A DNA stretch of 64,000 bases from positions 1 through 64,000 of IMG/VR virus record IMGVR_UViG_3300045256_000050; one strand, given 5' to 3'. How positions within the stretch are numbered: the stretch's first letter is position 1; the number at the start of each line of letters is the position of its first letter. This document shows positions 1-64,000 of this stretch, in pieces. Under the pieces are notes generated by a model, which was given only the letters and a program-made list of their open reading frames with translations, ran no database searches and had not been told where the DNA came from. A program made the position numbers and the translations under genes.

Positions 1-1
1 C

Positions 2-157
2 CGAATGCTCCAAGAACGCACGGCGGCTATCCTCGGCCTCAAGACGCCTACAAGCGTCATGGTCAGCGAAACAATCGAGTCCTACGAAGATGCGGAGTTG
101 AAAGAGTTCGTGTGCGTGCCGTCCGATAAGGCCGAATACAGAGAGGATCAAAAGTGA
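2..157 (+). CDS. Partial hypothetical protein (3' end)
   Basis: Open frame from the window edge to TGA at 155-157. Confidence 0.5.
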   Translation, partial: RMLQERTAAILGLKTPTSVMVSETIESYEDAELKEFVCVPSDKAEYREDQK

Positions 158-164
158 GTACCCG

Positions 165-305
165 ATGCGCTCTAAACGCCCTCGCAAGTTTATTAACATG
201 CGGGGAGCGTTCACCATCGGGTTACTAACAAACACCCCGGCACTGTACATCCTGGCGGCAGTGGCGGCACTGTCCGCCTACCTTTCGATGCGAAAGCATC
301 TCTGA
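165..305 (+). CDS. Small membrane protein (46 aa)
   Basis: ATG at 165, hydrophobic C-terminal half, stop is the TGA of the repeat at 303. Confidence 0.55.
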   Translation: MRSKRPRKFINMRGAFTIGLLTNTPALYILAAVAALSAYLSMRKHL

Positions 306-321
306 CACCGACTGGAGAGCC

Positions 322-507
322 ATGAAGGACGCACAAACCATCCACGACATCACCCGGTACATCACCCGGACACACGACCTGAGCGACAGCGATAAGCTCG
401 CCGTCGCCCTGGAACTAATCGAGTCCATCCCCAGAGCCTTCGAGTTCGAGGACGGGCTGCGGAAGGCGGTGGAGCGGGAACGCCTGACACCGGCTGGACA
501 AGCGTAA
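322..507 (+). CDS. Hypothetical protein
   Basis: GGAG RBS; reads through the repeat and stops at its TAA (LTPAGQA*). Confidence 0.75.
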   Translation: MKDAQTIHDITRYITRTHDLSDSDKLAVALELIESIPRAFEFEDGLRKAVERERLTPAGQA

Positions 508-526
508 GAAGGGCACAAAGGAATCA

Positions 527-698
527 CACCACGGTCCTCGGGCACGACCCGTAGGATAGAACCTCAGCCATCAGGACGCACGCCAAGCGGCCTGTGAGGG
601 TTCGCATACCACCGCAAAGCCACCGGGCAATGCGGCCGTGCGTCCACAAGGGGCGACCGGGCGATTTAACCAAGAGGTATGGCAACCGTGCCGTGGTG
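527..698 (+). ncRNA. Candidate structured ncRNA
   Basis: Nested helices CACCACGG 527-534/CCGTGGTG 691-698 and GGACGCACG 574-582/CGTGCGTCC 637-645; crossing pair CATACC 605-610/GGTATG 676-681; no convincing ORF. Confidence 0.45.
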
Positions 699-705
699 CG
701 TTATC

Positions 706-775
706 ATCGCAGTGTCAGTATTCGGTAACGGCCCTCTGTCGGAGGGAGTAGCGGGTTCGATCCCCGCCTGCGATG
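706..775 (+). tRNA. tRNA-Asp(GTC), atypical D-arm, no encoded CCA
   Basis: Acceptor ATCGCAG/CTGCGAT, anticodon loop CTGTCGG, T-arm GCGGG-TTCGATC-CCCGC, discriminator G. Confidence 0.65.
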
Positions 776-935
776 CTCAGTGAATAAGGTTTCCTACGGA
801 CCCCGAAGGGGATTCACGCCCGTAGGTGTAAAGGTTACACGGTGAAAATCCGTGATGTGACGCTACCCCTGTTCACTGAATACACAACTGACACCCACTG
901 GAAGAACGTCACCCACAACCCCACGGAGAAACGGA

Positions 936-1211
936 ATGCTCACCCTCGTCGGTCGTCTGCTCGGTCTGTTCGTCCTGCTCCTCGGCCTCGGCCTGCTCGT
1001 CGGCGGCGTCTACCTCGGCATCTGGGAGATGCTGGTCGGTGGCATCATCGACATCATCAACCAAGTGAAAGCCCCGTCCACCGACGCCGGGACCGTGGCG
1101 TGGGCCATCGTCAAAATCATCTTCTTCGAGCTACCCATCGTCGTCGGGTTCTGGCTCGGCATCATCCTCATGACGTTCGGCGGCACCGCCCTGTTCCACA
1201 AGTCCCGCTAA
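936..1211 (+). CDS. Membrane protein (2-3 TM segments)
   Basis: GGAG RBS, long hydrophobic segments. Confidence 0.8.
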   Translation: MLTLVGRLLGLFVLLLGLGLLVGGVYLGIWEMLVGGIIDIINQVKAPSTDAGTVAWAIVKIIFFELPIVVGFWLGIILMTFGGTALFHKSR

Positions 1212-1220
1212 AACCCACAC

Positions 1221-1250
1221 CCACAACCCCGGCTAAAACCGGGGTTGTGG
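1221..1250 (+). terminator. GC-rich hairpin (terminator or processing signal)
   Basis: CCACAACCCCGG-ctaaaa-CCGGGGTTGTGG; no U-tract. Confidence 0.45.
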
Positions 1251-1306
1251 AACTCCTGACACCCACTGTAGCAGCGTAACAACCGCCTAACCAACGAGTC
1301 ACACAC

Positions 1307-1732
1307 ATGACCACGATTACCACGGCCGACTACGCTGCACTGAAGGCGAAAATCGACGCCTACCACAACTCCATGAGAACCCTGTTCCCCAACCAGAACG
1401 GGTTCACCCCCGAACAAATCAAGCAAATCGTCAAGCACGCCCGCATCGACCGGGAACCGACCAACGACGAACGGAGCAAGGTCGAAACCTACGAGTTCTG
1501 CCACAACCCGCCGGATCGGTACTTCCTCTACATCAACGAGAACGACAAGACGGCAACCACCTGGACCGGCGAAATCCTCGGCACCGTCTACCTCGGACAC
1601 GCCTACCGGGATAACTTCGGCGGCAAGCGGCGTAGCGTCACCGTCCGGGCCGTCAACGGCTACACCTACCACGGCACCTACTTCTGCTCCACCGGGAACT
1701 ACGCCCGGATCAAGCGGAGCAAAGCCGCCTGA
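1307..1732 (+). CDS. Hypothetical phage protein
   Basis: Lies between repeats; stop is the repeat TGA. Confidence 0.85.
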   Translation: MTTITTADYAALKAKIDAYHNSMRTLFPNQNGFTPEQIKQIVKHARIDREPTNDERSKVETYEFCHNPPDRYFLYINENDKTATTWTGEILGTVYLGHAYRDNFGGKRRSVTVRAVNGYTYHGTYFCSTGNYARIKRSKAA

Positions 1733-1776
1733 CACCGACCGGGGAAGCGTAACAACCGCCTAACCAAGAGAAACAC

Positions 1777-2022
1777 ATGAAGAAAGCTCCGAAGCTCACC
1801 CCGGAACAACTGGCGAAGGCCGTCGCCCAAACCTACGCCTACCTCGAAGGTGACACCGGCAAGGTACACGGCAGCTACGACGGCGGCGGCTGGATCACCG
1901 TCACCGGACACAACCTCCCCGCCCACCCCGATCTGAGGGACAAGTACCCGAACGGGTGGAGCATGATGGAACGCATCCGCACCAGTGAGGCACGTCAGCG
2001 GCTCATCGAAGCCTGCCGCTGA
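1777..2022 (+). CDS. Hypothetical protein
   Basis: Lies between repeats; stop is the repeat TGA. Confidence 0.8.
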   Translation: MKKAPKLTPEQLAKAVAQTYAYLEGDTGKVHGSYDGGGWITVTGHNLPAHPDLRDKYPNGWSMMERIRTSEARQRLIEACR

Positions 2023-2061
2023 CACCGGCTGCCGAAGCGTAACAACCCACACGAGACACAC

Positions 2062-2391
2062 ATGGACCCGATCAAGGCCCAACTGGAACAAGCCGGGTAC
2101 ACCAACGTCGTCGCCATTCGCAAAGGGCGATGGTACACGGCGACCAAGAACAACGACCCGTGTGCCATCCTCTACCAGCACGACAACGCATGGCACTGGT
2201 TCCACGCCGTTCACCAAGCAACCGCCAGCGGTAGCTCCGCAAGCCAAGCGGCCAACGGCGGGCTGGGGGACGCAATCAGCGACGACGACGACATGAAGCA
2301 GTACAAGCGGATGATCCGCCAAACCCCGCCCGGTATCCTCGATCTGGCCGGAGTGTTCGCCGCCTACTGCCAAGTCCAGAACGACAACTGA
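2062..2391 (+). CDS. Hypothetical protein
   Basis: Lies between repeats; stop is the repeat TGA. Confidence 0.8.
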   Translation: MDPIKAQLEQAGYTNVVAIRKGRWYTATKNNDPCAILYQHDNAWHWFHAVHQATASGSSASQAANGGLGDAISDDDDMKQYKRMIRQTPPGILDLAGVFAAYCQVQNDN

Positions 2392-2407
2392 CACCGACTG
2401 GAGGGGC

Positions 2408-2530
2408 ATGAAAGTCACACTGCTCGCCGCAATGCTCGGACCGCCAGCATTCCTCGCAATGCTGGCCTACCTGCAAAGCCTCCTGACACCGACTGCAACG
2501 GCACAACCCAACCCCAAAGGAACACGATGA
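2408..2530 (+). CDS. Small hydrophobic peptide (40 aa)
   Basis: GGAGG RBS, ATG at 2408, reads through the repeat, ATGA overlap with the next gene. Confidence 0.45.
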   Translation: MKVTLLAAMLGPPAFLAMLAYLQSLLTPTATAQPNPKGTR

Positions 2531-2808
2531 AGGCCACCAACGAAGGCACCGGGCACAACCGCACCATCCGCCTCACCGGACTGCCCGGCACCAACGGCAC
2601 CCTGACGGAACTGACAATCACCGTCAACTACACCAACACCCCCAACGACGGCAGTACGCTCGACAAGGCCGTCACCCTGGATAGCGTCGTCATCCCGGAA
2701 CTGCTCCGGGCCATCAACGCCACCGGGCAACTCGACACGTTCTTCTCCGGCCTCAAGCCCAACACCGGGGACGCCTTCAAGCCCGAAACCGACGCCCGGC
2801 CGGGCTAA
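2527..2808 (+). CDS. Hypothetical protein
   Basis: AAGGA RBS, protein-like composition. Confidence 0.8.
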   Translation: MKATNEGTGHNRTIRLTGLPGTNGTLTELTITVNYTNTPNDGSTLDKAVTLDSVVIPELLRAINATGQLDTFFSGLKPNTGDAFKPETDARPG

Positions 2809-2817
2809 AGTCAACCT

Positions 2818-2890
2818 GTCGCATTCGTCTAGCGGTCTAGGACACTGCCCTTTCAAGGCAGTAACACGGGTTCGAGTCCCGTATGCGACA
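2818..2890 (+). tRNA. tRNA-Glu(TTC), no encoded CCA
   Basis: Full cloverleaf: acceptor GTCGCAT/ATGCGAC, D-arm GTCTAGCGGTCTAGGAC, anticodon arm CTGCC-CTTTCAA-GGCAG, T-arm ACGGG-TTCGAGT-CCCGT. Confidence 0.93.
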
Positions 2891-2912
2891 CTAATAACAA
2901 CCGGAGCGAACC

Positions 2913-3110
2913 ATGAAGTGTGCCAGAACAGCGTGCCAAACCCCACTAGACGGCGAGCAACACATCGCCATCTGGAACGAACCGAGTACCGGCCAACCCC
3001 GGCTATACTGCGTGTTCTGCGGCATGAAAATCATCCGGGGCAACGAACACGATACCCTCAAGCTACAACACGAACTCCGGGAACCCCTGACACCGACTGA
3101 CGAAGCGTAA
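2913..3110 (+). CDS. Small Zn-finger-like protein
   Basis: CxxxxC and CxxC motifs; ends in the repeat (LTPTDEA*). Confidence 0.75.
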   Translation: MKCARTACQTPLDGEQHIAIWNEPSTGQPRLYCVFCGMKIIRGNEHDTLKLQHELREPLTPTDEA

Positions 3111-3136
3111 CCAACACCCCACCGAAGGACACGAAG

Positions 3137-3856
3137 ATGCTCACGTTCAGCAAGGCCAGTGAGTTCATCAGCAAGGGCCGCAAGAAGACGGAGCGGAAGC
3201 TGGCGGGTAGCACGGTCGCCCGCATCGTGGACGACAACACCATCGCCGTCAAGCTGTACGACACGGACATCGTTCTCATCCACCGGAACGGGAACTACAC
3301 CCTCAATACCGGCGGCTGGCGGACCGTCACCACGAAAGAACGGATCAACGAGTACACCCCCGCCCGCCTGTACCAAGAGAAAGGCAACTGGTACATCGGT
3401 GACACCGAGTTCACTGAGGGAATGGTGGTCGATTCCACCGGGAAGATCGTCAAGGGCGGCAACGTCCGGGCCGCTAAGAAGCGGACGAAACTCATGGCCG
3501 ACGTGAAGCGGTACATCAACGGGTTCGCCGCACAAGCCGTCAAGAACGGGGGACTGGAAAAGCCCGGCAGCGGGGATTGCCTCATCTGCCAAATCGGGTG
3601 CCAACACCCCCAACAGGACAACCCGGAAAGCCACGTCCTAGACCACATTCGGGAAAACTACTACGTCCCGAGTCTGCTGGTACTGGCTATCCGCCACCGC
3701 AACCCGAACGAGTCCGCCGTGCCTATCGTCTGGGGCATCTGCGACCGGGAAGTGAAGGAAGGCAATACCAAGTACCTGAAAACGGTACTCCGGGCATACT
3801 TCCGCAAGATCATGCCGAAGCTGACGCAAGCCGTGACACCGACTGTGGCAGCGTAA
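3137..3856 (+). CDS. Hypothetical phage protein
   Basis: AAGGA RBS; ends in the repeat (VTPTVAA*). Confidence 0.85.
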   Translation: MLTFSKASEFISKGRKKTERKLAGSTVARIVDDNTIAVKLYDTDIVLIHRNGNYTLNTGGWRTVTTKERINEYTPARLYQEKGNWYIGDTEFTEGMVVDSTGKIVKGGNVRAAKKRTKLMADVKRYINGFAAQAVKNGGLEKPGSGDCLICQIGCQHPQQDNPESHVLDHIRENYYVPSLLVLAIRHRNPNESAVPIVWGICDREVKEGNTKYLKTVLRAYFRKIMPKLTQAVTPTVAA

Positions 3857-3886
3857 CAACAACACACCCCAACAAAGGGTAACACG

Positions 3887-4381
3887 ATGGGCCGCACGAT
3901 GCAACGGATTCGGAACAAGCCGGGCAGCACACACCAAGCCCGGCGACACTTCCACAAGTGTTCCCGAATCGGGAACATCATCAAAGTGGAAGCCGTCCGG
4001 TACACCGCCATGTTCCTCAGTCAAGACAAAACCCACCGCTACCCGATTACTAACGAAGTCATCCGGGTAACGGGCACACACGGCACCGTCCGACTACACG
4101 GCCTCTGCTGGGGCTACGGCGGAACCGGACCGTCCGCCCTCCGGGACTTGCTACTCTTCCTCGGACTAAAGGAAGGGCACGCCCGGCTCGCAGCGTTCAA
4201 CACCCACCGACGGCAACACTCGCAAATCGGGGTAGACTGGACCCTGGAGTTCAACACGACCGACGGGCTAGGCCGACCGGGGTACGTCGTCCTGACACCG
4301 GCCGAAGGGGAGAAGCGGGGCTGGCAACGGTCAGAGGCTCTGGTCGAGCTACCCCCCGTCACCCTACTCGGCAGGGAGTAA
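3887..4381 (+). CDS. Hypothetical phage protein (WGYGGTGP motif)
   Basis: ORF follows a repeat and RBS. Confidence 0.75.
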   Translation: MGRTMQRIRNKPGSTHQARRHFHKCSRIGNIIKVEAVRYTAMFLSQDKTHRYPITNEVIRVTGTHGTVRLHGLCWGYGGTGPSALRDLLLFLGLKEGHARLAAFNTHRRQHSQIGVDWTLEFNTTDGLGRPGYVVLTPAEGEKRGWQRSEALVELPPVTLLGRE

Positions 4382-4382
4382 G

Positions 4383-4601
4383 ATGGACCCGACGTGCGGC
4401 ACACTCGCCCGGATGATCTTCAACATGGTGCGGGACGACTACGACCCCCGCCCCACCATCTACCGATGCGTCATGCTCATATCCCCCGAACACCGGCGGG
4501 ACGTGGCTAAGGCTATGGCCGACGACTTCCGACGCCATAGCCGGGAAGATAAGGAAATCGGTTCCCACGTCATCATCGGCTGGCTCGCCGGTATTAACTG
4601 A
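4383..4601 (+). CDS. Hypothetical protein
   Basis: GGGAG RBS, coupled to the upstream gene. Confidence 0.65.
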   Translation: MDPTCGTLARMIFNMVRDDYDPRPTIYRCVMLISPEHRRDVAKAMADDFRRHSREDKEIGSHVIIGWLAGIN

Positions 4602-4876
4602 GGATACGGCTAATAATCACCCGGTTATTAGCCGACCTGACACCGGCTGGTGAGGGGCAGGACAGTAAGCAGCAACCGCCCAAAACGACACGAATTGCCA
4701 CGATTGTAACTTGACAACCGTTCCGCCCTGGAAGGCCACTGGAAAATGTCAAGTTACAGACGGGATGCTGGCAAGCTGTCAGGAAGGGTAAGATGGGCGG
4801 TCTAAGGCCCGCCGACTGTCTCGTTGCCACGCACGCACACGCACGAGAGTTGATTAAGAAACATTACTCAACGTGC
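4602..4876. other. Candidate replication origin region
   Basis: Non-coding; inverted repeats CGGCTAATAA/TTATTAGCCG (about 4607-4634) and TGTAACTTGACA 4705-4716/TGTCAAGTTACA 4747-4758; C-rich to G-rich skew switch. Confidence 0.45.
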
Positions 4877-4926
4877 TGACACCGGCTGTCGTGGTGTTAA
4901 GAAACAACCAACCGGGGTAGAGTAAC

Positions 4927-5559
4927 ATGCGTCAAGCGAAGGTGAACCTGTACTCGGTGAACGAACTGACGGGCAAGGCGAAGGACAAGGCAATCGAAGC
5001 CGGTCGGGAGTGGCATAACGCCACGTTCGATTCGGCCGAGATGACGGAACAACTGAAGGAGTACGCCCACGAGAAGCACGGCGTCAAGGCCGACGACGTG
5101 AACTGGTCGATTTCCTTCAGTCAAGGCGACGGTGTGGCGTTCTACGGCACCATCGACCTAGACGAACTGGCGAAGAAGCACGAGAACGTCAAGAAGCTGG
5201 TGGACGCCGCCGCCGAGATCGACGTGACCCTGAGCGTCACCAGTGAGGGGCGGAACAACCGCTATCACCACTGGAACAGCATGAGTGTGACGGCCGAGCA
5301 TGACACCGGCTATCGGTACAGTGAGAGGTTCGCCGACGACGACGAGACGCCGCTGATGGAGAAGGCGGACAAGCTCGCCACGGAGCTACAGGAAGCGGTC
5401 GCCGAGATTCTGAAGGCGGCAAGCCGTGACACCCATAGCTGGGGCGAGAAGTGCGTCCTGGCCGACAGTGAGGATTCGGCCATCGTGGAACTGCTGGAAG
5501 AGAACGAGTGGGAGTTCGACGTGAACGGGAAGCCGTTCGGCCACCCGGAAGCGGAGTAG
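4927..5559 (+). CDS. Conserved-looking acidic phage protein
   Basis: N-terminal 'LYSVNELTGKAKDKAIE' and C-terminal 'NEWEFDVNG' patterns resemble a widespread phage/plasmid hypothetical family. Confidence 0.85.
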   Translation: MRQAKVNLYSVNELTGKAKDKAIEAGREWHNATFDSAEMTEQLKEYAHEKHGVKADDVNWSISFSQGDGVAFYGTIDLDELAKKHENVKKLVDAAAEIDVTLSVTSEGRNNRYHHWNSMSVTAEHDTGYRYSERFADDDETPLMEKADKLATELQEAVAEILKAASRDTHSWGEKCVLADSEDSAIVELLEENEWEFDVNGKPFGHPEAE

Positions 5560-5739
5560 TGTACAAACAACCATCCCCCGGAGCGGCAATCTCCGGGGGA
5601 TGGTGCGGCAAGTGGCAGAACAGGCAGTCAACGGGGAGTTGACAACTACACTTTAACCGCCAAACGCCCCGTGTCAACTTTTCCCGGAATCTGACACCGG
5701 ATGTCGGGGAGCAACGACAACCCAAGAGAGGGTCAGACG

Positions 5740-6111
5740 ATGTTCTGGGGCAGCATTCAAGAGCGGGAGCAGTGGGAGTACGAAGCGGGCATGGCGAACG
5801 AGTGGCAGAACGCCTTCGCCGTGTCGCAGATGGAACGCAAGCCCGACGACCGGGCGGCGGCTGAGGAACTGGTTTCTCTCGGCCGTTACGTCGTGGTGCG
5901 TGAGGGGGTGGTTTTCTGCCCCCGGACCGACGCCAGCATGGGCACCGCCGTCTACATGCTGGGGGACTTCGAGACGCACGACGAAGCCCTGGAGATGGCA
6001 CGGGAAGAGGGCCGGGACGACGACGGGGATTCGTGGGTGCGGGTGATGACGCCGACGCCGGTAATCCTCAACCCGCCGACCCCGCTAAACCCGTCGGATA
6101 TCCCGTTCTGA
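5740..6111 (+). CDS. Hypothetical protein with an SSB-like DIPF C-terminus
   Basis: CCCAAGAGAGGG RBS module, ATG at 5740; stop is the repeat TGA. Confidence 0.8.
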   Translation: MFWGSIQEREQWEYEAGMANEWQNAFAVSQMERKPDDRAAAEELVSLGRYVVVREGVVFCPRTDASMGTAVYMLGDFETHDEALEMAREEGRDDDGDSWVRVMTPTPVILNPPTPLNPSDIPF

Positions 6112-6167
6112 CACCGACTGCAAGAGGGCGGGGCAACTTGCCCCGCCTAACCAACTCAAGGTGACTG

Positions 6168-6668
6168 ATGCACGCTTCCAAGCTGGCCGAACTGACTGCC
6201 GAAGTGAACGCCGTGAATCTGGCGAACGGGTACGCCAACGAGTTGTTGCCGCCGCTGCTGGAGTTCTTCACCCCGCTGGTCGGGCAGAAGATCGTCAAGG
6301 CGGACGGCTCGCTCTTGGCGAAGCTGGAGAGCAAGCTGCCGAAGTTCCCGGCGGTGACGGGTCGGCCGGGGCAACACCCGCACGCCACGGTGATGACCTA
6401 CCGGCACCGCAGCGACTACTCGCTCGCCTGGACGGTCAAGGTGTGTTGGCCGATCCCGCCGCACACCTGCACCTACTACGAGCGGACGCTGTACGTCGGG
6501 GACATGAGCGGCGACGTGCTGAAGGAGATGACGAAGCACCGGGAGCCGTGGAAAACGGACTACACGGTCGAGGCCGCTGTCGCCGCAATCGAGAAGTACG
6601 AAGCGGCGAAGAAGGCGGCGGACGACGCCCGTTCGGCGTGCTGGCCGTTCGAGAAGTTCATCCGGTAA
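6168..6668 (+). CDS. Hypothetical protein
   Basis: AAGGTG RBS after a repeat. Confidence 0.8.
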   Translation: MHASKLAELTAEVNAVNLANGYANELLPPLLEFFTPLVGQKIVKADGSLLAKLESKLPKFPAVTGRPGQHPHATVMTYRHRSDYSLAWTVKVCWPIPPHTCTYYERTLYVGDMSGDVLKEMTKHREPWKTDYTVEAAVAAIEKYEAAKKAADDARSACWPFEKFIR

Positions 6669-6783
6669 GGTGGTGGGAATTTGAGGCGGGGACTTAAACC
6701 CGCCTCTTTCCCAACGCAACATAACAAACATTATCGGACGTTGACACCGGCTGGAGCGGCGTAACCTTCACTGAGGACACGAG

Positions 6784-6972
6784 ATGAGCCTGCCAGTACG
6801 GGACGACGTGAAGACGGTTCAGTACCACCGTAACCCGACGCCGAGCGAAGTGCGGTTCGGCCACGGGGCCATTCACTACCGGGACTTCCCCAAAGAGGAA
6901 GTCATGAAGCCGGACGGCACGCTGAAAAAGTGGTTCGTGGCGAAGGACGACGGGCTGAGGTACTACCGCTGA
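6784..6972 (+). CDS. Hypothetical protein
   Basis: CACTGAGG RBS module; stop is the repeat TGA. Confidence 0.8.
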   Translation: MSLPVRDDVKTVQYHRNPTPSEVRFGHGAIHYRDFPKEEVMKPDGTLKKWFVAKDDGLRYYR

Positions 6973-7016
6973 CACCGGCTGTCGAGACGTAACCAACACC
7001 CAATAAAGGGACTGAC

Positions 7017-7325
7017 ATGAGCGTCCGCTACCGTCGCATCTCGAAGGCTGAGGCCCGCAAGCTGTTCAATCAGGGGAACCACCCGATCTTCCTCTGTCCG
7101 TGCAAGTTCCGCCCGGAGGGGCCGTTCAGCATGGCTGCGATGGTAGCGGGGCGTGAGTACCTGGAGAAAGCGAAGGGGTACGAGAAGCACAAGGATAGCC
7201 CGGTGTGGGCCGGGACTGTCGAGGCGACGGCGTGGAACCTGATGTACGACAACTGGAAGTTCTACAACGCCACCTACGAAACCGGCTACTACGCCCACTA
7301 CTACGTCCAAGAGGACGTTGGCTGA
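7017..7325 (+). CDS. Hypothetical protein
   Basis: Lies between repeats; stop is the repeat TGA. Confidence 0.8.
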   Translation: MSVRYRRISKAEARKLFNQGNHPIFLCPCKFRPEGPFSMAAMVAGREYLEKAKGYEKHKDSPVWAGTVEATAWNLMYDNWKFYNATYETGYYAHYYVQEDVG

Positions 7326-7371
7326 CACCGGCTGCAAGAGAGCGAACGACACACCCAACCTGGAGAGAGTG

Positions 7372-7650
7372 ATGGCGAAGGCGATCAAGGCGAGCGACAA
7401 GCCCCTGGTGCTGACGGCGGTGCGGGGCTACCGCAAGGAGTTGTTCCACAAGGCCCGCAGCGGGGTGTACACCTTCCGGGTGTACGGCAGCGGCAAGGAG
7501 TGGTTCATCGCCATCGACACGGGGTCGAAGGTGGTGCGGCTGACGAGCGGCAAGGTGTTCGGCAAGAAGTCCACGGCCATCGGGTTCGTGTTCGCCCGGT
7601 ACGGCCAGAAGGCCACCGAGTTCCGGGCGGCGGCGAAGCTGGCGGCGTGA
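7372..7650 (+). CDS. Basic hypothetical protein
   Basis: GGAG RBS, start moved to ATG 7372; followed by a GC hairpin at about 7657-7705. Confidence 0.75.
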   Translation: MAKAIKASDKPLVLTAVRGYRKELFHKARSGVYTFRVYGSGKEWFIAIDTGSKVVRLTSGKVFGKKSTAIGFVFARYGQKATEFRAAAKLAA

Positions 7651-7761
7651 TACAAGCCCGGCCCGCTACCCGGAGAAACATCGAGAGTCACGGTAGCGGG
7701 CCGGGTGAGTGACACCGGCTGAAGGGGTGTGAGTGAGACACACCCCTTCACTGAGGCCAGC

Positions 7762-8160
7762 ATGTTCCGCAAGTTCCAGACGCTAGTGCCGGACGGCAAG
7801 TATCTCAAGCACGTTTACGACGTGCCGAAGGAGGCCGGGTTCTACGTCCTGAAGTACAAGGAAGGGCACGAAGAACGGGTCTACCTGGACACGCCGAAGC
7901 ATCACCACAGCGAAGTCTACAGCTACCCGGCGACGTACTTCAACTACCGAGACAAGCCGGACTGCGGGATGGACATGGGCCAGTATGTGTGGGTGAACAG
8001 CTACACCACGCACGGCCCGGTCGAGTGGCGTCGGATGGAACCGAAGGAGGCGTTAGAGTTCTCCTGTGCCCTGTTCCGGTTCGGTCGTCCGTCGTGGGCA
8101 CATCCGCACGGCCGCAAACCGCTGACTCTGGCAGACGTGACACCGGCTGAAGTGGCGTAA
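7762..8160 (+). CDS. Hypothetical protein
   Basis: CACTGAGG RBS; ends in the repeat (VTPAEVA*). Confidence 0.8.
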   Translation: MFRKFQTLVPDGKYLKHVYDVPKEAGFYVLKYKEGHEERVYLDTPKHHHSEVYSYPATYFNYRDKPDCGMDMGQYVWVNSYTTHGPVEWRRMEPKEALEFSCALFRFGRPSWAHPHGRKPLTLADVTPAEVA

Positions 8161-8189
8161 CGAACACCAACCCAAGAGAGGGGACGACG

Positions 8190-8591
8190 ATGAGCCGGAG
8201 CTACAACGCTTTCAACCACAAGGCTTGGGCTGAGGCGGGGCTGAAGGACTACGGGGACTTCGCCGACATGGTGGAGTTCGTGAACCAGACGGAGTACGGC
8301 GACGGGCAGTTGGAAGGCGAGTGGTACTACTGCGACGACGAAACCCGGACGATCTACACCGGGACGTTCGGCAACTACAACTCGCCGGGGGCGGACAGCT
8401 ACACCAACGCCGACGTGTACGACGAGGACGAGATCGACGAGTACAACGCCGAAAAGGCGAAGCTCGAAGCTCAGGACGAGTACAGCGACGAGCAGCACGA
8501 AATCTGGGACGCCGAAGACGAAGAGGGTGAGGACGGCGACGAGGACGGTGACACCGGCAGTGAGTGGGCAGAGAGGCCGATGGGACCGTAA
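8190..8591 (+). CDS. Highly acidic protein (possible DNA mimic)
   Basis: Very D/E-rich with aromatic residues. Confidence 0.8.
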   Translation: MSRSYNAFNHKAWAEAGLKDYGDFADMVEFVNQTEYGDGQLEGEWYYCDDETRTIYTGTFGNYNSPGADSYTNADVYDEDEIDEYNAEKAKLEAQDEYSDEQHEIWDAEDEEGEDGDEDGDTGSEWAERPMGP

Positions 8592-8606
8592 CCAAGAGGG
8601 GCTACG

Positions 8607-8813
8607 ATGCGGGTGTTAGCGAAGACGTTCGGCTGGTTGCTCGTGAGCGGTGCGATCATCTTCACGAGCAACCTGTACAGCGGAGTGGAGTGGAGAACCG
8701 CCCTTTACGGGGCGGCGGTGGCGAAGATCGGGACGACCATCGCCTACTTCCTGTACGAAGTCGCCTTCGAGAAGGGTTGGAAGAAGAAGGTGACACCGAC
8801 TGTCGAGACGTAA
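8607..8813 (+). CDS. Small membrane protein (DUF2061-like)
   Basis: R-x-L-A-K-T-x-x-W start, two hydrophobic segments, Y-F-L-Y-E end. Confidence 0.7.
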   Translation: MRVLAKTFGWLLVSGAIIFTSNLYSGVEWRTALYGAAVAKIGTTIAYFLYEVAFEKGWKKKVTPTVET

Positions 8814-8837
8814 CGACAACCCAAGAGAGGGAAGACG

Positions 8838-9269
8838 ATGGGCAAGATGGTGCTGAAGGCCGGGACCAAGCGGGCCATCCACGTCTACACGAAGGTGCTG
8901 GTGGAGCGGATGAAGGAGGACAAGGGCCAGATGCTCTGGCTCGTCCGCTCCTCGCTCCACGACTACAAGAAGGCGATCATCTGTCGCCGGGTGGAGTGGA
9001 ACGGGCCGTGCAGCGGTGAGGACTTGTTCGGCAAGGCGTTGCCGGGCACGGGTGGGCGGGGCGTGGCGATCCTGTTCACTGAGGCCGAGTTGACCCTGCA
9101 CTTCGACGGGGACAAGGCCGAGATCATCGACATGGACGACGACGCCAAGCCCGCCGAGAAGAAGCCCGAACCGCCGCCGGTGGTGGTGAAGGTGGAGAAG
9201 CCCGATCCCCGCCCGGTTCGGCCGGGGGTGCGGATCATCAACCGGCGGACGCTTCAGCCGGTTGGTTAA
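8838..9269 (+). CDS. Hypothetical protein
   Basis: CCCAAGAGAGGG RBS module. Confidence 0.8.
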   Translation: MGKMVLKAGTKRAIHVYTKVLVERMKEDKGQMLWLVRSSLHDYKKAIICRRVEWNGPCSGEDLFGKALPGTGGRGVAILFTEAELTLHFDGDKAEIIDMDDDAKPAEKKPEPPPVVVKVEKPDPRPVRPGVRIINRRTLQPVG

Positions 9270-9388
9270 CAGCAAACTGAGGGGAGCGGGGGCCGTCCCC
9301 CGCTCTCTGACACCGACTGTCGTGGTGTGGTGGTGAGTCGAGTACCGGGGCGAATGAAAGCCCCAAACCCAACCTGAGAGGGATTCGC

Positions 9389-9730
9389 ATGAGCAGCAAC
9401 GCCGTGGCCGGGAAGTACGTCAACGTCCGCATCGAGGGGGCGACCGACGCCGACGTGTTCGCCGCCGCCGACCAGATGGGGGTGTGGACCCCGCCGAACG
9501 TCAAGGTGTACGACAAGCGGGACAACACCGGGGTGTTCATCTACGGCCGGAAGTACCTCGCCCAGACGGCGACGGTGCCCGCCCCGGCCCCGCAGCGGGT
9601 GCAGCCCCGGACGGTGAGCCGCCAGCGGCCCCCGGTCGTCCACGCCCCGACGGGCCGGGGCTACATCGACGACGCCGACGAGCGGGAGTGGGAGAACGCC
9701 ACGGGGCGGGACGGCCGACCGGCCTTCTGA
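9389..9730 (+). CDS. Hypothetical protein
   Basis: Stop is the repeat TGA. Confidence 0.75.
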   Translation: MSSNAVAGKYVNVRIEGATDADVFAAADQMGVWTPPNVKVYDKRDNTGVFIYGRKYLAQTATVPAPAPQRVQPRTVSRQRPPVVHAPTGRGYIDDADEREWENATGRDGRPAF

Positions 9731-9791
9731 CACCAACTGGTGAGGGGCGGGGAGATGATCCCCGCCCCTTCTTCTTTCACTGAGGACACAC

Positions 9792-10103
9792 ATGCGTCGG
9801 ATGCTGCTGGTTGGTGCGGTGCTGGGGCTGGCGAGCATGGGCCGGGCGGATGACAAGATCGTGGTGAAGGACAACAAGGGCACGACGATCATCATCAACG
9901 GGCCGGTGATCGTGAGCGGCAACAACAACATCGTGCAAATCGGCTCGGGCAACAAGGTGATCGTGAACAGCCCCGGAGCGGTGCAGAAGGGCACGAAGAA
10001 TGCCCCGTCCCGTGCTGGCTCCGTGTCAAAGCCGTGTGACGAGCAGGCCCAACGGCACGAGCAGCAGGTCGCCGCCTGGATGGCGATGATGGGCAAGCGG
10101 TGA
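9792..10103 (+). CDS. Secreted protein with short G-N-N-x-V/I beta repeats
   Basis: Signal-peptide-like N-terminus (MRRMLLVGAVLGLASMGRA); stop is the repeat TGA. Confidence 0.8.
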   Translation: MRRMLLVGAVLGLASMGRADDKIVVKDNKGTTIIINGPVIVSGNNNIVQIGSGNKVIVNSPGAVQKGTKNAPSRAGSVSKPCDEQAQRHEQQVAAWMAMMGKR

Positions 10104-10146
10104 CACCCCCTGACGAGGCGTCCTAGAACCCCCGGAGATCGAGAGC

Positions 10147-10416
10147 GTGGCAGGCAAGACGAAGACCAACAAGGTTCATTACATCCCGTCGTCGGAAGTG
10201 TTCGACGGCCGTCCGTTCGCCAAGCAGGCGTTGGAGGACAGCGGGCTGTACACCTACGGCGAGAATGACATCTCGCTGGTGAGCCGTGACAAGCTTATCG
10301 AAGGACTCGAAGGGCTGGACATCGAGGACGACGACGTGCAAGAAGAGGTAGACGGGGCTGTCGAGTACCTGCAAGGACTGCCCGCAACGATCTACATCGA
10401 CCTTGAGGACATGTGA
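10147..10416 (+). CDS. Acidic hypothetical protein
   Basis: GTG start; stop is the repeat TGA. Confidence 0.75.
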   Translation: MAGKTKTNKVHYIPSSEVFDGRPFAKQALEDSGLYTYGENDISLVSRDKLIEGLEGLDIEDDDVQEEVDGAVEYLQGLPATIYIDLEDM

Positions 10417-10473
10417 CACCGGCTGTCGAAGCGTAACGAAGACCACAACACACTACCCAAGAGAGGGGCGACG

Positions 10474-10770
10474 ATGAACAAGATGCCGAAGATCAGCAGC
10501 TACGGCCCGTACAGCGGCAACTACGGGACGCACTGCATGCAGGTGGAGATCGGGAGCGTCACGCTGTACTTCAGCTACCAGACGCTCATCGCCTTCAGCA
10601 CCCCGGAGGGCCGGGTGGTGAGCAAGAACTGCTGGGGGCCGACGACCGGGAAGCACCTGAACAGCATCGACGGGGGCGACAAGAAGTCCCGGCTGGACCG
10701 GGACGAGTTCGAGGCCAAGTGGAAGGAAGTCGCCGAGCGGTTCAACGTCGAACCCGCCCTGACCATCTGA
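10474..10770 (+). CDS. Hypothetical phage protein
   Basis: 'FSYQTLIAF...TTGKHLN' motif typical of a widespread phage ORFan family; stop is the repeat TGA. Confidence 0.85.
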   Translation: MNKMPKISSYGPYSGNYGTHCMQVEIGSVTLYFSYQTLIAFSTPEGRVVSKNCWGPTTGKHLNSIDGGDKKSRLDRDEFEAKWKEVAERFNVEPALTI

Positions 10771-10822
10771 CACCATCTGTAACCGGGGCGGGGAATCACC
10801 CCCGCCCCTCAACCCTGGAGAG

Positions 10823-11026
10823 ATGAACGTGTTCCCGGCTGTCACCGAAGCGACTCACAAGGAACTGGCCCAACTACGCTACGCCCAGAAGGTAGCGGGG
10901 GCGTGGCTCGCAAACGAAGTCGCCGATACCGACCACTACGGGCGGCGTAAGTCGGTGGTGGAGATGAGCAAGGCCGACAAGCGGGCGAAGAAGCTACAGA
11001 AGAAGCTCGCCCGACGGGCAGCCTGA
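10823..11026 (+). CDS. Hypothetical protein
   Basis: GGAG RBS; stop is the repeat TGA. Confidence 0.75.
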   Translation: MNVFPAVTEATHKELAQLRYAQKVAGAWLANEVADTDHYGRRKSVVEMSKADKRAKKLQKKLARRAA

Positions 11027-11080
11027 CACCGACCGCTAGGGGGCGAGGACGACTCGCCCCCTTCACTCACTGAGGCGACG

Positions 11081-11332
11081 ATGGAAAGCCACTACGAGAT
11101 CAACGTCAGCAAGTGCGAGAACCCCGGCACGAAGATCGGGACGCCCCGCTACAAACACTTCTTCGCCACGGCCCCCCGCAGCATCAAGAGCAAGCACGAG
11201 TTGCGGGTGTTGCTCGACGAGTTCAAGGCGAAGTTCCCGGAACCCGAGTACCTGATTACGGCGACGTACAACGAGTGCATCGGGTACAGCGTGGACACGA
11301 GCGACGAGCGGCTGACGGTGGACAAGTCCTGA
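11081..11332 (+). CDS. Hypothetical protein
   Basis: CACTGAGG RBS; stop is the repeat TGA. Confidence 0.8.
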   Translation: MESHYEINVSKCENPGTKIGTPRYKHFFATAPRSIKSKHELRVLLDEFKAKFPEPEYLITATYNECIGYSVDTSDERLTVDKS

Positions 11333-11365
11333 CACCGGCTGTCGGGGCACCAACGAGGACAACCG

Positions 11366-11728
11366 ATGAGCTTCCTGACCAAGCGGGCCGACAGCTACGC
11401 CAAAGTCGCCGAGAACTACCGGCGGCTCGAAGGGGTGTGCATCAAGTTCGGGCTGGTGCCCAAGAGCGGCGACCTGTTCACTGAGGAAAGCTGGCCGATC
11501 CCCGTCCATGAGGACGACCGGCCGCTGGAATACTGGCCGAGTGAACGGGTGGGCAGCGTGCTGTTGACGAAGCCGGGCACGTTCCCGGAACACGTCGCAG
11601 CGGTGCGGGTGAACGCTGACGGCTACTACGGCCACGTCATCGGGGCGGGTGGCAATCACGACCTGTACGCAAGCGACCTGGAGCATCTGCTGCAACGGGC
11701 CGGGCTGACACCGGCTGCCGGGGTGTAA
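11366..11728 (+). CDS. Hypothetical protein
   Basis: GAGGA RBS; ends in the repeat (LTPAAGV*). Confidence 0.8.
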   Translation: MSFLTKRADSYAKVAENYRRLEGVCIKFGLVPKSGDLFTEESWPIPVHEDDRPLEYWPSERVGSVLLTKPGTFPEHVAAVRVNADGYYGHVIGAGGNHDLYASDLEHLLQRAGLTPAAGV

Positions 11729-11744
11729 CCAAGAGGACAACGAG

Positions 11745-12041
11745 ATGCCAGTGATCGTGAAGTACGACAACGGGTTCGACACGAAGCTGCTCAAGGCTGA
11801 CAAGCTCGAAGCTCTGGTCAGCCAGCACGGTTCGCCGACGTTCGACACGGCACGCAACCTGTGGGTGTTCGCCGACGGCACCACCTACCTGTTCAAGAAC
11901 CCGTTCCCCGGCGACCGGCGGACCGTGACCGGGTTCTCGGTGGTGCCCTGGACGGACGGCGACCGTGACCTGCGAGAGAAGCTGAGCCGCCCCGACCCGA
12001 TCCGGCGGTGCTGCTGGTGCCGCTGCTACCACTACAACTGA
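11745..12041 (+). CDS. Hypothetical protein with a Cys-rich C-terminus
   Basis: GAGGA RBS; stop is the repeat TGA. Confidence 0.75.
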   Translation: MPVIVKYDNGFDTKLLKADKLEALVSQHGSPTFDTARNLWVFADGTTYLFKNPFPGDRRTVTGFSVVPWTDGDRDLREKLSRPDPIRRCCWCRCYHYN

Positions 12042-12066
12042 CACCGGCTGCTGAGGCGTGGAGGAC

Positions 12067-12250
12067 AGCATGGTAAACGCAAGAGACGGGCCGGGTTGAG
12101 TGACGGTCGTCATTCAACAATACTCTGTGTGGGAGACTGAGCATGACCCGTGCAAGGCCACCGCCGGTATAACTCAACCTGTCGCATACCGGATTCGCAC
12201 CGAAGGCAACCTGCGAGCCACGAACCCACCGGAAAGGAGCGTGTACCATG
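12067..12250 (+). ncRNA. Candidate structured ncRNA occupying a cassette slot
   Basis: Closing helix CATGGTAAACGC (about 12068-12079)/GCGTGTACCATG (12239-12250); inner helix GGGTTGAGT/ACTCAACCT; alternative CCGGTAT/ATACCGG; no good ORF. Confidence 0.5.
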
Positions 12251-12359
12251 AAGCGGTCGTAACCCTTACCTCATGATGATCGGCCGGGGCGGGGAGGAGA
12301 CTAACCCGCCCCCTTCTGACACCGACTGTCGAAGCGTAACAACACCAGAGGACGGGACG

Positions 12360-12557
12360 ATGGACACGAGCAAGCTGAGCGGCTGGCAGCGTCAGGTTCG
12401 GCAGAACATCCGCAACGCCTTCCTCACCGCCACCCGTGCGGAGTTGGAGAAGGCGTTGAGCAACTACCCCGATGACTTCAGTAAGGAGTGCATCCGGGAG
12501 ATCATCGCCGAGTGCGATGCGGCCGGGGTGGACAATGCCGGTAAGCGGCCTGCCTGA
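12360..12557 (+). CDS. Hypothetical protein
   Basis: GAGGA RBS, ATG at 12360; stop is the repeat TGA. Confidence 0.75.
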   Translation: MDTSKLSGWQRQVRQNIRNAFLTATRAELEKALSNYPDDFSKECIREIIAECDAAGVDNAGKRPA

Positions 12558-12604
12558 CACCGGCTGTCGGGGTGTGAGACGGACAACCCAAGAGAGGGAA
12601 GACG

Positions 12605-13141
12605 ATGCAGATTGTCAACGGCAAGCTCGTGCTGGGCAAGAAGAACTGCAACTGCGGCGACGGCACCGTGTCCACCCGAGTGACCTGCAAGTCGTGCAAC
12701 GGCAGCGGGCGGGGCAAGCGGGGCGGGGCGAGGGGGTGCAAACCGTGCTACGGCAACGGCACCACCTACGACCACGACAAGCGGAGCGTGTGCCCGCAGT
12801 GCAACGGCAACTTCAAGGATCACGACGACGAAGATACCTGCGACTACCTTCCCGCCGGGGTGTTCGCCGGGTTCACCTTCCGGGTCTACTACGGCGGGCA
12901 GATGACCATCGGTGAGGCGTTGATGGGGCTGGGCTGTGTGTTCTCGTGTGGCGACTACGGGGCCGCATGGAAGGAACGCAACGACGAGAAGTTGATCGCC
13001 GACGTGCGACAGCACAGCGGGGTGCAAGCCACGAAGGTTGTCGATAAGGACAACAACGTGGCCGACCACATCGGGATTTTCGTGACGCCGAGCGGGTACA
13101 CGGTGAAGCCGGTGTTCGTGACACCGGCTGTCGGGGTGTGA
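12605..13141 (+). CDS. DnaJ-type zinc-finger (CxxCxGxG repeats) protein
   Basis: CNCGDG, CKSCNGSG, CKPCYGNG, CPQCNG motifs; ends in the repeat (VTPAVGV*). Confidence 0.85.
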   Translation: MQIVNGKLVLGKKNCNCGDGTVSTRVTCKSCNGSGRGKRGGARGCKPCYGNGTTYDHDKRSVCPQCNGNFKDHDDEDTCDYLPAGVFAGFTFRVYYGGQMTIGEALMGLGCVFSCGDYGAAWKERNDEKLIADVRQHSGVQATKVVDKDNNVADHIGIFVTPSGYTVKPVFVTPAVGV

Positions 13142-13200
13142 TAGGGACGGACAACGGGGGCGAGCAACACCGCTCGCCCCTCACCTTCACTGAGGCGACG

Positions 13201-13446
13201 ATGACCCCGACGAAGCACAACATCATCATCGACGGCGACGTTTCGGCGAGCGACCTGATCGACTCGTGGAACAACGGGAACAAGAGCTACGTTCTGGACA
13301 AGTTGGAGAACGACCACGCCGGGCTGACGGCTCTGGTTCTCGTGAGCGGGGCGACCGACAAGCGGCTGAGTCTCGCCGCCTGCAACGAGATCACCAACAA
13401 GCTGATCGACCGGCGGCGGGAGATGATGCTTCGGGCCGAGCGGTGA
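13201..13446 (+). CDS. Hypothetical protein
   Basis: CACTGAGG RBS, ATG at 13201; stop is the repeat TGA. Confidence 0.8.
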   Translation: MTPTKHNIIIDGDVSASDLIDSWNNGNKSYVLDKLENDHAGLTALVLVSGATDKRLSLAACNEITNKLIDRRREMMLRAER

Positions 13447-13482
13447 CACCGGCTGTCGTCGTGTAACCAAGAGGACACGACG

Positions 13483-13758
13483 ATGGTCAAGCTCAACGCT
13501 CGCACCCGGATGTTGGTCAACGACGCTCTGCACGACATGTGCAAGCGTCGTCACCGCTCGATCCCCCTGTCCGACATCACTTCGCTGCTCGCCACCCACG
13601 GGCTGAAGATTGAGGAATGTATCCTCACCGGCCGGGTCGGCAACGCACAGATTGACGTGCTGACCACCGACGGGCAGGACGTGAATAGCTGGCTGGTGCT
13701 GTCGTGGATGAAGGGCGACATCGACCACCAGTGGGAAGTGAACGCCTACCTGTCCTGA
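13483..13758 (+). CDS. Hypothetical protein
   Basis: GAGGA RBS; stop is the repeat TGA. Confidence 0.8.
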   Translation: MVKLNARTRMLVNDALHDMCKRRHRSIPLSDITSLLATHGLKIEECILTGRVGNAQIDVLTTDGQDVNSWLVLSWMKGDIDHQWEVNAYLS

Positions 13759-13814
13759 CACCGGCTGCTAGGGGGCGAGGAAGACACTCGCCCCCTTCAC
13801 TGAGGACAACGCTC

Positions 13815-14039
13815 ATGACGATTCAGGCTCCCGCCCCGTTCCACGACGGCACGTTCGTCCTGCACAAGATCGAACTCAACGGGCACAAGTATTCCGCATG
13901 GTTCGGCAAGGACGGGGTTGTGTTCTCGGCCGAGCGGTTCAGCCGGGACAATCAGAAGACGTTCAACGTCCCGCTCAACCGTCAGAAGAACGTGGCCGAG
14001 CAGTTGACCAAGATCGGCAAGCGGTACACGGGCCGCTGA
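13815..14039 (+). CDS. Hypothetical protein
   Basis: CACTGAGG RBS, ATG at 13815; stop is the repeat TGA. Confidence 0.8.
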   Translation: MTIQAPAPFHDGTFVLHKIELNGHKYSAWFGKDGVVFSAERFSRDNQKTFNVPLNRQKNVAEQLTKIGKRYTGR

Positions 14040-14084
14040 CACCGGCTGTCGAAGTGTAAGAAACCCACACACTGAGGACGAACG

Positions 14085-14312
14085 ATGTACGCTCTGCTCG
14101 CCGAGTTCCGCCGGGGCAACAAGTACAACATCACCCTCAAGACGGGCAACGACGTGGCGAAGCTGGCCGACCTGGGGTGGATCGTGTTCGACGACCCGGC
14201 GGTGCTGGTCGCCGAGATGGAGAGCGGCAAGAAGATGCTCAACATGAAGTACGAGAAACGGGAGCAGATCATCGCCTACCTCCGGGCGATGACACCGGCT
14301 GTGGCGGTGTAA
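14085..14312 (+). CDS. Hypothetical protein
   Basis: CACTGAGG RBS; ends in the repeat (MTPAVAV*). Confidence 0.8.
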   Translation: MYALLAEFRRGNKYNITLKTGNDVAKLADLGWIVFDDPAVLVAEMESGKKMLNMKYEKREQIIAYLRAMTPAVAV

Positions 14313-14335
14313 GGCAACCCAAGAGAGGGACGACG

Positions 14336-14605
14336 ATGGCCTACCGCCTGACGCTGACGAAGGGTGAGCGGGATGCGATTGACTGGATCGGTCATCGCTA
14401 CCGCCACGGCGACGAGTTCTATCGCCTGCTGATGGAATGCACGGCGACCCCGGACGACGCCGATTGGGACGACGAGCGGGATATCGAGTACACGATCCCC
14501 GAACACGTCGCCTGGACGATGGGCGAGATCATCGACGAAGGGCTGGACTGCTTCGCCGACGAACTGTGCAGCAAGCTCCGGGCCTTCCGCAACCGCATCG
14601 TGTGA
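14336..14605 (+). CDS. Acidic hypothetical protein
   Basis: CCCAAGAGAGGG RBS, ATG at 14336; stop is the repeat TGA. Confidence 0.8.
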   Translation: MAYRLTLTKGERDAIDWIGHRYRHGDEFYRLLMECTATPDDADWDDERDIEYTIPEHVAWTMGEIIDEGLDCFADELCSKLRAFRNRIV

Positions 14606-14662
14606 CACCGGCTGCTAGGGGGCGAGGACAACCCTCGCCCCTCACCTTCACCGAGAGAAGAC

Positions 14663-14920
14663 ATGAACCGCACCCCGAGCATCCTGTCCGGCCTCCGCAC
14701 CGCCACCGTCGCCCCGGTCGCCCCGGTCAACGTGAGCCACAAGCGGGTTGACCTGTTCAACAGCATGTGCAACGGCACCGAGATCACGATCATGTCCCGG
14801 CCCGACGGCAAGTACCACACGGGCATCGTGACCAGCATCGCCCGTGAGGACGGCAGCGGGTACAAGTTCCTGGTCCGCCTGCACAACAGCCCGACGATCC
14901 ACTACGTCGTGATGATGTGA
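14663..14920 (+). CDS. Hypothetical protein
   Basis: Stop is the repeat TGA. Confidence 0.8.
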   Translation: MNRTPSILSGLRTATVAPVAPVNVSHKRVDLFNSMCNGTEITIMSRPDGKYHTGIVTSIAREDGSGYKFLVRLHNSPTIHYVVMM

Positions 14921-14966
14921 CACCGGCTGACGGGGCGTAACGATCACCCGCACTGAGGACACGACG

Positions 14967-15161
14967 ATGGCGAAGAAGATGCACACGACGGCCCCCATCA
15001 AGGACAAGGGGGCCGAGTTGTTCGCTCCGATCAAGCTCAGCGTTGGGCTGGGCCGGGTCGGGCACCAGCAGCACACCGGCGGCACCGGGTTCCACAACAG
15101 CCGGAAGCGGGCTGGCAACCGCTCGCAGCAGACCCGCAAGGCGGTCGCCGAGTACGCCTGA
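14967..15161 (+). CDS. Small basic protein
   Basis: CACTGAGG RBS; stop is the repeat TGA. Confidence 0.8.
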   Translation: MAKKMHTTAPIKDKGAELFAPIKLSVGLGRVGHQQHTGGTGFHNSRKRAGNRSQQTRKAVAEYA

Positions 15162-15197
15162 CACCGCCTGTGGTGGTGTAAGAAACCCAAGAGAGGG

Positions 15198-15452
15198 ATG
15201 CAGATGAGTCGTGAACGCTCGCTGGTTCGTGCGATCCGTGAAGTCAAGGTGCGGAAGCACCACCGTGACCTTGCCAAGCTGATCGCCGACCAGATGGACC
15301 CCGAGAACGTCGGGATCGACGGCCGACCGATCTACCGCAACGTCCACGTCGCTCGCCGCCACCTGCTGATCGACTGGCAGAAGTCGTTCCGCAAGCGTCG
15401 GTGCCGACGGTGTGCCCGGCGAGTCGCCAAGTGCGAACTCCGGGCTGCGTGA
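15198..15452 (+). CDS. Arg-rich small protein
   Basis: CCCAAGAGAGGG RBS; stop is the repeat TGA. Confidence 0.75.
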   Translation: MQMSRERSLVRAIREVKVRKHHRDLAKLIADQMDPENVGIDGRPIYRNVHVARRHLLIDWQKSFRKRRCRRCARRVAKCELRAA

Positions 15453-15528
15453 CACCGGCTGTAGGGGTGTGAGAGGGGCGGGCGAGTGACCCGCCCCTGA
15501 CCTGCGACCTTCACTGAGGACACGACAC

Positions 15529-15942
15529 ATGGCGACCCGGCTCTACCCGCACACGAAGAACACCGTCATCATCGAGAAGCTGCTGGGCGTGCCCGAAGGC
15601 ACGGCCCTCCGGCACGCCGCCCTCAACGAGCCGTTCAAGCAGGCGAAGGCCAAGCTCAACGAGGGGTTCGCCGACCTGACGCTGGAGCAGCAGGCCGAGC
15701 GGCGGCGGGAGTACATGCGACTGGACGAGGCCGAGTGGGACGCCAACAACTCCAGCGAGGAGATCGCCAAGTACGACGGGTTCTTAACCTTCGGGTGGGG
15801 CCGGGTGGTGCATCGGCACTGCTCCGAGCCGAGCGGCTACACCAACGACCCGGTGCTGGTCGCCCAAATCCTCCGGGCACAGGGGGTGACGCTCCCGCCC
15901 GACGTGAAGATCGAAGACCTGGAAGGGCTGGGGTGGTGCTGA
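15529..15942 (+). CDS. Hypothetical protein
   Basis: CACTGAGG RBS; stop is the repeat TGA. Confidence 0.8.
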   Translation: MATRLYPHTKNTVIIEKLLGVPEGTALRHAALNEPFKQAKAKLNEGFADLTLEQQAERRREYMRLDEAEWDANNSSEEIAKYDGFLTFGWGRVVHRHCSEPSGYTNDPVLVAQILRAQGVTLPPDVKIEDLEGLGWC

Positions 15943-16009
15943 CACCGGCTGTAGGGGTGTGAGAGGGGCGGACGAGTGAGCCGCCCCCACACCCAAGAGA
16001 GGGAACACG

Positions 16010-16342
16010 ATGGCGACCCGCAACCGCTGGAACAAGTGGAACATCCGGGCCAAGCTGAAGACCGACTTCAAGTGGTGCCGCCGGGCACTGATCGTGCTGT
16101 ACCAGCGGCAGACCGCTGACGAGCAGTCGGCCACCCGGACCAAGCACGACAACGACCGGGGCTTCAACCAGCCCGACGCCCGGCGGGGCAGCGAACTCGC
16201 CCGCAAGGCCATGACGCCGGTGCTGTTCGAGCCGTGGGAAGTGATCGAGGCCCGCAAGCTCCTGATGAAGTACGCCGGGCAACTCGCCCGGATCGCCAAC
16301 GAGAAGGAGCGGGCGGCGAAGGCCCGGCCGGTGACGGTGTGA
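16010..16342 (+). CDS. Conserved phage hypothetical protein
   Basis: 'RALIVLYQRQTADEQ...N.RGF..PDA...KYAGQL' motif seen in many phage proteins; stop is the repeat TGA. Confidence 0.85.
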   Translation: MATRNRWNKWNIRAKLKTDFKWCRRALIVLYQRQTADEQSATRTKHDNDRGFNQPDARRGSELARKAMTPVLFEPWEVIEARKLLMKYAGQLARIANEKERAAKARPVTV

Positions 16343-16424
16343 CACCGGCTGAGGGGGTGTGAGAGAGACGGACAACGGGGCGGGTGAGTGACCCGCCCCT
16401 CACCTTCACTGAGGACAGACGACG

Positions 16425-16619
16425 ATGCCGACCTTCGGACTCAAGCACAACATCGGCAGCAACACGACCACCGCCGGGAAGTTCGACAGCAGCGGCCTGA
16501 CCTACCTCGGCATGCTGAGCGGTGAGAAGGAGATCAAGTGGACGACGATGACCCTGGCGGCGGGCATCTACCACATGTACACGAACGGCAGCGAGATGTA
16601 CCTGTTCCCGGAGCAGTGA
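16425..16619 (+). CDS. Hypothetical protein
   Basis: CACTGAGG RBS; stop is the repeat TGA. Confidence 0.8.
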   Translation: MPTFGLKHNIGSNTTTAGKFDSSGLTYLGMLSGEKEIKWTTMTLAAGIYHMYTNGSEMYLFPEQ

Positions 16620-16687
16620 CACCGGCTGAGGGGGTGTGAGAGAGGGGCGGGCGAGTGACCCGCCCCCTTCACTAAGGAGCATCGCAC

Positions 16688-16870
16688 ATGTCGAAGTACA
16701 ACGTCCGCCGCCTGAACCACCTGCTCGCCAAGCACACCGCCTTCCGCTCGCTCGCCGACCTGCTCACGAGCGTGGCCGGTGGCTACACCCCGACGATCAT
16801 CTGCCGCACCTGCCAGCACGGCGAACTCGTCCGCCTGCTCCGGGACAACGGGGTGGCTGTCCGGGTCTGA
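16688..16870 (+). CDS. Hypothetical protein
   Basis: AAGGAG RBS; stop is the repeat TGA. Confidence 0.75.
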   Translation: MSKYNVRRLNHLLAKHTAFRSLADLLTSVAGGYTPTIICRTCQHGELVRLLRDNGVAVRV

Positions 16871-16916
16871 CACCGGCTGAGGGGGTGTAACGAGGACACA
16901 ACGGAGGACGCAAGAC

Positions 16917-17402
16917 ATGGCGACGAAGACCAAGACGGCCACGGTCCCGACGACGACGGTGCTGGACGAGACGAAGGCCGGTCGCAAGCGGGCGACGAAG
17001 GCCAAGCCGGTGACGGGTCACACCGGCAAGCAGAAGATGGCCCTGGTGCTGGGCGGGGCCGCAACGTTCGTCCTGGCCCTGAGCGTCTGGGAAGTGACGA
17101 CGGCCCTGACGACGCTCACGAAGATGCCCCTGGTGATCGCCGCACTGATGGCGGTGGGGATCGACGTGGTGATGGTGCTGTGCGAGATGGCGGTGATCGC
17201 CGCCCCCGACACGGACGCCGCCCGGTGGGGTAAGCGGTACGTCGGAACGACGGTCGGCCTCAGCATGTTACTCAACGGGCTGGCCGCTACGCAGCACGCC
17301 GAGGGGATGTGGTGGCTGCTCGCTGCCCCGGTCGGTGCGATCATGCCGGTGCTGGTCTACATGGCCTTCCGGGTGGCGGGCAGCCTGTACGTTAACAAGT
17401 GA
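16917..17402 (+). CDS. Four-TM membrane protein (DUF2637/SpdA-like)
   Basis: Four hydrophobic helices, 'GID' and 'LSMLLNG' motifs; last gene of the array. Confidence 0.8.
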   Translation: MATKTKTATVPTTTVLDETKAGRKRATKAKPVTGHTGKQKMALVLGGAATFVLALSVWEVTTALTTLTKMPLVIAALMAVGIDVVMVLCEMAVIAAPDTDAARWGKRYVGTTVGLSMLLNGLAATQHAEGMWWLLAAPVGAIMPVLVYMAFRVAGSLYVNK

Positions 17403-17421
17403 CACCCTGCGAGTTGAGTAA

Positions 17422-17456
17422 CAACAGCCCGCACTCGGCGGGCTGTTGCATTTTTT
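17422..17456 (+). terminator. Rho-independent terminator closing the array
   Basis: CAACAGCCCGC-actcg-GCGGGCTGTTG followed by a T-tract. Confidence 0.8.
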
Positions 17457-17619
17457 GTTTCTAAACAATTTCGGGCCGATGTTACAAAAAAAGTACCCAG
17501 GGGCAGGCTGCCCTGCGGATACCGCACCACCCTTTCTTTATATGTCGAAGTCCAAAAATTCCGCCGCCCAGGATTTTACCCCCGGCCGCTTAGGACTCGT
17601 TATTAACCGTACTTAGGAC

Positions 17620-17934
17620 ATGGCTGAGACAGACAACAAGCGGACGGTTGCCGCAACCTTATTCAACTGGAAAGCTGCTGACTACCCCGATCAGGCCGAA
17701 CCCGGCCAGACGTGGCGGATTGCGGAGGGGCATTTGGGCTTCGCTTGCCCCGGCTGTGGCCGGTGGGGAGCGATCCGGGTGGGAAGTCCGAAGCCTGCCG
17801 AAAGCCCGTCCTGGGGCATCCTAGAAGGTTCTACGGACGATCCGACGACGTTATCCCTGACGCCCTCGATCAACTGCGTGGGGTGTTGTGGCTGGCACGG
17901 GTATTTGACGAAGGGTATTTACAGGTCTTGCTAA
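17620..17934 (+). CDS. DUF6527-like protein
   Basis: CPGCG ... LSLTPSI ... CGWHGYL motif pattern. Confidence 0.7.
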   Translation: MAETDNKRTVAATLFNWKAADYPDQAEPGQTWRIAEGHLGFACPGCGRWGAIRVGSPKPAESPSWGILEGSTDDPTTLSLTPSINCVGCCGWHGYLTKGIYRSC

Positions 17935-17944
17935 TAGATAAGAC

Positions 17945-19945
17945 ATGTCACTGAACCCCGTAGAAATCGAATTCCGCAAGCCGGGCAGCTTCGGCTACAA
18001 CCAAGCCCTCGCCCGTTTGCTCGGCGACTCCTTCCGCCCCAACCAGATTAGCAATTCGTTGCCACAAGTCTTGAACGGGGCGGGAGGCGGTGGAGGAGGC
18101 GGTGGAAACCCGTTCTTCAGTAACTTCGTGGCGACCTATGACTTGCCGAACGGGATCGCCCATCTGACGTGGGAGAATCCGACGACGCCCATCGACGGGT
18201 TGCGACTGGAGTGCAGCGACTCGACCGAGTACCAGACGACGGACTACTCGGACACGAGTCTGACTTCGCTCGACATCCCGATCAACCTAAACGTGTACGA
18301 CAGCAACTCGCTCACTTGGCACCTGTGCAGTCTGGTGGGCGGCGATCTCGGGACTTGCATTGACAGCGAGATGTTCTTCGCCCCGGCCCCAGAGTTCGTG
18401 AAGGCGGGGTACGACCCGGATTCGTTTGCTATTAACATCGGGTGGACGTACCCGATTGACACGTCGTATGTGAAGTATTGGGAAATCCGGGAGGACTCGC
18501 TGTTCTACAACCAGCAGGTGTTCTCGGGGACGTTCGCCTCCTTCTCGGCGGACCCGCAGTGGGTCGGGCAGACGCTCAACTTCTACGTCATTGCGTACAT
18601 GGCTTCGGGCCGCATCCTGTACAGTCAGCCGGGCTTCGCCAACCCTGTGACCCTGGGCAGCCTGAACCCGGTGGTGCTGGGGGTAGAGGCCCACTGGAAC
18701 CCGGACACGGGCAACGCCGACCTGTCGTGGCTGGACATGCGGAATTACGGCACGTTCGACGAGTACGAGTTGAGTTCCAACACCGACGGCCACTACGTCA
18801 ACCAGACGACGCCGAAAGACCAGACTTCGTTGAGCATCCCGCTGAACATCTCCGACTACACGAGCCAGATGATAATCTGGACGTTCAAGACGCTGACGAC
18901 GGGCAACGGGTTCAGCGGGGACGCCTTCGCCTACATGTACTGGACGCCGCAGATTCAAAACCTGACGGCCAACTTCGTCGAGGGGGACGGCACCTACATC
19001 CAGTTGAACTGGAGTTACCCGTACACCGACGTGTCGCTGATCGACCACCTGCACGTTACGGAAACGACGTTCGGGATCGAGTTCGACATCACGGACCTGA
19101 ACAGCACCGGGTACGCCCTGAACTTCGACGAGGCGTGGCGTAACAGCACGATGAACTTCCAAATCCAGTCCATCGGGACGACGCCGGGCTGGGTGAGCGA
19201 CTACGCCGTGGCGTCGGTCAGCATCCCGCCTGCTAATATCAACTACGGCAACAACCCCGGCATTATTAACAGCCTGACGCTGGAGGAGAACACCCCGGCT
19301 CAGTTGTCCTCCATCTCGCCGCACTCGGTCGTGATGGACGGGTTCAACCTGATTGCGATCACGTTCAACGACCAGGGGTTGTTCAACAAGCGGGGTTCGA
19401 TAGCGTTGTGGTTCAACGCCGCCACGATGGGCGACATCTTCGGGTACGGGTTGTTCAGCACGGCGTACAATGCGAGCGGCGGTATCAACCTGGGGCTGAC
19501 GAGCAGCGGCGACATCGTGTACGGACAGGCGGTGGGCGAGTTGATGGTGACTTACGACTACGACGGGTTGGACTTGTTGTCCAACTGGCACCACGTCGTC
19601 CTGACGTGGGATCAGTTCAACGTCGAGGGGACGAATTTCAACACCTACAACCTGTTCATCGACGGGGTGCAGGTGGTCAGCGACGGGCAGGTGATCGGCG
19701 AGGTTGAGCTTGAGAACAACTTCCCGGTGATCGGGGCGGCGAGCGGCGGGCTGAGCGTCTTCCAGGGGAACATCGATCAGGTCATCTACTCGATGAACAC
19801 GTTCTACGGGGCGCAGGTGACGGACATCTACAACGGGTCGTTCGTGCCGGGGAACGAGGAGCGGGTGGTGTACACGTTCGAGGGCGACCAGGACGGGGCG
19901 AATCAGATCATCGACCACTCCGTCAACTACAGTCCGCCGAGCTAA
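17945..19945 (+). CDS. Virion-associated protein with Ig/FN3-like repeats and a C-terminal LamG/ConA-like lectin domain
   Basis: 'WHHVVLTWD...LFIDGV...FQGNIDQV' LamG signature; acidic and beta-rich. Confidence 0.85.
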   Translation: MSLNPVEIEFRKPGSFGYNQALARLLGDSFRPNQISNSLPQVLNGAGGGGGGGGNPFFSNFVATYDLPNGIAHLTWENPTTPIDGLRLECSDSTEYQTTDYSDTSLTSLDIPINLNVYDSNSLTWHLCSLVGGDLGTCIDSEMFFAPAPEFVKAGYDPDSFAINIGWTYPIDTSYVKYWEIREDSLFYNQQVFSGTFASFSADPQWVGQTLNFYVIAYMASGRILYSQPGFANPVTLGSLNPVVLGVEAHWNPDTGNADLSWLDMRNYGTFDEYELSSNTDGHYVNQTTPKDQTSLSIPLNISDYTSQMIIWTFKTLTTGNGFSGDAFAYMYWTPQIQNLTANFVEGDGTYIQLNWSYPYTDVSLIDHLHVTETTFGIEFDITDLNSTGYALNFDEAWRNSTMNFQIQSIGTTPGWVSDYAVASVSIPPANINYGNNPGIINSLTLEENTPAQLSSISPHSVVMDGFNLIAITFNDQGLFNKRGSIALWFNAATMGDIFGYGLFSTAYNASGGINLGLTSSGDIVYGQAVGELMVTYDYDGLDLLSNWHHVVLTWDQFNVEGTNFNTYNLFIDGVQVVSDGQVIGEVELENNFPVIGAASGGLSVFQGNIDQVIYSMNTFYGAQVTDIYNGSFVPGNEERVVYTFEGDQDGANQIIDHSVNYSPPS

Positions 19946-19949
19946 AACA

Positions 19950-19979
19950 AAACAGCCCAGGATTTCTCCTGGGCTGTTT
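19950..19979. terminator. Bidirectional terminator hairpin
   Basis: AAACAGCCCAGG-atttct-CCTGGGCTGTTT between convergent genes. Confidence 0.7.
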
Positions 19980-20075
19980 GCGGGGGCAAGACGGTTTCCC
20001 GTCGCCGATCCACCACCCAATGAGACAGCATTGGGACTGCACACGCATCTTATTACGAACTCGGCCGGTGTCAAG

Positions 20076-20375
20076 TCACTTCGAGGCCGAGATGTTCATT
20101 TCTTTGGCCTTAAGCTCCGTAAGAAATTTGATGAGCCGGTCAACGTCGGCCGCACCTGCTTCCGTGCTAGAGTACCGGGTCATCTGGACGAGTTCCTGAA
20201 TGACGGCCCAGCCGAGGGACGAGAGCGGGCTGTCGGGGGAACCCAGGAAGGTGTTGGTCTTGATCGGGACTTCGAGGACGGTCCGGCCGTTGTGCTTCAC
20301 CCCCGTGGAGTAGAGGCGGATGAAGACCTTTACGTCTTCGGCTTGTTGCAAGGCGGGACTGGATTGCGTGGACAT
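20076..20375 (-). CDS. Hypothetical protein
   Basis: GGAG RBS; part of a minus-strand run. Confidence 0.7.
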   Translation of the reverse strand: MSTQSSPALQQAEDVKVFIRLYSTGVKHNGRTVLEVPIKTNTFLGSPDSPLSSLGWAVIQELVQMTRYSSTEAGAADVDRLIKFLTELKAKEMNISASK

Positions 20376-20548
20376 CCGTGTCTCCTGTTTGTGACGAAAA
20401 GCGTGTCGTGAATGGCGACGACGCAGTGGATTATCATACCGACAACCCAGAGGGCCATCAAGCCCATGAAGATGAAGAACAGCCCCGTCATGACGAGTGC
20501 GGCGGGCATCGCCATGAGCAGGGCGATGGAGAAGACGAACTCAGCCAT
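20330..20548 (-). CDS. Small membrane protein
   Basis: Hydrophobic, coupled to the upstream gene. Confidence 0.6.
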   Translation of the reverse strand: MAEFVFSIALLMAMPAALVMTGLFFIFMGLMALWVVGMIIHCVVAIHDTLFVTNRRHGCPRNPVPPCNKPKT

Positions 20549-21122
20549 CCTTCTTAACCCACTTCCCGTTCACCCAATTCCCCATCTCCCACCGGCCCTC
20601 GACCCGCCGCACCCGGAAGAGGCAGTATTTACGAGGAAGGAAGGCGGCGTACTTGGGGGTGCCGCTTCGGGGGTCGTTGAACTTGCGGATTTGGCAGCCG
20701 TCGAACACGGTGCTGGTGAAGAGGCTGGGCTTCCCGGCGGCGACCCACTCCTGGTGGACCGCTGTCGTGATCTCCCGCACCCGCTTGCCCCGGAAGACGG
20801 CGATCTCGTCTTCCTCGTCGTTCAGTAAAGAGATGAAGTCGGCCTTGCAGGTTTCCGGGTGGTCACGGCCCTTCTTCCATTCGGTGCCGTCCCGGTTCTC
20901 GTACAGGTCTTGCAGCAGGTCGCCCTTGCCGCTCTTTTGGTTCGGGTCACGGGCCTTCATTTGCCACGACGCCCGATCCCTCCAGCCGTCGATTCCCAGG
21001 AGGATGTCTTCCTCCTGGGAGGCTTTCTCAATGCCCAGGGCCGAGCGGACCACCCGCTCCCGCCGCTCGGCCCCGTCGGCGATGCGTTCTTCTATGTCTT
21101 TGTCGGCGGTGAATTCAGCCAT
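20541..21122 (-). CDS. Hypothetical protein, possible PD-(D/E)xK nuclease fold
   Basis: 'EDILLGIDGW...WQMKAR' pattern. Confidence 0.7.
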   Translation of the reverse strand: MAEFTADKDIEERIADGAERRERVVRSALGIEKASQEEDILLGIDGWRDRASWQMKARDPNQKSGKGDLLQDLYENRDGTEWKKGRDHPETCKADFISLLNDEEDEIAVFRGKRVREITTAVHQEWVAAGKPSLFTSTVFDGCQIRKFNDPRSGTPKYAAFLPRKYCLFRVRRVEGRWEMGNWVNGKWVKKDG

Positions 21123-21139
21123 CCGTGGCCGTCCTTCCT

Positions 21140-21802
21140 TCAGATTGGGTTGTGTGAGGCCGAGAACTCCGTGGAGGGCGGCGGAATGACGAGGGCGTTC
21201 AGCTTCTCTTCCGCCTCCCGCTTCCAGGCTTCGATCTGGGCGGGGTCTTTACTGATGGGCGAGCAGACTTTGGCGTAGGTGGAGTCTTCGTAGGTGGCGA
21301 AGGCGTGTGCCCCGGCGTTCTTCATCTTCCGTCGGATGATGAAGTCCACGCCCTGAAGCTCGTCGAGGGCGGATGTCGGCCGCTTGTAGCGGGTCCACCA
21401 CCGCTTGAGGCGAGCGAGGAAGTGCCACCACTTCGGCTCGGGGGGAGGGCAGGGGTGCGTGACCCACCCCTCAAGGATGGTCTGGTAGAGCCACTTGGAG
21501 GCGGCGAGGATGCGGACTCCCTGTTCCGGGTGTGCCCGGTCGATCATGGCGATGAAGTGCTTCTCGATGGGCCGGAGGGCACGGGCGAACTCGTTGTAGT
21601 CCCGCCGGGACTTCTCGGTGGCGGCGTTCTCGGCGTCCTTGTAGAAGACGTTCCGCAGGTCGCAGATGGGGCAGGGGATTTTGTTCTTGAAGGCGGTGCA
21701 GGAGTATTGTTTGTTTTTGAGGGTGTGGATGGAGTGGGAGACGGGCTGGACCGGGATGAAGCGGACGACGGCGGGACTGTTGTTGTCGATGGTGAAGATC
21801 AT
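21140..21802 (-). CDS. T4 gp32-like ssDNA-binding protein (Zn-binding)
   Basis: 'VRFIP...H...YSC...CPICD...GVDFII' pattern of gp32-like proteins. Confidence 0.7.
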   Translation of the reverse strand: MIFTIDNNSPAVVRFIPVQPVSHSIHTLKNKQYSCTAFKNKIPCPICDLRNVFYKDAENAATEKSRRDYNEFARALRPIEKHFIAMIDRAHPEQGVRILAASKWLYQTILEGWVTHPCPPPEPKWWHFLARLKRWWTRYKRPTSALDELQGVDFIIRRKMKNAGAHAFATYEDSTYAKVCSPISKDPAQIEAWKREAEEKLNALVIPPPSTEFSASHNPI

Positions 21803-21914
21803 GTATGGAGTCCTTATTCGCCCCTGGGGCGATTGGGGTGATTCCGTTGTTACGTTAAGGGTCGGCTGCGGGCGGTTTTGTTAGTAGGTTATTGGTCTGG
21901 TGTCCCTCCATCAG

Positions 21915-22205
21915 TTAGAGGTTCATGAAAACCGGATCACGGAGTTCGACGGGGATTTCGACCTTGTGGAGAACGGTGAAGTCTTTGATGAACAACTTCC
22001 TCACGTCCATTTCCACAATCGAGTCCTTCTTTTGTGGCGGGGTGTTCTCCTGGTTCAAGCTCGTCTCGGTCGCCACGAACATGATGTGCGGGCGTTGGCT
22101 GCTGAAGCCGATGACGGCCTGGAAGTCGCCTTCGGGAGCTTTCCAGAGGACGTGCATGCCAGACTTGTGCATCGACTTCAGCCAGTCCACTTGTTCGTCT
22201 TGCAT
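21915..22205 (-). CDS. Hypothetical protein
   Basis: GGAG RBS. Confidence 0.7.
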   Translation of the reverse strand: MQDEQVDWLKSMHKSGMHVLWKAPEGDFQAVIGFSSQRPHIMFVATETSLNQENTPPQKKDSIVEMDVRKLFIKDFTVLHKVEIPVELRDPVFMNL

Positions 22206-22250
22206 TAGTGCAACTCTCCGTGTCAGCCCCGTGTCTTTCTCGTGTGCGTC

Positions 22251-22514
22251 TTACACTTGAGCGATGACGGGGGTGTGAGGAGTAACATACCTCGTGTATG
22301 TCTTGCCGTCAACCGTCCGCCGCAGCCGGACCCGCTTGCGGTCCTTCGTGGTGTCCATGTGGGCCTCGCTCCACACGATCTTGCTGTTTGGGAGCGAAAA
22401 GGCGGTGGTCTTGGTGTGGCCCAGGGCGACCTTAACCGCCGTTGAGTTCACGGATGAAGTTGCTGATGGAGTCGTCGGGGTCGTAATCGTCGGCATCGTC
22501 ACGAACATGTCCAT
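22251..22514 (-). CDS. Hypothetical protein (start uncertain)
   Basis: Fills the gap in the minus-strand run. Confidence 0.5.
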   Translation of the reverse strand: MDMFVTMPTITTPTTPSATSSVNSTAVKVALGHTKTTAFSLPNSKIVWSEAHMDTTKDRKRVRLRRTVDGKTYTRYVTPHTPVIAQV

Positions 22515-22773
22515 CGGGAGTCTCCTTTCGCATTTCGCACATGATCCGGTAGAACTCGTCCCACGCCTTGTCCTGCCGGTGTTCAGACGAGGCGTTGTTA
22601 CAGAAGCCGTTCTTGTCGAAGCTGGCGATGACGTAGCCCTCGCCGCCGGGGAACTTCTTGTAGTCTTCCTCCCGGACCAGGATCAGGGCTTCCGCCCCGT
22701 GGAAGAAGTTGGCGAGCCGGTCGCCGAGGCCGATGTGCTGGATTTCCAGGTCGGCGTTGTACTTGTACTTCAT
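22432..22773 (-). CDS. Hypothetical protein
   Basis: Start MKYKYNAD at 22773, ATGA overlap. Confidence 0.7.
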   Translation of the reverse strand: MKYKYNADLEIQHIGLGDRLANFFHGAEALILVREEDYKKFPGGEGYVIASFDKNGFCNNASSEHRQDKAWDEFYRIMCEMRKETPDGHVRDDADDYDPDDSISNFIRELNGG

Positions 22774-23102
22774 GGCTTCCCTACGGCGTAAGCCCTCCAG
22801 GGGAACGACCAGCCAATCTCGCCGTGCCACCAGAGGATGTGGTAGTAGAACCGCCCCGGCCGCTTCTTGATGCAGAGGCCGGTGGACTCCCGGCTGACCG
22901 TGACCCGGAGCGAGTGTCCGTAATAGTAGAACCACGTTCCCGGATTGAATAGGGTGGACATCGTGGCCTTCATCAATCCCCAGAACCAGTTGACTTGGAC
23001 GTGTTCGCCGCCACGGTAGACCGTCTTGGTACGGAGGCCGCTGAGCAGCACGGTGCGAACGCTGTCGTCGCAGGGGGTCTTCTTGTAGAGCCAGCGGAAC
23101 AT
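22770..23102 (-). CDS. Hypothetical protein
   Basis: Start MFRWLY at 23102, coupled to neighbours. Confidence 0.65.
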   Translation of the reverse strand: MFRWLYKKTPCDDSVRTVLLSGLRTKTVYRGGEHVQVNWFWGLMKATMSTLFNPGTWFYYYGHSLRVTVSRESTGLCIKKRPGRFYYHILWWHGEIGWSFPWRAYAVGKP

Positions 23103-23103
23103 T

Positions 23104-23346
23104 TCAGAACTCCATCGCCGGGCCGCACAGGGAGCGGCGGTTCGTGTCCGGGTGAATGACTTCGATCCACTCCTGCCGCTCAACGCTCTTGTCGAGCAAG
23201 CGGTTCGGCAGCTTCGCCCCTTCGGCCCGGCCGAACTCTTCTGCCTCGTCTTGGGTCGGGAAGTGAGCGACGTAGATGTCCGGCCCGTGGTTCCAGGTCT
23301 TGATGACGATGTAGAAGCCTTGCTTTCGTAAAGCCTGGATGTCCAC
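23104..23346 (-). CDS. Hypothetical protein
   Basis: GAGGA RBS, GTG start. Confidence 0.7.
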   Translation of the reverse strand: MDIQALRKQGFYIVIKTWNHGPDIYVAHFPTQDEAEEFGRAEGAKLPNRLLDKSVERQEWIEVIHPDTNRRSLCGPAMEF

Positions 23347-23365
23347 CGATTGTCCTCGCTATTAG

Positions 23366-23379
23366 TCTACATACTGGTA
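23366..23379 (+). promoter_or_regulatory. Candidate phage late promoter TCTACATACTGGTA
   Basis: Identical 14-mer at 35184-35197; TANATA core recurs just upstream of many structural-type genes. Confidence 0.5.
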
Positions 23380-24428
23380 TGACTCTGCCATGCCAATTTT
23401 TCCGCTGCAAAAAGAGCGGCTACATCTATTGCGTCGAGGGCAAGATACGCACGGCACCCTCGGACCGCCGTGCGTATCTTGCCGCCGTAACGGTCTGCCA
23501 ACTGTTCACGCCAAGTCCGGTTCGTGGCGTTGGCGGCTCGTATCGTACTGGCCGAGGCGGTGCGGTCCTTGCGGGGTCGGCTAATGTCTCCATTGTACCA
23601 GGAGATGCGGGGGATGTAATCTCGGAAGTGGCACTCGGCGGTGGGGAGGTTTCAGGACAGGCGTTAAGAACTGTTAACTACCGCCTCACTCCGACGGGTG
23701 GTGAGTTGGCGGCTGGGCAGGCGTTAAGAACTGTTAACTATCGAATCACTCCGACGGGCGGCGGGTTGGTGGCGGGTCAGGCTCCGAACTCCGTGGATTC
23801 GGCAAGTTCGGCTCCGGCGTTGACTGGCTTCAGTGTATCTCAGTTGCCGCAGGACGGTAGCGGGTTCGAGTACACCTGGGACGTGGTGCCCGGCTGGTAC
23901 ATGCACTTCCAGCCGAAACTCAACGGCGTGGACTTCTTTGATGAGTATGCGATTTGGGACGACACGACGGTGCCGCCCGTCTCTGACAGTTGGGGAGAGG
24001 AAATCTCGCCTGGGAACTTTGGCCCTGGGGACTTCGTGTATGGAAATACCTATTACTTCCGTGCCCGCAACCAGGACACGTCTTACAGTCCGCCGTCGCC
24101 GACTCAGTTCAGCCCGTGGGTGGACTACAGCTTTGTTTGCAACACCGTCCCGGACTTCGTTCGTGGCTTCGGTGTGACGAACCAGACTACCCAGCAGATA
24201 TTCCGGTTGGACTGGACGACGGCTCAACCGAACCTGACGATCAACATCTACCTGGAAGTTAACGGGGGTGGGTTCAATCAAATCCTTTCGGTGCCCGGCA
24301 CCAAGCCGATTGACTATGATGCCGGTGCGCCTTTCTTGGTCGGCACGACGTTGCGGTTCGAGGCCGAGTTCACTGACGGCGTAACAACCAGCAGCTTCCG
24401 TAACGGCCAGACCATCACCGTTACTTAA
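23379..24428 (+). CDS. Putative virion protein with 20-aa internal repeats and FN3-like domains
   Basis: GQALRTVNYRxTPTGG repeated; 'YYFRARN' FN3-like motif. Confidence 0.75.
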   Translation: MTLPCQFFRCKKSGYIYCVEGKIRTAPSDRRAYLAAVTVCQLFTPSPVRGVGGSYRTGRGGAVLAGSANVSIVPGDAGDVISEVALGGGEVSGQALRTVNYRLTPTGGELAAGQALRTVNYRITPTGGGLVAGQAPNSVDSASSAPALTGFSVSQLPQDGSGFEYTWDVVPGWYMHFQPKLNGVDFFDEYAIWDDTTVPPVSDSWGEEISPGNFGPGDFVYGNTYYFRARNQDTSYSPPSPTQFSPWVDYSFVCNTVPDFVRGFGVTNQTTQQIFRLDWTTAQPNLTINIYLEVNGGGFNQILSVPGTKPIDYDAGAPFLVGTTLRFEAEFTDGVTTSSFRNGQTITVT

Positions 24429-24651
24429 CCCTGAGTCCTGACCGTTCGGGCTTGCTCAACCAGCCCATGCCGTCGAGTAGGCAGGCGGTGTGCCGGATGC
24501 TCTCGGCCACCTTCGTGTCGTGTTGGGCGTCGAGGACGAGGTTGCAGAGGATGTTGGCGAGTTCGCCTTTGCGTGCCGCTTCCTCCAGCTTGATGCCGAA
24601 CAGAAGCTCGATCTCGTTCATGGTTTGCAGGATGCGGGGAGTGTACGACAT
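24421..24651 (-). CDS. Hypothetical protein
   Basis: GGAG RBS. Confidence 0.7.
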   Translation of the reverse strand: MSYTPRILQTMNEIELLFGIKLEEAARKGELANILCNLVLDAQHDTKVAESIRHTACLLDGMGWLSKPERSGLRVK

Positions 24652-24860
24652 AGCATCTCCAGGTGAAGGTACTCACGATGACCAACGCACTGCTTCTCAG
24701 GATCGGGCTGCTCCCACTGCATCCCGACCTGCCCGCCAGGGATTGAGTGACACCCGATGGGGATGTCCTTGCTTCCGCCGCCGTTCTCGATTGTCTCTAC
24801 CCATTCGCCGCTGCCGTCGTACAACGGGGACTCTCGGTTGAAGGGGCAGGTCTTACACAT
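24618..24860 (-). CDS. Cys-rich protein (DUF6283-like)
   Basis: CKTCPF...CHS...CVG motif. Confidence 0.55.
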   Translation of the reverse strand: MCKTCPFNRESPLYDGSGEWVETIENGGGSKDIPIGCHSIPGGQVGMQWEQPDPEKQCVGHREYLHLEMLCRTLPASCKP

Positions 24861-25489
24861 GGCTCGTTCAGACACAGCACTTGCTCCGGGTTGGGGAACT
24901 CGGACTCCAGTTGCTCGGTGTACCGCTGGTAGCCGTCCGCAGTCGGGTCGTACTTCCGCTGCACCTGGACGTGTAGGTGTGGGAACCAGTTGCCGTTGTG
25001 CGGGTAGCTGCCGACTTCGCCGAGCATGTGCCCCTTCTCGTAGCTGCGACCGACGAAGCCGTAGGCGTTCCACAGGTGGGCGAAGGTGACGAACAGGGTG
25101 CCCGTCTCGAAGGTGCCCATCTGGAAGATCATGCGGGTGCCCCAGCCGCCGGTGCGGTCCGGGTCTTCTTCCATTAAGATGAGGCGTCCCGGACCGGGTA
25201 GGTAGACGGGCGTGTCGGGCGGGACGTTGTAGTCCACGCCGACGTGGATCGTGTGGCCGGGCTTTTGGTAGTGACCCCGCCAGAGCCACATCCGGTCTTC
25301 CATCCAGCCGCCGTAGGAGAAGTCGATCCCGTCACGGGCGTGGAGTCCCTTGACCCAGGTTTCACAGGTCTTGGGATCGAGGAGTGGGTTGGTGAACAGG
25401 TTGGTGTTCTGCTGCGACTCTTCGTCGAGGTTCAGGTGCTTCCACTTGCGGTCTTTGTACTGAGGGAACAGTAGGTGGTGCAGCATCAT
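24797..25489 (-). CDS. M23-family metallopeptidase
   Basis: HVGVD and PHLH zinc-binding motifs. Confidence 0.85.
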   Translation of the reverse strand: MMLHHLLFPQYKDRKWKHLNLDEESQQNTNLFTNPLLDPKTCETWVKGLHARDGIDFSYGGWMEDRMWLWRGHYQKPGHTIHVGVDYNVPPDTPVYLPGPGRLILMEEDPDRTGGWGTRMIFQMGTFETGTLFVTFAHLWNAYGFVGRSYEKGHMLGEVGSYPHNGNWFPHLHVQVQRKYDPTADGYQRYTEQLESEFPNPEQVLCLNEPCVRPAPSTESPRCTTAAANG

Positions 25490-25520
25490 TACCTCGTGTC
25501 AAGTTACGTCAAGTTACATT

Positions 25521-25694
25521 TTACCCGCTGACTCGTCGGCCGTAATTTGAGGCACCGACTCGGAGTAGGATTTCCCGGTAGACCTTCGTCCAGTCGGGGC
25601 GGGTGTTCTCTTTGAGGAAGGCGTCGAGGCCAAAGCCGTACTGTTTACAGAGGGCCACGCAGTCTTGGCGGGTCTTGGGTTGGGTCTTGCTCAT
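25521..25694 (-). CDS. Small hypothetical protein (57 aa)
   Basis: Open frame MSKTQPKTRQDC..., TATATA upstream. Confidence 0.5.
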   Translation of the reverse strand: MSKTQPKTRQDCVALCKQYGFGLDAFLKENTRPDWTKVYREILLRVGASNYGRRVSG

Positions 25695-25698
25695 GCCC

Positions 25699-25866
25699 TT
25701 ATATATCGGGCACGTCGGGGTTGTCTAATGTGGGCAACGGCCCCTTACCGCTGAGTAAGCGGTAGAGGCCGTAGAAGTAGTATACCGCCTGGAAGCCGAT
25801 TGTAACGAGGAGCGGCAGCAGATTGCCGTCGAGGGAGGCGAGCCAAGCGGACCAGGGGAACGGCAT
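25699..25866 (-). CDS. Small membrane protein (55 aa)
   Basis: TGATG coupling with the upstream gene; hydrophobic. Confidence 0.5.
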   Translation of the reverse strand: MPFPWSAWLASLDGNLLPLLVTIGFQAVYYFYGLYRLLSGKGPLPTLDNPDVPDI

Positions 25867-26054
25867 CACTGGCCCCAGAGCTTCGTGTCTTGGTGGACAA
25901 AGCCGTCGGTCACGATGACGCTGAGGTTCACGTCATCGTCCTTCGTCGTGTCCACCACGTTCAGGCCGAACGAGCGGAGGACGGCGTTGAACTTGTCGAT
26001 GATGGCGAGGGCGTCATCGTCGTAGTTGATAATAATCTTGTGTGCTTGAGCCAC
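25866..26054 (-). CDS. Hypothetical protein
   Basis: GAGGA RBS, GTG start. Confidence 0.65.
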   Translation of the reverse strand: MAQAHKIIINYDDDALAIIDKFNAVLRSFGLNVVDTTKDDDVNLSVIVTDGFVHQDTKLWGQ

Positions 26055-26241
26055 TGTAGTTCCTCATGCGTAGCGGCTCGGTCTGGTTGGCACCGAGCCA
26101 GGACTTTGCGACAATGATGAACGTCCACACGAACATCACGATGCAGAGGATCGGCCAGACGAGCAGCCAGTCGTTGAAGTCCATGTTCGCTCTCCTGAAA
26201 GGGCGAAACTTGTTCTACCACCGGCTGCCGTCTGGGGCAAG

Positions 26242-28188
26242 TTATTTCTTGTGTTTGCAGCCCGGCAGGTGGCCCTGCAAGAACAGGTTCGGGCACTTGC
26301 ACTCGTCCGTGGCGTCGGCGATCTGCTCGATGGCGGCGATGCCACGAGTGTCGATGGTCACTTCGCCGAGGACTTCCACGTCCTTCCCCTTGTAGCCCTC
26401 GCAGTAGTCGATGATGACCGTCGGCGACTTGCTGCGGTCCGCCCGGCCGACCATCTGTGCGATATCGGCCTGGGTCGGTTCGACGTGCTTGCCGTCGATG
26501 ATGTTCAACCCCTTCTCCAGCGGAATCTTCGTCTTCAGGGCTTCGGCCGGGACCACCTTCGTCGGGCTGTTCGCCGGGTAGTGTTCCGGCATGACGATGG
26601 GCTGCACGCCGGGCGGCAGGTTCGTCAGTTCGCCGAACTTGACATCGTGCCACTTCACGACCGGCTCGGCCAGGATGTCGTACATCGACCCGGCGGCTTC
26701 CGGCTTGTTCTTCAGGAACTCGTCGAAGACCGGGAAGCCGGTGTGCGACTTCCTCTCGATGACGCCATCATCCTTGCCCTTCCAGGTCATGAGTCGGGTG
26801 ATGTCGCCCATGACGACTCGGGCGTGGCCCGGCCCGTCGGTGAACTCCACGAGGATGTCGCCGCCCAGGAATTCCTTTGTGATCTTACCCTTCCGGTCCT
26901 TGTACTCCATGCCGTCGGCGAAGTACGTTACTTCGTCGTTCAGCTTCGGCATGTTCGGCCGGTTGGTGATCGCCAGCTTGAAGGCGTCAAACCCGCACGG
27001 TTCTTCGTGAGCGGCTTGGTTGTCGAGCATCACGAACACCCAATCGTCCTTCTTCTTGCCGACGCTGACGACGGTGCCCTCCTGCCCCTTGCTCGACCCG
27101 TGCCGCAGGATCACCCGGTCGTATCGCTGGAACTCCGTCGCTACAGGGAGTTTCGTAACTTGACATTCGTGACAAGTTACGGACTTCATCATGTAGTTGC
27201 AGAGGTTGATGGCGAACCGCTTCGGGCCGAAGGCGGGCCACGTCTTGCCGTCGTCGATGGCGGCGATCTGGCCGTGTTCGCCCTTGTGTTCGCCGTTGAG
27301 GATTTCGACGTAATCCCCGACGGCGTAGAGGTTACGTTCCCTGATCTCCCCGCCTCGCAGCTTCTCCATGTACTCCAGGCTGGCGGGAAGCGGCTCCTGC
27401 ATCAGCTTGACGGTTCGCATGTACTCCTTCTTCATCACCGGATGGATGCCTTCACTGACGCCGTGCATGACCCGGAACTGCTGGCTTTCCGGGGACGGCT
27501 TGACGCAGGTGACGGTCTTGGCTTCCGGGATGTCCAGAAGGTCGGCCATGTCGGCACACGCCTTCTGCATCGCCTCCTTGCGTGCCTCCGTGGCCTTCTT
27601 CATATAGATGCTGTCGCCTTCGTGGAAGACGAAGTATTCCTGCGGTTCCAGGGGGTTCGGCTTGGTGAAGAGATTGCAGATGGTCAGCCACGCCTCTTCG
27701 ATGCGGAACGGCCATGCGTCCTTGCCGCTGTGAATGGAGAGGGCGGTGAACTGCCGCTTGTACGCCTCGATCTTCTTCTCTTGCTTCTTGCAGATCGCCT
27801 TGCGGATGGCGTCACATTGTTCTTCGAGGAAGCCGACTTCGACGAGCATCTGGTTGGCTTCGGCGACTTCCTTCGTCCGCTCCATCACCTTGTCCATGAC
27901 GCCGAGGCGGTGCCGCAGGGTTTCCCGGCCTGCGATGGGCGGGAGGAAGCGGATGGTCTGCCCCTTCAGGTTGTTGATGTCGAACATCTTCTTGTCAACG
28001 ACCTTGCCGTCTTCACCAATGACAGTGGGTTCGGCGACGGCATCGGCAGCCTCGACGGCTTCGCCGTAGGCCCGCTTGATGTCGGACATGGGGATGCTGG
28101 TTGTTTTCTTGGGGTCGTCGTTCATGTATGTCTCCCGGTGAGCGTTGAGCCAGAGGGCACGAGCCGCAGCGTATGAGTAGTGAGTCAT
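26242..28188 (-). CDS. Large multidomain protein with tandem KOW/SH3-like motifs
   Basis: 'VGDYVEILNGEHKGEHGQI', 'DRVILRHGSSKGQEGTVV' and a third similar unit; start moved to 28188 (ATGA overlap). Confidence 0.8.
   Translation of the reverse strand: MTHYSYAAARALWLNAHRETYMNDDPKKTTSIPMSDIKRAYGEAVEAADAVAEPTVIGEDGKVVDKKMFDINNLKGQTIRFLPPIAGRETLRHRLGVMDKVMERTKEVAEANQMLVEVGFLEEQCDAIRKAICKKQEKKIEAYKRQFTALSIHSGKDAWPFRIEEAWLTICNLFTKPNPLEPQEYFVFHEGDSIYMKKATEARKEAMQKACADMADLLDIPEAKTVTCVKPSPESQQFRVMHGVSEGIHPVMKKEYMRTVKLMQEPLPASLEYMEKLRGGEIRERNLYAVGDYVEILNGEHKGEHGQIAAIDDGKTWPAFGPKRFAINLCNYMMKSVTCHECQVTKLPVATEFQRYDRVILRHGSSKGQEGTVVSVGKKKDDWVFVMLDNQAAHEEPCGFDAFKLAITNRPNMPKLNDEVTYFADGMEYKDRKGKITKEFLGGDILVEFTDGPGHARVVMGDITRLMTWKGKDDGVIERKSHTGFPVFDEFLKNKPEAAGSMYDILAEPVVKWHDVKFGELTNLPPGVQPIVMPEHYPANSPTKVVPAEALKTKIPLEKGLNIIDGKHVEPTQADIAQMVGRADRSKSPTVIIDYCEGYKGKDVEVLGEVTIDTRGIAAIEQIADATDECKCPNLFLQGHLPGCKHKK
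27150..27166. repeat. Dispersed motif GTTTCGTAACTTGACA, copy 1
   Basis: Exact copies at 51823-51838 and, reverse-complemented, at 30845-30860. Confidence 0.85.
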
Positions 28189-28421
28189 GTGCGGTACTTG
28201 GCGTACTTCTTCTGGATGTAGGGGTCGTGCGGGAACTCTTCGAGCATCCTCAGCCCGGCCCGCCTGTCCAAGCGGTGTAACAGGAAGCAGGCCGGGGTGA
28301 GGAGTGCGACGACGGCGAGGAAGTAGAGGATCGGGAGGAAGCTGAGCTTGACGATGGACAACATCAGCACGAAGCCGATGACGAGCCAGCCGTTCAGGTT
28401 CGGTCCTTCCACGATCTTCAT
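28185..28421 (-). CDS. Small membrane protein
   Basis: Two hydrophobic segments. Confidence 0.7.
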   Translation of the reverse strand: MKIVEGPNLNGWLVIGFVLMLSIVKLSFLPILYFLAVVALLTPACFLLHRLDRRAGLRMLEEFPHDPYIQKKYAKYRT

Positions 28422-28424
28422 GAC

Positions 28425-28871
28425 TCACTCGCTTTCGTAGTTCACGGCTTCAACCTCGAACGGGGCTTGGTGGTAGCCGTAGTGCAGAACTTGTTCCAGG
28501 TAGAGGGCCAGGAACGTCATCATGTCGCCCACCCTTTCGACCTGAAGGACGTGCCCGAGTTCGTGGCGAATGAGCCGGGGCGTTTCGTGTCCTTCAGTAA
28601 TCAGGATGCCGTACCCGAGGGTAAGTCCGGCAGCCATCTCGATGTCGAGCAGGTCTTTACTCAGTAGCTCCAGCCCTTCCGGCGGTGGGGGCATCTGTGC
28701 TACAGTTAGCACACGAACGAGATCGGGGCGTAGGATTCCGATTTTGGACGCAAACGCAGTCTCGTCCGGGGTGAGTTCTCTGCCGTGGGCGAGGACGTTG
28801 GCTCGGTTGGCCTCGGCCCAGGGTATGACGGCAGGCAGAATCTCACTCAGCGGCAGCGGGTTCGACGGCAT
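28425..28871 (-). CDS. HExxH metallopeptidase-like protein (DUF4157-like)
   Basis: 'GLTLGYGI...LIRHELGHVLQ...PFEVEA'. Confidence 0.8.
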   Translation of the reverse strand: MPSNPLPLSEILPAVIPWAEANRANVLAHGRELTPDETAFASKIGILRPDLVRVLTVAQMPPPPEGLELLSKDLLDIEMAAGLTLGYGILITEGHETPRLIRHELGHVLQVERVGDMMTFLALYLEQVLHYGYHQAPFEVEAVNYESE

Positions 28872-29181
28872 CGGTCTTCTCCTCCACAGTGGCGTCCGGG
28901 GGAGCGGTTGTGGGCGTGGGGGTGGCGGCGGGCTTGTCCTCTTTGCCCGAGGACAATTCTACCAACCAACCGATCTTGTTGCCGCTGAACTTGGCCGGAA
29001 TGTTGGTCGGCAGGGTGGCGAGCTTGGTGATCTCGCTCCACGGGATGACCGGGAGCTTCCGCTTGCCCTTGTGGAAGGCGACACCGGCCTCGGACACGGT
29101 GACGCACACGTCACCCTTGCACCCGTTGATGTCTTCGACCGTCAGTTCCCGCACAACGGGCTTGGTGAGCTTGGTTGCCAT
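28843..29181 (-). CDS. Hypothetical protein
   Basis: GAGGAG RBS; first gene after the promoter. Confidence 0.8.
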   Translation of the reverse strand: MATKLTKPVVRELTVEDINGCKGDVCVTVSEAGVAFHKGKRKLPVIPWSEITKLATLPTNIPAKFSGNKIGWLVELSSGKEDKPAATPTPTTAPPDATVEEKTDAVEPAAAE

Positions 29182-29219
29182 TTCTCTCCTCGTGTGGTTA
29201 GTGCCGTCTAGGCAGGGTT

Positions 29220-29248
29220 AAGATACAGCCCACTCCCGCTGGTGTCAA
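29220..29248 (-). promoter_or_regulatory. Sigma70-type promoter
   Basis: Minus strand TTGACA-N17-TATCTT upstream of the leftward operon. Confidence 0.65.
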
Positions 29249-29343
29249 ATCAAACCGCCCGGTTCAGGGCTGACCTGAATGGGTTTTCGTCACAAACAAC
29301 ACCCGCTGAGGCTAGATATTAGGAGTTCGTATTGGAGAAACAA

Positions 29344-29766
29344 ATGCGGGATTTCAATGAGTTCCTTATCGAGAACGACCAGCGGGTGTTCAACGAGATT
29401 TTCGGCAAGATCGCCGGTGCCCTGGGGATGGGCGGGCCGGAGTGGGTCGGCTACCTGAAGAAGCTGTCGGCCACCCCGGAGGGTCCGGTCGCCCAGCAGA
29501 TGCTCAAGATGTTCACTAAAGGCGTGGACCCGAAGGATTACATGTGGGTCAAGCAGAATCAGAACGACGTGTTCCGCTTCCTCCAGAAGCACCGGAACAA
29601 CCTGGAAGGGATGGGTGTGAACGTAGACGGGTTGATTAAGAAGCTGGGAATCTACGACCCGACCGACTTGGCGATCAAGCAGTCCGGCAATGCTGGCTGG
29701 CTCGGCAACCGGAACGTTTCGGCTCACGACAACCACGCCACGGCGAACGTCAAGAGCCTTCGCTAA
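29344..29766 (+). CDS. Hypothetical protein with a capsid-targeting-like N-terminus
   Basis: GGAG RBS; MRDFNEFLIE start. Confidence 0.75.
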   Translation: MRDFNEFLIENDQRVFNEIFGKIAGALGMGGPEWVGYLKKLSATPEGPVAQQMLKMFTKGVDPKDYMWVKQNQNDVFRFLQKHRNNLEGMGVNVDGLIKKLGIYDPTDLAIKQSGNAGWLGNRNVSAHDNHATANVKSLR

Positions 29767-30101
29767 AACCCGTCTCTCTTCCAATTCACCTTTGGCCTAC
29801 AAGTCCTCTCCCAGAAGTACCAACACGTCCGGGCGAGGGCTTGTATGTTTTCCGGCAGTTCTTCGAGCAGGAAGCGGATGTGGTTGATGAGGGTGCAGGG
29901 CCACTCCTGGCAAATCTCCTCGTTCCGCAGGTAGCAGATCAGGACGCCGGGGGTGACGGGTTCGTATTCACCAAAGTCATTCGCCCAGATCGGGCTGTCG
30001 TGCTGGATGGGGTCTTCGACGCCGCCCCAGATCGACCGAACGAGTAGTTGTTCGGGGGTGGTCAGGTCGCAGGAAAAGTCGGGGTGGATCGCTGTGCGCA
30101 T
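29763..30101 (-). CDS. Hypothetical protein
   Basis: Convergent ORF with plausible composition. Confidence 0.65.
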   Translation of the reverse strand: MRTAIHPDFSCDLTTPEQLLVRSIWGGVEDPIQHDSPIWANDFGEYEPVTPGVLICYLRNEEICQEWPCTLINHIRFLLEELPENIQALARTCWYFWERTCRPKVNWKRDGF

Positions 30102-30528
30102 ACCAGGGGCCGTAAGGTGAAAGACAACAGATCATAGTAAAGACTAAATCTCTATCTGTTATAATAGAGAGCGCCCGGTAGGGCGCAGCCTCGACTATGA
30201 CCCATGCACTCAGTAAAGTGCGCATGGCGTCGTACTTCCACAGTCAAGTGGTTTTAAGTAGCTGTTGTGTTTGGGTTTCCAAACCTTCTCCGCTGCACGC
30301 TACCCCGATTGACTAGGCGTGCATTTACGGCATTAAGGGGTGCGGAGTCGGAATACCTCCACCCGGCGATTGGGTCTGAGTCGTCTGGTTACAACTACCC
30401 TGGTCCCCGAAGGGTCGCTAAGGTTTTTCTTCGCCCACCCCCTGGCGGCTACTCGGCCGGGGCTTCGGGCGCACAGTTCCCAGACATCTTAAACAACAAA
30501 TCGGCCCCGTCAACACTACTTTCAAAAT

Positions 30529-31008
30529 ATGCTGACCCAACTCACCGAAAACCACGTTGACGCCGTTCTGGGCATCTGCCAGCAGTGCTACCCCAACCCC
30601 GAGTATTGGGAGACTCGCACCAACGTCATGACTAAGCTGCACAACTACTCGCCGGGCTGCATCGGGTGGGAGGAGGACGGCAAGCTCGTCGCTTACTACC
30701 TGTTCTGGCCGTGGAACAAGGTCCGCTCCTACCCGCTCGACCGGGAGGACTGCTGGCTCAACAACCAGCAGCCGACGGTCATGTACAGCCACGACATCTG
30801 CATACTTCCATCATACCGTGGAAAAGGAATTGCGCAAGAGCTTTTGTCAAGTTACGAAACCCAGGCGAGGGAACTCGGCCTGCGGGTCGGCGTAGGTACT
30901 GCCGTGCGTGGGACTTGGGTGTTGTGGAAGAGATGGGGCTGGGAGCCGGTCGAGCGGGTGAACTACGGCCCGGAAGAGGCGTGGCTAATTTTGAAGTTTC
31001 TCTCTTGA
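30529..31008 (+). CDS. GNAT-family acetyltransferase
   Basis: Motif A 'ICILPSYRGKGIAQELL' and C-terminal 'WKRWGW'. Confidence 0.85.
   Translation: MLTQLTENHVDAVLGICQQCYPNPEYWETRTNVMTKLHNYSPGCIGWEEDGKLVAYYLFWPWNKVRSYPLDREDCWLNNQQPTVMYSHDICILPSYRGKGIAQELLSSYETQARELGLRVGVGTAVRGTWVLWKRWGWEPVERVNYGPEEAWLILKFLS
30845..30860. repeat. Dispersed motif TGTCAAGTTACGAAAC, copy 2
   Basis: Reverse complement of the 27150 and 51823 copies. Confidence 0.85.
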
Positions 31009-31076
31009 CTTCTTGTTACGCTTCTGGTTTATTACACAACTCAAGTTGAAAGTAACGAAACACAAGGAAGTGTAAC

Positions 31077-31811
31077 ATGGCAAAGCTGAACCAGATCATC
31101 GCCGTCGTCAACGGCAAGAAGACCAAGACCCAGAAGCAGGTCACGGACGTTTACCACAACCTCCAGAAGCCGACCTTGTTCGAGGGCATCTCCCGGACCT
31201 ACCGCCCGTCCGACGAGGACGGCGAGACGTTCCCGCCGGAAAAGAAGCTCGTTCAGTACAAGGTGCAGGACGCCGTTCGGGAAGTCCGTGAGGCTCTTAC
31301 GGAACTCTGGGACGTGACCGCAACCCAGGATTGGGCGAACTGCAAGGCCGTCGCCGACGTGAAGGTGGACGGGAAGGTTCTGTTGCTCAAGGTGCCGGTG
31401 ACTCACCTGCTGTTCCTTGAGAAGCAGTTGACCGACCTGCACACGTTCGTGTCCAAGCTGCCGACGCTCGACTCGGCCGAAAAGTGGAACTTCTCCCAGG
31501 AGGCCGACGCCTTCCAGTCCGAGGAGTCCCGCACGAACAAGACCAAGAAGGTCATGCGGAACCACGTCAAGGCTGCGGCCACGGACAAGCACCCGGCCCA
31601 GGTCGATGTCTATACTGAGGACGTGAAGGTGGGCGAGTGGGCCACGATCAAGTTCTCGGGTGCGATCCAGGTCAAGAAGAAGAACGAGATGCTGGAGCGG
31701 GTCGCCAAGCTCCAAGAGGCGGTCAAGTTCGCCCGTGAAGAGGCGAACAACCTTGAGGTCGAAAACCAGTCCGTCGCCGCCCCGGTGCTGGACTTCGTGT
31801 TCGGCAAGTAA
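31077..31811 (+). CDS. Conserved helical hypothetical protein (MAKLNQIIAV family)
   Basis: Strong resemblance to a bacterial conserved family (...ISRTYRP...LLFLEKQL...HPAQV...VKFAREEAN). Confidence 0.9.
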   Translation: MAKLNQIIAVVNGKKTKTQKQVTDVYHNLQKPTLFEGISRTYRPSDEDGETFPPEKKLVQYKVQDAVREVREALTELWDVTATQDWANCKAVADVKVDGKVLLLKVPVTHLLFLEKQLTDLHTFVSKLPTLDSAEKWNFSQEADAFQSEESRTNKTKKVMRNHVKAAATDKHPAQVDVYTEDVKVGEWATIKFSGAIQVKKKNEMLERVAKLQEAVKFAREEANNLEVENQSVAAPVLDFVFGK

Positions 31812-31837
31812 GGCCAGAACAAAATTTGTGACCCAAA

Positions 31838-31874
31838 AACACCCCAGCCGTTGACCCTTGTCCGGCTGGGGTGT
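31838..31874 (+). terminator. Hairpin, possible terminator
   Basis: ACACCCCAGCCG...CGGCTGGGGTGT. Confidence 0.5.
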
Positions 31875-31936
31875 ATCGTTATGAGAACACTCGATGACTA
31901 TCTCGCCCCCGCCATAACGCACTTTGGGTTCCGAAG

Positions 31937-33070
31937 ATGTGGGATGTTTTCACGGATGTCTCTGGGTTCGTTCCTCGCCGAGTCTGCGGTGCCTGGACGA
32001 ACGAGTTGATCGCACTGCATAACGTCTCTGACATTCTGATCGGGGTTTCATATCTCCTCATCCCCCTGTTCATCTGGAAATTCGTCCGGGCGAAACCGGG
32101 GATGAAGTTCTCCCTGATCTTCTACGCCTTCTGTGACTTCATCGTGTCGTGCGGCCTGACACACTTCATGGATGTGGCCCTCTTCTACTGGCCCAACTAC
32201 AGGCTGGCCGGGATCATCAAGCTGGTCTGCGGGGTTGTTTCCTTCAGTACAGTCATCCTGCTGTTCAGAATGTACCCACTCGCCGTCAAGATGATCCAGA
32301 CGCCGAGGGAGATACGGGAGAGGACCGAGACGCTATCCCAGAAGAACGACGCCCTGGAGAAGCAGAACGGGCATCTTGTCTTCGAACAAAAAGCGAAGGA
32401 CGACTTCCTGGCGATCCTCGGCCACGAACTCCGCAACCCACTCGCCGCCGTTTTCAACGCAAAACAACTTCTGGAACGGGACTCGGCCAAGAGCCGGGAA
32501 CTCGGGATGAAGATACTGGAGAACCAGATCGACCACCTGAACCGGCTGGTGGACGACATCATCAACGTCGCTCGTGCCGTCCAGGGTCGGCTGGAGTTGA
32601 GGCAGGACAAAACGTGTGCCCGTCAGATCATCGAGCGGGCGATGGAACTCGCCGCAGCCACCATCAAGAAGCACAAGTGCGTGGTGAGTGTCGAACAACC
32701 GCCGGAAGACCTGTGCTTTGTTGCCGATGAGATGCGCATGGCTCAGGTTGTGAGCAACCTGCTTACCAATGCTGCGAAGTATGGGCACGAAGGCGGCAAA
32801 ATCGAAGTTACTGTTACCTGCGAGGGTGGTATACTCCACCTATCAGTTCGAGATTACGGCATCGGCATCGGGCCGGAGAAGCTGGACACCATCTTCGGAC
32901 TCTGTGTCCGAACGGAACGTGCTGCCAAGAAGGCGGACGGTATGGGCGTCGGACTGGCGATGGTCCGGGCGATTGTCGAGCTTCATGGCGGTCATGTCAG
33001 TGCTAAGAGCAACGGCGTCGAGCAAGGGGCTGAGTTCCTGGTCACGATACCAATCACGGAGGTAGCATGA
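31937..33070 (+). CDS. Sensor histidine kinase with an ethylene-receptor-like 3-TM input domain
   Basis: H-box HELRNPL, N-box NLLTNAAKY, G1 DYGIGI, G2 GMGVGL; N-terminal SDILIGVSYLLIP...FIVSCGLTH resembles the ETR1 ligand-binding domain. Confidence 0.9.
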   Translation: MWDVFTDVSGFVPRRVCGAWTNELIALHNVSDILIGVSYLLIPLFIWKFVRAKPGMKFSLIFYAFCDFIVSCGLTHFMDVALFYWPNYRLAGIIKLVCGVVSFSTVILLFRMYPLAVKMIQTPREIRERTETLSQKNDALEKQNGHLVFEQKAKDDFLAILGHELRNPLAAVFNAKQLLERDSAKSRELGMKILENQIDHLNRLVDDIINVARAVQGRLELRQDKTCARQIIERAMELAAATIKKHKCVVSVEQPPEDLCFVADEMRMAQVVSNLLTNAAKYGHEGGKIEVTVTCEGGILHLSVRDYGIGIGPEKLDTIFGLCVRTERAAKKADGMGVGLAMVRAIVELHGGHVSAKSNGVEQGAEFLVTIPITEVA

Positions 33071-33408
33071 ACATCGTCCTTGTAGAAGACCACGACGACA
33101 TCGCCGACTCCAGCATGATGCTTCTCGATATGCTCGGGCATCAAGTCACGAGGGTGAAGACGGGCCTGGAAGCTGTGGAGTTGGCGAAGTCGGTGGTGCC
33201 TGACTGCTTCATCGTGGACATTGGCCTTCCCGACATCCCCGGCACCGAGGTTTGTAAGCGAATCCGCTGCCAGCCCGCTCATTACAAAACGCTGATGGTG
33301 GCGGTGAGCGGCTACGACATCAGCAACGAGGCGAAGGAGATCGGCTTCGATCAGGCGTTCAAGAAACCCGTCGATTACACCCGTCTCTTCCCGGCCGTCA
33401 CGAACTAA
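33067..33408 (+). CDS. Single-domain response regulator (CheY-like)
   Basis: VEDHDD, DIGLPD, SGY and KPV receiver motifs; ATGA overlap with the kinase. Confidence 0.92.
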   Translation: MNIVLVEDHDDIADSSMMLLDMLGHQVTRVKTGLEAVELAKSVVPDCFIVDIGLPDIPGTEVCKRIRCQPAHYKTLMVAVSGYDISNEAKEIGFDQAFKKPVDYTRLFPAVTN

Positions 33409-33412
33409 ACGA

Positions 33413-33447
33413 AAGAACCCCCGGTGATGCCGGGGGTTCTTCCTTTT
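33413..33447. terminator. Bidirectional terminator
   Basis: AAGAACCCCCGG-tgatg-CCGGGGGTTCTT between convergent genes. Confidence 0.75.
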
Positions 33448-33458
33448 GGGAACTCCGC

Positions 33459-34406
33459 TTACCGCCTGCTGCCCTGGTAGCGACGGCGGCGGGGTTGCTG
33501 CTCCTGCTCGTCGTCACCGCCTCGGCTGCGGTTGCTGGAGCGACGGCCGTTGTTGTCGTTCTCCTCGTCGTCCTCGTTGCGGCGGGAGCGGCGGTTGTCC
33601 TGCTCGTCGTCCTGCTGGCGGCGACGGCCCTGCTGCTGGCCGTTCTCGCTGCGGCCGTACCGCTGCTGCCACGTCTCCCGCCCGCCCCGGACGAAGTTCC
33701 CGTCGTCGTCCTTGCGGCGGCGGCTGTGGGCACCCGTCTCCGGGTCGGCCTCTTGTTCCTCTTGCTGCTGCTGCCGCCGCTGCTCGTACCGCTGTTCGTC
33801 GTCCGAGATCGTCTCGTCGATCTCGTTGCCGAACTTGCGAACCCTCCCCCGCCCGTCGTAGCCGTGCCGCATGTGGCGGGCGTCGGACAGGGCTTCCGTC
33901 TCGTTCTCCTTCAGGCGGCGGTCGTTCTCCTCGTCCCGGACCCGGCCCCGGCCGTCGTAGCCGTTGCGCATCTCACGGGCGTCCTTGATGGCCTGCGTCT
34001 CGTGGCCCTTGAGCCGGTGGTCCCACTGGTCATCTTCTTCCCGATCCTGGGAACGGGACTGCCCACGGTTGGAGGACGCCGCCCGACGCTGCTGTTGCCC
34101 TTCGTCCTGCTGGCGGCTGCGGGACTGGTTGCCGCCCTGGTTGCGGCTGGTGCCCCGCCGCTGGTGGTCCCGCTCCATCTCCTCCATCATCTCGTAGGTG
34201 TCCTCGAAGCACTCCTGCACTTCGGTGACGCCCTCGAAGTCCACGTCCGGGAAGTTGTCGAGGATGTCGAGGATTTCGTCCGGGGCACGGTTGTCCTGGG
34301 CGATCTCGAACAGGTCTTCCGTGCCACAGGGGTACTTGGCACCCCGGAGGTAGCGTTGGAGTTCGATGGGGGAGATGCCCGACTTGCCCTTGCTGCGAGT
34401 TGCCAT
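33459..34406 (-). CDS. DUF2795-domain protein with a hydrophilic repetitive tail
   Basis: 'SPIELQRYLRGAKYP...A.DN.A' DUF2795 pattern; duplicated 33-aa unit ending GYDGRGRVR. Confidence 0.8.
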   Translation of the reverse strand: MATRSKGKSGISPIELQRYLRGAKYPCGTEDLFEIAQDNRAPDEILDILDNFPDVDFEGVTEVQECFEDTYEMMEEMERDHQRRGTSRNQGGNQSRSRQQDEGQQQRRAASSNRGQSRSQDREEDDQWDHRLKGHETQAIKDAREMRNGYDGRGRVRDEENDRRLKENETEALSDARHMRHGYDGRGRVRKFGNEIDETISDDEQRYEQRRQQQQEEQEADPETGAHSRRRKDDDGNFVRGGRETWQQRYGRSENGQQQGRRRQQDDEQDNRRSRRNEDDEENDNNGRRSSNRSRGGDDEQEQQPRRRRYQGSRR

Positions 34407-34623
34407 GCCTTGCTCCTAGAGAGGTTTGCTGGGCGGGCGACGAGGAAAAGGTGTTGCAGCTACCGTGCCAGTACACCATTTGTTCCCGAGAAGTAAAATC
34501 CGCCTCTCCGTCAAAATGAGCAGCGAACTTCCCACTTTGGGGACGGGAATTTCTATTCCAAAACAAACCCCGTTTTGTTAATCTACACGTCGGTCCTCTT
34601 ACACCACAAAGGCAGGGACGCCA

Positions 34624-35121
34624 ATGAACCCGACGGACGTTGACTACTTGAAGATGGCCTACGAAGCGGCACGCCGCAGCCCCGACCCCTCCACCCAGAA
34701 CGGGGCCGTGATCCCCTACGAGGCGTGCGGCCAGATCAATGCCCTCAGTGCATGCAACGAGTTCCCGGAGAACGTGGAGTTGACTGAGGAAAGGCTGGTC
34801 CGCCCCCTGAAGTACAACTTCATCGAACACGCCGAGCGGAACGTGATCTACCTCGGAGCCAAGTACGGCATCGCCCTGGCCGGGAAGACGATGTACGTCC
34901 CGTGGTTCGCCTGCTCGGACTGTGCCCGTGGGATCATCTGTTCGGGAATCAAGCGGGTGTGCGGCCACAAGCGGATGCTCGACGCCACCCCGCCCCACTG
35001 GAAAGAGTCCATCGCCCACGCCATGACCATGCTGAAAGAGGCGGGCATCGAGATGGACTTGATCGAGGAGAAGCTGAACATCGAACCCATCAAGTTCAAC
35101 GGCGAACTGTGGGTGCCTTAA
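34624..35121 (+). CDS. dCMP deaminase
   Basis: SPDPSTQNGAV, HAERN and CSDC zinc motifs. Confidence 0.9.
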   Translation: MNPTDVDYLKMAYEAARRSPDPSTQNGAVIPYEACGQINALSACNEFPENVELTEERLVRPLKYNFIEHAERNVIYLGAKYGIALAGKTMYVPWFACSDCARGIICSGIKRVCGHKRMLDATPPHWKESIAHAMTMLKEAGIEMDLIEEKLNIEPIKFNGELWVP

Positions 35122-35220
35122 TAATCGGTTAATAACGCAGGAAAGAAATCTCGGCCGGGCCAGGGTAGCCCGGCCGTCTTTTTTCTACATACTGGTAGGC
35201 CACCAACCAGTGAGAGGAGT

Positions 35221-36048
35221 ATGCTTCGTGAAACCTTCAAAGCCAACCGCAAGTGGATTCTCTTCACCTACACGGTAATGCTCGCCGAGTTCGCCCTGTT
35301 CGCCATGATGCCCTGGCTGTTGGGGATGGCGGTGGACGGGCTGCTCGAAAAGAACCACAACAACTTCTACCTGTACGGCGGGTTGAGCGTGGTGGGCCTC
35401 GTGGTCGGCATCCTACGCCGCCAGATGGACACCCGAGTGTTCATGGGGATTTGGAAGAGGCAGGCCGTCGAAACGATTGACGGGATGCAGAAGCGGGAGG
35501 TAGAGGGGGCGAGAATTATTAGCCGCTACCGGCTGGTGGGCACATTCGCAGACTTCTTCGAGACGACCGTCCCGACTGCCGTTGGGGCGGTCGTTGACAT
35601 TGGTGTGGCCTTCTTCATGCTGTTCGCCGCCCTGGAGTGGGGCGGGCTGGTGCCCTTCCTGACGGCCCTGGTGGCGATGGTGGTGTACTATCTCGTAGCG
35701 AAGCGTATTCTGGTTATCGACCGGACCCTGCAAAAACTTAAGGAAAAAACCGATGAAAAAATCCTTGAATCCGGGGAGAGCGTGGAGCCGGAGTTCGATG
35801 GGATGCGGAAGGAGTGGGTCCGTCGGAGCGATATGGAGGCACTGTCCTGGGGGTTGAACGATCTCTTCTGGGTGGTCTGTGAAGTGTTCACGGTGTACTG
35901 GTTGCTGGACGGCGGGGAGAGCGTGGGCACGGTGATGGCGGCGATTGTGTATGTGGACCGCCTGTTCAGCCGGACGAGCATGCTGGCCGGGTACTTCAAC
36001 CACCAGCAGGAGATCAAGATGGTCAAGGAAGTGCTGGAAGAGGACTAA
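35221..36048 (+). CDS. ABC transporter six-TM membrane domain protein (no ATPase domain)
   Basis: 'PWLLGMAVDGLL...RRQMDTRVF' ABC_membrane_3-like pattern. Confidence 0.75.
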   Translation: MLRETFKANRKWILFTYTVMLAEFALFAMMPWLLGMAVDGLLEKNHNNFYLYGGLSVVGLVVGILRRQMDTRVFMGIWKRQAVETIDGMQKREVEGARIISRYRLVGTFADFFETTVPTAVGAVVDIGVAFFMLFAALEWGGLVPFLTALVAMVVYYLVAKRILVIDRTLQKLKEKTDEKILESGESVEPEFDGMRKEWVRRSDMEALSWGLNDLFWVVCEVFTVYWLLDGGESVGTVMAAIVYVDRLFSRTSMLAGYFNHQQEIKMVKEVLEED

Positions 36049-36057
36049 TATAACAGG

Positions 36058-37032
36058 ATGGAGCGGTTTGCGAACAATCTCAGAACTACCGTCAATCAGA
36101 TCGGCGGCATCAACAATAGCTCGAACCCGGTGACTTTCACCGTGGCCGATGCTACCGGGTTCCCGTCGTCCGGCAACTTCCGAATCATCATCGACAGCGA
36201 GATCATGCTGGTGACTTCCGTCTCCGGCAACAACTTCACCGCCACCCGTGCCCAGGAGGGGACGGTGATCGCCAAGCACGACCACACCGCCCCGGTCTAC
36301 CACCTGTTCACTGCGGGGGCGTTGACGGCGGCTTGCTCGGATACCGTCCAGAGCGGGCAGTACGCCCAACTCCCGGCCAGCCCCGAGCGGGGGCGACTGT
36401 ACGTCCCGAACAACGACCAGGACTGGCAGGTGGGTCAGGCGTCGGGGTGGATGCCGGTCGGGCCGATGATTAAGATGACGTACCCGGACAACAGCCTGTA
36501 CTCCTGGGTGAACCAGGGCAGTACGACGATCACGCAGAACGGGCACCACATCATCATGACCGGGGATAACCACACGTTCGGCACCCGGTACGCCCGGATG
36601 AAGACGGCCCTGACGCCGCCGTTCCGGTACACGCTGATCTTCACCGCCAACGTCGAGAACATCTTCACCCGGAACTCGGCCTGTGGGATTATCCAGCGGG
36701 AGTCCAGTACCGGGAAGTGTATTACCATCGAGCAGTCCTACGGGGTGAACTTCCTGCGGTTCGGCGTGTTGTATTTCAACACCGTCACGAGCTTTAACAG
36801 CATGCTCTACGGGTGGACGGATTACCCGCACCCGAAGTTCATGCGGTTCCTCCAGGTTCACGACGACGGGACGAACGTGAACTACAACCTGTCCTACGAC
36901 GGCATCTTCTACGAAACCATCTACAGCCGGGGGCGGACGACCCTGATTACGGCCGACCAGATCGGCTTTGAACTCGGGGAAACGGTGGACGGCCTGAACA
37001 AGATGATCGTCTGGAGTATCGAAGAGGGCTAA
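36058..37032 (+). CDS. Tail fibre/receptor-binding-like protein, paralog 1
   Basis: N-terminal 'FPSSGNFRIIIDSEIMLVTSVSGNNFTATRAQEGT' virion-attachment-like module. Confidence 0.75.
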   Translation: MERFANNLRTTVNQIGGINNSSNPVTFTVADATGFPSSGNFRIIIDSEIMLVTSVSGNNFTATRAQEGTVIAKHDHTAPVYHLFTAGALTAACSDTVQSGQYAQLPASPERGRLYVPNNDQDWQVGQASGWMPVGPMIKMTYPDNSLYSWVNQGSTTITQNGHHIIMTGDNHTFGTRYARMKTALTPPFRYTLIFTANVENIFTRNSACGIIQRESSTGKCITIEQSYGVNFLRFGVLYFNTVTSFNSMLYGWTDYPHPKFMRFLQVHDDGTNVNYNLSYDGIFYETIYSRGRTTLITADQIGFELGETVDGLNKMIVWSIEEG

Positions 37033-37997
37033 TGGAAAGATTCACTAATAATGCGTTCACGACCCTGGCCGGTGCCATCGACGAGAGTACGACCCCCGTC
37101 ACCTTCGCCGTCGCCAGTGCGTCCGCATTTCCCACGGCAGGCAACTTCCGCATTGTGGTTGATAGTGAAATCCTCCTGGTGACTTCCGTCTCGGGGAACA
37201 ACTTCACTGCGACGAGGGGTGCGGAAGGCAGCCCGATCCAGGCCCATGCGGTCGGGGCCGGGGTGCGGCACGTCTTCACTGCGGGGGTGTTGACACAAGT
37301 CCTCGCCGACAACATCACCACCGGGCCGTATGCGAGTCTGCCGTCCTCTGCGGGGCGAGCGGGCCGGATGTACGTTCCGACCGACGAATATGTGGTTATG
37401 GTGAGCGACGGGTCGAACTGGCTTCGGTACGGCCCCATCTATCCGGTGACACGGCCGAACTTCTCCGGGGCGACTCAGGTTAACTTCTCGGGCACGACGT
37501 ACAGCCAGACGGCGTTCGGTGCCCAGATTGTCCAGGTGGGCGGGGCTGGAGGTACGAGGCGTGGGGTGTTCAAGAGTACGATCACCGCCCCGTACAAGAT
37601 CACCATGATTTACAGTCAGACGGGTTCGCTGCCGGGGGATACCCGGACGGCGGGTTTGGCTATCCGGGATTCGGCGACCGGGAAGTTGGTCACGTTCGAG
37701 ATAGCGATGGCGTTCGGGGCTTGCGGCGTTCACCAGTGGAACTCGCCCACGTCGTTCAACAACTCACCGCTGGGCTGGGGTTCGATTGAGTACACGGCGG
37801 GGTGGATCAAGTTCCTCCAGATTCACGACGACGGGACGAACCACAGGTTCAACTTCTCGGCGGACGGTATTTATTGGGACACGCTTTACACCCAGAGCAA
37901 GACGGCGTGGCTGGCAACCCCCGACCAGTACGGGTTCATTGTGGGCGAGGGGTCGGCGACGACGAACGTCCTGAGCTTTAAGGAGGAGAGTGCGTAA
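37032..37997 (+). CDS. Tail fibre/receptor-binding-like protein, paralog 2
   Basis: Same N-terminal module and HDDG(T/A)N C-terminal motif. Confidence 0.75.
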   Translation: MERFTNNAFTTLAGAIDESTTPVTFAVASASAFPTAGNFRIVVDSEILLVTSVSGNNFTATRGAEGSPIQAHAVGAGVRHVFTAGVLTQVLADNITTGPYASLPSSAGRAGRMYVPTDEYVVMVSDGSNWLRYGPIYPVTRPNFSGATQVNFSGTTYSQTAFGAQIVQVGGAGGTRRGVFKSTITAPYKITMIYSQTGSLPGDTRTAGLAIRDSATGKLVTFEIAMAFGACGVHQWNSPTSFNNSPLGWGSIEYTAGWIKFLQIHDDGTNHRFNFSADGIYWDTLYTQSKTAWLATPDQYGFIVGEGSATTNVLSFKEESA

Positions 37998-38971
37998 TGG
38001 CCGTTGAAGTGTTTGGTAACAACGCAGTCTCGTACCTGACGGCTGCCCTGGATAGCTCGACCGACCCGGCACCGATCTCCGTTCACAACGGTTCGGTGTT
38101 CCCGAGGAGTGGGAACTTTCGCATCCAGATCGACAGTGAAATCCTCCTGGTGACATCCGTCTCCGGGAACACGTTCACCGCCAGCCGTGCCCAGGAGGGG
38201 ACGCAGATCGTCGCTCACGAGAACGGATCGACCGTCAAGCACATCTTCACGGCCGGAGGATTGAATAAGGCGTTGGACGAGTCCGTTGTCGTCAGCAGCT
38301 ACTCTGCCTTGCCGTCTGCCGGGAGGGCGGGACGGGTTGCCTTCACTAGCGACGACCGGGTGATGTTGTTCAGTGACGGGTCGAACTGGTTGCCTTATGG
38401 CCCGTTCACCCGGTTCTACCCGCCGGTGCTGTCGGACTTAACCTGGGTCAACCAGGGGGCGTCGAGAACGGCTACCCAGCTTGGCACGGTGTTCAACATA
38501 AACAGCACGTTGCCGAACGGCAGTTCGAACCGAGGGGGTTTGGTGAAGACGGCCCTCACGCCCCCGTTCAAGCTGACGATCTGCTACACCATTAACAAGC
38601 GGGTGATGGCCGAGAGCTTCTTTTCGGGCGGGATCATGGAGTACGAGTCGTCGTCCGGGAAGTTCATCACCTGGGAGCAGGGCACGTTCAACTTCATCAA
38701 CATCGGGGTTCACACCTGGAACAACGGCACTTCGTTCGCCGGGACGATCTACGGGTGGGCACCCTACGACGAGCCGACGTACCTGCGGTTCATGCAGATT
38801 CACGACGACGGGGCGAACGTGAACTACAACTTCAGCTACGACGGGATCGGCTGGTACACGCAGTACAGCCGTGCCCGGACGAGCTTCATCAACGCCGACA
38901 AGTACGGGGTGATGCTGTCCGAGGGGCAGGGGAGCGTCACCGTCTTCAGTTTCAAGGAAGAGTCGGCCTAA
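37997..38971 (+). CDS. Tail fibre/receptor-binding-like protein, paralog 3
   Basis: Same architecture; shares the SFKEESA end with paralog 2. Confidence 0.75.
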   Translation: MAVEVFGNNAVSYLTAALDSSTDPAPISVHNGSVFPRSGNFRIQIDSEILLVTSVSGNTFTASRAQEGTQIVAHENGSTVKHIFTAGGLNKALDESVVVSSYSALPSAGRAGRVAFTSDDRVMLFSDGSNWLPYGPFTRFYPPVLSDLTWVNQGASRTATQLGTVFNINSTLPNGSSNRGGLVKTALTPPFKLTICYTINKRVMAESFFSGGIMEYESSSGKFITWEQGTFNFINIGVHTWNNGTSFAGTIYGWAPYDEPTYLRFMQIHDDGANVNYNFSYDGIGWYTQYSRARTSFINADKYGVMLSEGQGSVTVFSFKEESA

Positions 38972-39061
38972 GCGTTAGTAAATGAATTACTAAATCCCCC
39001 TGGCGGAAGCGGGGCGAAAACGCTATTCTATTTCTGAACCCTTTCGAAAGGAAAACACCAC

Positions 39062-39406
39062 ATGGCGAAACAATCCAAGATTCTGTTGCCCGAAGGCGTA
39101 GAAGATAAGGTCGAAGATCAGGAACAGACCCAGGACGAGGAGAACGTCAAGGAAGTCGAGATCAACTACCCGGCCACCGAGCGGGACGAAGAGTGTTTCT
39201 TCCTCATGTACCACATGGGCATGGCCCCGTCCGAAGCCTATGCCCTGAAGGACGATCACCGCCGCTGGCTGATGGCCCGGTTCATCGGGCAGAAGCAGAT
39301 GGAGCGGGAGATGGTGGAGCGGAACCGCCTCGCACAAGCGGTCATGGCTAACCCGCAAGGGCCACCGGCCGGTATGGGCATACCCAATCTCAGGGTGCAA
39401 CGGTAA
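39062..39406 (+). CDS. Hypothetical protein (possible tail assembly chaperone-like)
   Basis: AAGGA RBS; 'FFLMYHMG...EAYAL....RRW' pattern. Confidence 0.7.
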   Translation: MAKQSKILLPEGVEDKVEDQEQTQDEENVKEVEINYPATERDEECFFLMYHMGMAPSEAYALKDDHRRWLMARFIGQKQMEREMVERNRLAQAVMANPQGPPAGMGIPNLRVQR

Positions 39407-40043
39407 TGTAGGTCTTCGGGAGGATTTCGGTCGCCCGTAGAAGAACCTTCATGTAGTCCGAGGACTTGCCGAACATCGAGTCCACCCGGTAGTCCTCGCC
39501 CGAGCAGTTCCCGTCGTGGCCCCAGGCCAGCAGGAAGTGTTCGTTATCCACGTTGTAGTATTGGCCGTCGGCCGGGTCCGAGAAGATCATCTGCTTCTCG
39601 GTGTAGCCGATGGCGACCATGTAGTGCCAAGTTTTCTTCCCGGACCGGACGAGTACGATCACCGGCCGGTCCTGGGATACCTCGTATTTCAACTCGTCGA
39701 AGTTGTCGTTCTTTAACGTGGCCCGGATGCCGTGCTGCTTCAGCACCCGGACGATGTAGTCCGGGGCGGTCATGCCCACTTCGTCGCCGCCGGTGCCGAA
39801 CCAGTGGGTCTTGGTCATCTGCTTGACCTGCTCGATGGTCACGTCCTGCCCGTAGTGGCGTAACACCATCGCCGTGCTGGTCGGGCCGCAGGTGATGCTG
39901 TCGGGCTGTTGTGCGGTCGGGAAGTTCGGGATGGCGTGGGCGGGCGGGTAGTCGAAGTGTTCCGGTATAGAACCGACGATTACAGCCATGACGAACAGCA
40001 CGGCCCCGAACAGGCCGAGCCATTTCTTTTTGATGGTAATCAT
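39390..40043 (-). CDS. C39-family cysteine peptidase with an N-terminal membrane anchor
   Basis: QQPDSITCGPTS catalytic Cys, WHYMV His, DPA; GAGGAG RBS before ATG 40043. Confidence 0.85.
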   Translation of the reverse strand: MITIKKKWLGLFGAVLFVMAVIVGSIPEHFDYPPAHAIPNFPTAQQPDSITCGPTSTAMVLRHYGQDVTIEQVKQMTKTHWFGTGGDEVGMTAPDYIVRVLKQHGIRATLKNDNFDELKYEVSQDRPVIVLVRSGKKTWHYMVAIGYTEKQMIFSDPADGQYYNVDNEHFLLAWGHDGNCSGEDYRVDSMFGKSSDYMKVLLRATEILPKTYITVAP

Positions 40044-40102
40044 GTTCTCCTCCTCATGAAGAACGTTTTCTGTAGTTATTCTTATTTTCCTCCTTTCCGG
40101 TG

Positions 40103-40130
40103 TTGACATTCTGTAAGAAGCGGCTATACT
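40103..40130 (+). promoter_or_regulatory. Sigma70-type promoter driving the ncRNA locus
   Basis: TTGACA-N16-TATACT. Confidence 0.7.
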
Positions 40131-40137
40131 GAGGGGC

Positions 40138-40291
40138 AGAGTGCAAGCTAAAGGTGAATCTCAAGCTAACCTGCTTGGCAATCAGTGTTGGTTCGAATCC
40201 AACTCCCGCTACTTCGCCCAAACGAGTACATAGCGGGATACCCCAATGGCAGAGGGTAAGCCGGGCTATCTCAGCCACAGACTATCACTCT
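40138..40291 (+). ncRNA. Circularly permuted tRNA-like RNA 1 (Y-RNA/YrlA-like)
   Basis: T-arm GTTGG-TTCGAAT-CCAAC, then a loop-closed acceptor-like stem TCCCGCTA/TAGCGGGA, then a D-arm containing TGG; ends pair (AGAGTG/CACTCT). Confidence 0.65.
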
Positions 40292-40314
40292 AAGCTAAAA
40301 GATTGGCAGGTGTT

Positions 40315-40468
40315 CCCTTAATCGAGTGCCAGTGTTTACAACCCTGAGATGCGTGTTCGAATCACGCCTCCCTCGCTCTCGCCCAAACTACTTACGAGGG
40401 AGTGGTCATAATGGAAATGGTACAGGGTAGATAGATTGAATAACTGGCTTAAACGGATACAGTAAGGG
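40315..40468 (+). ncRNA. Circularly permuted tRNA-like RNA 2 (Y-RNA/YrlA-like)
   Basis: T-arm GCGTG-TTCGAAT-CACGC, stem CTCCCTCG/CGAGGGAG, D-arm, ACCCTG/CAGGGT, outer stems GCCAGT/ACTGGC and CCCTTA/TAAGGG. Confidence 0.7.
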
Positions 40469-40518
40469 GACTCGCAGTAATTGTACCATGCCGTTTTCAC
40501 TACTAATGAAAATTCTCG

Positions 40519-40556
40519 GGCCAGGGGGCGGGCTATGCCTCCTGGCCTCTTTTTTT
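40519..40556 (+). terminator. Rho-independent terminator
   Basis: GGCCAGGGGGC...GCCTCCTGGCC plus a T-tract. Confidence 0.8.
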
Positions 40557-40566
40557 GAAAGCACTT

Positions 40567-40890
40567 ATGTTCGCTGAAGAAGAACTGCTCGCCACCAAGA
40601 AGCCCGCCGTGTACTGCCCGGACGGGAAGAACCAATACTTCACTTGGTTCAGGATGTACGACAACCACCCGCCGGGGTTCAGGCCGAACCTGCTGCCGGT
40701 GGAAGTGTTCGATTTGATTCGTGAACAGGAAGAACTGGATGCGACGGATGCGGAGGGGAATCCTCCCTACGCCATCGGGTTTGATACCGAGGAAGAGGCG
40801 TGGGAGGCGGCAATCACGGCCGTGCTGACCATTGCGGAGCGGAACGATCAGCGTCGTTCAGGAGATACCTCTTCCGCTTCGGCCACTTGA
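40567..40890 (+). CDS. Hypothetical protein
   Basis: Acidic ORF, ATG at 40567. Confidence 0.65.
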   Translation: MFAEEELLATKKPAVYCPDGKNQYFTWFRMYDNHPPGFRPNLLPVEVFDLIREQEELDATDAEGNPPYAIGFDTEEEAWEAAITAVLTIAERNDQRRSGDTSSASAT

Positions 40891-41314
40891 TCTTGAACGA
40901 CTTCCAGTGAATGTACTCGATCCGCTCCGGGTTCCACTCGTCGTCGAGCAGCGTAAGTACGATACTTTCTTCGTGGGCCAACAGGCCCATCGCACAGTAT
41001 TCCGGCACCAGGACGGAGTTGTTCGTGTCCAGGTCAACCGTGTAGGTGTTATTAAACGTGTCCGAGTCGTCCCGGAGATCGACGACGGCCAGGAACACCC
41101 CGCCCCGGACGACGTGGACGAGCCGCTGGCTGTTGAGCCGGTGCAGCCCCTTCACCGTGCCGCTGCCCAGGTAATCGACCGTCACCCCGACGGGGAACAT
41201 GTGTTCCATTACGGAACTGCGGTAGAGTTCGAAGGAACCGCTGTGCTGTTGTTCGACGTACTCGTGTTCGATGTAAAGCAAGTTTGCGATCTGATCGACT
41301 TCTTCCTTTTTCAT
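40814..41314 (-). CDS. dTDP-4-dehydrorhamnose 3,5-epimerase-like cupin (divergent RmlC)
   Basis: 'GTVKGLH...VVRGGVFLAVVDLRDDSDTF...VLVPEYCAMG...IKWP'. Confidence 0.75.
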   Translation of the reverse strand: MKKEEVDQIANLLYIEHEYVEQQHSGSFELYRSSVMEHMFPVGVTVDYLGSGTVKGLHRLNSQRLVHVVRGGVFLAVVDLRDDSDTFNNTYTVDLDTNNSVLVPEYCAMGLLAHEESIVLTLLDDEWNPERIEYIHWKSFKIKWPKRKRYLLNDADRSAPQWSARP

Positions 41315-41351
41315 GGCTCCCTCCATAGATAGTATAAAGGAAAAAGTCAAT

Positions 41352-42434
41352 ATGTCCAAGTCATTTACTGATTATGTTTATCGGCGACTCCTCAGTGAAG
41401 TGGAGGACGTGGGTGCCGCTACGGAAGCCCCCGCTCCTGGCGAGGACACGGTGGCCGAGAAGAAGCAAAAGGTCAAGAACGTGCAGGCGGGGTTCGCCCA
41501 GGCACGGGAAGAACTCTCGAAGATGGTGGACGCCAAGTTCGCCGAACTCGAAGGCCAACTCCAGCGGTCGTTCGGCTCGCAGCAGAAGATCAACTCCGTG
41601 GACCGGGCGAAGATCGTTCAGGTGTTAGGTAAGATCGCCGACAAGATTAACAGTTGGGGCGACAGCGACCAGGACGTTCAGTACGCCGCCCCGGCAGCGG
41701 AACAAGTGCCGACCCGTGTCCCGCCGGTCGCCGCAGAAGGCATCCGGGCGGTCAACGGGTTGCTGATCGAGGCCGAGTTGTACGTCGAGGACAACCACGG
41801 CATGAAGATTCAGTCGGTGAAGTCGTACCTGCAAAAAGTGAAGGCCGAGATCATGCAGCAGGTGGACAACACGCTGCGGGCGTTGCAGAACGACGCCGTG
41901 ATGAAGATGATGAACGACATCCACAAGAGCGTGTCCACCGTCCAGGGCATCGTCAGCGGCCAGTCGCCGTTGAACGCCACGGAGAAGATCGACGCCTACC
42001 ACAACCTACAACAGTTGGGTAACACGATTGCGATGTCGGCCGCTCCGAAGCTGAAGTTCGGCGAGCGGCTGCCGAAGTCCACCAGCCCGGTGCAGATCAT
42101 CCTCGGCGGCGGGCACGTCCTGAACTTCAACCCGTCCGACCGTGACTCGATCCAGGCGGCGATGGGCAAGTTGCGTAACCCACGGGCCGTCAAGATCAAG
42201 GTCGGTGATCGGGTCGAGACGGTGGACATCTCGAACAAGCAGCAGATGGCCGACATCATTTCCGCCGCTCAGGAGGCGATGGAGATGGGCGGGCAACAAC
42301 TGGCGGCGGCGAACAAGGTGGCGGCTCAGCCGAACGACCCGCTGAAGGCGGCTCGCCAGCCACGGAAGAAGATGTTCCCGACTCCGGCAAAGCCGTCGAT
42401 GCCGGTCGCCCTCGGGCCGGGCGTTGGTGAGTAA
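41352..42434 (+). CDS. Helical protein with a capsid-targeting-like N-terminus
   Basis: AAGGA RBS; MSKSFTDYVYRRLLSE start; TAGATA upstream. Confidence 0.8.
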   Translation: MSKSFTDYVYRRLLSEVEDVGAATEAPAPGEDTVAEKKQKVKNVQAGFAQAREELSKMVDAKFAELEGQLQRSFGSQQKINSVDRAKIVQVLGKIADKINSWGDSDQDVQYAAPAAEQVPTRVPPVAAEGIRAVNGLLIEAELYVEDNHGMKIQSVKSYLQKVKAEIMQQVDNTLRALQNDAVMKMMNDIHKSVSTVQGIVSGQSPLNATEKIDAYHNLQQLGNTIAMSAAPKLKFGERLPKSTSPVQIILGGGHVLNFNPSDRDSIQAAMGKLRNPRAVKIKVGDRVETVDISNKQQMADIISAAQEAMEMGGQQLAAANKVAAQPNDPLKAARQPRKKMFPTPAKPSMPVALGPGVGE

Positions 42435-43093
42435 TGGTTTCCATCGTTTTCTTTAACTGGAAACGCCCGGAGAACCTGACGCAGATCATAGACACGCAGT
42501 CGGCTTACGGCTGCGTGTCTGAGTTTATAGTCTTCAACAATTCTCCCGTCCCCTTCTTCCACGACAAGGCTCAGGTCTTGAACTCCACCCACGACTTCGG
42601 CCTTAAGTGCAGGTGGGCACCGGCCTGTTTCGCCACGTCCCCCATCATCTTACTCCAAGACGACGACCTGATCCTGCCCGAGATGACCATACGGATTCTG
42701 GAGGCCATGACCGTGCGTGACCCGCACCGCATCCACGGGGTCTTCGGCCGACGGATCGGTGTCGGGTACGACCGGAGGAACGCTTACGGAGCGTGCGACA
42801 TCGTGCTGAACCGTGTGTCGATGTTCCATCGGTCGGCGTTGCCGGTTATTATTCAATGTGCCAACGACTACCGGGACGCCGGGTACGAGATACCGCACAA
42901 GAACGGCGAGGACATCTTCATGTCGTATGCCGTGCGGTCCTGGCACTGGAAGCGGCCGTTCGCTTACAGGCTGCCGGTGGTCGAGTTACCGGCTGGGCAC
43001 GCTCTGTCGGACCGGCCGACGCACTTCGAGGAGAGGGTTACTATTTGTAATCAGTGTAAGGCGTTTTTCGCCGGAAGACTTCCGGCGGCATAA
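42434..43093 (+). CDS. Glycosyltransferase, GT64/EXTL2-like GT-A fold
   Basis: VFNN, QDDD and NGEDIFMS motifs. Confidence 0.75.
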   Translation: MVSIVFFNWKRPENLTQIIDTQSAYGCVSEFIVFNNSPVPFFHDKAQVLNSTHDFGLKCRWAPACFATSPIILLQDDDLILPEMTIRILEAMTVRDPHRIHGVFGRRIGVGYDRRNAYGACDIVLNRVSMFHRSALPVIIQCANDYRDAGYEIPHKNGEDIFMSYAVRSWHWKRPFAYRLPVVELPAGHALSDRPTHFEERVTICNQCKAFFAGRLPAA

Positions 43094-43111
43094 ATAGAGG
43101 AGGAGGTACTT

Positions 43112-43423
43112 ATGTTGCACCTGTTTGGTTGGTTGATTTACGGCCTGATCGTGGGCTGGATTGCAAAGAAGCTTCACCCAGGTGAAGACCCGGTAGGGTT
43201 CCTACCGACCCTGGGCATCGGCGTGGCTGGCTCTTACGTCGGTGGGTTCTTGAACTGGATGCTCGGCTACGGCGGCAGCCCGATCTCGTCGTCGGGCCTC
43301 ATCATGGGTATCATCGGCGGCGTGATCTGCTGCGTGATCTACCGCCAAGTAAAGATTCAGCAGTTCGTTAAGATTCAGGGCCGTGCGCCCCGGATGTTTG
43401 TCCCGAAAAGTGAGCAGAAATAA
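43112..43423 (+). CDS. GlsB/YeaQ/YmgE (transglycosylase-associated) membrane protein
   Basis: 'WLIYGLIVGWIAK.L.PG...TLGIGVAGSYVGG' signature. Confidence 0.88.
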   Translation: MLHLFGWLIYGLIVGWIAKKLHPGEDPVGFLPTLGIGVAGSYVGGFLNWMLGYGGSPISSSGLIMGIIGGVICCVIYRQVKIQQFVKIQGRAPRMFVPKSEQK

Positions 43424-44048
43424 GGTCTAGCATCTGCTTGCCGATTTCCGAACCCTTCAGCCCCGTCAGGTAGTTCCTGTGCGACTGGTTGAAGGGTTCT
43501 TCTTTTACCATCATCTCGGCCAGCCGGGGTAGGAACCGCATCCCCGGATACTTCTTTTTGTACGCCTCGGCGATCTCCCGTGCGTAGGCCCGCATCTCGC
43601 CCGGATCGGACAGGTAGTCCACCGGGTCTTCGTGGCTCTGGCCGGGGAAGAAGATGTGTTCCACTTCATGCTCGACGGCACTGAGCAACTTCTTCACGCC
43701 CTCGTCCGGGTTTTTGTCCACAAGCCGGGCGTTGAACGTCATGCCGGAGAACTCGCCGTTGTTGTGTTGGGTGCTGGCGGTGACGTGCGGGTCGTTAATC
43801 TGGGCAAACTGCACCGGCTTCCCCATGATCCCGTGCCCGAGTTCTTTCGGAAACAGGAGGGTGTTGCCCCGCTGTGCGTCTTTCGGCCAGACGGCTTTGA
43901 GATAGACAATAAACGGACGGCGGGCTTGATCCCTCTTGAGTTGGGAGTAAGCCTGTCGTATCATGTTGCTTAAGAAGCTGGCGACCTGCCCCGAGAGGGA
44001 CTGGTAGTCCTCGTTCAGTTTGCGAGCCAAAAACCGGGTGAATGTCAT
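43368..44048 (-). CDS. HExxH zinc-metallopeptidase-like protein with a capsid-targeting-like N-terminus
   Basis: HEVEH and 'YLSDPGEMRAY'; MTFTRFLARKLNE start. Confidence 0.75.
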   Translation of the reverse strand: MTFTRFLARKLNEDYQSLSGQVASFLSNMIRQAYSQLKRDQARRPFIVYLKAVWPKDAQRGNTLLFPKELGHGIMGKPVQFAQINDPHVTASTQHNNGEFSGMTFNARLVDKNPDEGVKKLLSAVEHEVEHIFFPGQSHEDPVDYLSDPGEMRAYAREIAEAYKKKYPGMRFLPRLAEMMVKEEPFNQSHRNYLTGLKGSEIGKQMLDLISAHFSGQTSGAHGPES

Positions 44049-44264
44049 GAATCCTCAGATGTTCTACGTCGGCGATCTCGTAGAGTGGGATACGGTTGTC
44101 GGGCCGACCAGGGGTCACATCCAAGCCGTGAAAGACGGCATGTACATCATCCACTACGGTCCCTGGGACGACGTAACCTCGTGTCCCTGCCACACCCCTC
44201 AACTCCTACGATTGATATCTAGGGGAAAGTAACGGAGTTCTGTAACTCATAAACGGAGACTAGC

Positions 44265-44894
44265 ATGGATGCGAAATGGGACGAAATCGACGCCCTGGAC
44301 TTCACTTCGGTGAAGGAGAAGCTGAAGTCGCAGAAAAGCTGGTGGTGGAAGTGGCGAAACAGCATCGACAAACTGGAGGGTGAGTACAAGCAGTTCTTGT
44401 ACTTGATCGCCACCAACCCCAGCAAGACCGTCGTGCCGTGGACGCAGCAACTCGACGACTTCTGGCACGCCCACATCCTCGATACCCGCAAGTACGAGGA
44501 GGACTGCAAGAAGATTTTCGGCCGGACGATCCACCACAACCCGCACCTACCCGTCGGGAGCTACGAGCAAAAGAAAGCGTTCAACGAAACGAAGGACATG
44601 TACCGGGCCGCTTTCGACCGGAAAAAGGGCACGGCCTACGCCGGGGATACGACGACTTCCTCGGGTGGTGATGTCGTGTTCATGCCCGTCGTGTTCTGTG
44701 GAGGCGGCTGTGCCAGTCACTCAACAACCCACTCCTCCGGCGACCACGCAGCCGCTTGCGGCACCGGCGGACACGCTGCTTCCTGTGGTGGCGGTGGAGG
44801 AGACGCAGGCGGCGGTGGCGGGGGTTGTGGTGGAGGCGGCGGTGGGTGTGGCGGCGGGGGCGGTTGCGGTGGTGGAGGGTGCGGCGGAAGCTGA
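44265..44894 (+). CDS. Glycine-rich-domain-containing (GRDP/DUF1399-like) protein with a Gly/Cys tail
   Basis: 'EYKQFLYL...DDFWHAHILDTRKY..DC...HHNP' followed by (GGGC)n. Confidence 0.85.
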   Translation: MDAKWDEIDALDFTSVKEKLKSQKSWWWKWRNSIDKLEGEYKQFLYLIATNPSKTVVPWTQQLDDFWHAHILDTRKYEEDCKKIFGRTIHHNPHLPVGSYEQKKAFNETKDMYRAAFDRKKGTAYAGDTTTSSGGDVVFMPVVFCGGGCASHSTTHSSGDHAAACGTGGHAASCGGGGGDAGGGGGGCGGGGGGCGGGGGCGGGGCGGS

Positions 44895-45055
44895 CCTTCG
44901 GGCCAAGTTCTTGCGGATCAAGGAGTCGGCGATCCGTAAGAACAACGAAGCCTGGATGATGGCGAAACACGGTCGCATCATCGCCGGGTACTGCGCCTGC
45001 TGCGGCAGGATCAGGGAACTGAACGGAATCTGCATTCACGACAAGGAGTGTTGCG

Positions 45056-45646
45056 TTGAACCAGACGGAGTACGAGACTTCACTGAAGAAGGAACTGCTC
45101 GACGTGTGCCGCCGAGTGAGCGTCGTGAGACGTGGGGAGATTACGCTGGCCTCGGGCCGAACAACTGACGTGTACTTGGACATGCGGAAGGCGATTCTCG
45201 ACGGGGCCGGTTGTGGTCTGATCGCCGAGTTGTTCCGCCTCAAAGTCGGCCAGCACTACCCCGAGCTTCAGGCGATTGGGGGCATGGGTTACGGGGCGGC
45301 ACCGCTCGTCGGTTCGTTCCTCTTCAACTGCCCGATGACGACCGGCTTCTTGGTCCGAAAAGGACAAAAGGAGTACGGGACGCAGAAGATGGTCGAAGGG
45401 GACATCAGTCCGGGGACTCGCTGCGGGCTGCTCGAAGACGTAACCACCACCGGCGGGAGCGTCCTGAGTGCGGCCATCAAGACGGCGGAAGTCACCGGGG
45501 AGCGGCCGAAGTTCGCCTTCACGGTAGTGGACCGGGGCGAGGGGGCTGTGGAGATGCTGGCCTCCCAGGGAATCACGTTGATCCCCTTGCTGACGATGGG
45601 CGAGTTGCTAGAAACTGACTTTACACCCGAACCCCGTGGGGTATAG
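45056..45646 (+). CDS. pyrE: Orotate phosphoribosyltransferase
   Basis: LASG...Y.D.R, RKGQKEYG, LEDVTTTGGS PRPP-binding loop, VDRGEG. Confidence 0.92.
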   Translation: MNQTEYETSLKKELLDVCRRVSVVRRGEITLASGRTTDVYLDMRKAILDGAGCGLIAELFRLKVGQHYPELQAIGGMGYGAAPLVGSFLFNCPMTTGFLVRKGQKEYGTQKMVEGDISPGTRCGLLEDVTTTGGSVLSAAIKTAEVTGERPKFAFTVVDRGEGAVEMLASQGITLIPLLTMGELLETDFTPEPRGV

Positions 45647-45685
45647 TGCTGTCATGCAAGTGGCCCAACCCCACGGAGGCAAAAC

Positions 45686-46240
45686 ATGCAGGTCAACGGA
45701 TACGAACTCCGGGAGGCGATGAAGCGGTGGAACACGCTCCGCAACATCGCCGCCGCCCAACACAAGGACTCGATCTTCGTCTTCGAGGGCGACGAGAACC
45801 CGTCCCTCGGCGATGTCATCAAGCGGTTCGTCGAGGCCGACAACGCCTACTCCAAGCTGCAAGAAGTGCAGCAGTGGTACAACTCGCTCGTCCAGGTCAA
45901 CTACAAGGGGCTGGACGGCAAGCCGGTCACGTCCACGCTCGCCTTCGCCGTGAAGGCCGTCGGCGGGGCGGGCCGGATCGAGAAGATGTGGCGTGACGCC
46001 TGTTCCGAGAAGCAGGATCGCTACGGCTGCTACCGTCAGGAGCGGGAGCGTGACCCGTCCAAGACCTACGCCAAGCGGGCCATTCCCATCGCCGAGGCGA
46101 TGAAGATGGCCGACCACGCCAGCAAGTACGCCATGACCCTGCGTCAAGCCATCGCCCGTGCCAACACAACCCAGGTCGAAGTGACGACCGGCAAGGGGTG
46201 CCCGATCACCCCGGAGGAACTGGAAAAGCTCCTGAGCTAA
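45686..46240 (+). CDS. Coiled-coil hypothetical protein
   Basis: GGAGG RBS; helical composition. Confidence 0.8.
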   Translation: MQVNGYELREAMKRWNTLRNIAAAQHKDSIFVFEGDENPSLGDVIKRFVEADNAYSKLQEVQQWYNSLVQVNYKGLDGKPVTSTLAFAVKAVGGAGRIEKMWRDACSEKQDRYGCYRQERERDPSKTYAKRAIPIAEAMKMADHASKYAMTLRQAIARANTTQVEVTTGKGCPITPEELEKLLS

Positions 46241-46259
46241 TCCAGGGAACCCGGCGTGA

Positions 46260-46437
46260 AGAGTAGAGACGATTACACAATTACCCTCGTAACGAAGGTG
46301 GTGGACTACTGATAGGGCTGCCGTCCGTCTCGTAGCTAAATACCCGTCAGCCGCATCCCACGGCACAGTCGGGTGATTGCAAAGGACGCCAGGGGTCGCC
46401 TACTGTAAGTCACCTGCTCGTAGCTGATCTCTACTCT
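46260..46437 (+). ncRNA. Candidate structured RNA or leader upstream of metG
   Basis: 10-bp closing helix AGAGTAGAGA/TCTCTACTCT, followed by a hairpin at 46439-46468. Confidence 0.4.
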
Positions 46438-46491
46438 CGGACCCCGGTTGGGCAACTGGCCGGGGTCCACTTTCGTACAAAGGAGGCTGCC

Positions 46492-48141
46492 GTGAACCGT
46501 TGGAACAAGTTCTACATCACCACCGCCATTGACTACCCGAACGCCCTCCCGCACAACGGCACGGCGTTCGAGAAGATCGGTGCCGACGTGCAGGCCCGGT
46601 TCCGCCGGTTCTGCGGCTTCCACCCGTTCCTCCTGATGGGGAACGACGAGAACACCGTTAAGGTGGTCAAGGCCACGCCCGAAGGGCTGACGACGCAAGA
46701 GTACGTCGATAACATGGCCGTCGCCTTCATGCACGAGTGGCAGAAGCTCGGCATCGACTACTCGGCCTTCCTCCAGACCAGCAAGGACCGGCACCGGCAG
46801 GGCGTCGAGAAGTTCATCAACGCCGTCTGGGCCAGCGGCTACATCGAGAAGCGGCCGTACACCGCCCTGTACTGCGAGGGGTGCGAGGAATTCAAGACCC
46901 CGAAGTCGCTCGACTACGCCAAGCGGTGCCCGCACCACCAGAACACCCCGGTCGTGGAAGTGACCGAGGAGAACTACTTCTTCAAGTTGTCGGCCTTCAA
47001 GGACCGGCTGCTCGACTACTACAAGAAGGCGGAAATCTTCCCGGAGGCCCGCCGCAACGAGATGCTTGACTTAGTGCAGACCGAACTGCACGACATGAGC
47101 ATCAGCCGTTCGAGCCGGGGCTGGGGCATCCCGGTGCCGTTCGACACGACGCAGACGATCTACGTCTGGTTCGACGCCCTCCTGAGCTACCTGACCGGCG
47201 TCGGGTTCGGCTGGGATTGGGGGATGTTCAAGAACCTCTGGCCCGCCGACGTGCATGTGATCGGGAAGGACATCACCCGGTTCCACTGCACCCTCTGGCC
47301 TGCGATGATTATGGCCTACAACGAGGTAGTGCAGAACCAGCACTCCATCGGCCTCGCCGAAGAACTGCCCGTGATCGACCTGCCGAAGCAGGTGTTTTCC
47401 CACGGCTTCATCTACCGGAAGAAGGGGCACGAACTCGTCCGGGAGTCGAAGACGGACGCCGAGTCGAACCTGGGGCCGCTCGTCGAGGAGTTCGGGGCCG
47501 AGGCGTACCGCTACTACTTCATGGCGAAGTGCCCGTTCGGTGCGGACGGCGAGTACAGCAGGGACCACATTCGGGAAGTGTACAACGCCGACTTGGCGAA
47601 CAACCTGGGGAACTTGGTCAACCGCTCCATCCAGATGATCGTGAAGTACGGCGGCGGGAAGTTGCCGTTCGGCAAGACGGAGAAGGTCTGGCTCGACCCG
47701 AAGACGATGACCGACTTCCGCACCGACATGGCGTTGTTCAACTACCGAGCCGCCCTGACGACCATCTGGAACATCCTGCACCGGGCGAACGAGTACATCG
47801 AGGCGAACAAGCCCTGGGAGTTGACAAAGACCGACCAGGGCAAGTGCCTGGACGTGCTGAGGGAACTCGTCGCCGCCCTGCGGATCGTGTCCCTGATGCT
47901 CAAGCCGTTCATGCCGGGGACTGCGGCCAAGATCGCCGTGGCTCTCGGTCTGAAGGACTGGCCGAACATGACCTTCGGAGACTTGGCCCGGATCGCTCAC
48001 TACAACGGAGATGGGCTGGGTGAGGTTCAAGTCGAACCCATCCAGCCGCTCTTTCCTCGTTCTGTCGCCCCGGTCCAAAAAGAACCGAAAGGACCGGGTA
48101 AGGTCAAAGGCACGCCGGGAACTGAACCGGCTGCTGGCTGA
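46492..48141 (+). CDS. metG: Methionyl-tRNA synthetase (short form) with variant signature motifs
   Basis: YITTAIDYPN, CxxCE knuckle, YVWFDAL, IGKDI.RFH, N.DLANNLGNL.NR; HIGH appears as HNGT, KMSKS as RESKT. Confidence 0.93.
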   Translation: MNRWNKFYITTAIDYPNALPHNGTAFEKIGADVQARFRRFCGFHPFLLMGNDENTVKVVKATPEGLTTQEYVDNMAVAFMHEWQKLGIDYSAFLQTSKDRHRQGVEKFINAVWASGYIEKRPYTALYCEGCEEFKTPKSLDYAKRCPHHQNTPVVEVTEENYFFKLSAFKDRLLDYYKKAEIFPEARRNEMLDLVQTELHDMSISRSSRGWGIPVPFDTTQTIYVWFDALLSYLTGVGFGWDWGMFKNLWPADVHVIGKDITRFHCTLWPAMIMAYNEVVQNQHSIGLAEELPVIDLPKQVFSHGFIYRKKGHELVRESKTDAESNLGPLVEEFGAEAYRYYFMAKCPFGADGEYSRDHIREVYNADLANNLGNLVNRSIQMIVKYGGGKLPFGKTEKVWLDPKTMTDFRTDMALFNYRAALTTIWNILHRANEYIEANKPWELTKTDQGKCLDVLRELVAALRIVSLMLKPFMPGTAAKIAVALGLKDWPNMTFGDLARIAHYNGDGLGEVQVEPIQPLFPRSVAPVQKEPKGPGKVKGTPGTEPAAG

Positions 48142-48436
48142 CCACAGCTACAGTTGCTATTGGTGCAATGCCAAGCTGGTCAACGCCGACACCATACCCC
48201 ACGAGGTTGTGGTGCGGCGTAGTCCGACGGTGTTGTACTGGCGGATCGAAACGGGCGAGATCGTCTCCTGTAAGATGGCGACGGTCGATCACCTGAAGGA
48301 GATCAGTCAGGGCGGCGGCAACGAGAGCAGCAATCTCGTTCCGTCCTGCGGAAGCTGCAACTGGCGGCGGTCGGGCGATCCCGAGAAGTTCCGTAAGAGG
48401 ATGCTGCACCATCCGTTCTACAAGGGACAGTCATGA
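48011..48436 (+). CDS. HNH endonuclease (start uncertain; overlaps the metG 3' end)
   Basis: CYWC...ATVDHL...GG.N...NLVPSCGSCN. Confidence 0.8.
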   Translation: MGWVRFKSNPSSRSFLVLSPRSKKNRKDRVRSKARRELNRLLADHSYSCYWCNAKLVNADTIPHEVVVRRSPTVLYWRIETGEIVSCKMATVDHLKEISQGGGNESSNLVPSCGSCNWRRSGDPEKFRKRMLHHPFYKGQS

Positions 48437-48633
48437 TCCGCTGGTTCCTCGGCCTCTTCAAGAAGAAGCAGAAGACGCTCGTCTGCATTCGACAGTCCCA
48501 GACGTTCCACTGGCCCGTCGGCCTGGGGGAGCAAACGCCTGGGACGTGTGCCGAGTGCGGGGCGGCGATCTTCTACGAGAAGCAGAACGAGGACTACCGG
48601 AAGATTTGCAATCGGTGCGCAGGGATGTTCTGA
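48433..48633 (+). CDS. Small Zn-ribbon protein
   Basis: CAEC and CNRC motifs; ATGA overlap. Confidence 0.7.
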   Translation: MIRWFLGLFKKKQKTLVCIRQSQTFHWPVGLGEQTPGTCAECGAAIFYEKQNEDYRKICNRCAGMF

Positions 48634-48651
48634 TTTCGCCTACATAGAAGC

Positions 48652-49305
48652 ATGTTAAGCTTCCGTGCATGGTTTGAAGTCAACTACCCGAAAGAACTCG
48701 ACGATTTCGACCCGACTGATTTCGCCGGTCGGGAAGCCTCCATTCAGCAGAGGATGAAGGAGAAGGGCGAGGACTGGTTCACCGCCGGTTCCGCCCCGAC
48801 GGACTACAAGGTCCGCCGAGCCGAAGTCATCAAAGCCTGGAACCACATCGTCAAGACCCTATTCCCCGGCGGTGAGTTCACCGGCAACCTGGACACGGGT
48901 CCGGGCAACGTGATGAACTACAGCATCAAGATGGGGCCACGGGGCGTCATCTTCTCTCTTCACGAAGACAAGTACGGCAAGAACCTGTACGCCACGGTGG
49001 ACTTCGGCTGGGACGAGATGCCCGCAGAGTTGAGCCAGAAGGACGCTGACAACGTGAGCGGCGGGGACGCCAACGTAGCCGCTAAGAGCGTTCAGCCGGG
49101 GTCCATGACTTTCATGCGTACCCTGGAGCGGTACGCTGCGGCCTGCCAGAAGTACGGCATCCGGTTCATCTTCAACGCCTCGGACGAGGGCGACACGTCA
49201 CGCCGGGTGCCGGTGTACGGGAAGGTGTTGAAGCGGGCGGGCTACGAGCCGGTGAATGTTTACCGCCGCCGTAACACATTCAAGCCAGCCGGAAGCACCT
49301 ACTGA
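48652..49305 (+). CDS. Hypothetical protein with a capsid-targeting-like N-terminus
   Basis: MLSFRAWFE start; CTACATA immediately upstream. Confidence 0.8.
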   Translation: MLSFRAWFEVNYPKELDDFDPTDFAGREASIQQRMKEKGEDWFTAGSAPTDYKVRRAEVIKAWNHIVKTLFPGGEFTGNLDTGPGNVMNYSIKMGPRGVIFSLHEDKYGKNLYATVDFGWDEMPAELSQKDADNVSGGDANVAAKSVQPGSMTFMRTLERYAAACQKYGIRFIFNASDEGDTSRRVPVYGKVLKRAGYEPVNVYRRRNTFKPAGSTY

Positions 49306-49337
49306 TCCGACGGTTATGGCTTTTCAGAAAATCCTGC

Positions 49338-49366
49338 TTGACAGCATCTCCGGCCTCTGAGATAGT
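49338..49366 (+). promoter_or_regulatory. Sigma70-type promoter
   Basis: TTGACA-N17-GATAGT. Confidence 0.5.
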
Positions 49367-49451
49367 TGGGCCACTCTACAACTTTTGTACTCGGCCCTAA
49401 CGACTCCCGTATGGAGCGGGAGCCGTCGTATCTCTAGTTGGAGGAGTACGG

Positions 49452-49721
49452 ATGGCACAGGATGTTGCGGCCAGGGACGACGACGTTGACCTGTTCGCCG
49501 ACACGGTGTTGTTTGAACCCGGCGAAGTGACGGTGGTGGACGAGAAGGCGATGGCGTTGTTACAGAAGAACCGCCGTGATCGTGTGGTGGCGACGGTCGT
49601 TCAACTGGTGATGGACATGTTCATTACGACCGGGATTCCGCCCCAATACTTCCCCGGCACGGAGCCGTTCAAGCGGCTGATGACCCAGGTTCGGGCGACG
49701 ATGATCGCCCACGACTTCTAA
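49452..49721 (+). CDS. Hypothetical protein
   Basis: GGAGGAG RBS. Confidence 0.75.
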   Translation: MAQDVAARDDDVDLFADTVLFEPGEVTVVDEKAMALLQKNRRDRVVATVVQLVMDMFITTGIPPQYFPGTEPFKRLMTQVRATMIAHDF

Positions 49722-49742
49722 TCGGTGTCCGCCCACACCGAG

Positions 49743-49775
49743 AACGGCCCGGCTGGAGTTCCAGCCGGGCCGTTT
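49743..49775. terminator. Hairpin between convergent genes
   Basis: AACGGCCCGGCTGGA/TCCAGCCGGGCCGTT. Confidence 0.65.
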
Positions 49776-49777
49776 GT

Positions 49778-50179
49778 TTACTTCTTCGGTTCGGTCAAGA
49801 TGTCCGGTACGAGCGGGACGATCCGGCTCGGTCCCAACTGCTTCTTGACGTTGTGGTACTCGTCGGCGGGAATCAGGACCGGCATGTACCCTTCGGGGTA
49901 GACGATTACCCTGTCGATCTGTCGGCCGGTGACTTTGTAGTATTCCTCCAGCCGCTTCGACGCCTCCTTCTGGGCAGGCGTGATGTCGTTCCCGTAGTAC
50001 ATCACGGTGAAGAATCCGTCGTAGTTGGCGACGGGCTTCTCGGGCATCTTCTGTGGAACGCCCTTCTCCTGAAGTTCCTTCAGTTTCTCGGGTGGGATCG
50101 GGTTCTCGAATCCCGGCTTCTCCTGCCCGAAAGCGAAAGTCAGCCCGAGTGCAAACAAACCGACGTGGACCCACTTCAT
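49778..50179 (-). CDS. Secreted hypothetical protein
   Basis: Signal peptide MKWVHVGLFALGLTFAFG; AAGGAG RBS. Confidence 0.8.
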   Translation of the reverse strand: MKWVHVGLFALGLTFAFGQEKPGFENPIPPEKLKELQEKGVPQKMPEKPVANYDGFFTVMYYGNDITPAQKEASKRLEEYYKVTGRQIDRVIVYPEGYMPVLIPADEYHNVKKQLGPSRIVPLVPDILTEPKK

Positions 50180-50198
50180 GTCTACTCCTTAGTGAAGG

Positions 50199-50672
50199 TT
50201 ACTTGGCCTTCTTCTTGGCCTTGCTCACACCGTCTGCGAACAACTCGACATCCTTCCGCCACAGACCGTGCCGCTCCACGATGGCGTTGAACTCCTCCAG
50301 GTCGTGCGGGATGATCTTCAGCTTCTTCACGCCGTCCTCGTCTTCCTCGACCCCGGCGTGACACAGTTCGTGATCGACCAGGGCCACCTTGTCCTCGTGG
50401 GACAGTTGCTCCCACACGGGCAGGGTGATCGTCATGCAGAAGAAGTCGGACGTAAAACCGTCAGCCTGATCCTCGGCAGGGGCGGCGAGGTAGGCGGGCA
50501 ACGCCCCGATCTTCCGCATGGTGCCCCATACCTGCTTGTTACCCTTGTTCGGGATTTTGTCAATGAAAACGTACTCGATCCGCACATCGACAAGATGCGG
50601 GTGGTACTCGGGGATGAGTTCTTGAGCGATTTTTTGAACATCGGGTGCAGGGGTGAACTTCTTGCCAGCCAT
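50199..50672 (-). CDS. Putative phage metallopeptidase
   Basis: 'ALVDHELCH...HDLEEF..IV.RHG.W' motif. Confidence 0.85.
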   Translation of the reverse strand: MAGKKFTPAPDVQKIAQELIPEYHPHLVDVRIEYVFIDKIPNKGNKQVWGTMRKIGALPAYLAAPAEDQADGFTSDFFCMTITLPVWEQLSHEDKVALVDHELCHAGVEEDEDGVKKLKIIPHDLEEFNAIVERHGLWRKDVELFADGVSKAKKKAK

Positions 50673-50701
50673 CTTTCGCCCTCCGTGGCGTATATAAGGT
50701 C

Positions 50702-51679
50702 ATGGACAAACGCATCGCACTTTTGGTTGTAAACCTCGCCCTGATCGTAGGAAACGTTGGTGCGTTCTTCTACCTCAAGGACAAGCACAGCCGTCGGCAC
50801 GCTGAACGGCCACCTGTTGTTCAGGTACAGCCGCCGGTCAACCCCCAGCCGGTACAGCCCACGCCGCCGCCGGAAGTCAAACCCAAGATTTCGTTTACTA
50901 TACCAAACGGGGACATGTCCTTCCAGGCCATTCGCACGCAACTCCAGACCTGGGCGAAGGAGGCTCCAAGCATTGTGGAATACGGAACTTACGGTAAGTC
51001 ACAGAACGGCACCGAGCATCCGTACATCCGGGTCGGCAAGAAGACCGGGCCGAAGGTGTTGATCCACGCCTGCATCCACGGGAACGAACACCTGTCCGCA
51101 ATGGTGGCGATGGGCGTGTTCGGTAAGATGCTCGACGCCTACATGGTCGATCCCGAGGTTACGAAACTGTTCAGCGAGCGGGACATCTATTTTGTGCCCG
51201 TGTTTTCGGTCGAGAGTTTCCAGCGGAACAGCCGTCACGACATGGGCAAAGACCCGAACCGAAACTGGAGTGACGCCCGGAACAACGACGTGCCGTCCAT
51301 TCCCTCGGTGCAGTCGATGAAGGACTTCTTCAAGGCGAACCAGTTCAAGGCCGTGATGTCGTGTCACAACTACGGCAAGGTCTACCTCTACCCGTGGGGC
51401 TACGTCCAGCAAAAAACCCCGCACGACGCCGCCTACCGCTCGATCCTGGGCGAGATGGCGAGCGTGACCGGGTACAAGTACGAGCAGCTTCTTCGTCAAT
51501 CCGCACCGCCCTACTACGGGTACGAGGCCGACTGGTACTACAAGAACGGGGCGCTCGCATTCGTGAACGAGATCGGCACCCGGTTCGAGGCCACCGGCCC
51601 GGAGATCAGGACCGAAGTCGAGAAGAACTACAAAGCGTTCATGATCTTCATCAACAAGGCTCCGGTCGCCATGCGGTAA
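50702..51679 (+). CDS. M14 zinc carboxypeptidase with an N-terminal anchor
   Basis: HGNE, DPNRNW, SCHNY, YPWG and a C-terminal catalytic E. Confidence 0.88.
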   Translation: MDKRIALLVVNLALIVGNVGAFFYLKDKHSRRHAERPPVVQVQPPVNPQPVQPTPPPEVKPKISFTIPNGDMSFQAIRTQLQTWAKEAPSIVEYGTYGKSQNGTEHPYIRVGKKTGPKVLIHACIHGNEHLSAMVAMGVFGKMLDAYMVDPEVTKLFSERDIYFVPVFSVESFQRNSRHDMGKDPNRNWSDARNNDVPSIPSVQSMKDFFKANQFKAVMSCHNYGKVYLYPWGYVQQKTPHDAAYRSILGEMASVTGYKYEQLLRQSAPPYYGYEADWYYKNGALAFVNEIGTRFEATGPEIRTEVEKNYKAFMIFINKAPVAMR

Positions 51680-51774
51680 ACGAAGGCGTCCCCGTCTTAG
51701 GAAGGACGGGGACGGAGGGGAATTGAAGTAGGACGGGATAGCGGCCTCGGAGCGTGACCCTGAACGAGTCACCT

Positions 51775-52467
51775 TCAGATAGTCTCCTCGGCCTGACGGA
51801 TGACGGGGACGGCCAGCGGGCCGTTTCGTAACTTGACATCGAACTCGTTGGTGATGTACGGCTTGCCCCAACGGTTCTTGTGCATGAAGACGGTGTGCTT
51901 GCCGTCTTCGTCTTTTTTGATCTTGAAGGCGTTGCTGGCGAAGAACATCGGGCCGTAGCCGAACGGGGCCATCTCGTTCGTCATGATGTAGGGTTCGCCC
52001 CACATGTGCATGATGACCGGCTCACGGGTCTGGACGACGCCGATGATGACCGACTGCTCACGCCAGGACTTCTGCACCAGCCGGTGCGTCAGTCGGGCCA
52101 TCACCTTCGCACGGGGCGGAAAGATGGACTCCCCTTCGGCGTTCTCGTAGCCGTAGGCGATCTCGTCCTGCATGTCGTCGTGGATTTCGAGCTTGGGCGC
52201 ACGCACGCCGAGGGCCAGTTGTTGAAGGACGTTCTCGTACTGAATGCGGTTGACGAACGCCGTCTTGCCGCTCGCCAGTCGGCCGGTGACGAGGATGAAT
52301 GAGCCGGTGTGAAGTCCGCCGCCCAGGTTGTCGTCGAATTCCGGGAACCCGGTTGGGATGCGGTCCGTCTGATAGTGTTGGGCACCGGGGTGAGCGATGG
52401 CCCGGCCGTTCAGGGCGAGGGCGGCACCGGACAGACCGAGAACCTTGAGGAAGGTGCGACGGAACAT
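51775..52467 (-). CDS. RecA/DnaB/KaiC-like P-loop ATPase with a Tat-like N-terminal signal
   Basis: MFRRTFLKVLG...AIA; IPTGFPEFDDNLGGG, GRLASGKT, KNRWG. Confidence 0.75.
   Translation of the reverse strand: MFRRTFLKVLGLSGAALALNGRAIAHPGAQHYQTDRIPTGFPEFDDNLGGGLHTGSFILVTGRLASGKTAFVNRIQYENVLQQLALGVRAPKLEIHDDMQDEIAYGYENAEGESIFPPRAKVMARLTHRLVQKSWREQSVIIGVVQTREPVIMHMWGEPYIMTNEMAPFGYGPMFFASNAFKIKKDEDGKHTVFMHKNRWGKPYITNEFDVKLRNGPLAVPVIRQAEETI
51823..51839. repeat. Dispersed motif GTTTCGTAACTTGACAT, copy 3
   Basis: 17/17 identity with 27150-27166. Confidence 0.85.
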
Positions 52468-52470
52468 GTT

Positions 52471-52725
52471 TTACCCTGCGATCTTGAGTTTGATGCCGAT
52501 CCGGCCACGTCGCCCGATCTGGATGTCTTCCAGCAGCATCGGGGTTGAGAGATAGGTCACTTGAACTGGCTCTGTTGTATCTTCGGCCCGAAAAGTCTGC
52601 AAGTGCTTTTCCTCCATGATGAGCAACACGCCGCCCGGTTCCGGGAACACGTCCAGCACGTCCGTCCGGTCGATGCTTACCACGGTTTGTCCTCGAAAAA
52701 GGAAAGCGGCGTGGGGATGAGCCAC
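52471..52725 (-). CDS. Hypothetical protein
   Basis: Fills the operon gap, GTG start. Confidence 0.6.
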   Translation of the reverse strand: MAHPHAAFLFRGQTVVSIDRTDVLDVFPEPGGVLLIMEEKHLQTFRAEDTTEPVQVTYLSTPMLLEDIQIGRRGRIGIKLKIAG

Positions 52726-52760
52726 GCCGCCATTCTATTGCCGACTTTTCGGACGTAAAC

Positions 52761-53906
52761 CTACCGGCCAGCCCCGAACCCGACTTTCCGGTCATCATTC
52801 CGGCTTCGTTCGTAGTGTTCCTTGAACGCTTTCTCCAGATTCCACTTGCCGTCGCCCAAAACCTTGTTCGTGACGAGCAGCGTGCGGATCGACTCCATCT
52901 CGGCGAAGCTGAAGTTCGTAGACCGGGAGATCAGTTTCTCCACGTCGATGTTCTCCTGAATCTCCTTCGGCCAGATGTTGACGAGCCGCCGCCGCAGGTT
53001 CTCATCCGGCCTCGGCAGCGAGATGCACTTGTCGATCCGACCCGGCCGGGTGAAAGCAGGGTCCAGGTCGCCGACCCGCTCGTTGGTCGTGAAGATACGG
53101 ACCAAGTGCGAGTCGTTGAACATCCCGTCCATCGCCGTCAGGAGCGACGTAGCCATCTTACCGTCGCCGCTCCTGCGGTTCATGTAGGTGATGTCGATGT
53201 CGTCGAAGAACGTCACCGTGTACTGATGGAACAGGTCGGTCAACTGCTGTTCCTGGTACGCCTTGTCAATGTGGGCGGCGGTGACGATCCCGAACTCGAT
53301 CCCGTGCTTGACGCACAGCCGTTGCAGGTAGCGGCAGACCATGCTCTTGCCGTTGCCCGGATCGCCGTCGAGGATGAGGCCACGCTTGATGCGGACCCCA
53401 TACTTCTCGATCTCCTTCGAGTTCATCAGGAACCCGACGGTGTTGGCGACGATATCTTCCAGAATCCCGTCGGCCAGGATCGGCGGCTGGTTGTCCTCGA
53501 ACGCCTGCTCGCACTGCCGCTGGCAGGCGAGGATGACACGGGCGGACTCGGCCTGCTTGCAGACCAGGAACCGCTCGTCGCCCCACTGCCCCCGGATGTG
53601 GACGACGGCGTAGTGGAGCGGGGCGTTGCGGCACTTGTAGAAGATGGCTCCGTAGCCGGGCTTCTTGGTGCCGTGGAGGGCGGATGCACTGATGAAAGGC
53701 AGGTCGGCGATGGGGCCGATGGTCTTAACGGGGATGTCCCGGTGCCGCCCCTCCATGTGTTCGGATGGGTAGACTCGGCTGTCGAATACTTTCAGTTGCT
53801 CGACCGAGACGTTGAAGAACTCACTTGCAATCCTGGGGAGGATTCGCTTGAGTTCCGGCCAAACCGCATTCAGGGTTTCCTGACTTGTGATTGTCGTGGT
53901 TTCCAT
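52761..53906 (-). CDS. AAA+ ATPase
   Basis: GDPGNGKS Walker A, FFDDID Walker B, TTN and DPAFTRPGRID (SRH); AAGGAGGT RBS. Confidence 0.9.
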   Translation of the reverse strand: METTTITSQETLNAVWPELKRILPRIASEFFNVSVEQLKVFDSRVYPSEHMEGRHRDIPVKTIGPIADLPFISASALHGTKKPGYGAIFYKCRNAPLHYAVVHIRGQWGDERFLVCKQAESARVILACQRQCEQAFEDNQPPILADGILEDIVANTVGFLMNSKEIEKYGVRIKRGLILDGDPGNGKSMVCRYLQRLCVKHGIEFGIVTAAHIDKAYQEQQLTDLFHQYTVTFFDDIDITYMNRRSGDGKMATSLLTAMDGMFNDSHLVRIFTTNERVGDLDPAFTRPGRIDKCISLPRPDENLRRRLVNIWPKEIQENIDVEKLISRSTNFSFAEMESIRTLLVTNKVLGDGKWNLEKAFKEHYERSRNDDRKVGFGAGR

Positions 53907-54348
53907 CGCTACCTCCTTGTAGTTGTTTTTTGGCGGCATCCCTTGCCAGCACGTCACATCGGTTGTGGATTTCGTTGTCGGCGTGTCCCTTTACTTTCTG
54001 CCATGTGACCTTGTGTTTCTCTACCAACGAGAGAAGTTTGACCCACAGGTCTTGATTCTCGACCGGCTTCCCCATCGAGGAAGTCCAGCCGTTCTTCCGC
54101 CACTTGATGTACCAGCCCTGCTTGAAGCAGTTCACGATGTAGGCGGAATCACAGTAGATCGTGAACTCGCTCGGGTCTTTGTAGTGGTCAAGACCCGAGA
54201 TGACCGCCTGGAGTTCCATGCGGTTGTTCGTCGTGTGGGGTGCGGACCCCTGAAGCACCTTCTCCTGCCCGTTCTCGATGACGATGGTCGCCCACCCACC
54301 TTGACCGGGGTTCGTCAGTGAAGAACCGTCCGTGTAAAGCTCGATCAT
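53821..54348 (-). CDS. rnhA: Ribonuclease HI
   Basis: YTDGS, TTNNRMEL, DSAY, VENQDLW, VKGH, N.RCD.LA. Confidence 0.95.
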   Translation of the reverse strand: MIELYTDGSSLTNPGQGGWATIVIENGQEKVLQGSAPHTTNNRMELQAVISGLDHYKDPSEFTIYCDSAYIVNCFKQGWYIKWRKNGWTSSMGKPVENQDLWVKLLSLVEKHKVTWQKVKGHADNEIHNRCDVLARDAAKKQLQGGSDGNHDNHKSGNPECGLAGTQANPPQDCK

Positions 54349-54575
54349 CCTTGATCTGTCCTCTCTTGGTAGTTGTTCTCTTCGAGTTCACTGAGAACGT
54401 GCCGGAGAACCAGTTCCAGGTTCCCGCCGGTCCCGTCGAACACGTCGAACTGGTTGTGGGTGATCTTTTGGCCGACGTATTTGTGTTCGGTTTTGGACCG
54501 AATCACGACGCCCACGAAAGTCTGCCGCTTGTGGAGTTCTTCGATCAGTTCTTCGGTCGTGGCAAGCTCTAGCAT
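54345..54575 (-). CDS. Hypothetical protein
   Basis: GGGAG RBS, ATGA overlap. Confidence 0.75.
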   Translation of the reverse strand: MLELATTEELIEELHKRQTFVGVVIRSKTEHKYVGQKITHNQFDVFDGTGGNLELVLRHVLSELEENNYQERTDQG

Positions 54576-54604
54576 TGGTGGCTCCCTGCCATGTTGGGTT
54601 CGGC

Positions 54605-55216
54605 TCAGCCGAACTTGTAAGTTACCGAGACGTTGACTTCGAGCGTGGGCGTGTGCAGATGGTTCGCCAGCTTGTGCTTCTTAGCATCCTTTGCCGTGAG
54701 GTAAAGGTCTAGGTGGCGGTTTTTTCGGAGCAAATCGAGGATGTAATCCTCGGGGTGCCCCAGGTGCTTTGCCATCTTTTTATACATCGTCTGGTTAAGG
54801 AATTCAAGATGCTTAACATCCTCTTTGATGTCCTCGATCTTGCCGTCCATGATGTCAGCGATGTCGTGGATCATGATGGTAGCGTCCGGGGCCATGAAGC
54901 GGTAGCCTTCGGTCCCAAACGAGAACAGGATCGCACCCGCACTCATTGCCTTCGTGCGGACGATGGTTGCGACTGGTAAACGTGCCTGTTCGATCACGTC
55001 CACCATCCCTCGGCAGCCGTAGACGCTGCCGCCGTAAGAGTCGATGATGACAGGGATTACCGGCTGGCCCGTGTTGTGGGCCTCGCTCATGTCTTCCTCA
55101 AAATCCTCGACCGCCTCCGAGTCGAACTTTGTGACCCGAACGACGACCGGCTCTTGCAGGATGTCTTCCCGGTCCTCAACAGTCAGGAGTGGATCGAGAT
55201 TGAAGATGGTGTTCAT
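54605..55216 (-). CDS. clpP: ClpP-family protease
   Basis: IDSYGGSV, AMSAG (Ser), IMIHD (His), DLYLTA. Confidence 0.85.
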   Translation of the reverse strand: MNTIFNLDPLLTVEDREDILQEPVVVRVTKFDSEAVEDFEEDMSEAHNTGQPVIPVIIDSYGGSVYGCRGMVDVIEQARLPVATIVRTKAMSAGAILFSFGTEGYRFMAPDATIMIHDIADIMDGKIEDIKEDVKHLEFLNQTMYKKMAKHLGHPEDYILDLLRKNRHLDLYLTAKDAKKHKLANHLHTPTLEVNVSVTYKFG

Positions 55217-55418
55217 TTAGTTTGGCCTTCTGCTTCTGCTTTTGGAGGTACAACATCGCACGCCGAATGCCGATTCGCACGTCGGGGTGGTGGGCGTACA
55301 GTTCACTGAAGTCGCCTTCAGTTTTTCCGTTTTCCATCAATTCGTTCAGGTCGGCTAGGAAGAGATCGATCTTCTTCCTCAATTCTTCGCTGAGTCCACG
55401 TCTTCCGTAGATTTCCAT
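55176..55418 (-). CDS. Hypothetical protein
   Basis: AGGAG RBS; sits in the operon. Confidence 0.65.
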   Translation of the reverse strand: MEIYGRRGLSEELRKKIDLFLADLNELMENGKTEGDFSELYAHHPDVRIGIRRAMLYLQKQKQKAKLNEHHLQSRSTPDC

Positions 55419-55420
55419 TG

Positions 55421-57046
55421 TTACACTACTCCTGGGATTTTTTCAAGAACGAAGTCTGGGTCTTTGTGCGGTGCGTAGTAGACGTTTACAAACTCACGCA
55501 AGTGTTCACTAATAGACTTGACCCAGATACGGCTCTGTAGGTGCTTCGTGGCGACCACGCTGGCCCACGAGTCGATGCCGATGTAGCCGCCGCACTCCTC
55601 GGCCAGCCGCCGGGCCTCACAGATGCCCACGTCCGTCTTGTTCCTTAACAGGCGGTGGTCGGGTATCTCGACGCTATCCGGCCCGATCACCACGCCCGTC
55701 ATCTTCCATCTCTCCAGCCAAGCAATCGTGTTCTCCCAATCCTGCTTGTCGAAGTTTCGGCCACGGGAGTAAGTGTTGCCGCTGGCCGGGCAGATCAACA
55801 CATACCCGCTGCCCCGCAGTTGTGTCAGGAACTCGTCCTTCTTGACGAAGCTCAACTCCTTACCGTTCTCCAAGATGTTCTGGAACTGAACCTGGATGCT
55901 GTAGTCCTCAACCTCGTGCCAGTCTTTCGGGCACAAGTCCACGCCGGTCTGCTCGAAGTGGTGGGCGAACGCCTCGGTGATCTGCCCCTTCCGGTCGAAG
56001 GCGTCGAGGTTGTGGAAGTCGCTCCAGATGGTTTCGATTTCCACGTTCGGGTGACGCTCGCCGATGAGTTGAGTCAGTTCCTTGTGGGCACGGGTGGCGA
56101 GGTAGATTTTCTTCAGTGAAGACTCGAACTTGCTCAGCATGTGCGACTTGAGAGCCAACCAGTCGCCGATGCCGCCTGTTACCACGATCTTCTCCGTGGG
56201 CGGGACGTGGTAGATGGTCGTCTTGTTGTCGATAACGGCACGGGTGCGGGTGAGGAGTTCCTGCCAGTCGTCGCAGCGGGATTGTCGTAACAGCGTGAGC
56301 GACGGATACCAGTTGCCGACCTTCCAGCGGGGGTCGTGGTAGCGGGACATCAACCCCAGCGTAGGGACGCCCATCGCCCCTGCGATGTGCAGGGCGGCGG
56401 TATCCACCGTGACCACCAAGTCCATCTGCTTAATCAACGCCGCCGTGTCGAGGAAGTTGTTCTGTTCCACGCCGTTGAGCGGGAAGTCTTCGGCGTCCCG
56501 CAGAAACCAGTTCAGGTTCGGCTGCTGTTGGATCATGAAGAATTCGGCGTTCGGCCTCAGTAAAGTCTTGAACCACTTGAGCGGGCAGGACCGTTCGAAG
56601 TTGTTGGTGTGGCTCGGGTTGCCCTCCCAGGCGATGCCGATTTTCAGCTTGTTCTCGAACCCCGCCAGCGGCCGATCCGGGGCCGTCAGGTAGTTGGCGG
56701 TGGGGATGAAGCCGAGGATGAAGGGCAGGCTCAGGGAGAGGATGTGGTAGTCGTGCGGCGGCAGGCTCTCGTCGCCTTCCTTGTCGATCCACCCGGCGAT
56801 TTTGAAGTTGTACTCGACGAGCGGACGAAGGGCGGCGTGGGCGTGGATATATAGCTCACACTCCTGCTTGAGCAGGTAAGGGATGTACCGCAGAAATTGA
56901 ATGACATCGCCACAGCCCTGTTCCCCGTAGAGGATCACTCTCTTACCTTTGAGCGGCCGGTCGCCGTTCCACCTGATGCTGTTGCAGTACAGGTAGTGGT
57001 AGTTGACCATCTTCGGGGAATTGAGCCGTAGCAGGTTGTCTTTCAT
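55421..57046 (-). CDS. Glycosyltransferase with GT9-like domain(s)
   Basis: EQGCGDVIQF, IGIAWEG, DLVVTVDTAALHIAGAMG; second domain GGIGD...YIGIDS. Confidence 0.85.
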   Translation of the reverse strand: MKDNLLRLNSPKMVNYHYLYCNSIRWNGDRPLKGKRVILYGEQGCGDVIQFLRYIPYLLKQECELYIHAHAALRPLVEYNFKIAGWIDKEGDESLPPHDYHILSLSLPFILGFIPTANYLTAPDRPLAGFENKLKIGIAWEGNPSHTNNFERSCPLKWFKTLLRPNAEFFMIQQQPNLNWFLRDAEDFPLNGVEQNNFLDTAALIKQMDLVVTVDTAALHIAGAMGVPTLGLMSRYHDPRWKVGNWYPSLTLLRQSRCDDWQELLTRTRAVIDNKTTIYHVPPTEKIVVTGGIGDWLALKSHMLSKFESSLKKIYLATRAHKELTQLIGERHPNVEIETIWSDFHNLDAFDRKGQITEAFAHHFEQTGVDLCPKDWHEVEDYSIQVQFQNILENGKELSFVKKDEFLTQLRGSGYVLICPASGNTYSRGRNFDKQDWENTIAWLERWKMTGVVIGPDSVEIPDHRLLRNKTDVGICEARRLAEECGGYIGIDSWASVVATKHLQSRIWVKSISEHLREFVNVYYAPHKDPDFVLEKIPGVV

Positions 57047-57095
57047 AATTTCCTGTTTTGCCGCATAGATAAGATACTCACTATAGGAGAGCGAT

Positions 57096-57347
57096 ATGGC
57101 CGTAAAAGATTTCTACGAATGGTGCAAGGAAAACAACCTTGACCTGAGCCTCGAAGCCACTCACAAGGAGCCGGTTCGTGGCATGAAGAAGGCACCGAAC
57201 AAGGACAAGTTCAACGGTCCTCGTGACCAGCGTGACGACCTGTCCGCCGACTACAAGGGCCACGTTGCCATGAACGGCACCGTCGAGCCGTACAAGGTCG
57301 TTGCTAAGGGCAAGGGCGGTAAGGCCGTTGCTCCGGTTGCTGGCTAA
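57096..57347 (+). CDS. Small protein with a capsid-targeting-like N-terminus
   Basis: AGGAG RBS; MAVKDFYEWCKE; TAGATA upstream. Confidence 0.75.
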   Translation: MAVKDFYEWCKENNLDLSLEATHKEPVRGMKKAPNKDKFNGPRDQRDDLSADYKGHVAMNGTVEPYKVVAKGKGGKAVAPVAG

Positions 57348-57354
57348 GGTGTGA

Positions 57355-58146
57355 TTGATGAAGAAGTGGCTCTGTGCGTTAGCACTGGTGCTGGCGGCTA
57401 CGGCCTCCGGCGTACTGCTTCTTAGTCGTCTTGCTGATGTACAGCAGCAGGTGGCTGAGCCGGAGCCGATTCGCACATTCCCTGCACTCAATTTAGAGCC
57501 GTTCCAGGTTCTATACGCTAACGAGCGGTTGACCGAGTACACCGCAGCGTACACCAGTCAGGACGGCGAAGAGGAAGTAAAAGACATTCAGTGCCCGATC
57601 CCCATGAAGGATCGGGTCTTCAATAAGACTGGTATTCAATGTGTGTATGCTTCAACTGAGATGATCGGGAGATGGGCCGAGGAACCGAAGCTCATGAACC
57701 CGCCTCTCACCAGTAGACCTGAATGTAAAAGCTACTCTTCGCCTTCCCGACTGGCGCAAGTTCTCAACAGTCTCAAAGTCAAATACGAACAGAGTTACGG
57801 TAAGCGTGACGAGGGCCGTGCCCTGATCCGAAAGGCAATGGCCGAGGGCCGTGGCTGCCTGTGGGGCGTGCCCGGTCACGCAATGGTCATCGTCCATTGG
57901 GACGAGGCTAAGAACGTATTCAAGTGGGTGGACAACTCCGACCGTTCACTGAAGGTACAGACCGGAACCATCCAGCAGTTCGAGCGGCGGTGGGACAGTT
58001 GGATTTGCGTGGTTTACGCAGACAACGACATCATCCCGCAGAAGATGAACAAGACCACCCTGCCGAATCAAATCCCCATCAAGGACCGGAATGGCGTTCA
58101 GGGCAAGTACCCGAACGACTACATCCCGTCCCCGCAGAAGAAGTAA
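57355..58146 (+). CDS. Membrane-anchored papain/C39-like cysteine peptidase
   Basis: QCVYAS (Cys), GHAMV (His), VDNS. Confidence 0.7.
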   Translation: MMKKWLCALALVLAATASGVLLLSRLADVQQQVAEPEPIRTFPALNLEPFQVLYANERLTEYTAAYTSQDGEEEVKDIQCPIPMKDRVFNKTGIQCVYASTEMIGRWAEEPKLMNPPLTSRPECKSYSSPSRLAQVLNSLKVKYEQSYGKRDEGRALIRKAMAEGRGCLWGVPGHAMVIVHWDEAKNVFKWVDNSDRSLKVQTGTIQQFERRWDSWICVVYADNDIIPQKMNKTTLPNQIPIKDRNGVQGKYPNDYIPSPQKK

Positions 58147-59070
58147 TCAAGCGTTTGCCACGAGTTCCACGGACGTGATCCGGTTGATGCCGGTTGCGGA
58201 CTCGAACCGTACTCGCATGAAGTTAATCTCCAGCCGGTCGAACGCCGTGACCGGAGTCCATGTCCACTCCACCACCGAGTACGAACCTGTCGTGGCCGAC
58301 GAGAACGATTGGCTGCGTGGCGTGAAGCCCGGAGCTTCCACGACGAGGCTGGCCCCGATGAGGGCCGGGGCCGACGTGTTCTTCACGCAGATACGGAGCG
58401 TGACCGAACTGTAAGATTGCGGCGTGCCGTCCGGGAGAACGTCGAAGGCGAACTCCTGGGTGGTGTTCGTGTCGTCGTAGATGTAGCTGCCGTCGCCGTC
58501 GTTGGCGTCCACGGGCGTGCGAATCTTCTCCCACTTGTGGCCCATCGCCGGGACACGCTTCCAGCCGGTGCCGGGGGCGGTGATGATGTTCGCCCCCAGG
58601 TCGTCGTTGGGCCGCAGGGTGAACGGCGGGCCGAGGAGGAAGTCCCGGACATCCGTGATGTTCTGGATGGCCCGCAGGGCGGTGCGGGAGTGACGGCCCG
58701 GATTGAGGGTCATCCGCTCGGCGATGTCGTAGAGTTCGTCCACAGCGTTGACGTTGAGCCATGTGGCACTCGTGTTCATGGCGAGGTACGGGACGCTGTT
58801 ACGATAAATCTGTAGGTTGTAGACGTTATCGTTGTTCATGACCGTCTGGCTGAGCCGGTATTCCCAGAGGACTTGTGGGCGGTACGGGTCGGTGCAGATG
58901 GTCAGGTCACGCTCGTAGGCGTAGTATTCCCCTGGCGCAACGAGCGACCAGTTGACGCCGAAGAGTTCGGTCTTCATGATGAGTTCCCGGACCAGCATCT
59001 CGTTGTACAGGAAGTCGAGTTCCTTCTTGTTGTTCTGGTCGATGGGAAGACTAGGAATTCTTTGGCTCAT
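58147..59070 (-). CDS. Hypothetical, probable virion protein
   Basis: Long ORF with a beta-rich C-terminal domain. Confidence 0.75.
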   Translation of the reverse strand: MSQRIPSLPIDQNNKKELDFLYNEMLVRELIMKTELFGVNWSLVAPGEYYAYERDLTICTDPYRPQVLWEYRLSQTVMNNDNVYNLQIYRNSVPYLAMNTSATWLNVNAVDELYDIAERMTLNPGRHSRTALRAIQNITDVRDFLLGPPFTLRPNDDLGANIITAPGTGWKRVPAMGHKWEKIRTPVDANDGDGSYIYDDTNTTQEFAFDVLPDGTPQSYSSVTLRICVKNTSAPALIGASLVVEAPGFTPRSQSFSSATTGSYSVVEWTWTPVTAFDRLEINFMRVRFESATGINRITSVELVANA

Positions 59071-59365
59071 ATATCATTTCTCTCAGGAAGATTCGGTAAC
59101 ACTTGCTGTACGCCTGCCCCCAGGCGGCACCGTGGGTGTAGTTCCCCGGCTTGTCCCAGGCCAGGACGTGTGCCATCTCGTGAATTAGCGTCTCTAGGGC
59201 AAGTTCTTCGGAAAGGTCTTTACTGATGCGGATGCGAAATGTGCCGTCTTCGAGCTTCAGGCAGTCGCCGTGGCAGTCTTGGGGAACACGCACCCGTCTG
59301 ACCGAGAATGTATACTCGGGCAAACACCGCCGGTACATGTTTACGACCTTCCTAAATTGCCCCAT
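59051..59365 (-). CDS. SprT-like HExxH metalloprotein
   Basis: LIHEMAHV...HGAAW. Confidence 0.8.
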   Translation of the reverse strand: MGQFRKVVNMYRRCLPEYTFSVRRVRVPQDCHGDCLKLEDGTFRIRISKDLSEELALETLIHEMAHVLAWDKPGNYTHGAAWGQAYSKCYRIFLREMIYEPKNS

Positions 59366-59403
59366 GAGAGGTATTTAGGAAGGTCGTGATGGGAAATCAG
59401 AAG

Positions 59404-60054
59404 TTACAGCTTAACGTGGTAGACCTTGACTAATAACGGGTCCAGTTCGGCTTGGAGTTCACCGAACGAGACGACGTGTTCGTCCCGGTCTTCCCAGATG
59501 TGAATCTCTTCCAGGTCCGTCCAGAGGGCAACGAACTGGTCGATAATCCACTTCTTCCACGGGAAGGTTTCCTGTGGCTTCGGACCTTTTGCCAGCTTAA
59601 TAGCCGGACCGTCGTTCCCGAGGAGGAACAACTGTACCTTCGGATCGACCCACCGGAAAGTACCGTTACCGACCTTCTCGACCTGGGCGAGCTTCCCGTC
59701 GTGGATGACCCGGTAGACTTGCTGGGCAAGCCCAGCGTGTCGGCCGGTCATGATGACGGTCGCCCGTTCGGGGTCGGCGGCGGACTTCCTCAATGCCTCC
59801 ACGGTTTCCGTGATGAACCACTCCGGCGTCAGCGGGTCCGGGCAGAGCGGCGGTTGCATCGTCTCCGCACGCCCGTACCAGCCCTGCCGCATCGGAATGA
59901 ACTTCCCGTGCTTTGCCGACAGTTCCTTCGACAAGCTCTTGGAGATTGCCCAGGGGATGCCGGTAGCCTTCTCGTATTGCTTACGAGTTTCGGGGGTATC
60001 GACGGGGTTCTTCCACAGAGTCCCGTCGAGATCGAAGATGTCTAAGTATTTCAT
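59404..60054 (-). CDS. HAD-superfamily phosphatase (Swiss-Army-Knife RNA-repair-like HAD)
   Basis: FDLDGTL, MTGR, WKK and WEDR motifs. Confidence 0.8.
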   Translation of the reverse strand: MKYLDIFDLDGTLWKNPVDTPETRKQYEKATGIPWAISKSLSKELSAKHGKFIPMRQGWYGRAETMQPPLCPDPLTPEWFITETVEALRKSAADPERATVIMTGRHAGLAQQVYRVIHDGKLAQVEKVGNGTFRWVDPKVQLFLLGNDGPAIKLAKGPKPQETFPWKKWIIDQFVALWTDLEEIHIWEDRDEHVVSFGELQAELDPLLVKVYHVKL

Positions 60055-60105
60055 GACGGCACCCGTGGTCATCGAGGTTTTAGCTCAATATACCACGGGC
60101 GTCGG

Positions 60106-61626
60106 TTATTGTAAAGACTTCCGCAGGAGCGACCGGAACATTTGCAGTTCCATCTCCCGCTTCTTCTGAGTTGCGTCTTCAGTGCGGAGTTGACCGGAGA
60201 ACGGGTCTTTGAGGGACGCAAAGGCGTCGGTCACTTCACCGTTACCGTTGATCGGCTCGACTCTTGGGGAGTTGAGGTAGGCCACGAATGCGTCGGCCAA
60301 GCTGTCGGGTTTGCCGCCGACCTTCGTCAACCACGCCCGAATCTTTCGGGTCGGAACGCCCGAAGTCATGATGGCGTCCGTCATTTCGGCGAGCGAGTTA
60401 GCGTCCACTTCCGGGGACAGGCCCAGGGTCTTCACCAAAACAACGATCTTCTTCACGTCTTCCGGGCGGACGCCTTCGAGTTGTCGGACGATCACGCCTT
60501 CCGGCAACTTCTGCATCATCCACGCAATCGGGGCGTGGCGGTCGCCGATCTCCCGCAGGCCGCTCGGCATCTCCATGTTCAGGTCGCCGCCCACTTCTGG
60601 TGGGAACAGGTGATCCGTAACACCGAGAACGCTCAGGAGCTTCAGGAACTTCCGGGGGTCGATGTCCTCGTAGCCCATGCCCTTCATGAACTCGTCCATA
60701 GCGGCCTTTCGGTCCACCTTAGCGAGCAGCGGGGCAGCCTTGCGGATCATCTCGGTTTCTTCGTCGCTGATGGACGCCGGATCGCCGTAGCGGGCCATCA
60801 TCCGGGCGAACCGGAGGATACGCATCGGGTCTTCACTGAACTTGGCGTCGAACCCGCCGATGGGCGAGATACGACCGGCCTTCAGGTGGTGGAGTCCGCC
60901 GAAGAAGTCGCTCAGTTCCTTGTTCGGGCCGTTGTCGTTGCCGAGCAACAGGTACATCGAGTTGATGGTGAAGTCACGGCCAGCCGCATCGTCTGCGTGC
61001 GTGCCGTTCATGATGTCGCCCTCTTTGCTCCGGGTGAACACGCTCAGGTCGAACTCGTCGTTGCGAACCTTAACACCGAAGCTGTACGGACGACCGCCGG
61101 AGTCCTTCTTCTTCACCCAGAACACCTGCTGAGCGGCCGGTTGTTCGCCGCCGAGTCCGCCCGCCTGCATGGACGAGTTCGGGCCGTTGTCCGGCTGGCC
61201 GTTCTCGCCGATGAACTTGAACTTGTTCTGGGTGAGGATGTGGTACACTTCGTCGGGGCTGGCGTCCGTCACCAGTTCGATGTGACGGGGCTTGCGGCCC
61301 GTCAGGTGGTCACGGAGCGCACCGCCGGTCAGGTACAGTTTCTTGCTGCCCACCTTGACCGGCTTGTCCTCGCCCGTCTTCGGGTCTTTGCTCCAGCCCC
61401 AATTCGCACTCTTCTTGAAAGCTCGCACGAGCGGTGCGAGATTCTTGTTCTTCCCGAAGTGTTCGGAGTTCGTGTCGTCGGAAACGGTAAAAGGCGGCAG
61501 GTCGTTGCCGTCGCCCAGGGAGATTCGTGAAGTCAACGGCTCCTCGCCAGCACCACCGGCACTGCCGAGGCCGTTTCTCGCCTTCTGTTCTTCGACGAAT
61601 TCCCGGAATGTTCTCTTCTTTAGCAT
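60106..61626 (-). CDS. CCA-adding enzyme/poly(A) polymerase family protein with a substituted catalytic DxD
   Basis: GGALRDHL, RDFTINSM, EDPMRILR; the DxD position reads H-I-E. Confidence 0.85.
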   Translation of the reverse strand: MLKKRTFREFVEEQKARNGLGSAGGAGEEPLTSRISLGDGNDLPPFTVSDDTNSEHFGKNKNLAPLVRAFKKSANWGWSKDPKTGEDKPVKVGSKKLYLTGGALRDHLTGRKPRHIELVTDASPDEVYHILTQNKFKFIGENGQPDNGPNSSMQAGGLGGEQPAAQQVFWVKKKDSGGRPYSFGVKVRNDEFDLSVFTRSKEGDIMNGTHADDAAGRDFTINSMYLLLGNDNGPNKELSDFFGGLHHLKAGRISPIGGFDAKFSEDPMRILRFARMMARYGDPASISDEETEMIRKAAPLLAKVDRKAAMDEFMKGMGYEDIDPRKFLKLLSVLGVTDHLFPPEVGGDLNMEMPSGLREIGDRHAPIAWMMQKLPEGVIVRQLEGVRPEDVKKIVVLVKTLGLSPEVDANSLAEMTDAIMTSGVPTRKIRAWLTKVGGKPDSLADAFVAYLNSPRVEPINGNGEVTDAFASLKDPFSGQLRTEDATQKKREMELQMFRSLLRKSLQ

Positions 61627-61676
61627 AACTATGACTCCACCTTCCTTTATTCTAGTTATGAGCCACGCACTCAATC

Positions 61677-62078
61677 TTAGGGAACCGAAGGCGGGTTCAG
61701 ACCGAGTTTGTATAGTACGAAAGCGGCGATGACGATCCAGCAGAGTTGGATTACGAAGCCCCAGATCGACGCCCACCGGCCTTCGTTGCCTTTGGAAGTG
61801 TGTTCGAGGGCCATGAGCCGCTTATCAATCTCGTTCAACTTGTCTGCGTGCGCAGCGACTTCGGTGAACACGGCGTTCGTGTTCCTCGACTCCAGCACCA
61901 CGATCCGCTGGACTGTTTCGTTGTAGAGCTTGTTAAGGGTTTCCAAGCGGGTGTCCTGCTCGACCTGCTTAGTCTGGATAGACTTGACCCGCTCGTCGAT
62001 CCGAGTGCTGAGTTCAAACAGCTTTTGGATGTTCTCCGACGCTTGGGTCAATATCTGCATTTGTAGGTCTTCACGCAT
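61677..62078 (-). CDS. Coiled-coil protein with a C-terminal TM segment
   Basis: Heptad pattern and hydrophobic tail. Confidence 0.8.
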   Translation of the reverse strand: MREDLQMQILTQASENIQKLFELSTRIDERVKSIQTKQVEQDTRLETLNKLYNETVQRIVVLESRNTNAVFTEVAAHADKLNEIDKRLMALEHTSKGNEGRWASIWGFVIQLCWIVIAAFVLYKLGLNPPSVP

Positions 62079-62131
62079 GGTATTCCCCTAATATGTGGCT
62101 TCGCAGCTATATACCATTAACAGGAGCAAAG

Positions 62132-62641
62132 ATGGCAGAAACCAAGCAAGAAGTTAAGGTTGAGGAAGTGGATGAGGACGTGTTCGCCATCCCGACGGCC
62201 GAAGTTATGGAAGACATGGGCGAGATCATGCCGACCATGAACGTCAACCCGTCCCTCCCCGCCCCGCAGCAAGAAGAGAAGTGCATCGTAGAAGACGAGA
62301 AGATTCTGGGCCTCTACGACGAGATTCTGGTCAACTGTCGAGACGACCGAAAGCAATGTGACGAAATCCTCGTTCAGTTAATCAACATGGTGCTGAACGA
62401 CGGTGACGCCTCCAGTGCGACGAAGGAGGCGATGGTCAACGTCCTCAAGGCGAAGACCGACGTGAGTGACAAGATGGCGAAGGTCGCCGATCTGATGACT
62501 CGTATTAAGCTCAAGGACAAGGACACGTTCCCACGCTACCTCGCCGCTCACCAGCACAACAACGTGACGATTGAGAGTAACAACACGAAGCGTGACATCC
62601 TCAAGGCACTTCAGACCGCAAAGAAAAAGGGTGGCAAATGA
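62132..62641 (+). CDS. Hypothetical protein (possibly terminase-small-subunit-like)
   Basis: AGGAG RBS; helical core then 'NNVTI...RDILK' tail; family not confirmed. Confidence 0.75.
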   Translation: MAETKQEVKVEEVDEDVFAIPTAEVMEDMGEIMPTMNVNPSLPAPQQEEKCIVEDEKILGLYDEILVNCRDDRKQCDEILVQLINMVLNDGDASSATKEAMVNVLKAKTDVSDKMAKVADLMTRIKLKDKDTFPRYLAAHQHNNVTIESNNTKRDILKALQTAKKKGGK

Positions 62642-63924
62642 CAAACAGAATCAATGAGATGTACTGGCTCGCCGAAATGGACATTCCGGCCGCAGGTGGT
62701 CAGCCCGACCCCGGTGCCGGTGGTCCGCCCACGTCGATGCCGGGCGGGCCGGGCGACCCGATGGCTCAGAACCCAGGCCAGTTGCCGCCGCAAGGTGGCG
62801 GCTCGCCCGTCCCACAGCAAGAGCCGATGGAAGAACCGGACGCCCCGGACATGCCGGACATGGGCGAAGACGTGAACTTCGAGACATGGAAGAAGGAGTA
62901 CATGAAGGCGTCCGTCAAGGGCGACCCGAACGTGCTGCTCGACATGATTGGTCAGGTGCGTGACAAGGAACTCGACCCGAACCCCCGTAAGTTCGTGGAA
63001 GACAACCTCCAGGTCTGTTTCCTCCGTCAGCACCAAGACTTCCTCATCCCGTCGAAGAAGCTCCGCACGATGGTCAAGGATCAACTCGACCGGACGGCCC
63101 CTGGTACTTCACTGATTCAATACTTGACACAGGTACTCGACGAGTCCCCGCTGGTCGCACAAATCCTCCTGAAGCTCCCGAACACGGGCGGCGGCAAGGG
63201 TGACTACCACCGGAAGTTCCTGGCGGCGATGCTCGGGGCCGTTCAGGTCGGTAGCGGTGCTGGCAACGAAGACTTGGTTTACAACGAGAAGGATTACAGC
63301 ATCCTGGTCAGCACCCGGTTCAACACCCGCTGGGGTGACGTGAACCTGGGCCGCTGGTCGATGAAGGAAGACGACGCTCAGCGGTACTTGAAGCCCGCCG
63401 AACTGCAACGCCTCGAAGGCGGCAGCCCGGAGGAGCGTGACGTTCTGCGTCGGCGTGTCGTGATGGAATCCATCTCCGAGACGTTCAAGCTGCGGGCGTA
63501 TTTGATTAACGCCGTGTCGGACGACGGCACCATCGGCCACCTGGGACTCGACCTGGGGAACTGCCTGCGTGCCGCCTACACCGACGGCAAGCTCGTGGTG
63601 CGGACGAAGGACAGTGACGCCCGGAGTGCGTTCATTGACGAAGAGGGTCAGGTCGTGCCGATCCCGGACATGAACATCTACTACGTCAAGCAGGCCGAAG
63701 ACATGGACGAGAAGGGCCAGCAGGACACGGAAGAGATCGAGTTCATCGCCTACCGGGACGGGAACCTGTACCTGACCGCCCAGCCGGACGTGTTGAAGGA
63801 AGCCGCCAGCACCTTGCAGGGGTTGGTGTACAAAGAGACGCCGTTCCAGGGCAACCCGACCGATCTGGTTCGGATCAGCCGGTGCGTGCCGTCGGCAGCA
63901 GAAGTCCTCATGAAGCAGTGCTAA
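62638..63924 (+). CDS. Hypothetical protein with a Pro/Gly/acidic N-terminus, probable head protein
   Basis: 428-aa ORF, ATGA overlap. Confidence 0.8.
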   Translation: MTNRINEMYWLAEMDIPAAGGQPDPGAGGPPTSMPGGPGDPMAQNPGQLPPQGGGSPVPQQEPMEEPDAPDMPDMGEDVNFETWKKEYMKASVKGDPNVLLDMIGQVRDKELDPNPRKFVEDNLQVCFLRQHQDFLIPSKKLRTMVKDQLDRTAPGTSLIQYLTQVLDESPLVAQILLKLPNTGGGKGDYHRKFLAAMLGAVQVGSGAGNEDLVYNEKDYSILVSTRFNTRWGDVNLGRWSMKEDDAQRYLKPAELQRLEGGSPEERDVLRRRVVMESISETFKLRAYLINAVSDDGTIGHLGLDLGNCLRAAYTDGKLVVRTKDSDARSAFIDEEGQVVPIPDMNIYYVKQAEDMDEKGQQDTEEIEFIAYRDGNLYLTAQPDVLKEAASTLQGLVYKETPFQGNPTDLVRISRCVPSAAEVLMKQC

Positions 63925-64000
63925 CCTATGGCAAGTAGTGACAGCCGCAAGGCGACGGAAGATTTAGTGAAGGGCTTTAAGGATGTGTTCTCTCGGTACA

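Follow-up and report, generated by a model that had tools for sequence, protein, structure and literature searches.

A huge-phage class II CCA-adding enzyme homologue with a remodelled motif A and a capsid-targeting-like leader

The window analysed here (64,000 nucleotides, positions 1 to 64,000 of IMG/VR record IMGVR_UViG_3300045256_000050) encodes P0001, a class II tRNA-nucleotidyltransferase homologue that is a conserved paralogue of huge phages. Since its catalytic aspartates are substituted and its N-terminus carries a T4-like capsid leader, P0001 is probably a repurposed, virion-delivered protein and not an ordinary CCA-adding enzyme.

Identification and fold of P0001

60106..61626, minus strand: P0001, CCA-enzyme-like open reading frame, 506 aa; fold of the class II nucleotidyltransferases, motif A remodelled to H-x-E

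The translation of 60106-61626(-) is open throughout (506 aa, zero internal stops) and starts at an ATG at 61626, preceded by the ribosome-binding site AAGGAAGGTGGAG; the homologues have the same start. P0001 was matched by Pfam PF01743 (PolyA_pol) with 55.8 bits for a cut-off of 23, in two pieces with an insertion between them, and by PHROG 2244 'tRNA nucleotidyltransferase' with an E-value of 3.4e-30. Its scores stayed far under all NCBIfam CCA/PcnB equivalog cut-offs, with 81 vs 306 bits for the pcnB subfamily and 62 vs 290 for the CCA equivalog. At the nucleotide level, megablast of the phage collection returned zero relatives.

An AF2 model of P0001 was obtained with a pLDDT of 90.4 and a pTM of 0.83, and a Foldseek search with this model recovered the class II enzyme fold (E 1e-13). 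Superposition (VIA) on the human mitochondrial CCA enzyme 4x4w gave a Z of 25.3 with 356 residues aligned at an rmsd of 5.0, covering residues 34-495, and superposition (VIA) on E. coli PAP gave a Z of 22.5. The tRNA-bound structures 5hc9, 8cbm and 4wc2 also superpose on the model, with Z of about 20-22. The head-neck-body-tail architecture of class II enzymes is present, the neck, body and tail being full-length. In solved class II enzymes these three domains bind the tRNA acceptor arm.

Remodelling of motif A and of the nucleotidyltransferase pocket

61339..61527, minus strand: family-specific N-terminal extension of the head, residues 34-96; most constrained part of P0001
61267..61326, minus strand: motif A, residues 101-120, GGALRDHLTGRKPRHIELVT; His115 (CAC, 61282-61284) and Glu117 (GAA, 61276-61278) replace D-x-D
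61042..61050, minus strand: third-carboxylate strand, residues 193-195; the Glu of x-E-I-A-T-F-R in canonical phage paralogues is aligned with D193
60961..60990, minus strand: motif B, residues 213-222, DAAGRDFTIN; RRD reduced to G-R-D
60883..60909, minus strand: motif C, residues 240-248, DFFGGLHHL; conserved Asp replaced by His247
60802..60834, minus strand: motif D, residues 265-275, EDPMRILRFAR; EDxxR nucleotide template kept

CCA-adding enzymes are two-metal polymerases in which the DxD motif is regarded as indispensable. An earlier note on this DNA had stated that the motif A aspartates of P0001 are replaced by H and E, and this was borne out by the translation and by a phmmer alignment, which pairs motif A of P0001 with the corresponding motif of E. 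coli poly(A) polymerase. From this alignment the first aspartate corresponds to His115 and the second to Glu117, P0001 reading R-H-I-E at the D-x-D site of canonical enzymes. The two other motifs that the earlier note had singled out, DAAGRDFT, where the first Arg of RRD is gone, and EDPMR, which conforms to EDxxR, were both seen in P0001.

We surveyed these motifs in 120 homologues from huge-phage contigs. Motif A was NxE in 100 of them and HxE in 8, the other states being DxE (6), DxQ (2), NxQ (2), HxD (1) and ExE (1). DxD was seen in none of the 120. Position 115 is thus limited to N, H, D or E, and Glu117 is kept in 96%. On the family tree the ancestral state is NxE, and residue 115 turned into H at least 4 times and into D at least 5 times; these counts of independent changes are approximate because the FastTree tree was rooted on a single DxD orthologue. 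Column 193, which was taken as the catalytic third carboxylate from the alignment and general Pol-beta knowledge and not from coordinates, holds E or D in 84 of the 120 homologues. A D or E is present at 193 or 195 in 119 of the 120, and 35 of the 36 homologues without a carboxylate at 193 have one at 195 (Fisher p 3e-9, phylogeny ignored).

The first position of RRD is G in 80/120 and S in 33/120 homologues, Arg never being the majority. In motif C, the strictly conserved helix-capping Asp (human D139, PMC8563995) gives way to His247, and this position is His in 114/120 homologues. The EDxxR motif, which is the nucleotide template (PMC11784652), is largely kept (E265 in 90%, D266 in 93% and R269 in 98%), and R272 and R275, basic residues that follow it, are conserved among homologues.

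Family-specific invariant elements are found near the head domain: the loop 50-60, the NWGW hairpin 75-91, NDNGPNK at 230-236 and H246/H247. Within the N-terminal extension L37, G38, D50, D51, G58, N60, F70, N75, W76, G77, W78, G85 and K88 are invariant. The first helix of solved CCA enzymes has its aligned counterpart in helix 61-72, and an ESM Atlas search with the extension (residues 28-98) matched only unnamed clusters.

The constrained positions 115 and 117, the compensation between 193 and 195 and the constraint on the head indicate that the pocket is still under selection; it looks remodelled, not abandoned. The earlier note was right that the catalytic DxD is lost, and it is gone family-wide, but to speak of a missing catalytic site would be an overstatement, as ligand-type residues and the third-strand carboxylate are kept. 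Judged from its motifs, P0001 has most likely lost CCA polymerisation at a normal rate, and we infer a loss of catalysis.

The same pattern could belong to a still competent tRNA nucleotidyltransferase (CCA-, CC- or A-adding, or repair) with a non-canonical metal site formed by N/H-x-E and the 193/195 carboxylate, possibly helped by the conserved acidic loop S49-D50-D51. All triad positions are metal-ligand-capable, the third with its compensatory shift, natural D-x-E variants exist, GG, RD, EDxxR, R272 and R275 are conserved, and the head is among the most constrained regions. We nevertheless hold this reading to be somewhat unlikely. Asn occupies the first carboxylate position in 83% of homologues and reversions to Asp never spread; the NxQ and DxQ members have only one of the three carboxylates left; motif B RRD and the Asp of motif C are altered too; and the best NCBIfam equivalog score (81 vs 306 bits) is far under the cut-offs. 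Moreover, E. coli CCA depends on DxD for catalysis, its AxA mutant being inactive (PMC11784652).

We also considered that the nucleotidyltransferase pocket was kept while its substrate or chemistry changed, P0001 then binding or sequestering a nucleotide signal, or modifying a non-tRNA RNA or a protein, and serving, once injected, in take-over or counter-defence. The family-specific invariant elements that ring the head domain (50-60, 75-91, 230-236 and H246/H247), and the combination of a kept nucleotide template with altered polymerase residues, speak for such a change, as does the leader described below, which implies delivery at the onset of infection. Nothing points to another ligand, however, and the full-length neck, body and tail superpose on the tRNA-bound structures (Z about 20-22), so that we consider this possibility rather improbable.

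Selection and sequence accuracy

Compared with an 87%-identical relative, P0001 has an overall dN/dS of 0.067, falling to 0.037 across the head and 0.020 across the N-terminal extension, with a dS of about 1.3. The H-x-E motif recurs in P0003-P0006, which are 85-93% identical relatives from other assemblies, and the IMG/VR contig L005 is 100% identical to the locus across 9.9 kb. A sequencing or assembly error, or a decaying pseudogene, could in principle explain H-x-E, as a single base change turns D into H or into E. The frame is intact, however, N/H-x-E is found in more than 100 homologues and dN/dS is 0.067. With the motif repeated in P0003-P0006 and in L005, this explanation was ruled out as vanishingly improbable. 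The loss of DxD is accordingly genuine and not a read error, a non-DxD motif A being common to 118 of the 120 homologues.

Canonical paralogues

No second intact copy of a CCA enzyme was found in the 245-kb contig (about 48% complete by CheckV) to which the window belongs. A 91%-complete relative, G001, encodes both an NxE member of the P0001 family and an HD-CCA paralogue in which DxD, RRD and EDxxR are all present. This co-occurrence was seen only in G001, the fragments G002-G008 having one or the other. In LR756511, a syntenic orthologue keeps DxD and RRD in the ancestral slot of the P0001-type gene.

The presence of a canonical HD-CCA gene in G001 supports the view that P0001 is a diverged paralogue and not the standard CCA enzyme, and it speaks against an active P0001. 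The co-occurrence is however documented in only one near-complete genome, and the about 48%-complete contig of the window shows none.

The capsid-targeting-like leader

61582..61626, minus strand: N-terminal leader, residues 1-15, MLKKRTFREFVEEQK; resembles the capsid-targeting sequence of T4

The segment TFREFVEE of P0001 corresponds to TYQEFIAE of the T4 internal proteins IPIII and IPII, which begin MKTYQEFIAE (NC_000866), so that the description of this N-terminus as capsid-targeting-like held. According to a review (PMC9026906), 10 residues of the capsid-targeting sequence (CTS) suffice, residues 4 and 7 acting in targeting and residues 8 and 10 in processing. The leaders of the P0001 family share the consensus [KR][ST]F-x-E-[YF], with F7 at 93%, as in the member starting with MKTFQEFKTLRE. 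The leader of P0001 lies 3 residues farther from Met1 than that of T4, and a uniform (L/I)-x-E cleavage site is not evident across the family leaders.

A regular expression for the leader matched 10 of 321 ORFs here for 0.56 expected, giving at least 9 ORFs beside P0001, and 25 of 632 ORFs in G001 for 2.3-4.1 expected. This expression was defined after inspection of the data; an independent, family-derived PSSM yielded 5 matches for 1.15 expected. The leader-bearing ORFs here are mutually unrelated, save one pair, and Pfam searches with 9 of them and 10 of G001 gave almost nothing above cut-offs (one DUF5662). The leader is known in two huge-phage genomes, one of 35% GC and one of 58% GC, and more examples occur in related loci.

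A gene for a Peptidase_S77 (gp21-type prohead protease) is located at 123468-124133 of the contig (E 7e-27). The same family was detected above cut-off in G001 and LR756511, while the match in LR745206 was sub-threshold (20.1 vs 27 bits). The P0001 gene adjoins the tail module, its neighbours there encoding a tape measure, a baseplate protein and a gp2-like DNA-end protector. The suggestion that P0001 is delivered with the virion thus gains independent support from the recurrent T4-CTS-like leader, the gp21-type proteases and the adjacency to the tail module. Given its T4-type leader, P0001 would probably be loaded into the prohead. The leader evidence is tempered by the post hoc regular expression, the PSSM count of only 5 vs 1.15, the offset from Met1 and the non-uniform cleavage site.

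Such a leader would also suit a mainly structural internal head protein, in which a nucleic-acid-binding fold is re-used for packaged DNA with no role in tRNA metabolism. The adjacent virion genes would fit, and T4 internal proteins are diverse, the CTS being their sole common feature (PMC3012670). This reading leaves unexplained why dN/dS is as low as 0.02-0.04 in head and extension and why EDxxR and the metal-ligand pattern persist, and P0001 is near-neutral and not strongly basic (pI 7.8, family median 6.9). We regard it as very improbable.

Neighbouring genes and tRNA genes

61677..62078, minus strand: coiled-coil protein, 133 aa, C-terminal membrane helix; directly upstream of the CCA-like gene on the same strand
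59404..60072, minus strand: P0002, HAD_SAK_1-family phosphatase, 222 aa (Pfam PF10307, 44.2 bits vs cut-off 25.6)
59051..59365, minus strand: SprT-like small HExxH protein, conserved neighbour of the HAD gene (Pfam PF10263, 34.3 bits)

The HAD phosphatase that the earlier note had placed beside the CCA-like gene was recovered by its PF10307 match and recurs. A HAD_SAK_1 gene lies downstream of the CCA-like gene in 6 of the 8 informative distinct loci, and in 2 loci none is present within 6 kb, a point against the function favoured below. Motif I (DxDGT) of P0002 is intact, with FDLDGT at residues 13-18, and EDRDEH is found close to the C-terminus. Its orthologues start at IFDFDGTL, and the P0002 N-terminus bears no CTS-like leader. 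A PDB sequence search with P0002 gave no significant match. Complex prediction of the CCA-like protein (residues 30-506) with the HAD gave a score of 0.00, the program returning 'no answer', which counts neither for nor against a physical link. The pairing parallels the HD-CCA fusion, a point in favour of an active P0001, which the HAD may then partner as HD does the CCA domain in multifunctional Cca.

The SprT-like gene is syntenic with the HAD gene in L001, L005, L007 and L037. On the other side, the gene for the 133-aa coiled-coil protein is upstream of the CCA-like gene in all loci examined, and its product has a weak match to PHROG 937 'hemolysin' (E 3e-5).

ARAGORN and Rfam identified tRNA-Glu at 2818-2891 as the sole tRNA gene of the 64-kb window; a tRNA-Leu is located at 243395-243469 of the 245-kb contig. 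An encoded CCA is absent from both genes. The earlier note had counted two tRNA genes, both without an encoded CCA, in the window, and this count of two was not reproduced. Phage tRNA genes without an encoded CCA would suit an active P0001. The link to permuted tRNA mimics found no support in the ARAGORN and Rfam scans, which were not aimed specifically at such mimics.

Proposed function

We favour, at slightly less than an even chance, the explanation that P0001 is a capsid-targeted paralogue which has nucleotide and the 3' ends of tRNA as its ligands and does not act as a normal CCA polymerase. In this proposal the two-metal centre would have been remodelled from D-x-D to N/H-x-E, with RRD becoming [G/S]RD and the motif C Asp becoming His, while the EDxxR templating pocket would have been kept, along with one set of metal ligands and the neck, body and tail that bind tRNA. 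P0001 would then bind or read tRNA 3' ends in a nucleotide- and metal-dependent way or, at the very most, be a transferase that is slow or altered. It would enter the prohead, possibly be trimmed by the gp21-type protease, and be injected with the DNA, so as to meet host tRNAs ahead of phage gene expression. There it may shield or sort damaged tRNA 3' ends for the end-healing enzymes of the phage, namely the adjacent HAD_SAK_1 phosphatase and a canonical HD-CCA enzyme encoded separately. In this scheme the inferred steps are that P0001 is packaged and injected, that tRNA is its ligand and that it works together with the HAD.

The ligand-type residues at 115/117 and the compensatory carboxylate could equally mean an active enzyme. 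Asn binds Mg2+ in protein kinases, and D-x-E, found at motif A in 6 of the 120 homologues, is a legitimate Pol-beta-type motif. The class I enzyme AfCCA uses E59 and D61 (PMC3794860).

The favoured explanation can be carried further. P0001 would then be a polymerase-dead CCA paralogue that keeps its pocket and is injected from the virion as one of several head enzymes bearing a T4-like code, acting as a counter-defence pseudoenzyme that clamps host tRNA 3' ends. The clamped ends might be shielded from host effectors that target 3' ends, or triaged for repair, before phage expression. We put this extended version forward as speculation and think it unlikely.

Comparison with known systems

P0001 shares the four-domain fold of class II tRNA nucleotidyltransferases and PcnB (PF01743), and has in common with them GGxxRD in motif A, RD in motif B, GG in motif C and EDxxR with the following Arg residues. 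It differs from the class II enzymes by N/H-x-E, by the loss of the first RRD Arg, by the change of the motif C Asp to His and by a third carboxylate that drifts between two strand positions. It also has a conserved elaboration of 60 residues before the head, the NDNGPNK insertion and the CTS-like leader.

A canonical counterpart is the phage HD-CCA paralogue (720 aa) of related huge phages, of the same nucleotidyltransferase family and phage clade and, in G001, of the same genome. Its leader, MK[ST]F[NQ]xW, is CTS-like as in the P0001 family. This paralogue has the build of the E. coli multifunctional protein for CCA addition/repair, with a fused HD phosphohydrolase domain, and keeps DxD, EIATFR, RRD and EDxxR, whereas P0001 has the first three in no canonical form. 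The end-healing partner of P0001, if there is any, is the separate HAD gene. P0002 is a stand-alone domain, like the 'Swiss-army-knife' HADs (PF10307) of jumbo-phage RNA-repair systems, which are paired in general terms with RNA ligases and kinases (PMC7824862). Here the HAD is recurrently paired with a DxD-less CCA-like gene, a pairing not described in PMC7824862.

A precedent for a CCA-enzyme scaffold kept as an RNA-binding protein after loss of catalytic carboxylates is Utp22, a eukaryotic factor for ribosome biogenesis whose class I CCA-enzyme fold is degenerate (PMC3794860). The catalytic positions of Utp22 are degenerate and unconserved and its tRNA path is occluded, whereas P0001 is of class II, with tightly constrained positions and an intact template. 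The P0001 family does not show degeneracy of the Utp22 type (only N, H, D or E at 115, Glu at 117 in 96%, a compensated carboxylate at 193/195, head dN/dS 0.037). In the papers searched we found no earlier description of a class II CCA-enzyme pseudoenzyme. The clade, deep and strongly constrained, comprises at least 120 huge-phage sequence clusters in which DxD has become N/H-x-E with the template kept. It could be either a natural experiment in non-canonical nucleotidyltransferase chemistry or the first class II CCA-enzyme pseudoenzyme that we found described.

As to its leader, P0001 is comparable to the CTS cargo of T4 (IPI, IPII, IPIII and Alt), with aromatics three residues apart followed by a hydrophobic residue and Glu. 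If the leader, a possible packaging tag, is a capsid-targeting signal, it would supply a sequence rule for predicting the injected proteins of uncultivated huge phages, and an injected proteome predictable from N-termini would hold prime candidates for early take-over and anti-defence factors. The T4 internal proteins are small and basic, whereas P0001 is a 500-aa tRNA-enzyme homologue. The position of the leader relative to Met1 varies in the P0001 family, unlike in T4, and for this family cleavage and packaging are predictions from sequence. The hosts of P0001-type genes are, unlike T4, uncultivated huge phages. In both systems proteins with no other relationship carry the leader, and the phage has a gene for a gp21-family protease.

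Gene call, fold and family of the CCA-enzyme-like protein

The IMG/VR viral contig whose first 64 kb make up the window (244,986 bp; GC 58%; about 48% complete according to CheckV) has 595-635-kb 'uncultured phage' genomes as its best database relatives and is thus a fragment of a huge phage. ORF 60106-61626(-) encodes the 506-aa CCA-enzyme-like protein P0001, and a strong ribosome-binding site lies ahead of its ATG at 61626. A longer GTG-started frame, which runs into the upstream gene and is unsupported by homologues, was rejected.

P0001 scored 55.8 bits against Pfam PolyA_pol (cut-off 23) and also matched PHROG 2244 'tRNA nucleotidyltransferase', and PDB sequence searches retrieved E. coli poly(A) polymerase (PAP) and CCA-adding enzymes. 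The AlphaFold2 model (120 homologues as input, pLDDT 90.4) superimposed through residues 34-495 on the human mitochondrial CCA-adding enzyme with a Z-score of 25.3, and on tRNA-bound CCA- and A-adding enzymes with Z-scores of about 20-22. By homology and fold, P0001 belongs to the PolyA_pol / class II nucleotidyltransferase superfamily. Because the DxD, the RRD and the motif C Asp that define functional CCA-adding enzymes are absent, and its scores fall short of the NCBIfam cut-offs, we did not class it as one.

Motif A

In the phmmer alignment, residues 96-131 face motif A of E. coli PAP and its surroundings, the P0001 segment there being GGALRDHLTGRKPRHIELVT. The canonical aspartate positions are occupied by His115 (CAC) and Glu117 (GAA), as the earlier note had read them; the DAAGRDFT and EDPMR motifs that it described are both present as well. 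Motif A of P0001 is therefore non-canonical. A word-based protein search with P0001 gave 162 matches; the 120 listed showed 45-93% identity over proteins of about 500 aa, mostly from large contigs of up to 668 kb. P0001 and 119 listed matches were aligned, one fragment being excluded.

Motif A states (positions 115-117) in the 120 aligned members
NxE: 100/120
HxE: 8/120
DxE: 6/120
DxQ: 2/120
NxQ: 2/120
HxD: 1/120
ExE: 1/120
DxD: 0/120

With the single DxD orthologue as root, a FastTree tree gives NxE as the ancestral state. His at position 115 had at least four origins, the window protein falling in a five-member HxE clade, and Asp at least five, each confined to tips or a pair. The N, H and D codons are separated by the first base alone; a single-base change from Asn can give seven amino acids, of which His and Asp alone were seen at this position, and the residues occurring there (N, H, D, E) are all capable of ligating metal.

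Substitution rates were calculated between P0001 and its 87%-identical homologue at L037, a related locus of another assembly (dS about 1.3).

dN/dS between P0001 and the L037 homologue
Whole protein: 0.067
N-terminal extension (34-96): 0.020
Head domain: 0.037
Neck to tail: 0.095

The paralogue is thus real and strongly selected. Sequencing error, which the earlier note had allowed for, and decay are excluded as sources of the motif, the non-DxD state being family-wide and dN/dS low. A contig filed under a different IMG/VR record shows 100% identity along 9.9 kb; as it may come from the same phage population, it was counted only as weak independent support.

Catalytic core

Core residues were assessed from column statistics of the family and an explicit alignment with canonical phage paralogues. 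Besides the D-x-D to N/H-x-E change, Gly or Ser takes the place of the first RRD Arg in 113/120 members, and the motif C Asp, strictly conserved elsewhere, is replaced by His247 in 95%, with His246 just before it. This Asp caps a helix, and the human D139A mutation causes a 15-fold drop in A-addition (PMC8563995, PMC11784652). Retained residues comprise G101, G102, R105 and D106 around motif A, R217, D218, F, T and N222 around motif B, D240, G243 and G244 around motif C, and E265, D266 and R269 of the nucleotide template together with R272 and R275. The D193 column, aligned with the Glu of the canonical x-E-I-A-T-F-R, is acidic in only 84 of the 120 members. Position 195, two along on the same strand face, is acidic in 35 of the 36 others, so that 119/120 carry a carboxylate at one or the other (Fisher p 3e-9, phylogeny uncorrected). 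The shift occurs in several separate clades of the tree. Judged from the alignment, the nucleotide and metal pocket of P0001 is still constrained, and the catalytic core of the family is remodelled rather than abandoned.

We tentatively favour a reading in which P0001 is no longer a normal CCA polymerase: it would be loaded into the capsid and injected, its binding to the 3' ends of tRNA would depend on nucleotide and metal, and it would act upstream of the phage end-healing enzymes. In the main rival explanation P0001 has kept transferase activity through an unusual metal site, and the strongest points in its favour are the compensated third carboxylate at 193/195 and the highly constrained head domain. 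We consider it less likely: the E. coli AxA mutant is inactive and DxD is reported to be catalytically essential (PMC11784652), and efficient two-metal polymerisation is difficult to square with an Asn-first motif that resists a return to Asp throughout a deep tree. That the remodelled core serves a changed ligand or chemistry appears improbable.

Paralogues and lineage history

LR756511 (locus L001) holds a syntenic orthologue of the P0001 gene, 29% identical and still DxD and RRD, in the shared order: divergent 428-aa and 182-aa genes, coiled-coil membrane protein, CCA-like gene, HAD, SprT-like gene. In this orthologue the N-terminal extension, the His-His motif C, the motif B-C insertion and the leader are already in place, so that the metal site changed only afterwards, once the lineage had become specialised.

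The relative genome G001 (458,813 bp, 91% complete) encodes an NxE member together with a 720-aa HD-domain and CCA-adding fusion (HD-CCA) carrying DxD, EIATFR, RRD and EDxxR, and the motifs of three more HD-CCA homologues are equally canonical. The clade hence has an orthodox CCA repair enzyme, co-occurrence with NxE being documented in one genome only, G001. The search for a second intact copy proposed in the earlier note found none in the window's own 245-kb contig (about half a genome). The 720-aa fusion of L019, at 721-2883(-) (IMGVR_UViG_3300023179_000009, about 209.3-211.5 kb), has fully canonical motifs and bears a leader resembling the T4 capsid-targeting sequence, MKSFNEWLVESS; the fusion is also found at L034-L036.

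Only two tRNA genes occur in the 245 kb:
2818-2891, + strand: tRNA-Glu (TTC)
243395-243469, - strand: tRNA-Leu (TAG)
Neither has an encoded CCA. The earlier note had placed two tRNA genes lacking CCA in the window, which did not hold, ARAGORN and Rfam detecting only tRNA-Glu there.

Capsid-targeting-like leader

T4 IPIII and IPII begin with MKTYQEFIAE. Ten residues of this leader are enough for encapsidation, positions 4 and 7 being used for targeting and 8 and 10 for gp21 processing (PMC9026906). The CCA-like family starts with [KR]-[ST]-F-x-E-[YF] (for instance MKTFQEFKTLRE and MRSFLEFVEQKK), P0001 with MLKKRTFREFVEE, and the HD-CCA paralogues with MK[ST]F[NQ]xW. The capsid-targeting-like N-terminus noticed earlier is thus a recurrent leader resembling that of T4 IPIII/IPII and also found on unrelated ORFs.

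A leader regex, written after the data were seen, matched the N-terminus of 10/321 ORFs in the window's genome against 0.56 expected, shuffles never exceeding 4; 10 of its 23 matches at any position lie within the first ten residues, and the bearers are mutually unrelated save one pair. AT-rich G001 (35% GC) has 25/632 such ORFs against 2.3-4.1 expected. Enrichment at very different GC indicates a peptide-level signal, not a codon-composition effect. A PSSM trained only on CCA-like N-termini of other genomes placed the same ORFs on top with a modest enrichment (5 against 1.15 expected).

Leader-bearing ORFs with no Pfam match, candidate capsid-targeted or injected proteins
29344-29766, + strand, window
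48652-49305, + strand, window
128573-129031, - strand, contig
132434-133081, - strand, contig
161061-161627, + strand, contig
169556-170026, + strand, contig
203378-203863, - strand, contig
213789-214514, - strand, contig
240797-241429, + strand, contig

Their starts include MRDFNEFLIEN, MLTFKKFMMAE and MTSFKEFFEAN. The contig encodes a gp21-type prohead protease (Peptidase_S77) outside the window, at 123468-124133(+) (E 7e-27). This family was above the Pfam cut-off in 3 of 4 genomes (the window's contig, G001 and LR756511), the LR745206 match being sub-threshold. The P0001 gene itself marks the border of a group of virion genes, among them those for a tape measure, a gp2-like DNA-end protector and a baseplate wedge protein.

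In the related phage locus L012, three ORFs were observed near the HAD gene:
7470-7769 and 7782-8264, both + strand: small ORFs between the CCA-like gene and HAD, with near-perfect T4-like leaders MKTFEQWFESKQ and MNFKKWIESVWY
9887-10408, - strand: P-loop protein just past HAD, starting MNSFRTWLEDVEK

Neighbouring genes and other features of the window

The RNA-repair-type HAD described next to P0001 proved to belong to the HAD_SAK_1 phosphatases (59404-60072, - strand), and its DxDGT motif is intact. Its orthologues in the NxE clade lack the leader; if packaging occurs, HAD would not be co-packaged.

Other features observed were:
61677-62078, - strand: coiled-coil protein of 133 aa carrying a membrane helix at its C-terminus and weakly matching a PHROG 'hemolysin' family; every locus examined, that of the DxD orthologue among them, has it as the next gene upstream of the CCA-like gene, in the same orientation
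62093-62641 and 62638-63924, + strand: divergently transcribed pair (182 aa; 428 aa with a Pro/Gly/Gln-rich N-terminus) with no family match, 45-63% identical in every related locus and mostly better conserved than the CCA-like gene
303-16879, + strand only: 35 copies of TGACACCGRCTG (0.03 expected), mostly upstream of small ORFs and followed about 6 nt on by a GCGTAAC-like box, then a AAGAGAGGGA ribosome-binding site
36058-38971, + strand: three tandem paralogues of about 320 aa starting MERFxNN, with more copies at contig 133464-134486 and 136361-137323
163-169 kb and 195 kb, contig: second multi-copy family, starting MALxWxxGxxxYT
55421-57046, - strand: 541-aa protein, one segment of which matches glycosyltransferase family 9 (heptosyltransferase-like; 31 bits, cut-off 22)

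From its sequence, the TGACACCGRCTG array looks like phage-specific promoters driving an early-type gene cluster. The two multi-copy families are probably fibre or receptor-binding paralogues.

Comparison with known systems

In reviews of huge and jumbo phages, the translation and RNA-repair genes named include the 'CCA-adding enzyme' and stand-alone HAD phosphatases of the SAK type; neither a DxD-less clade nor a CTS-like leader is mentioned there (PMC7162821, PMC7824862). Our literature search, confined to one library of papers, found no description of either. The likeness of P0001 to T4 internal proteins is limited to the leader, and that it is mainly a structural internal protein seems very unlikely. 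As a CCA-enzyme fold that was probably repurposed, P0001 recalls Utp22. Utp22 is a dead scaffold whose catalytic positions are degenerate and unconserved (PMC3794860), whereas the pocket of P0001 is conserved.
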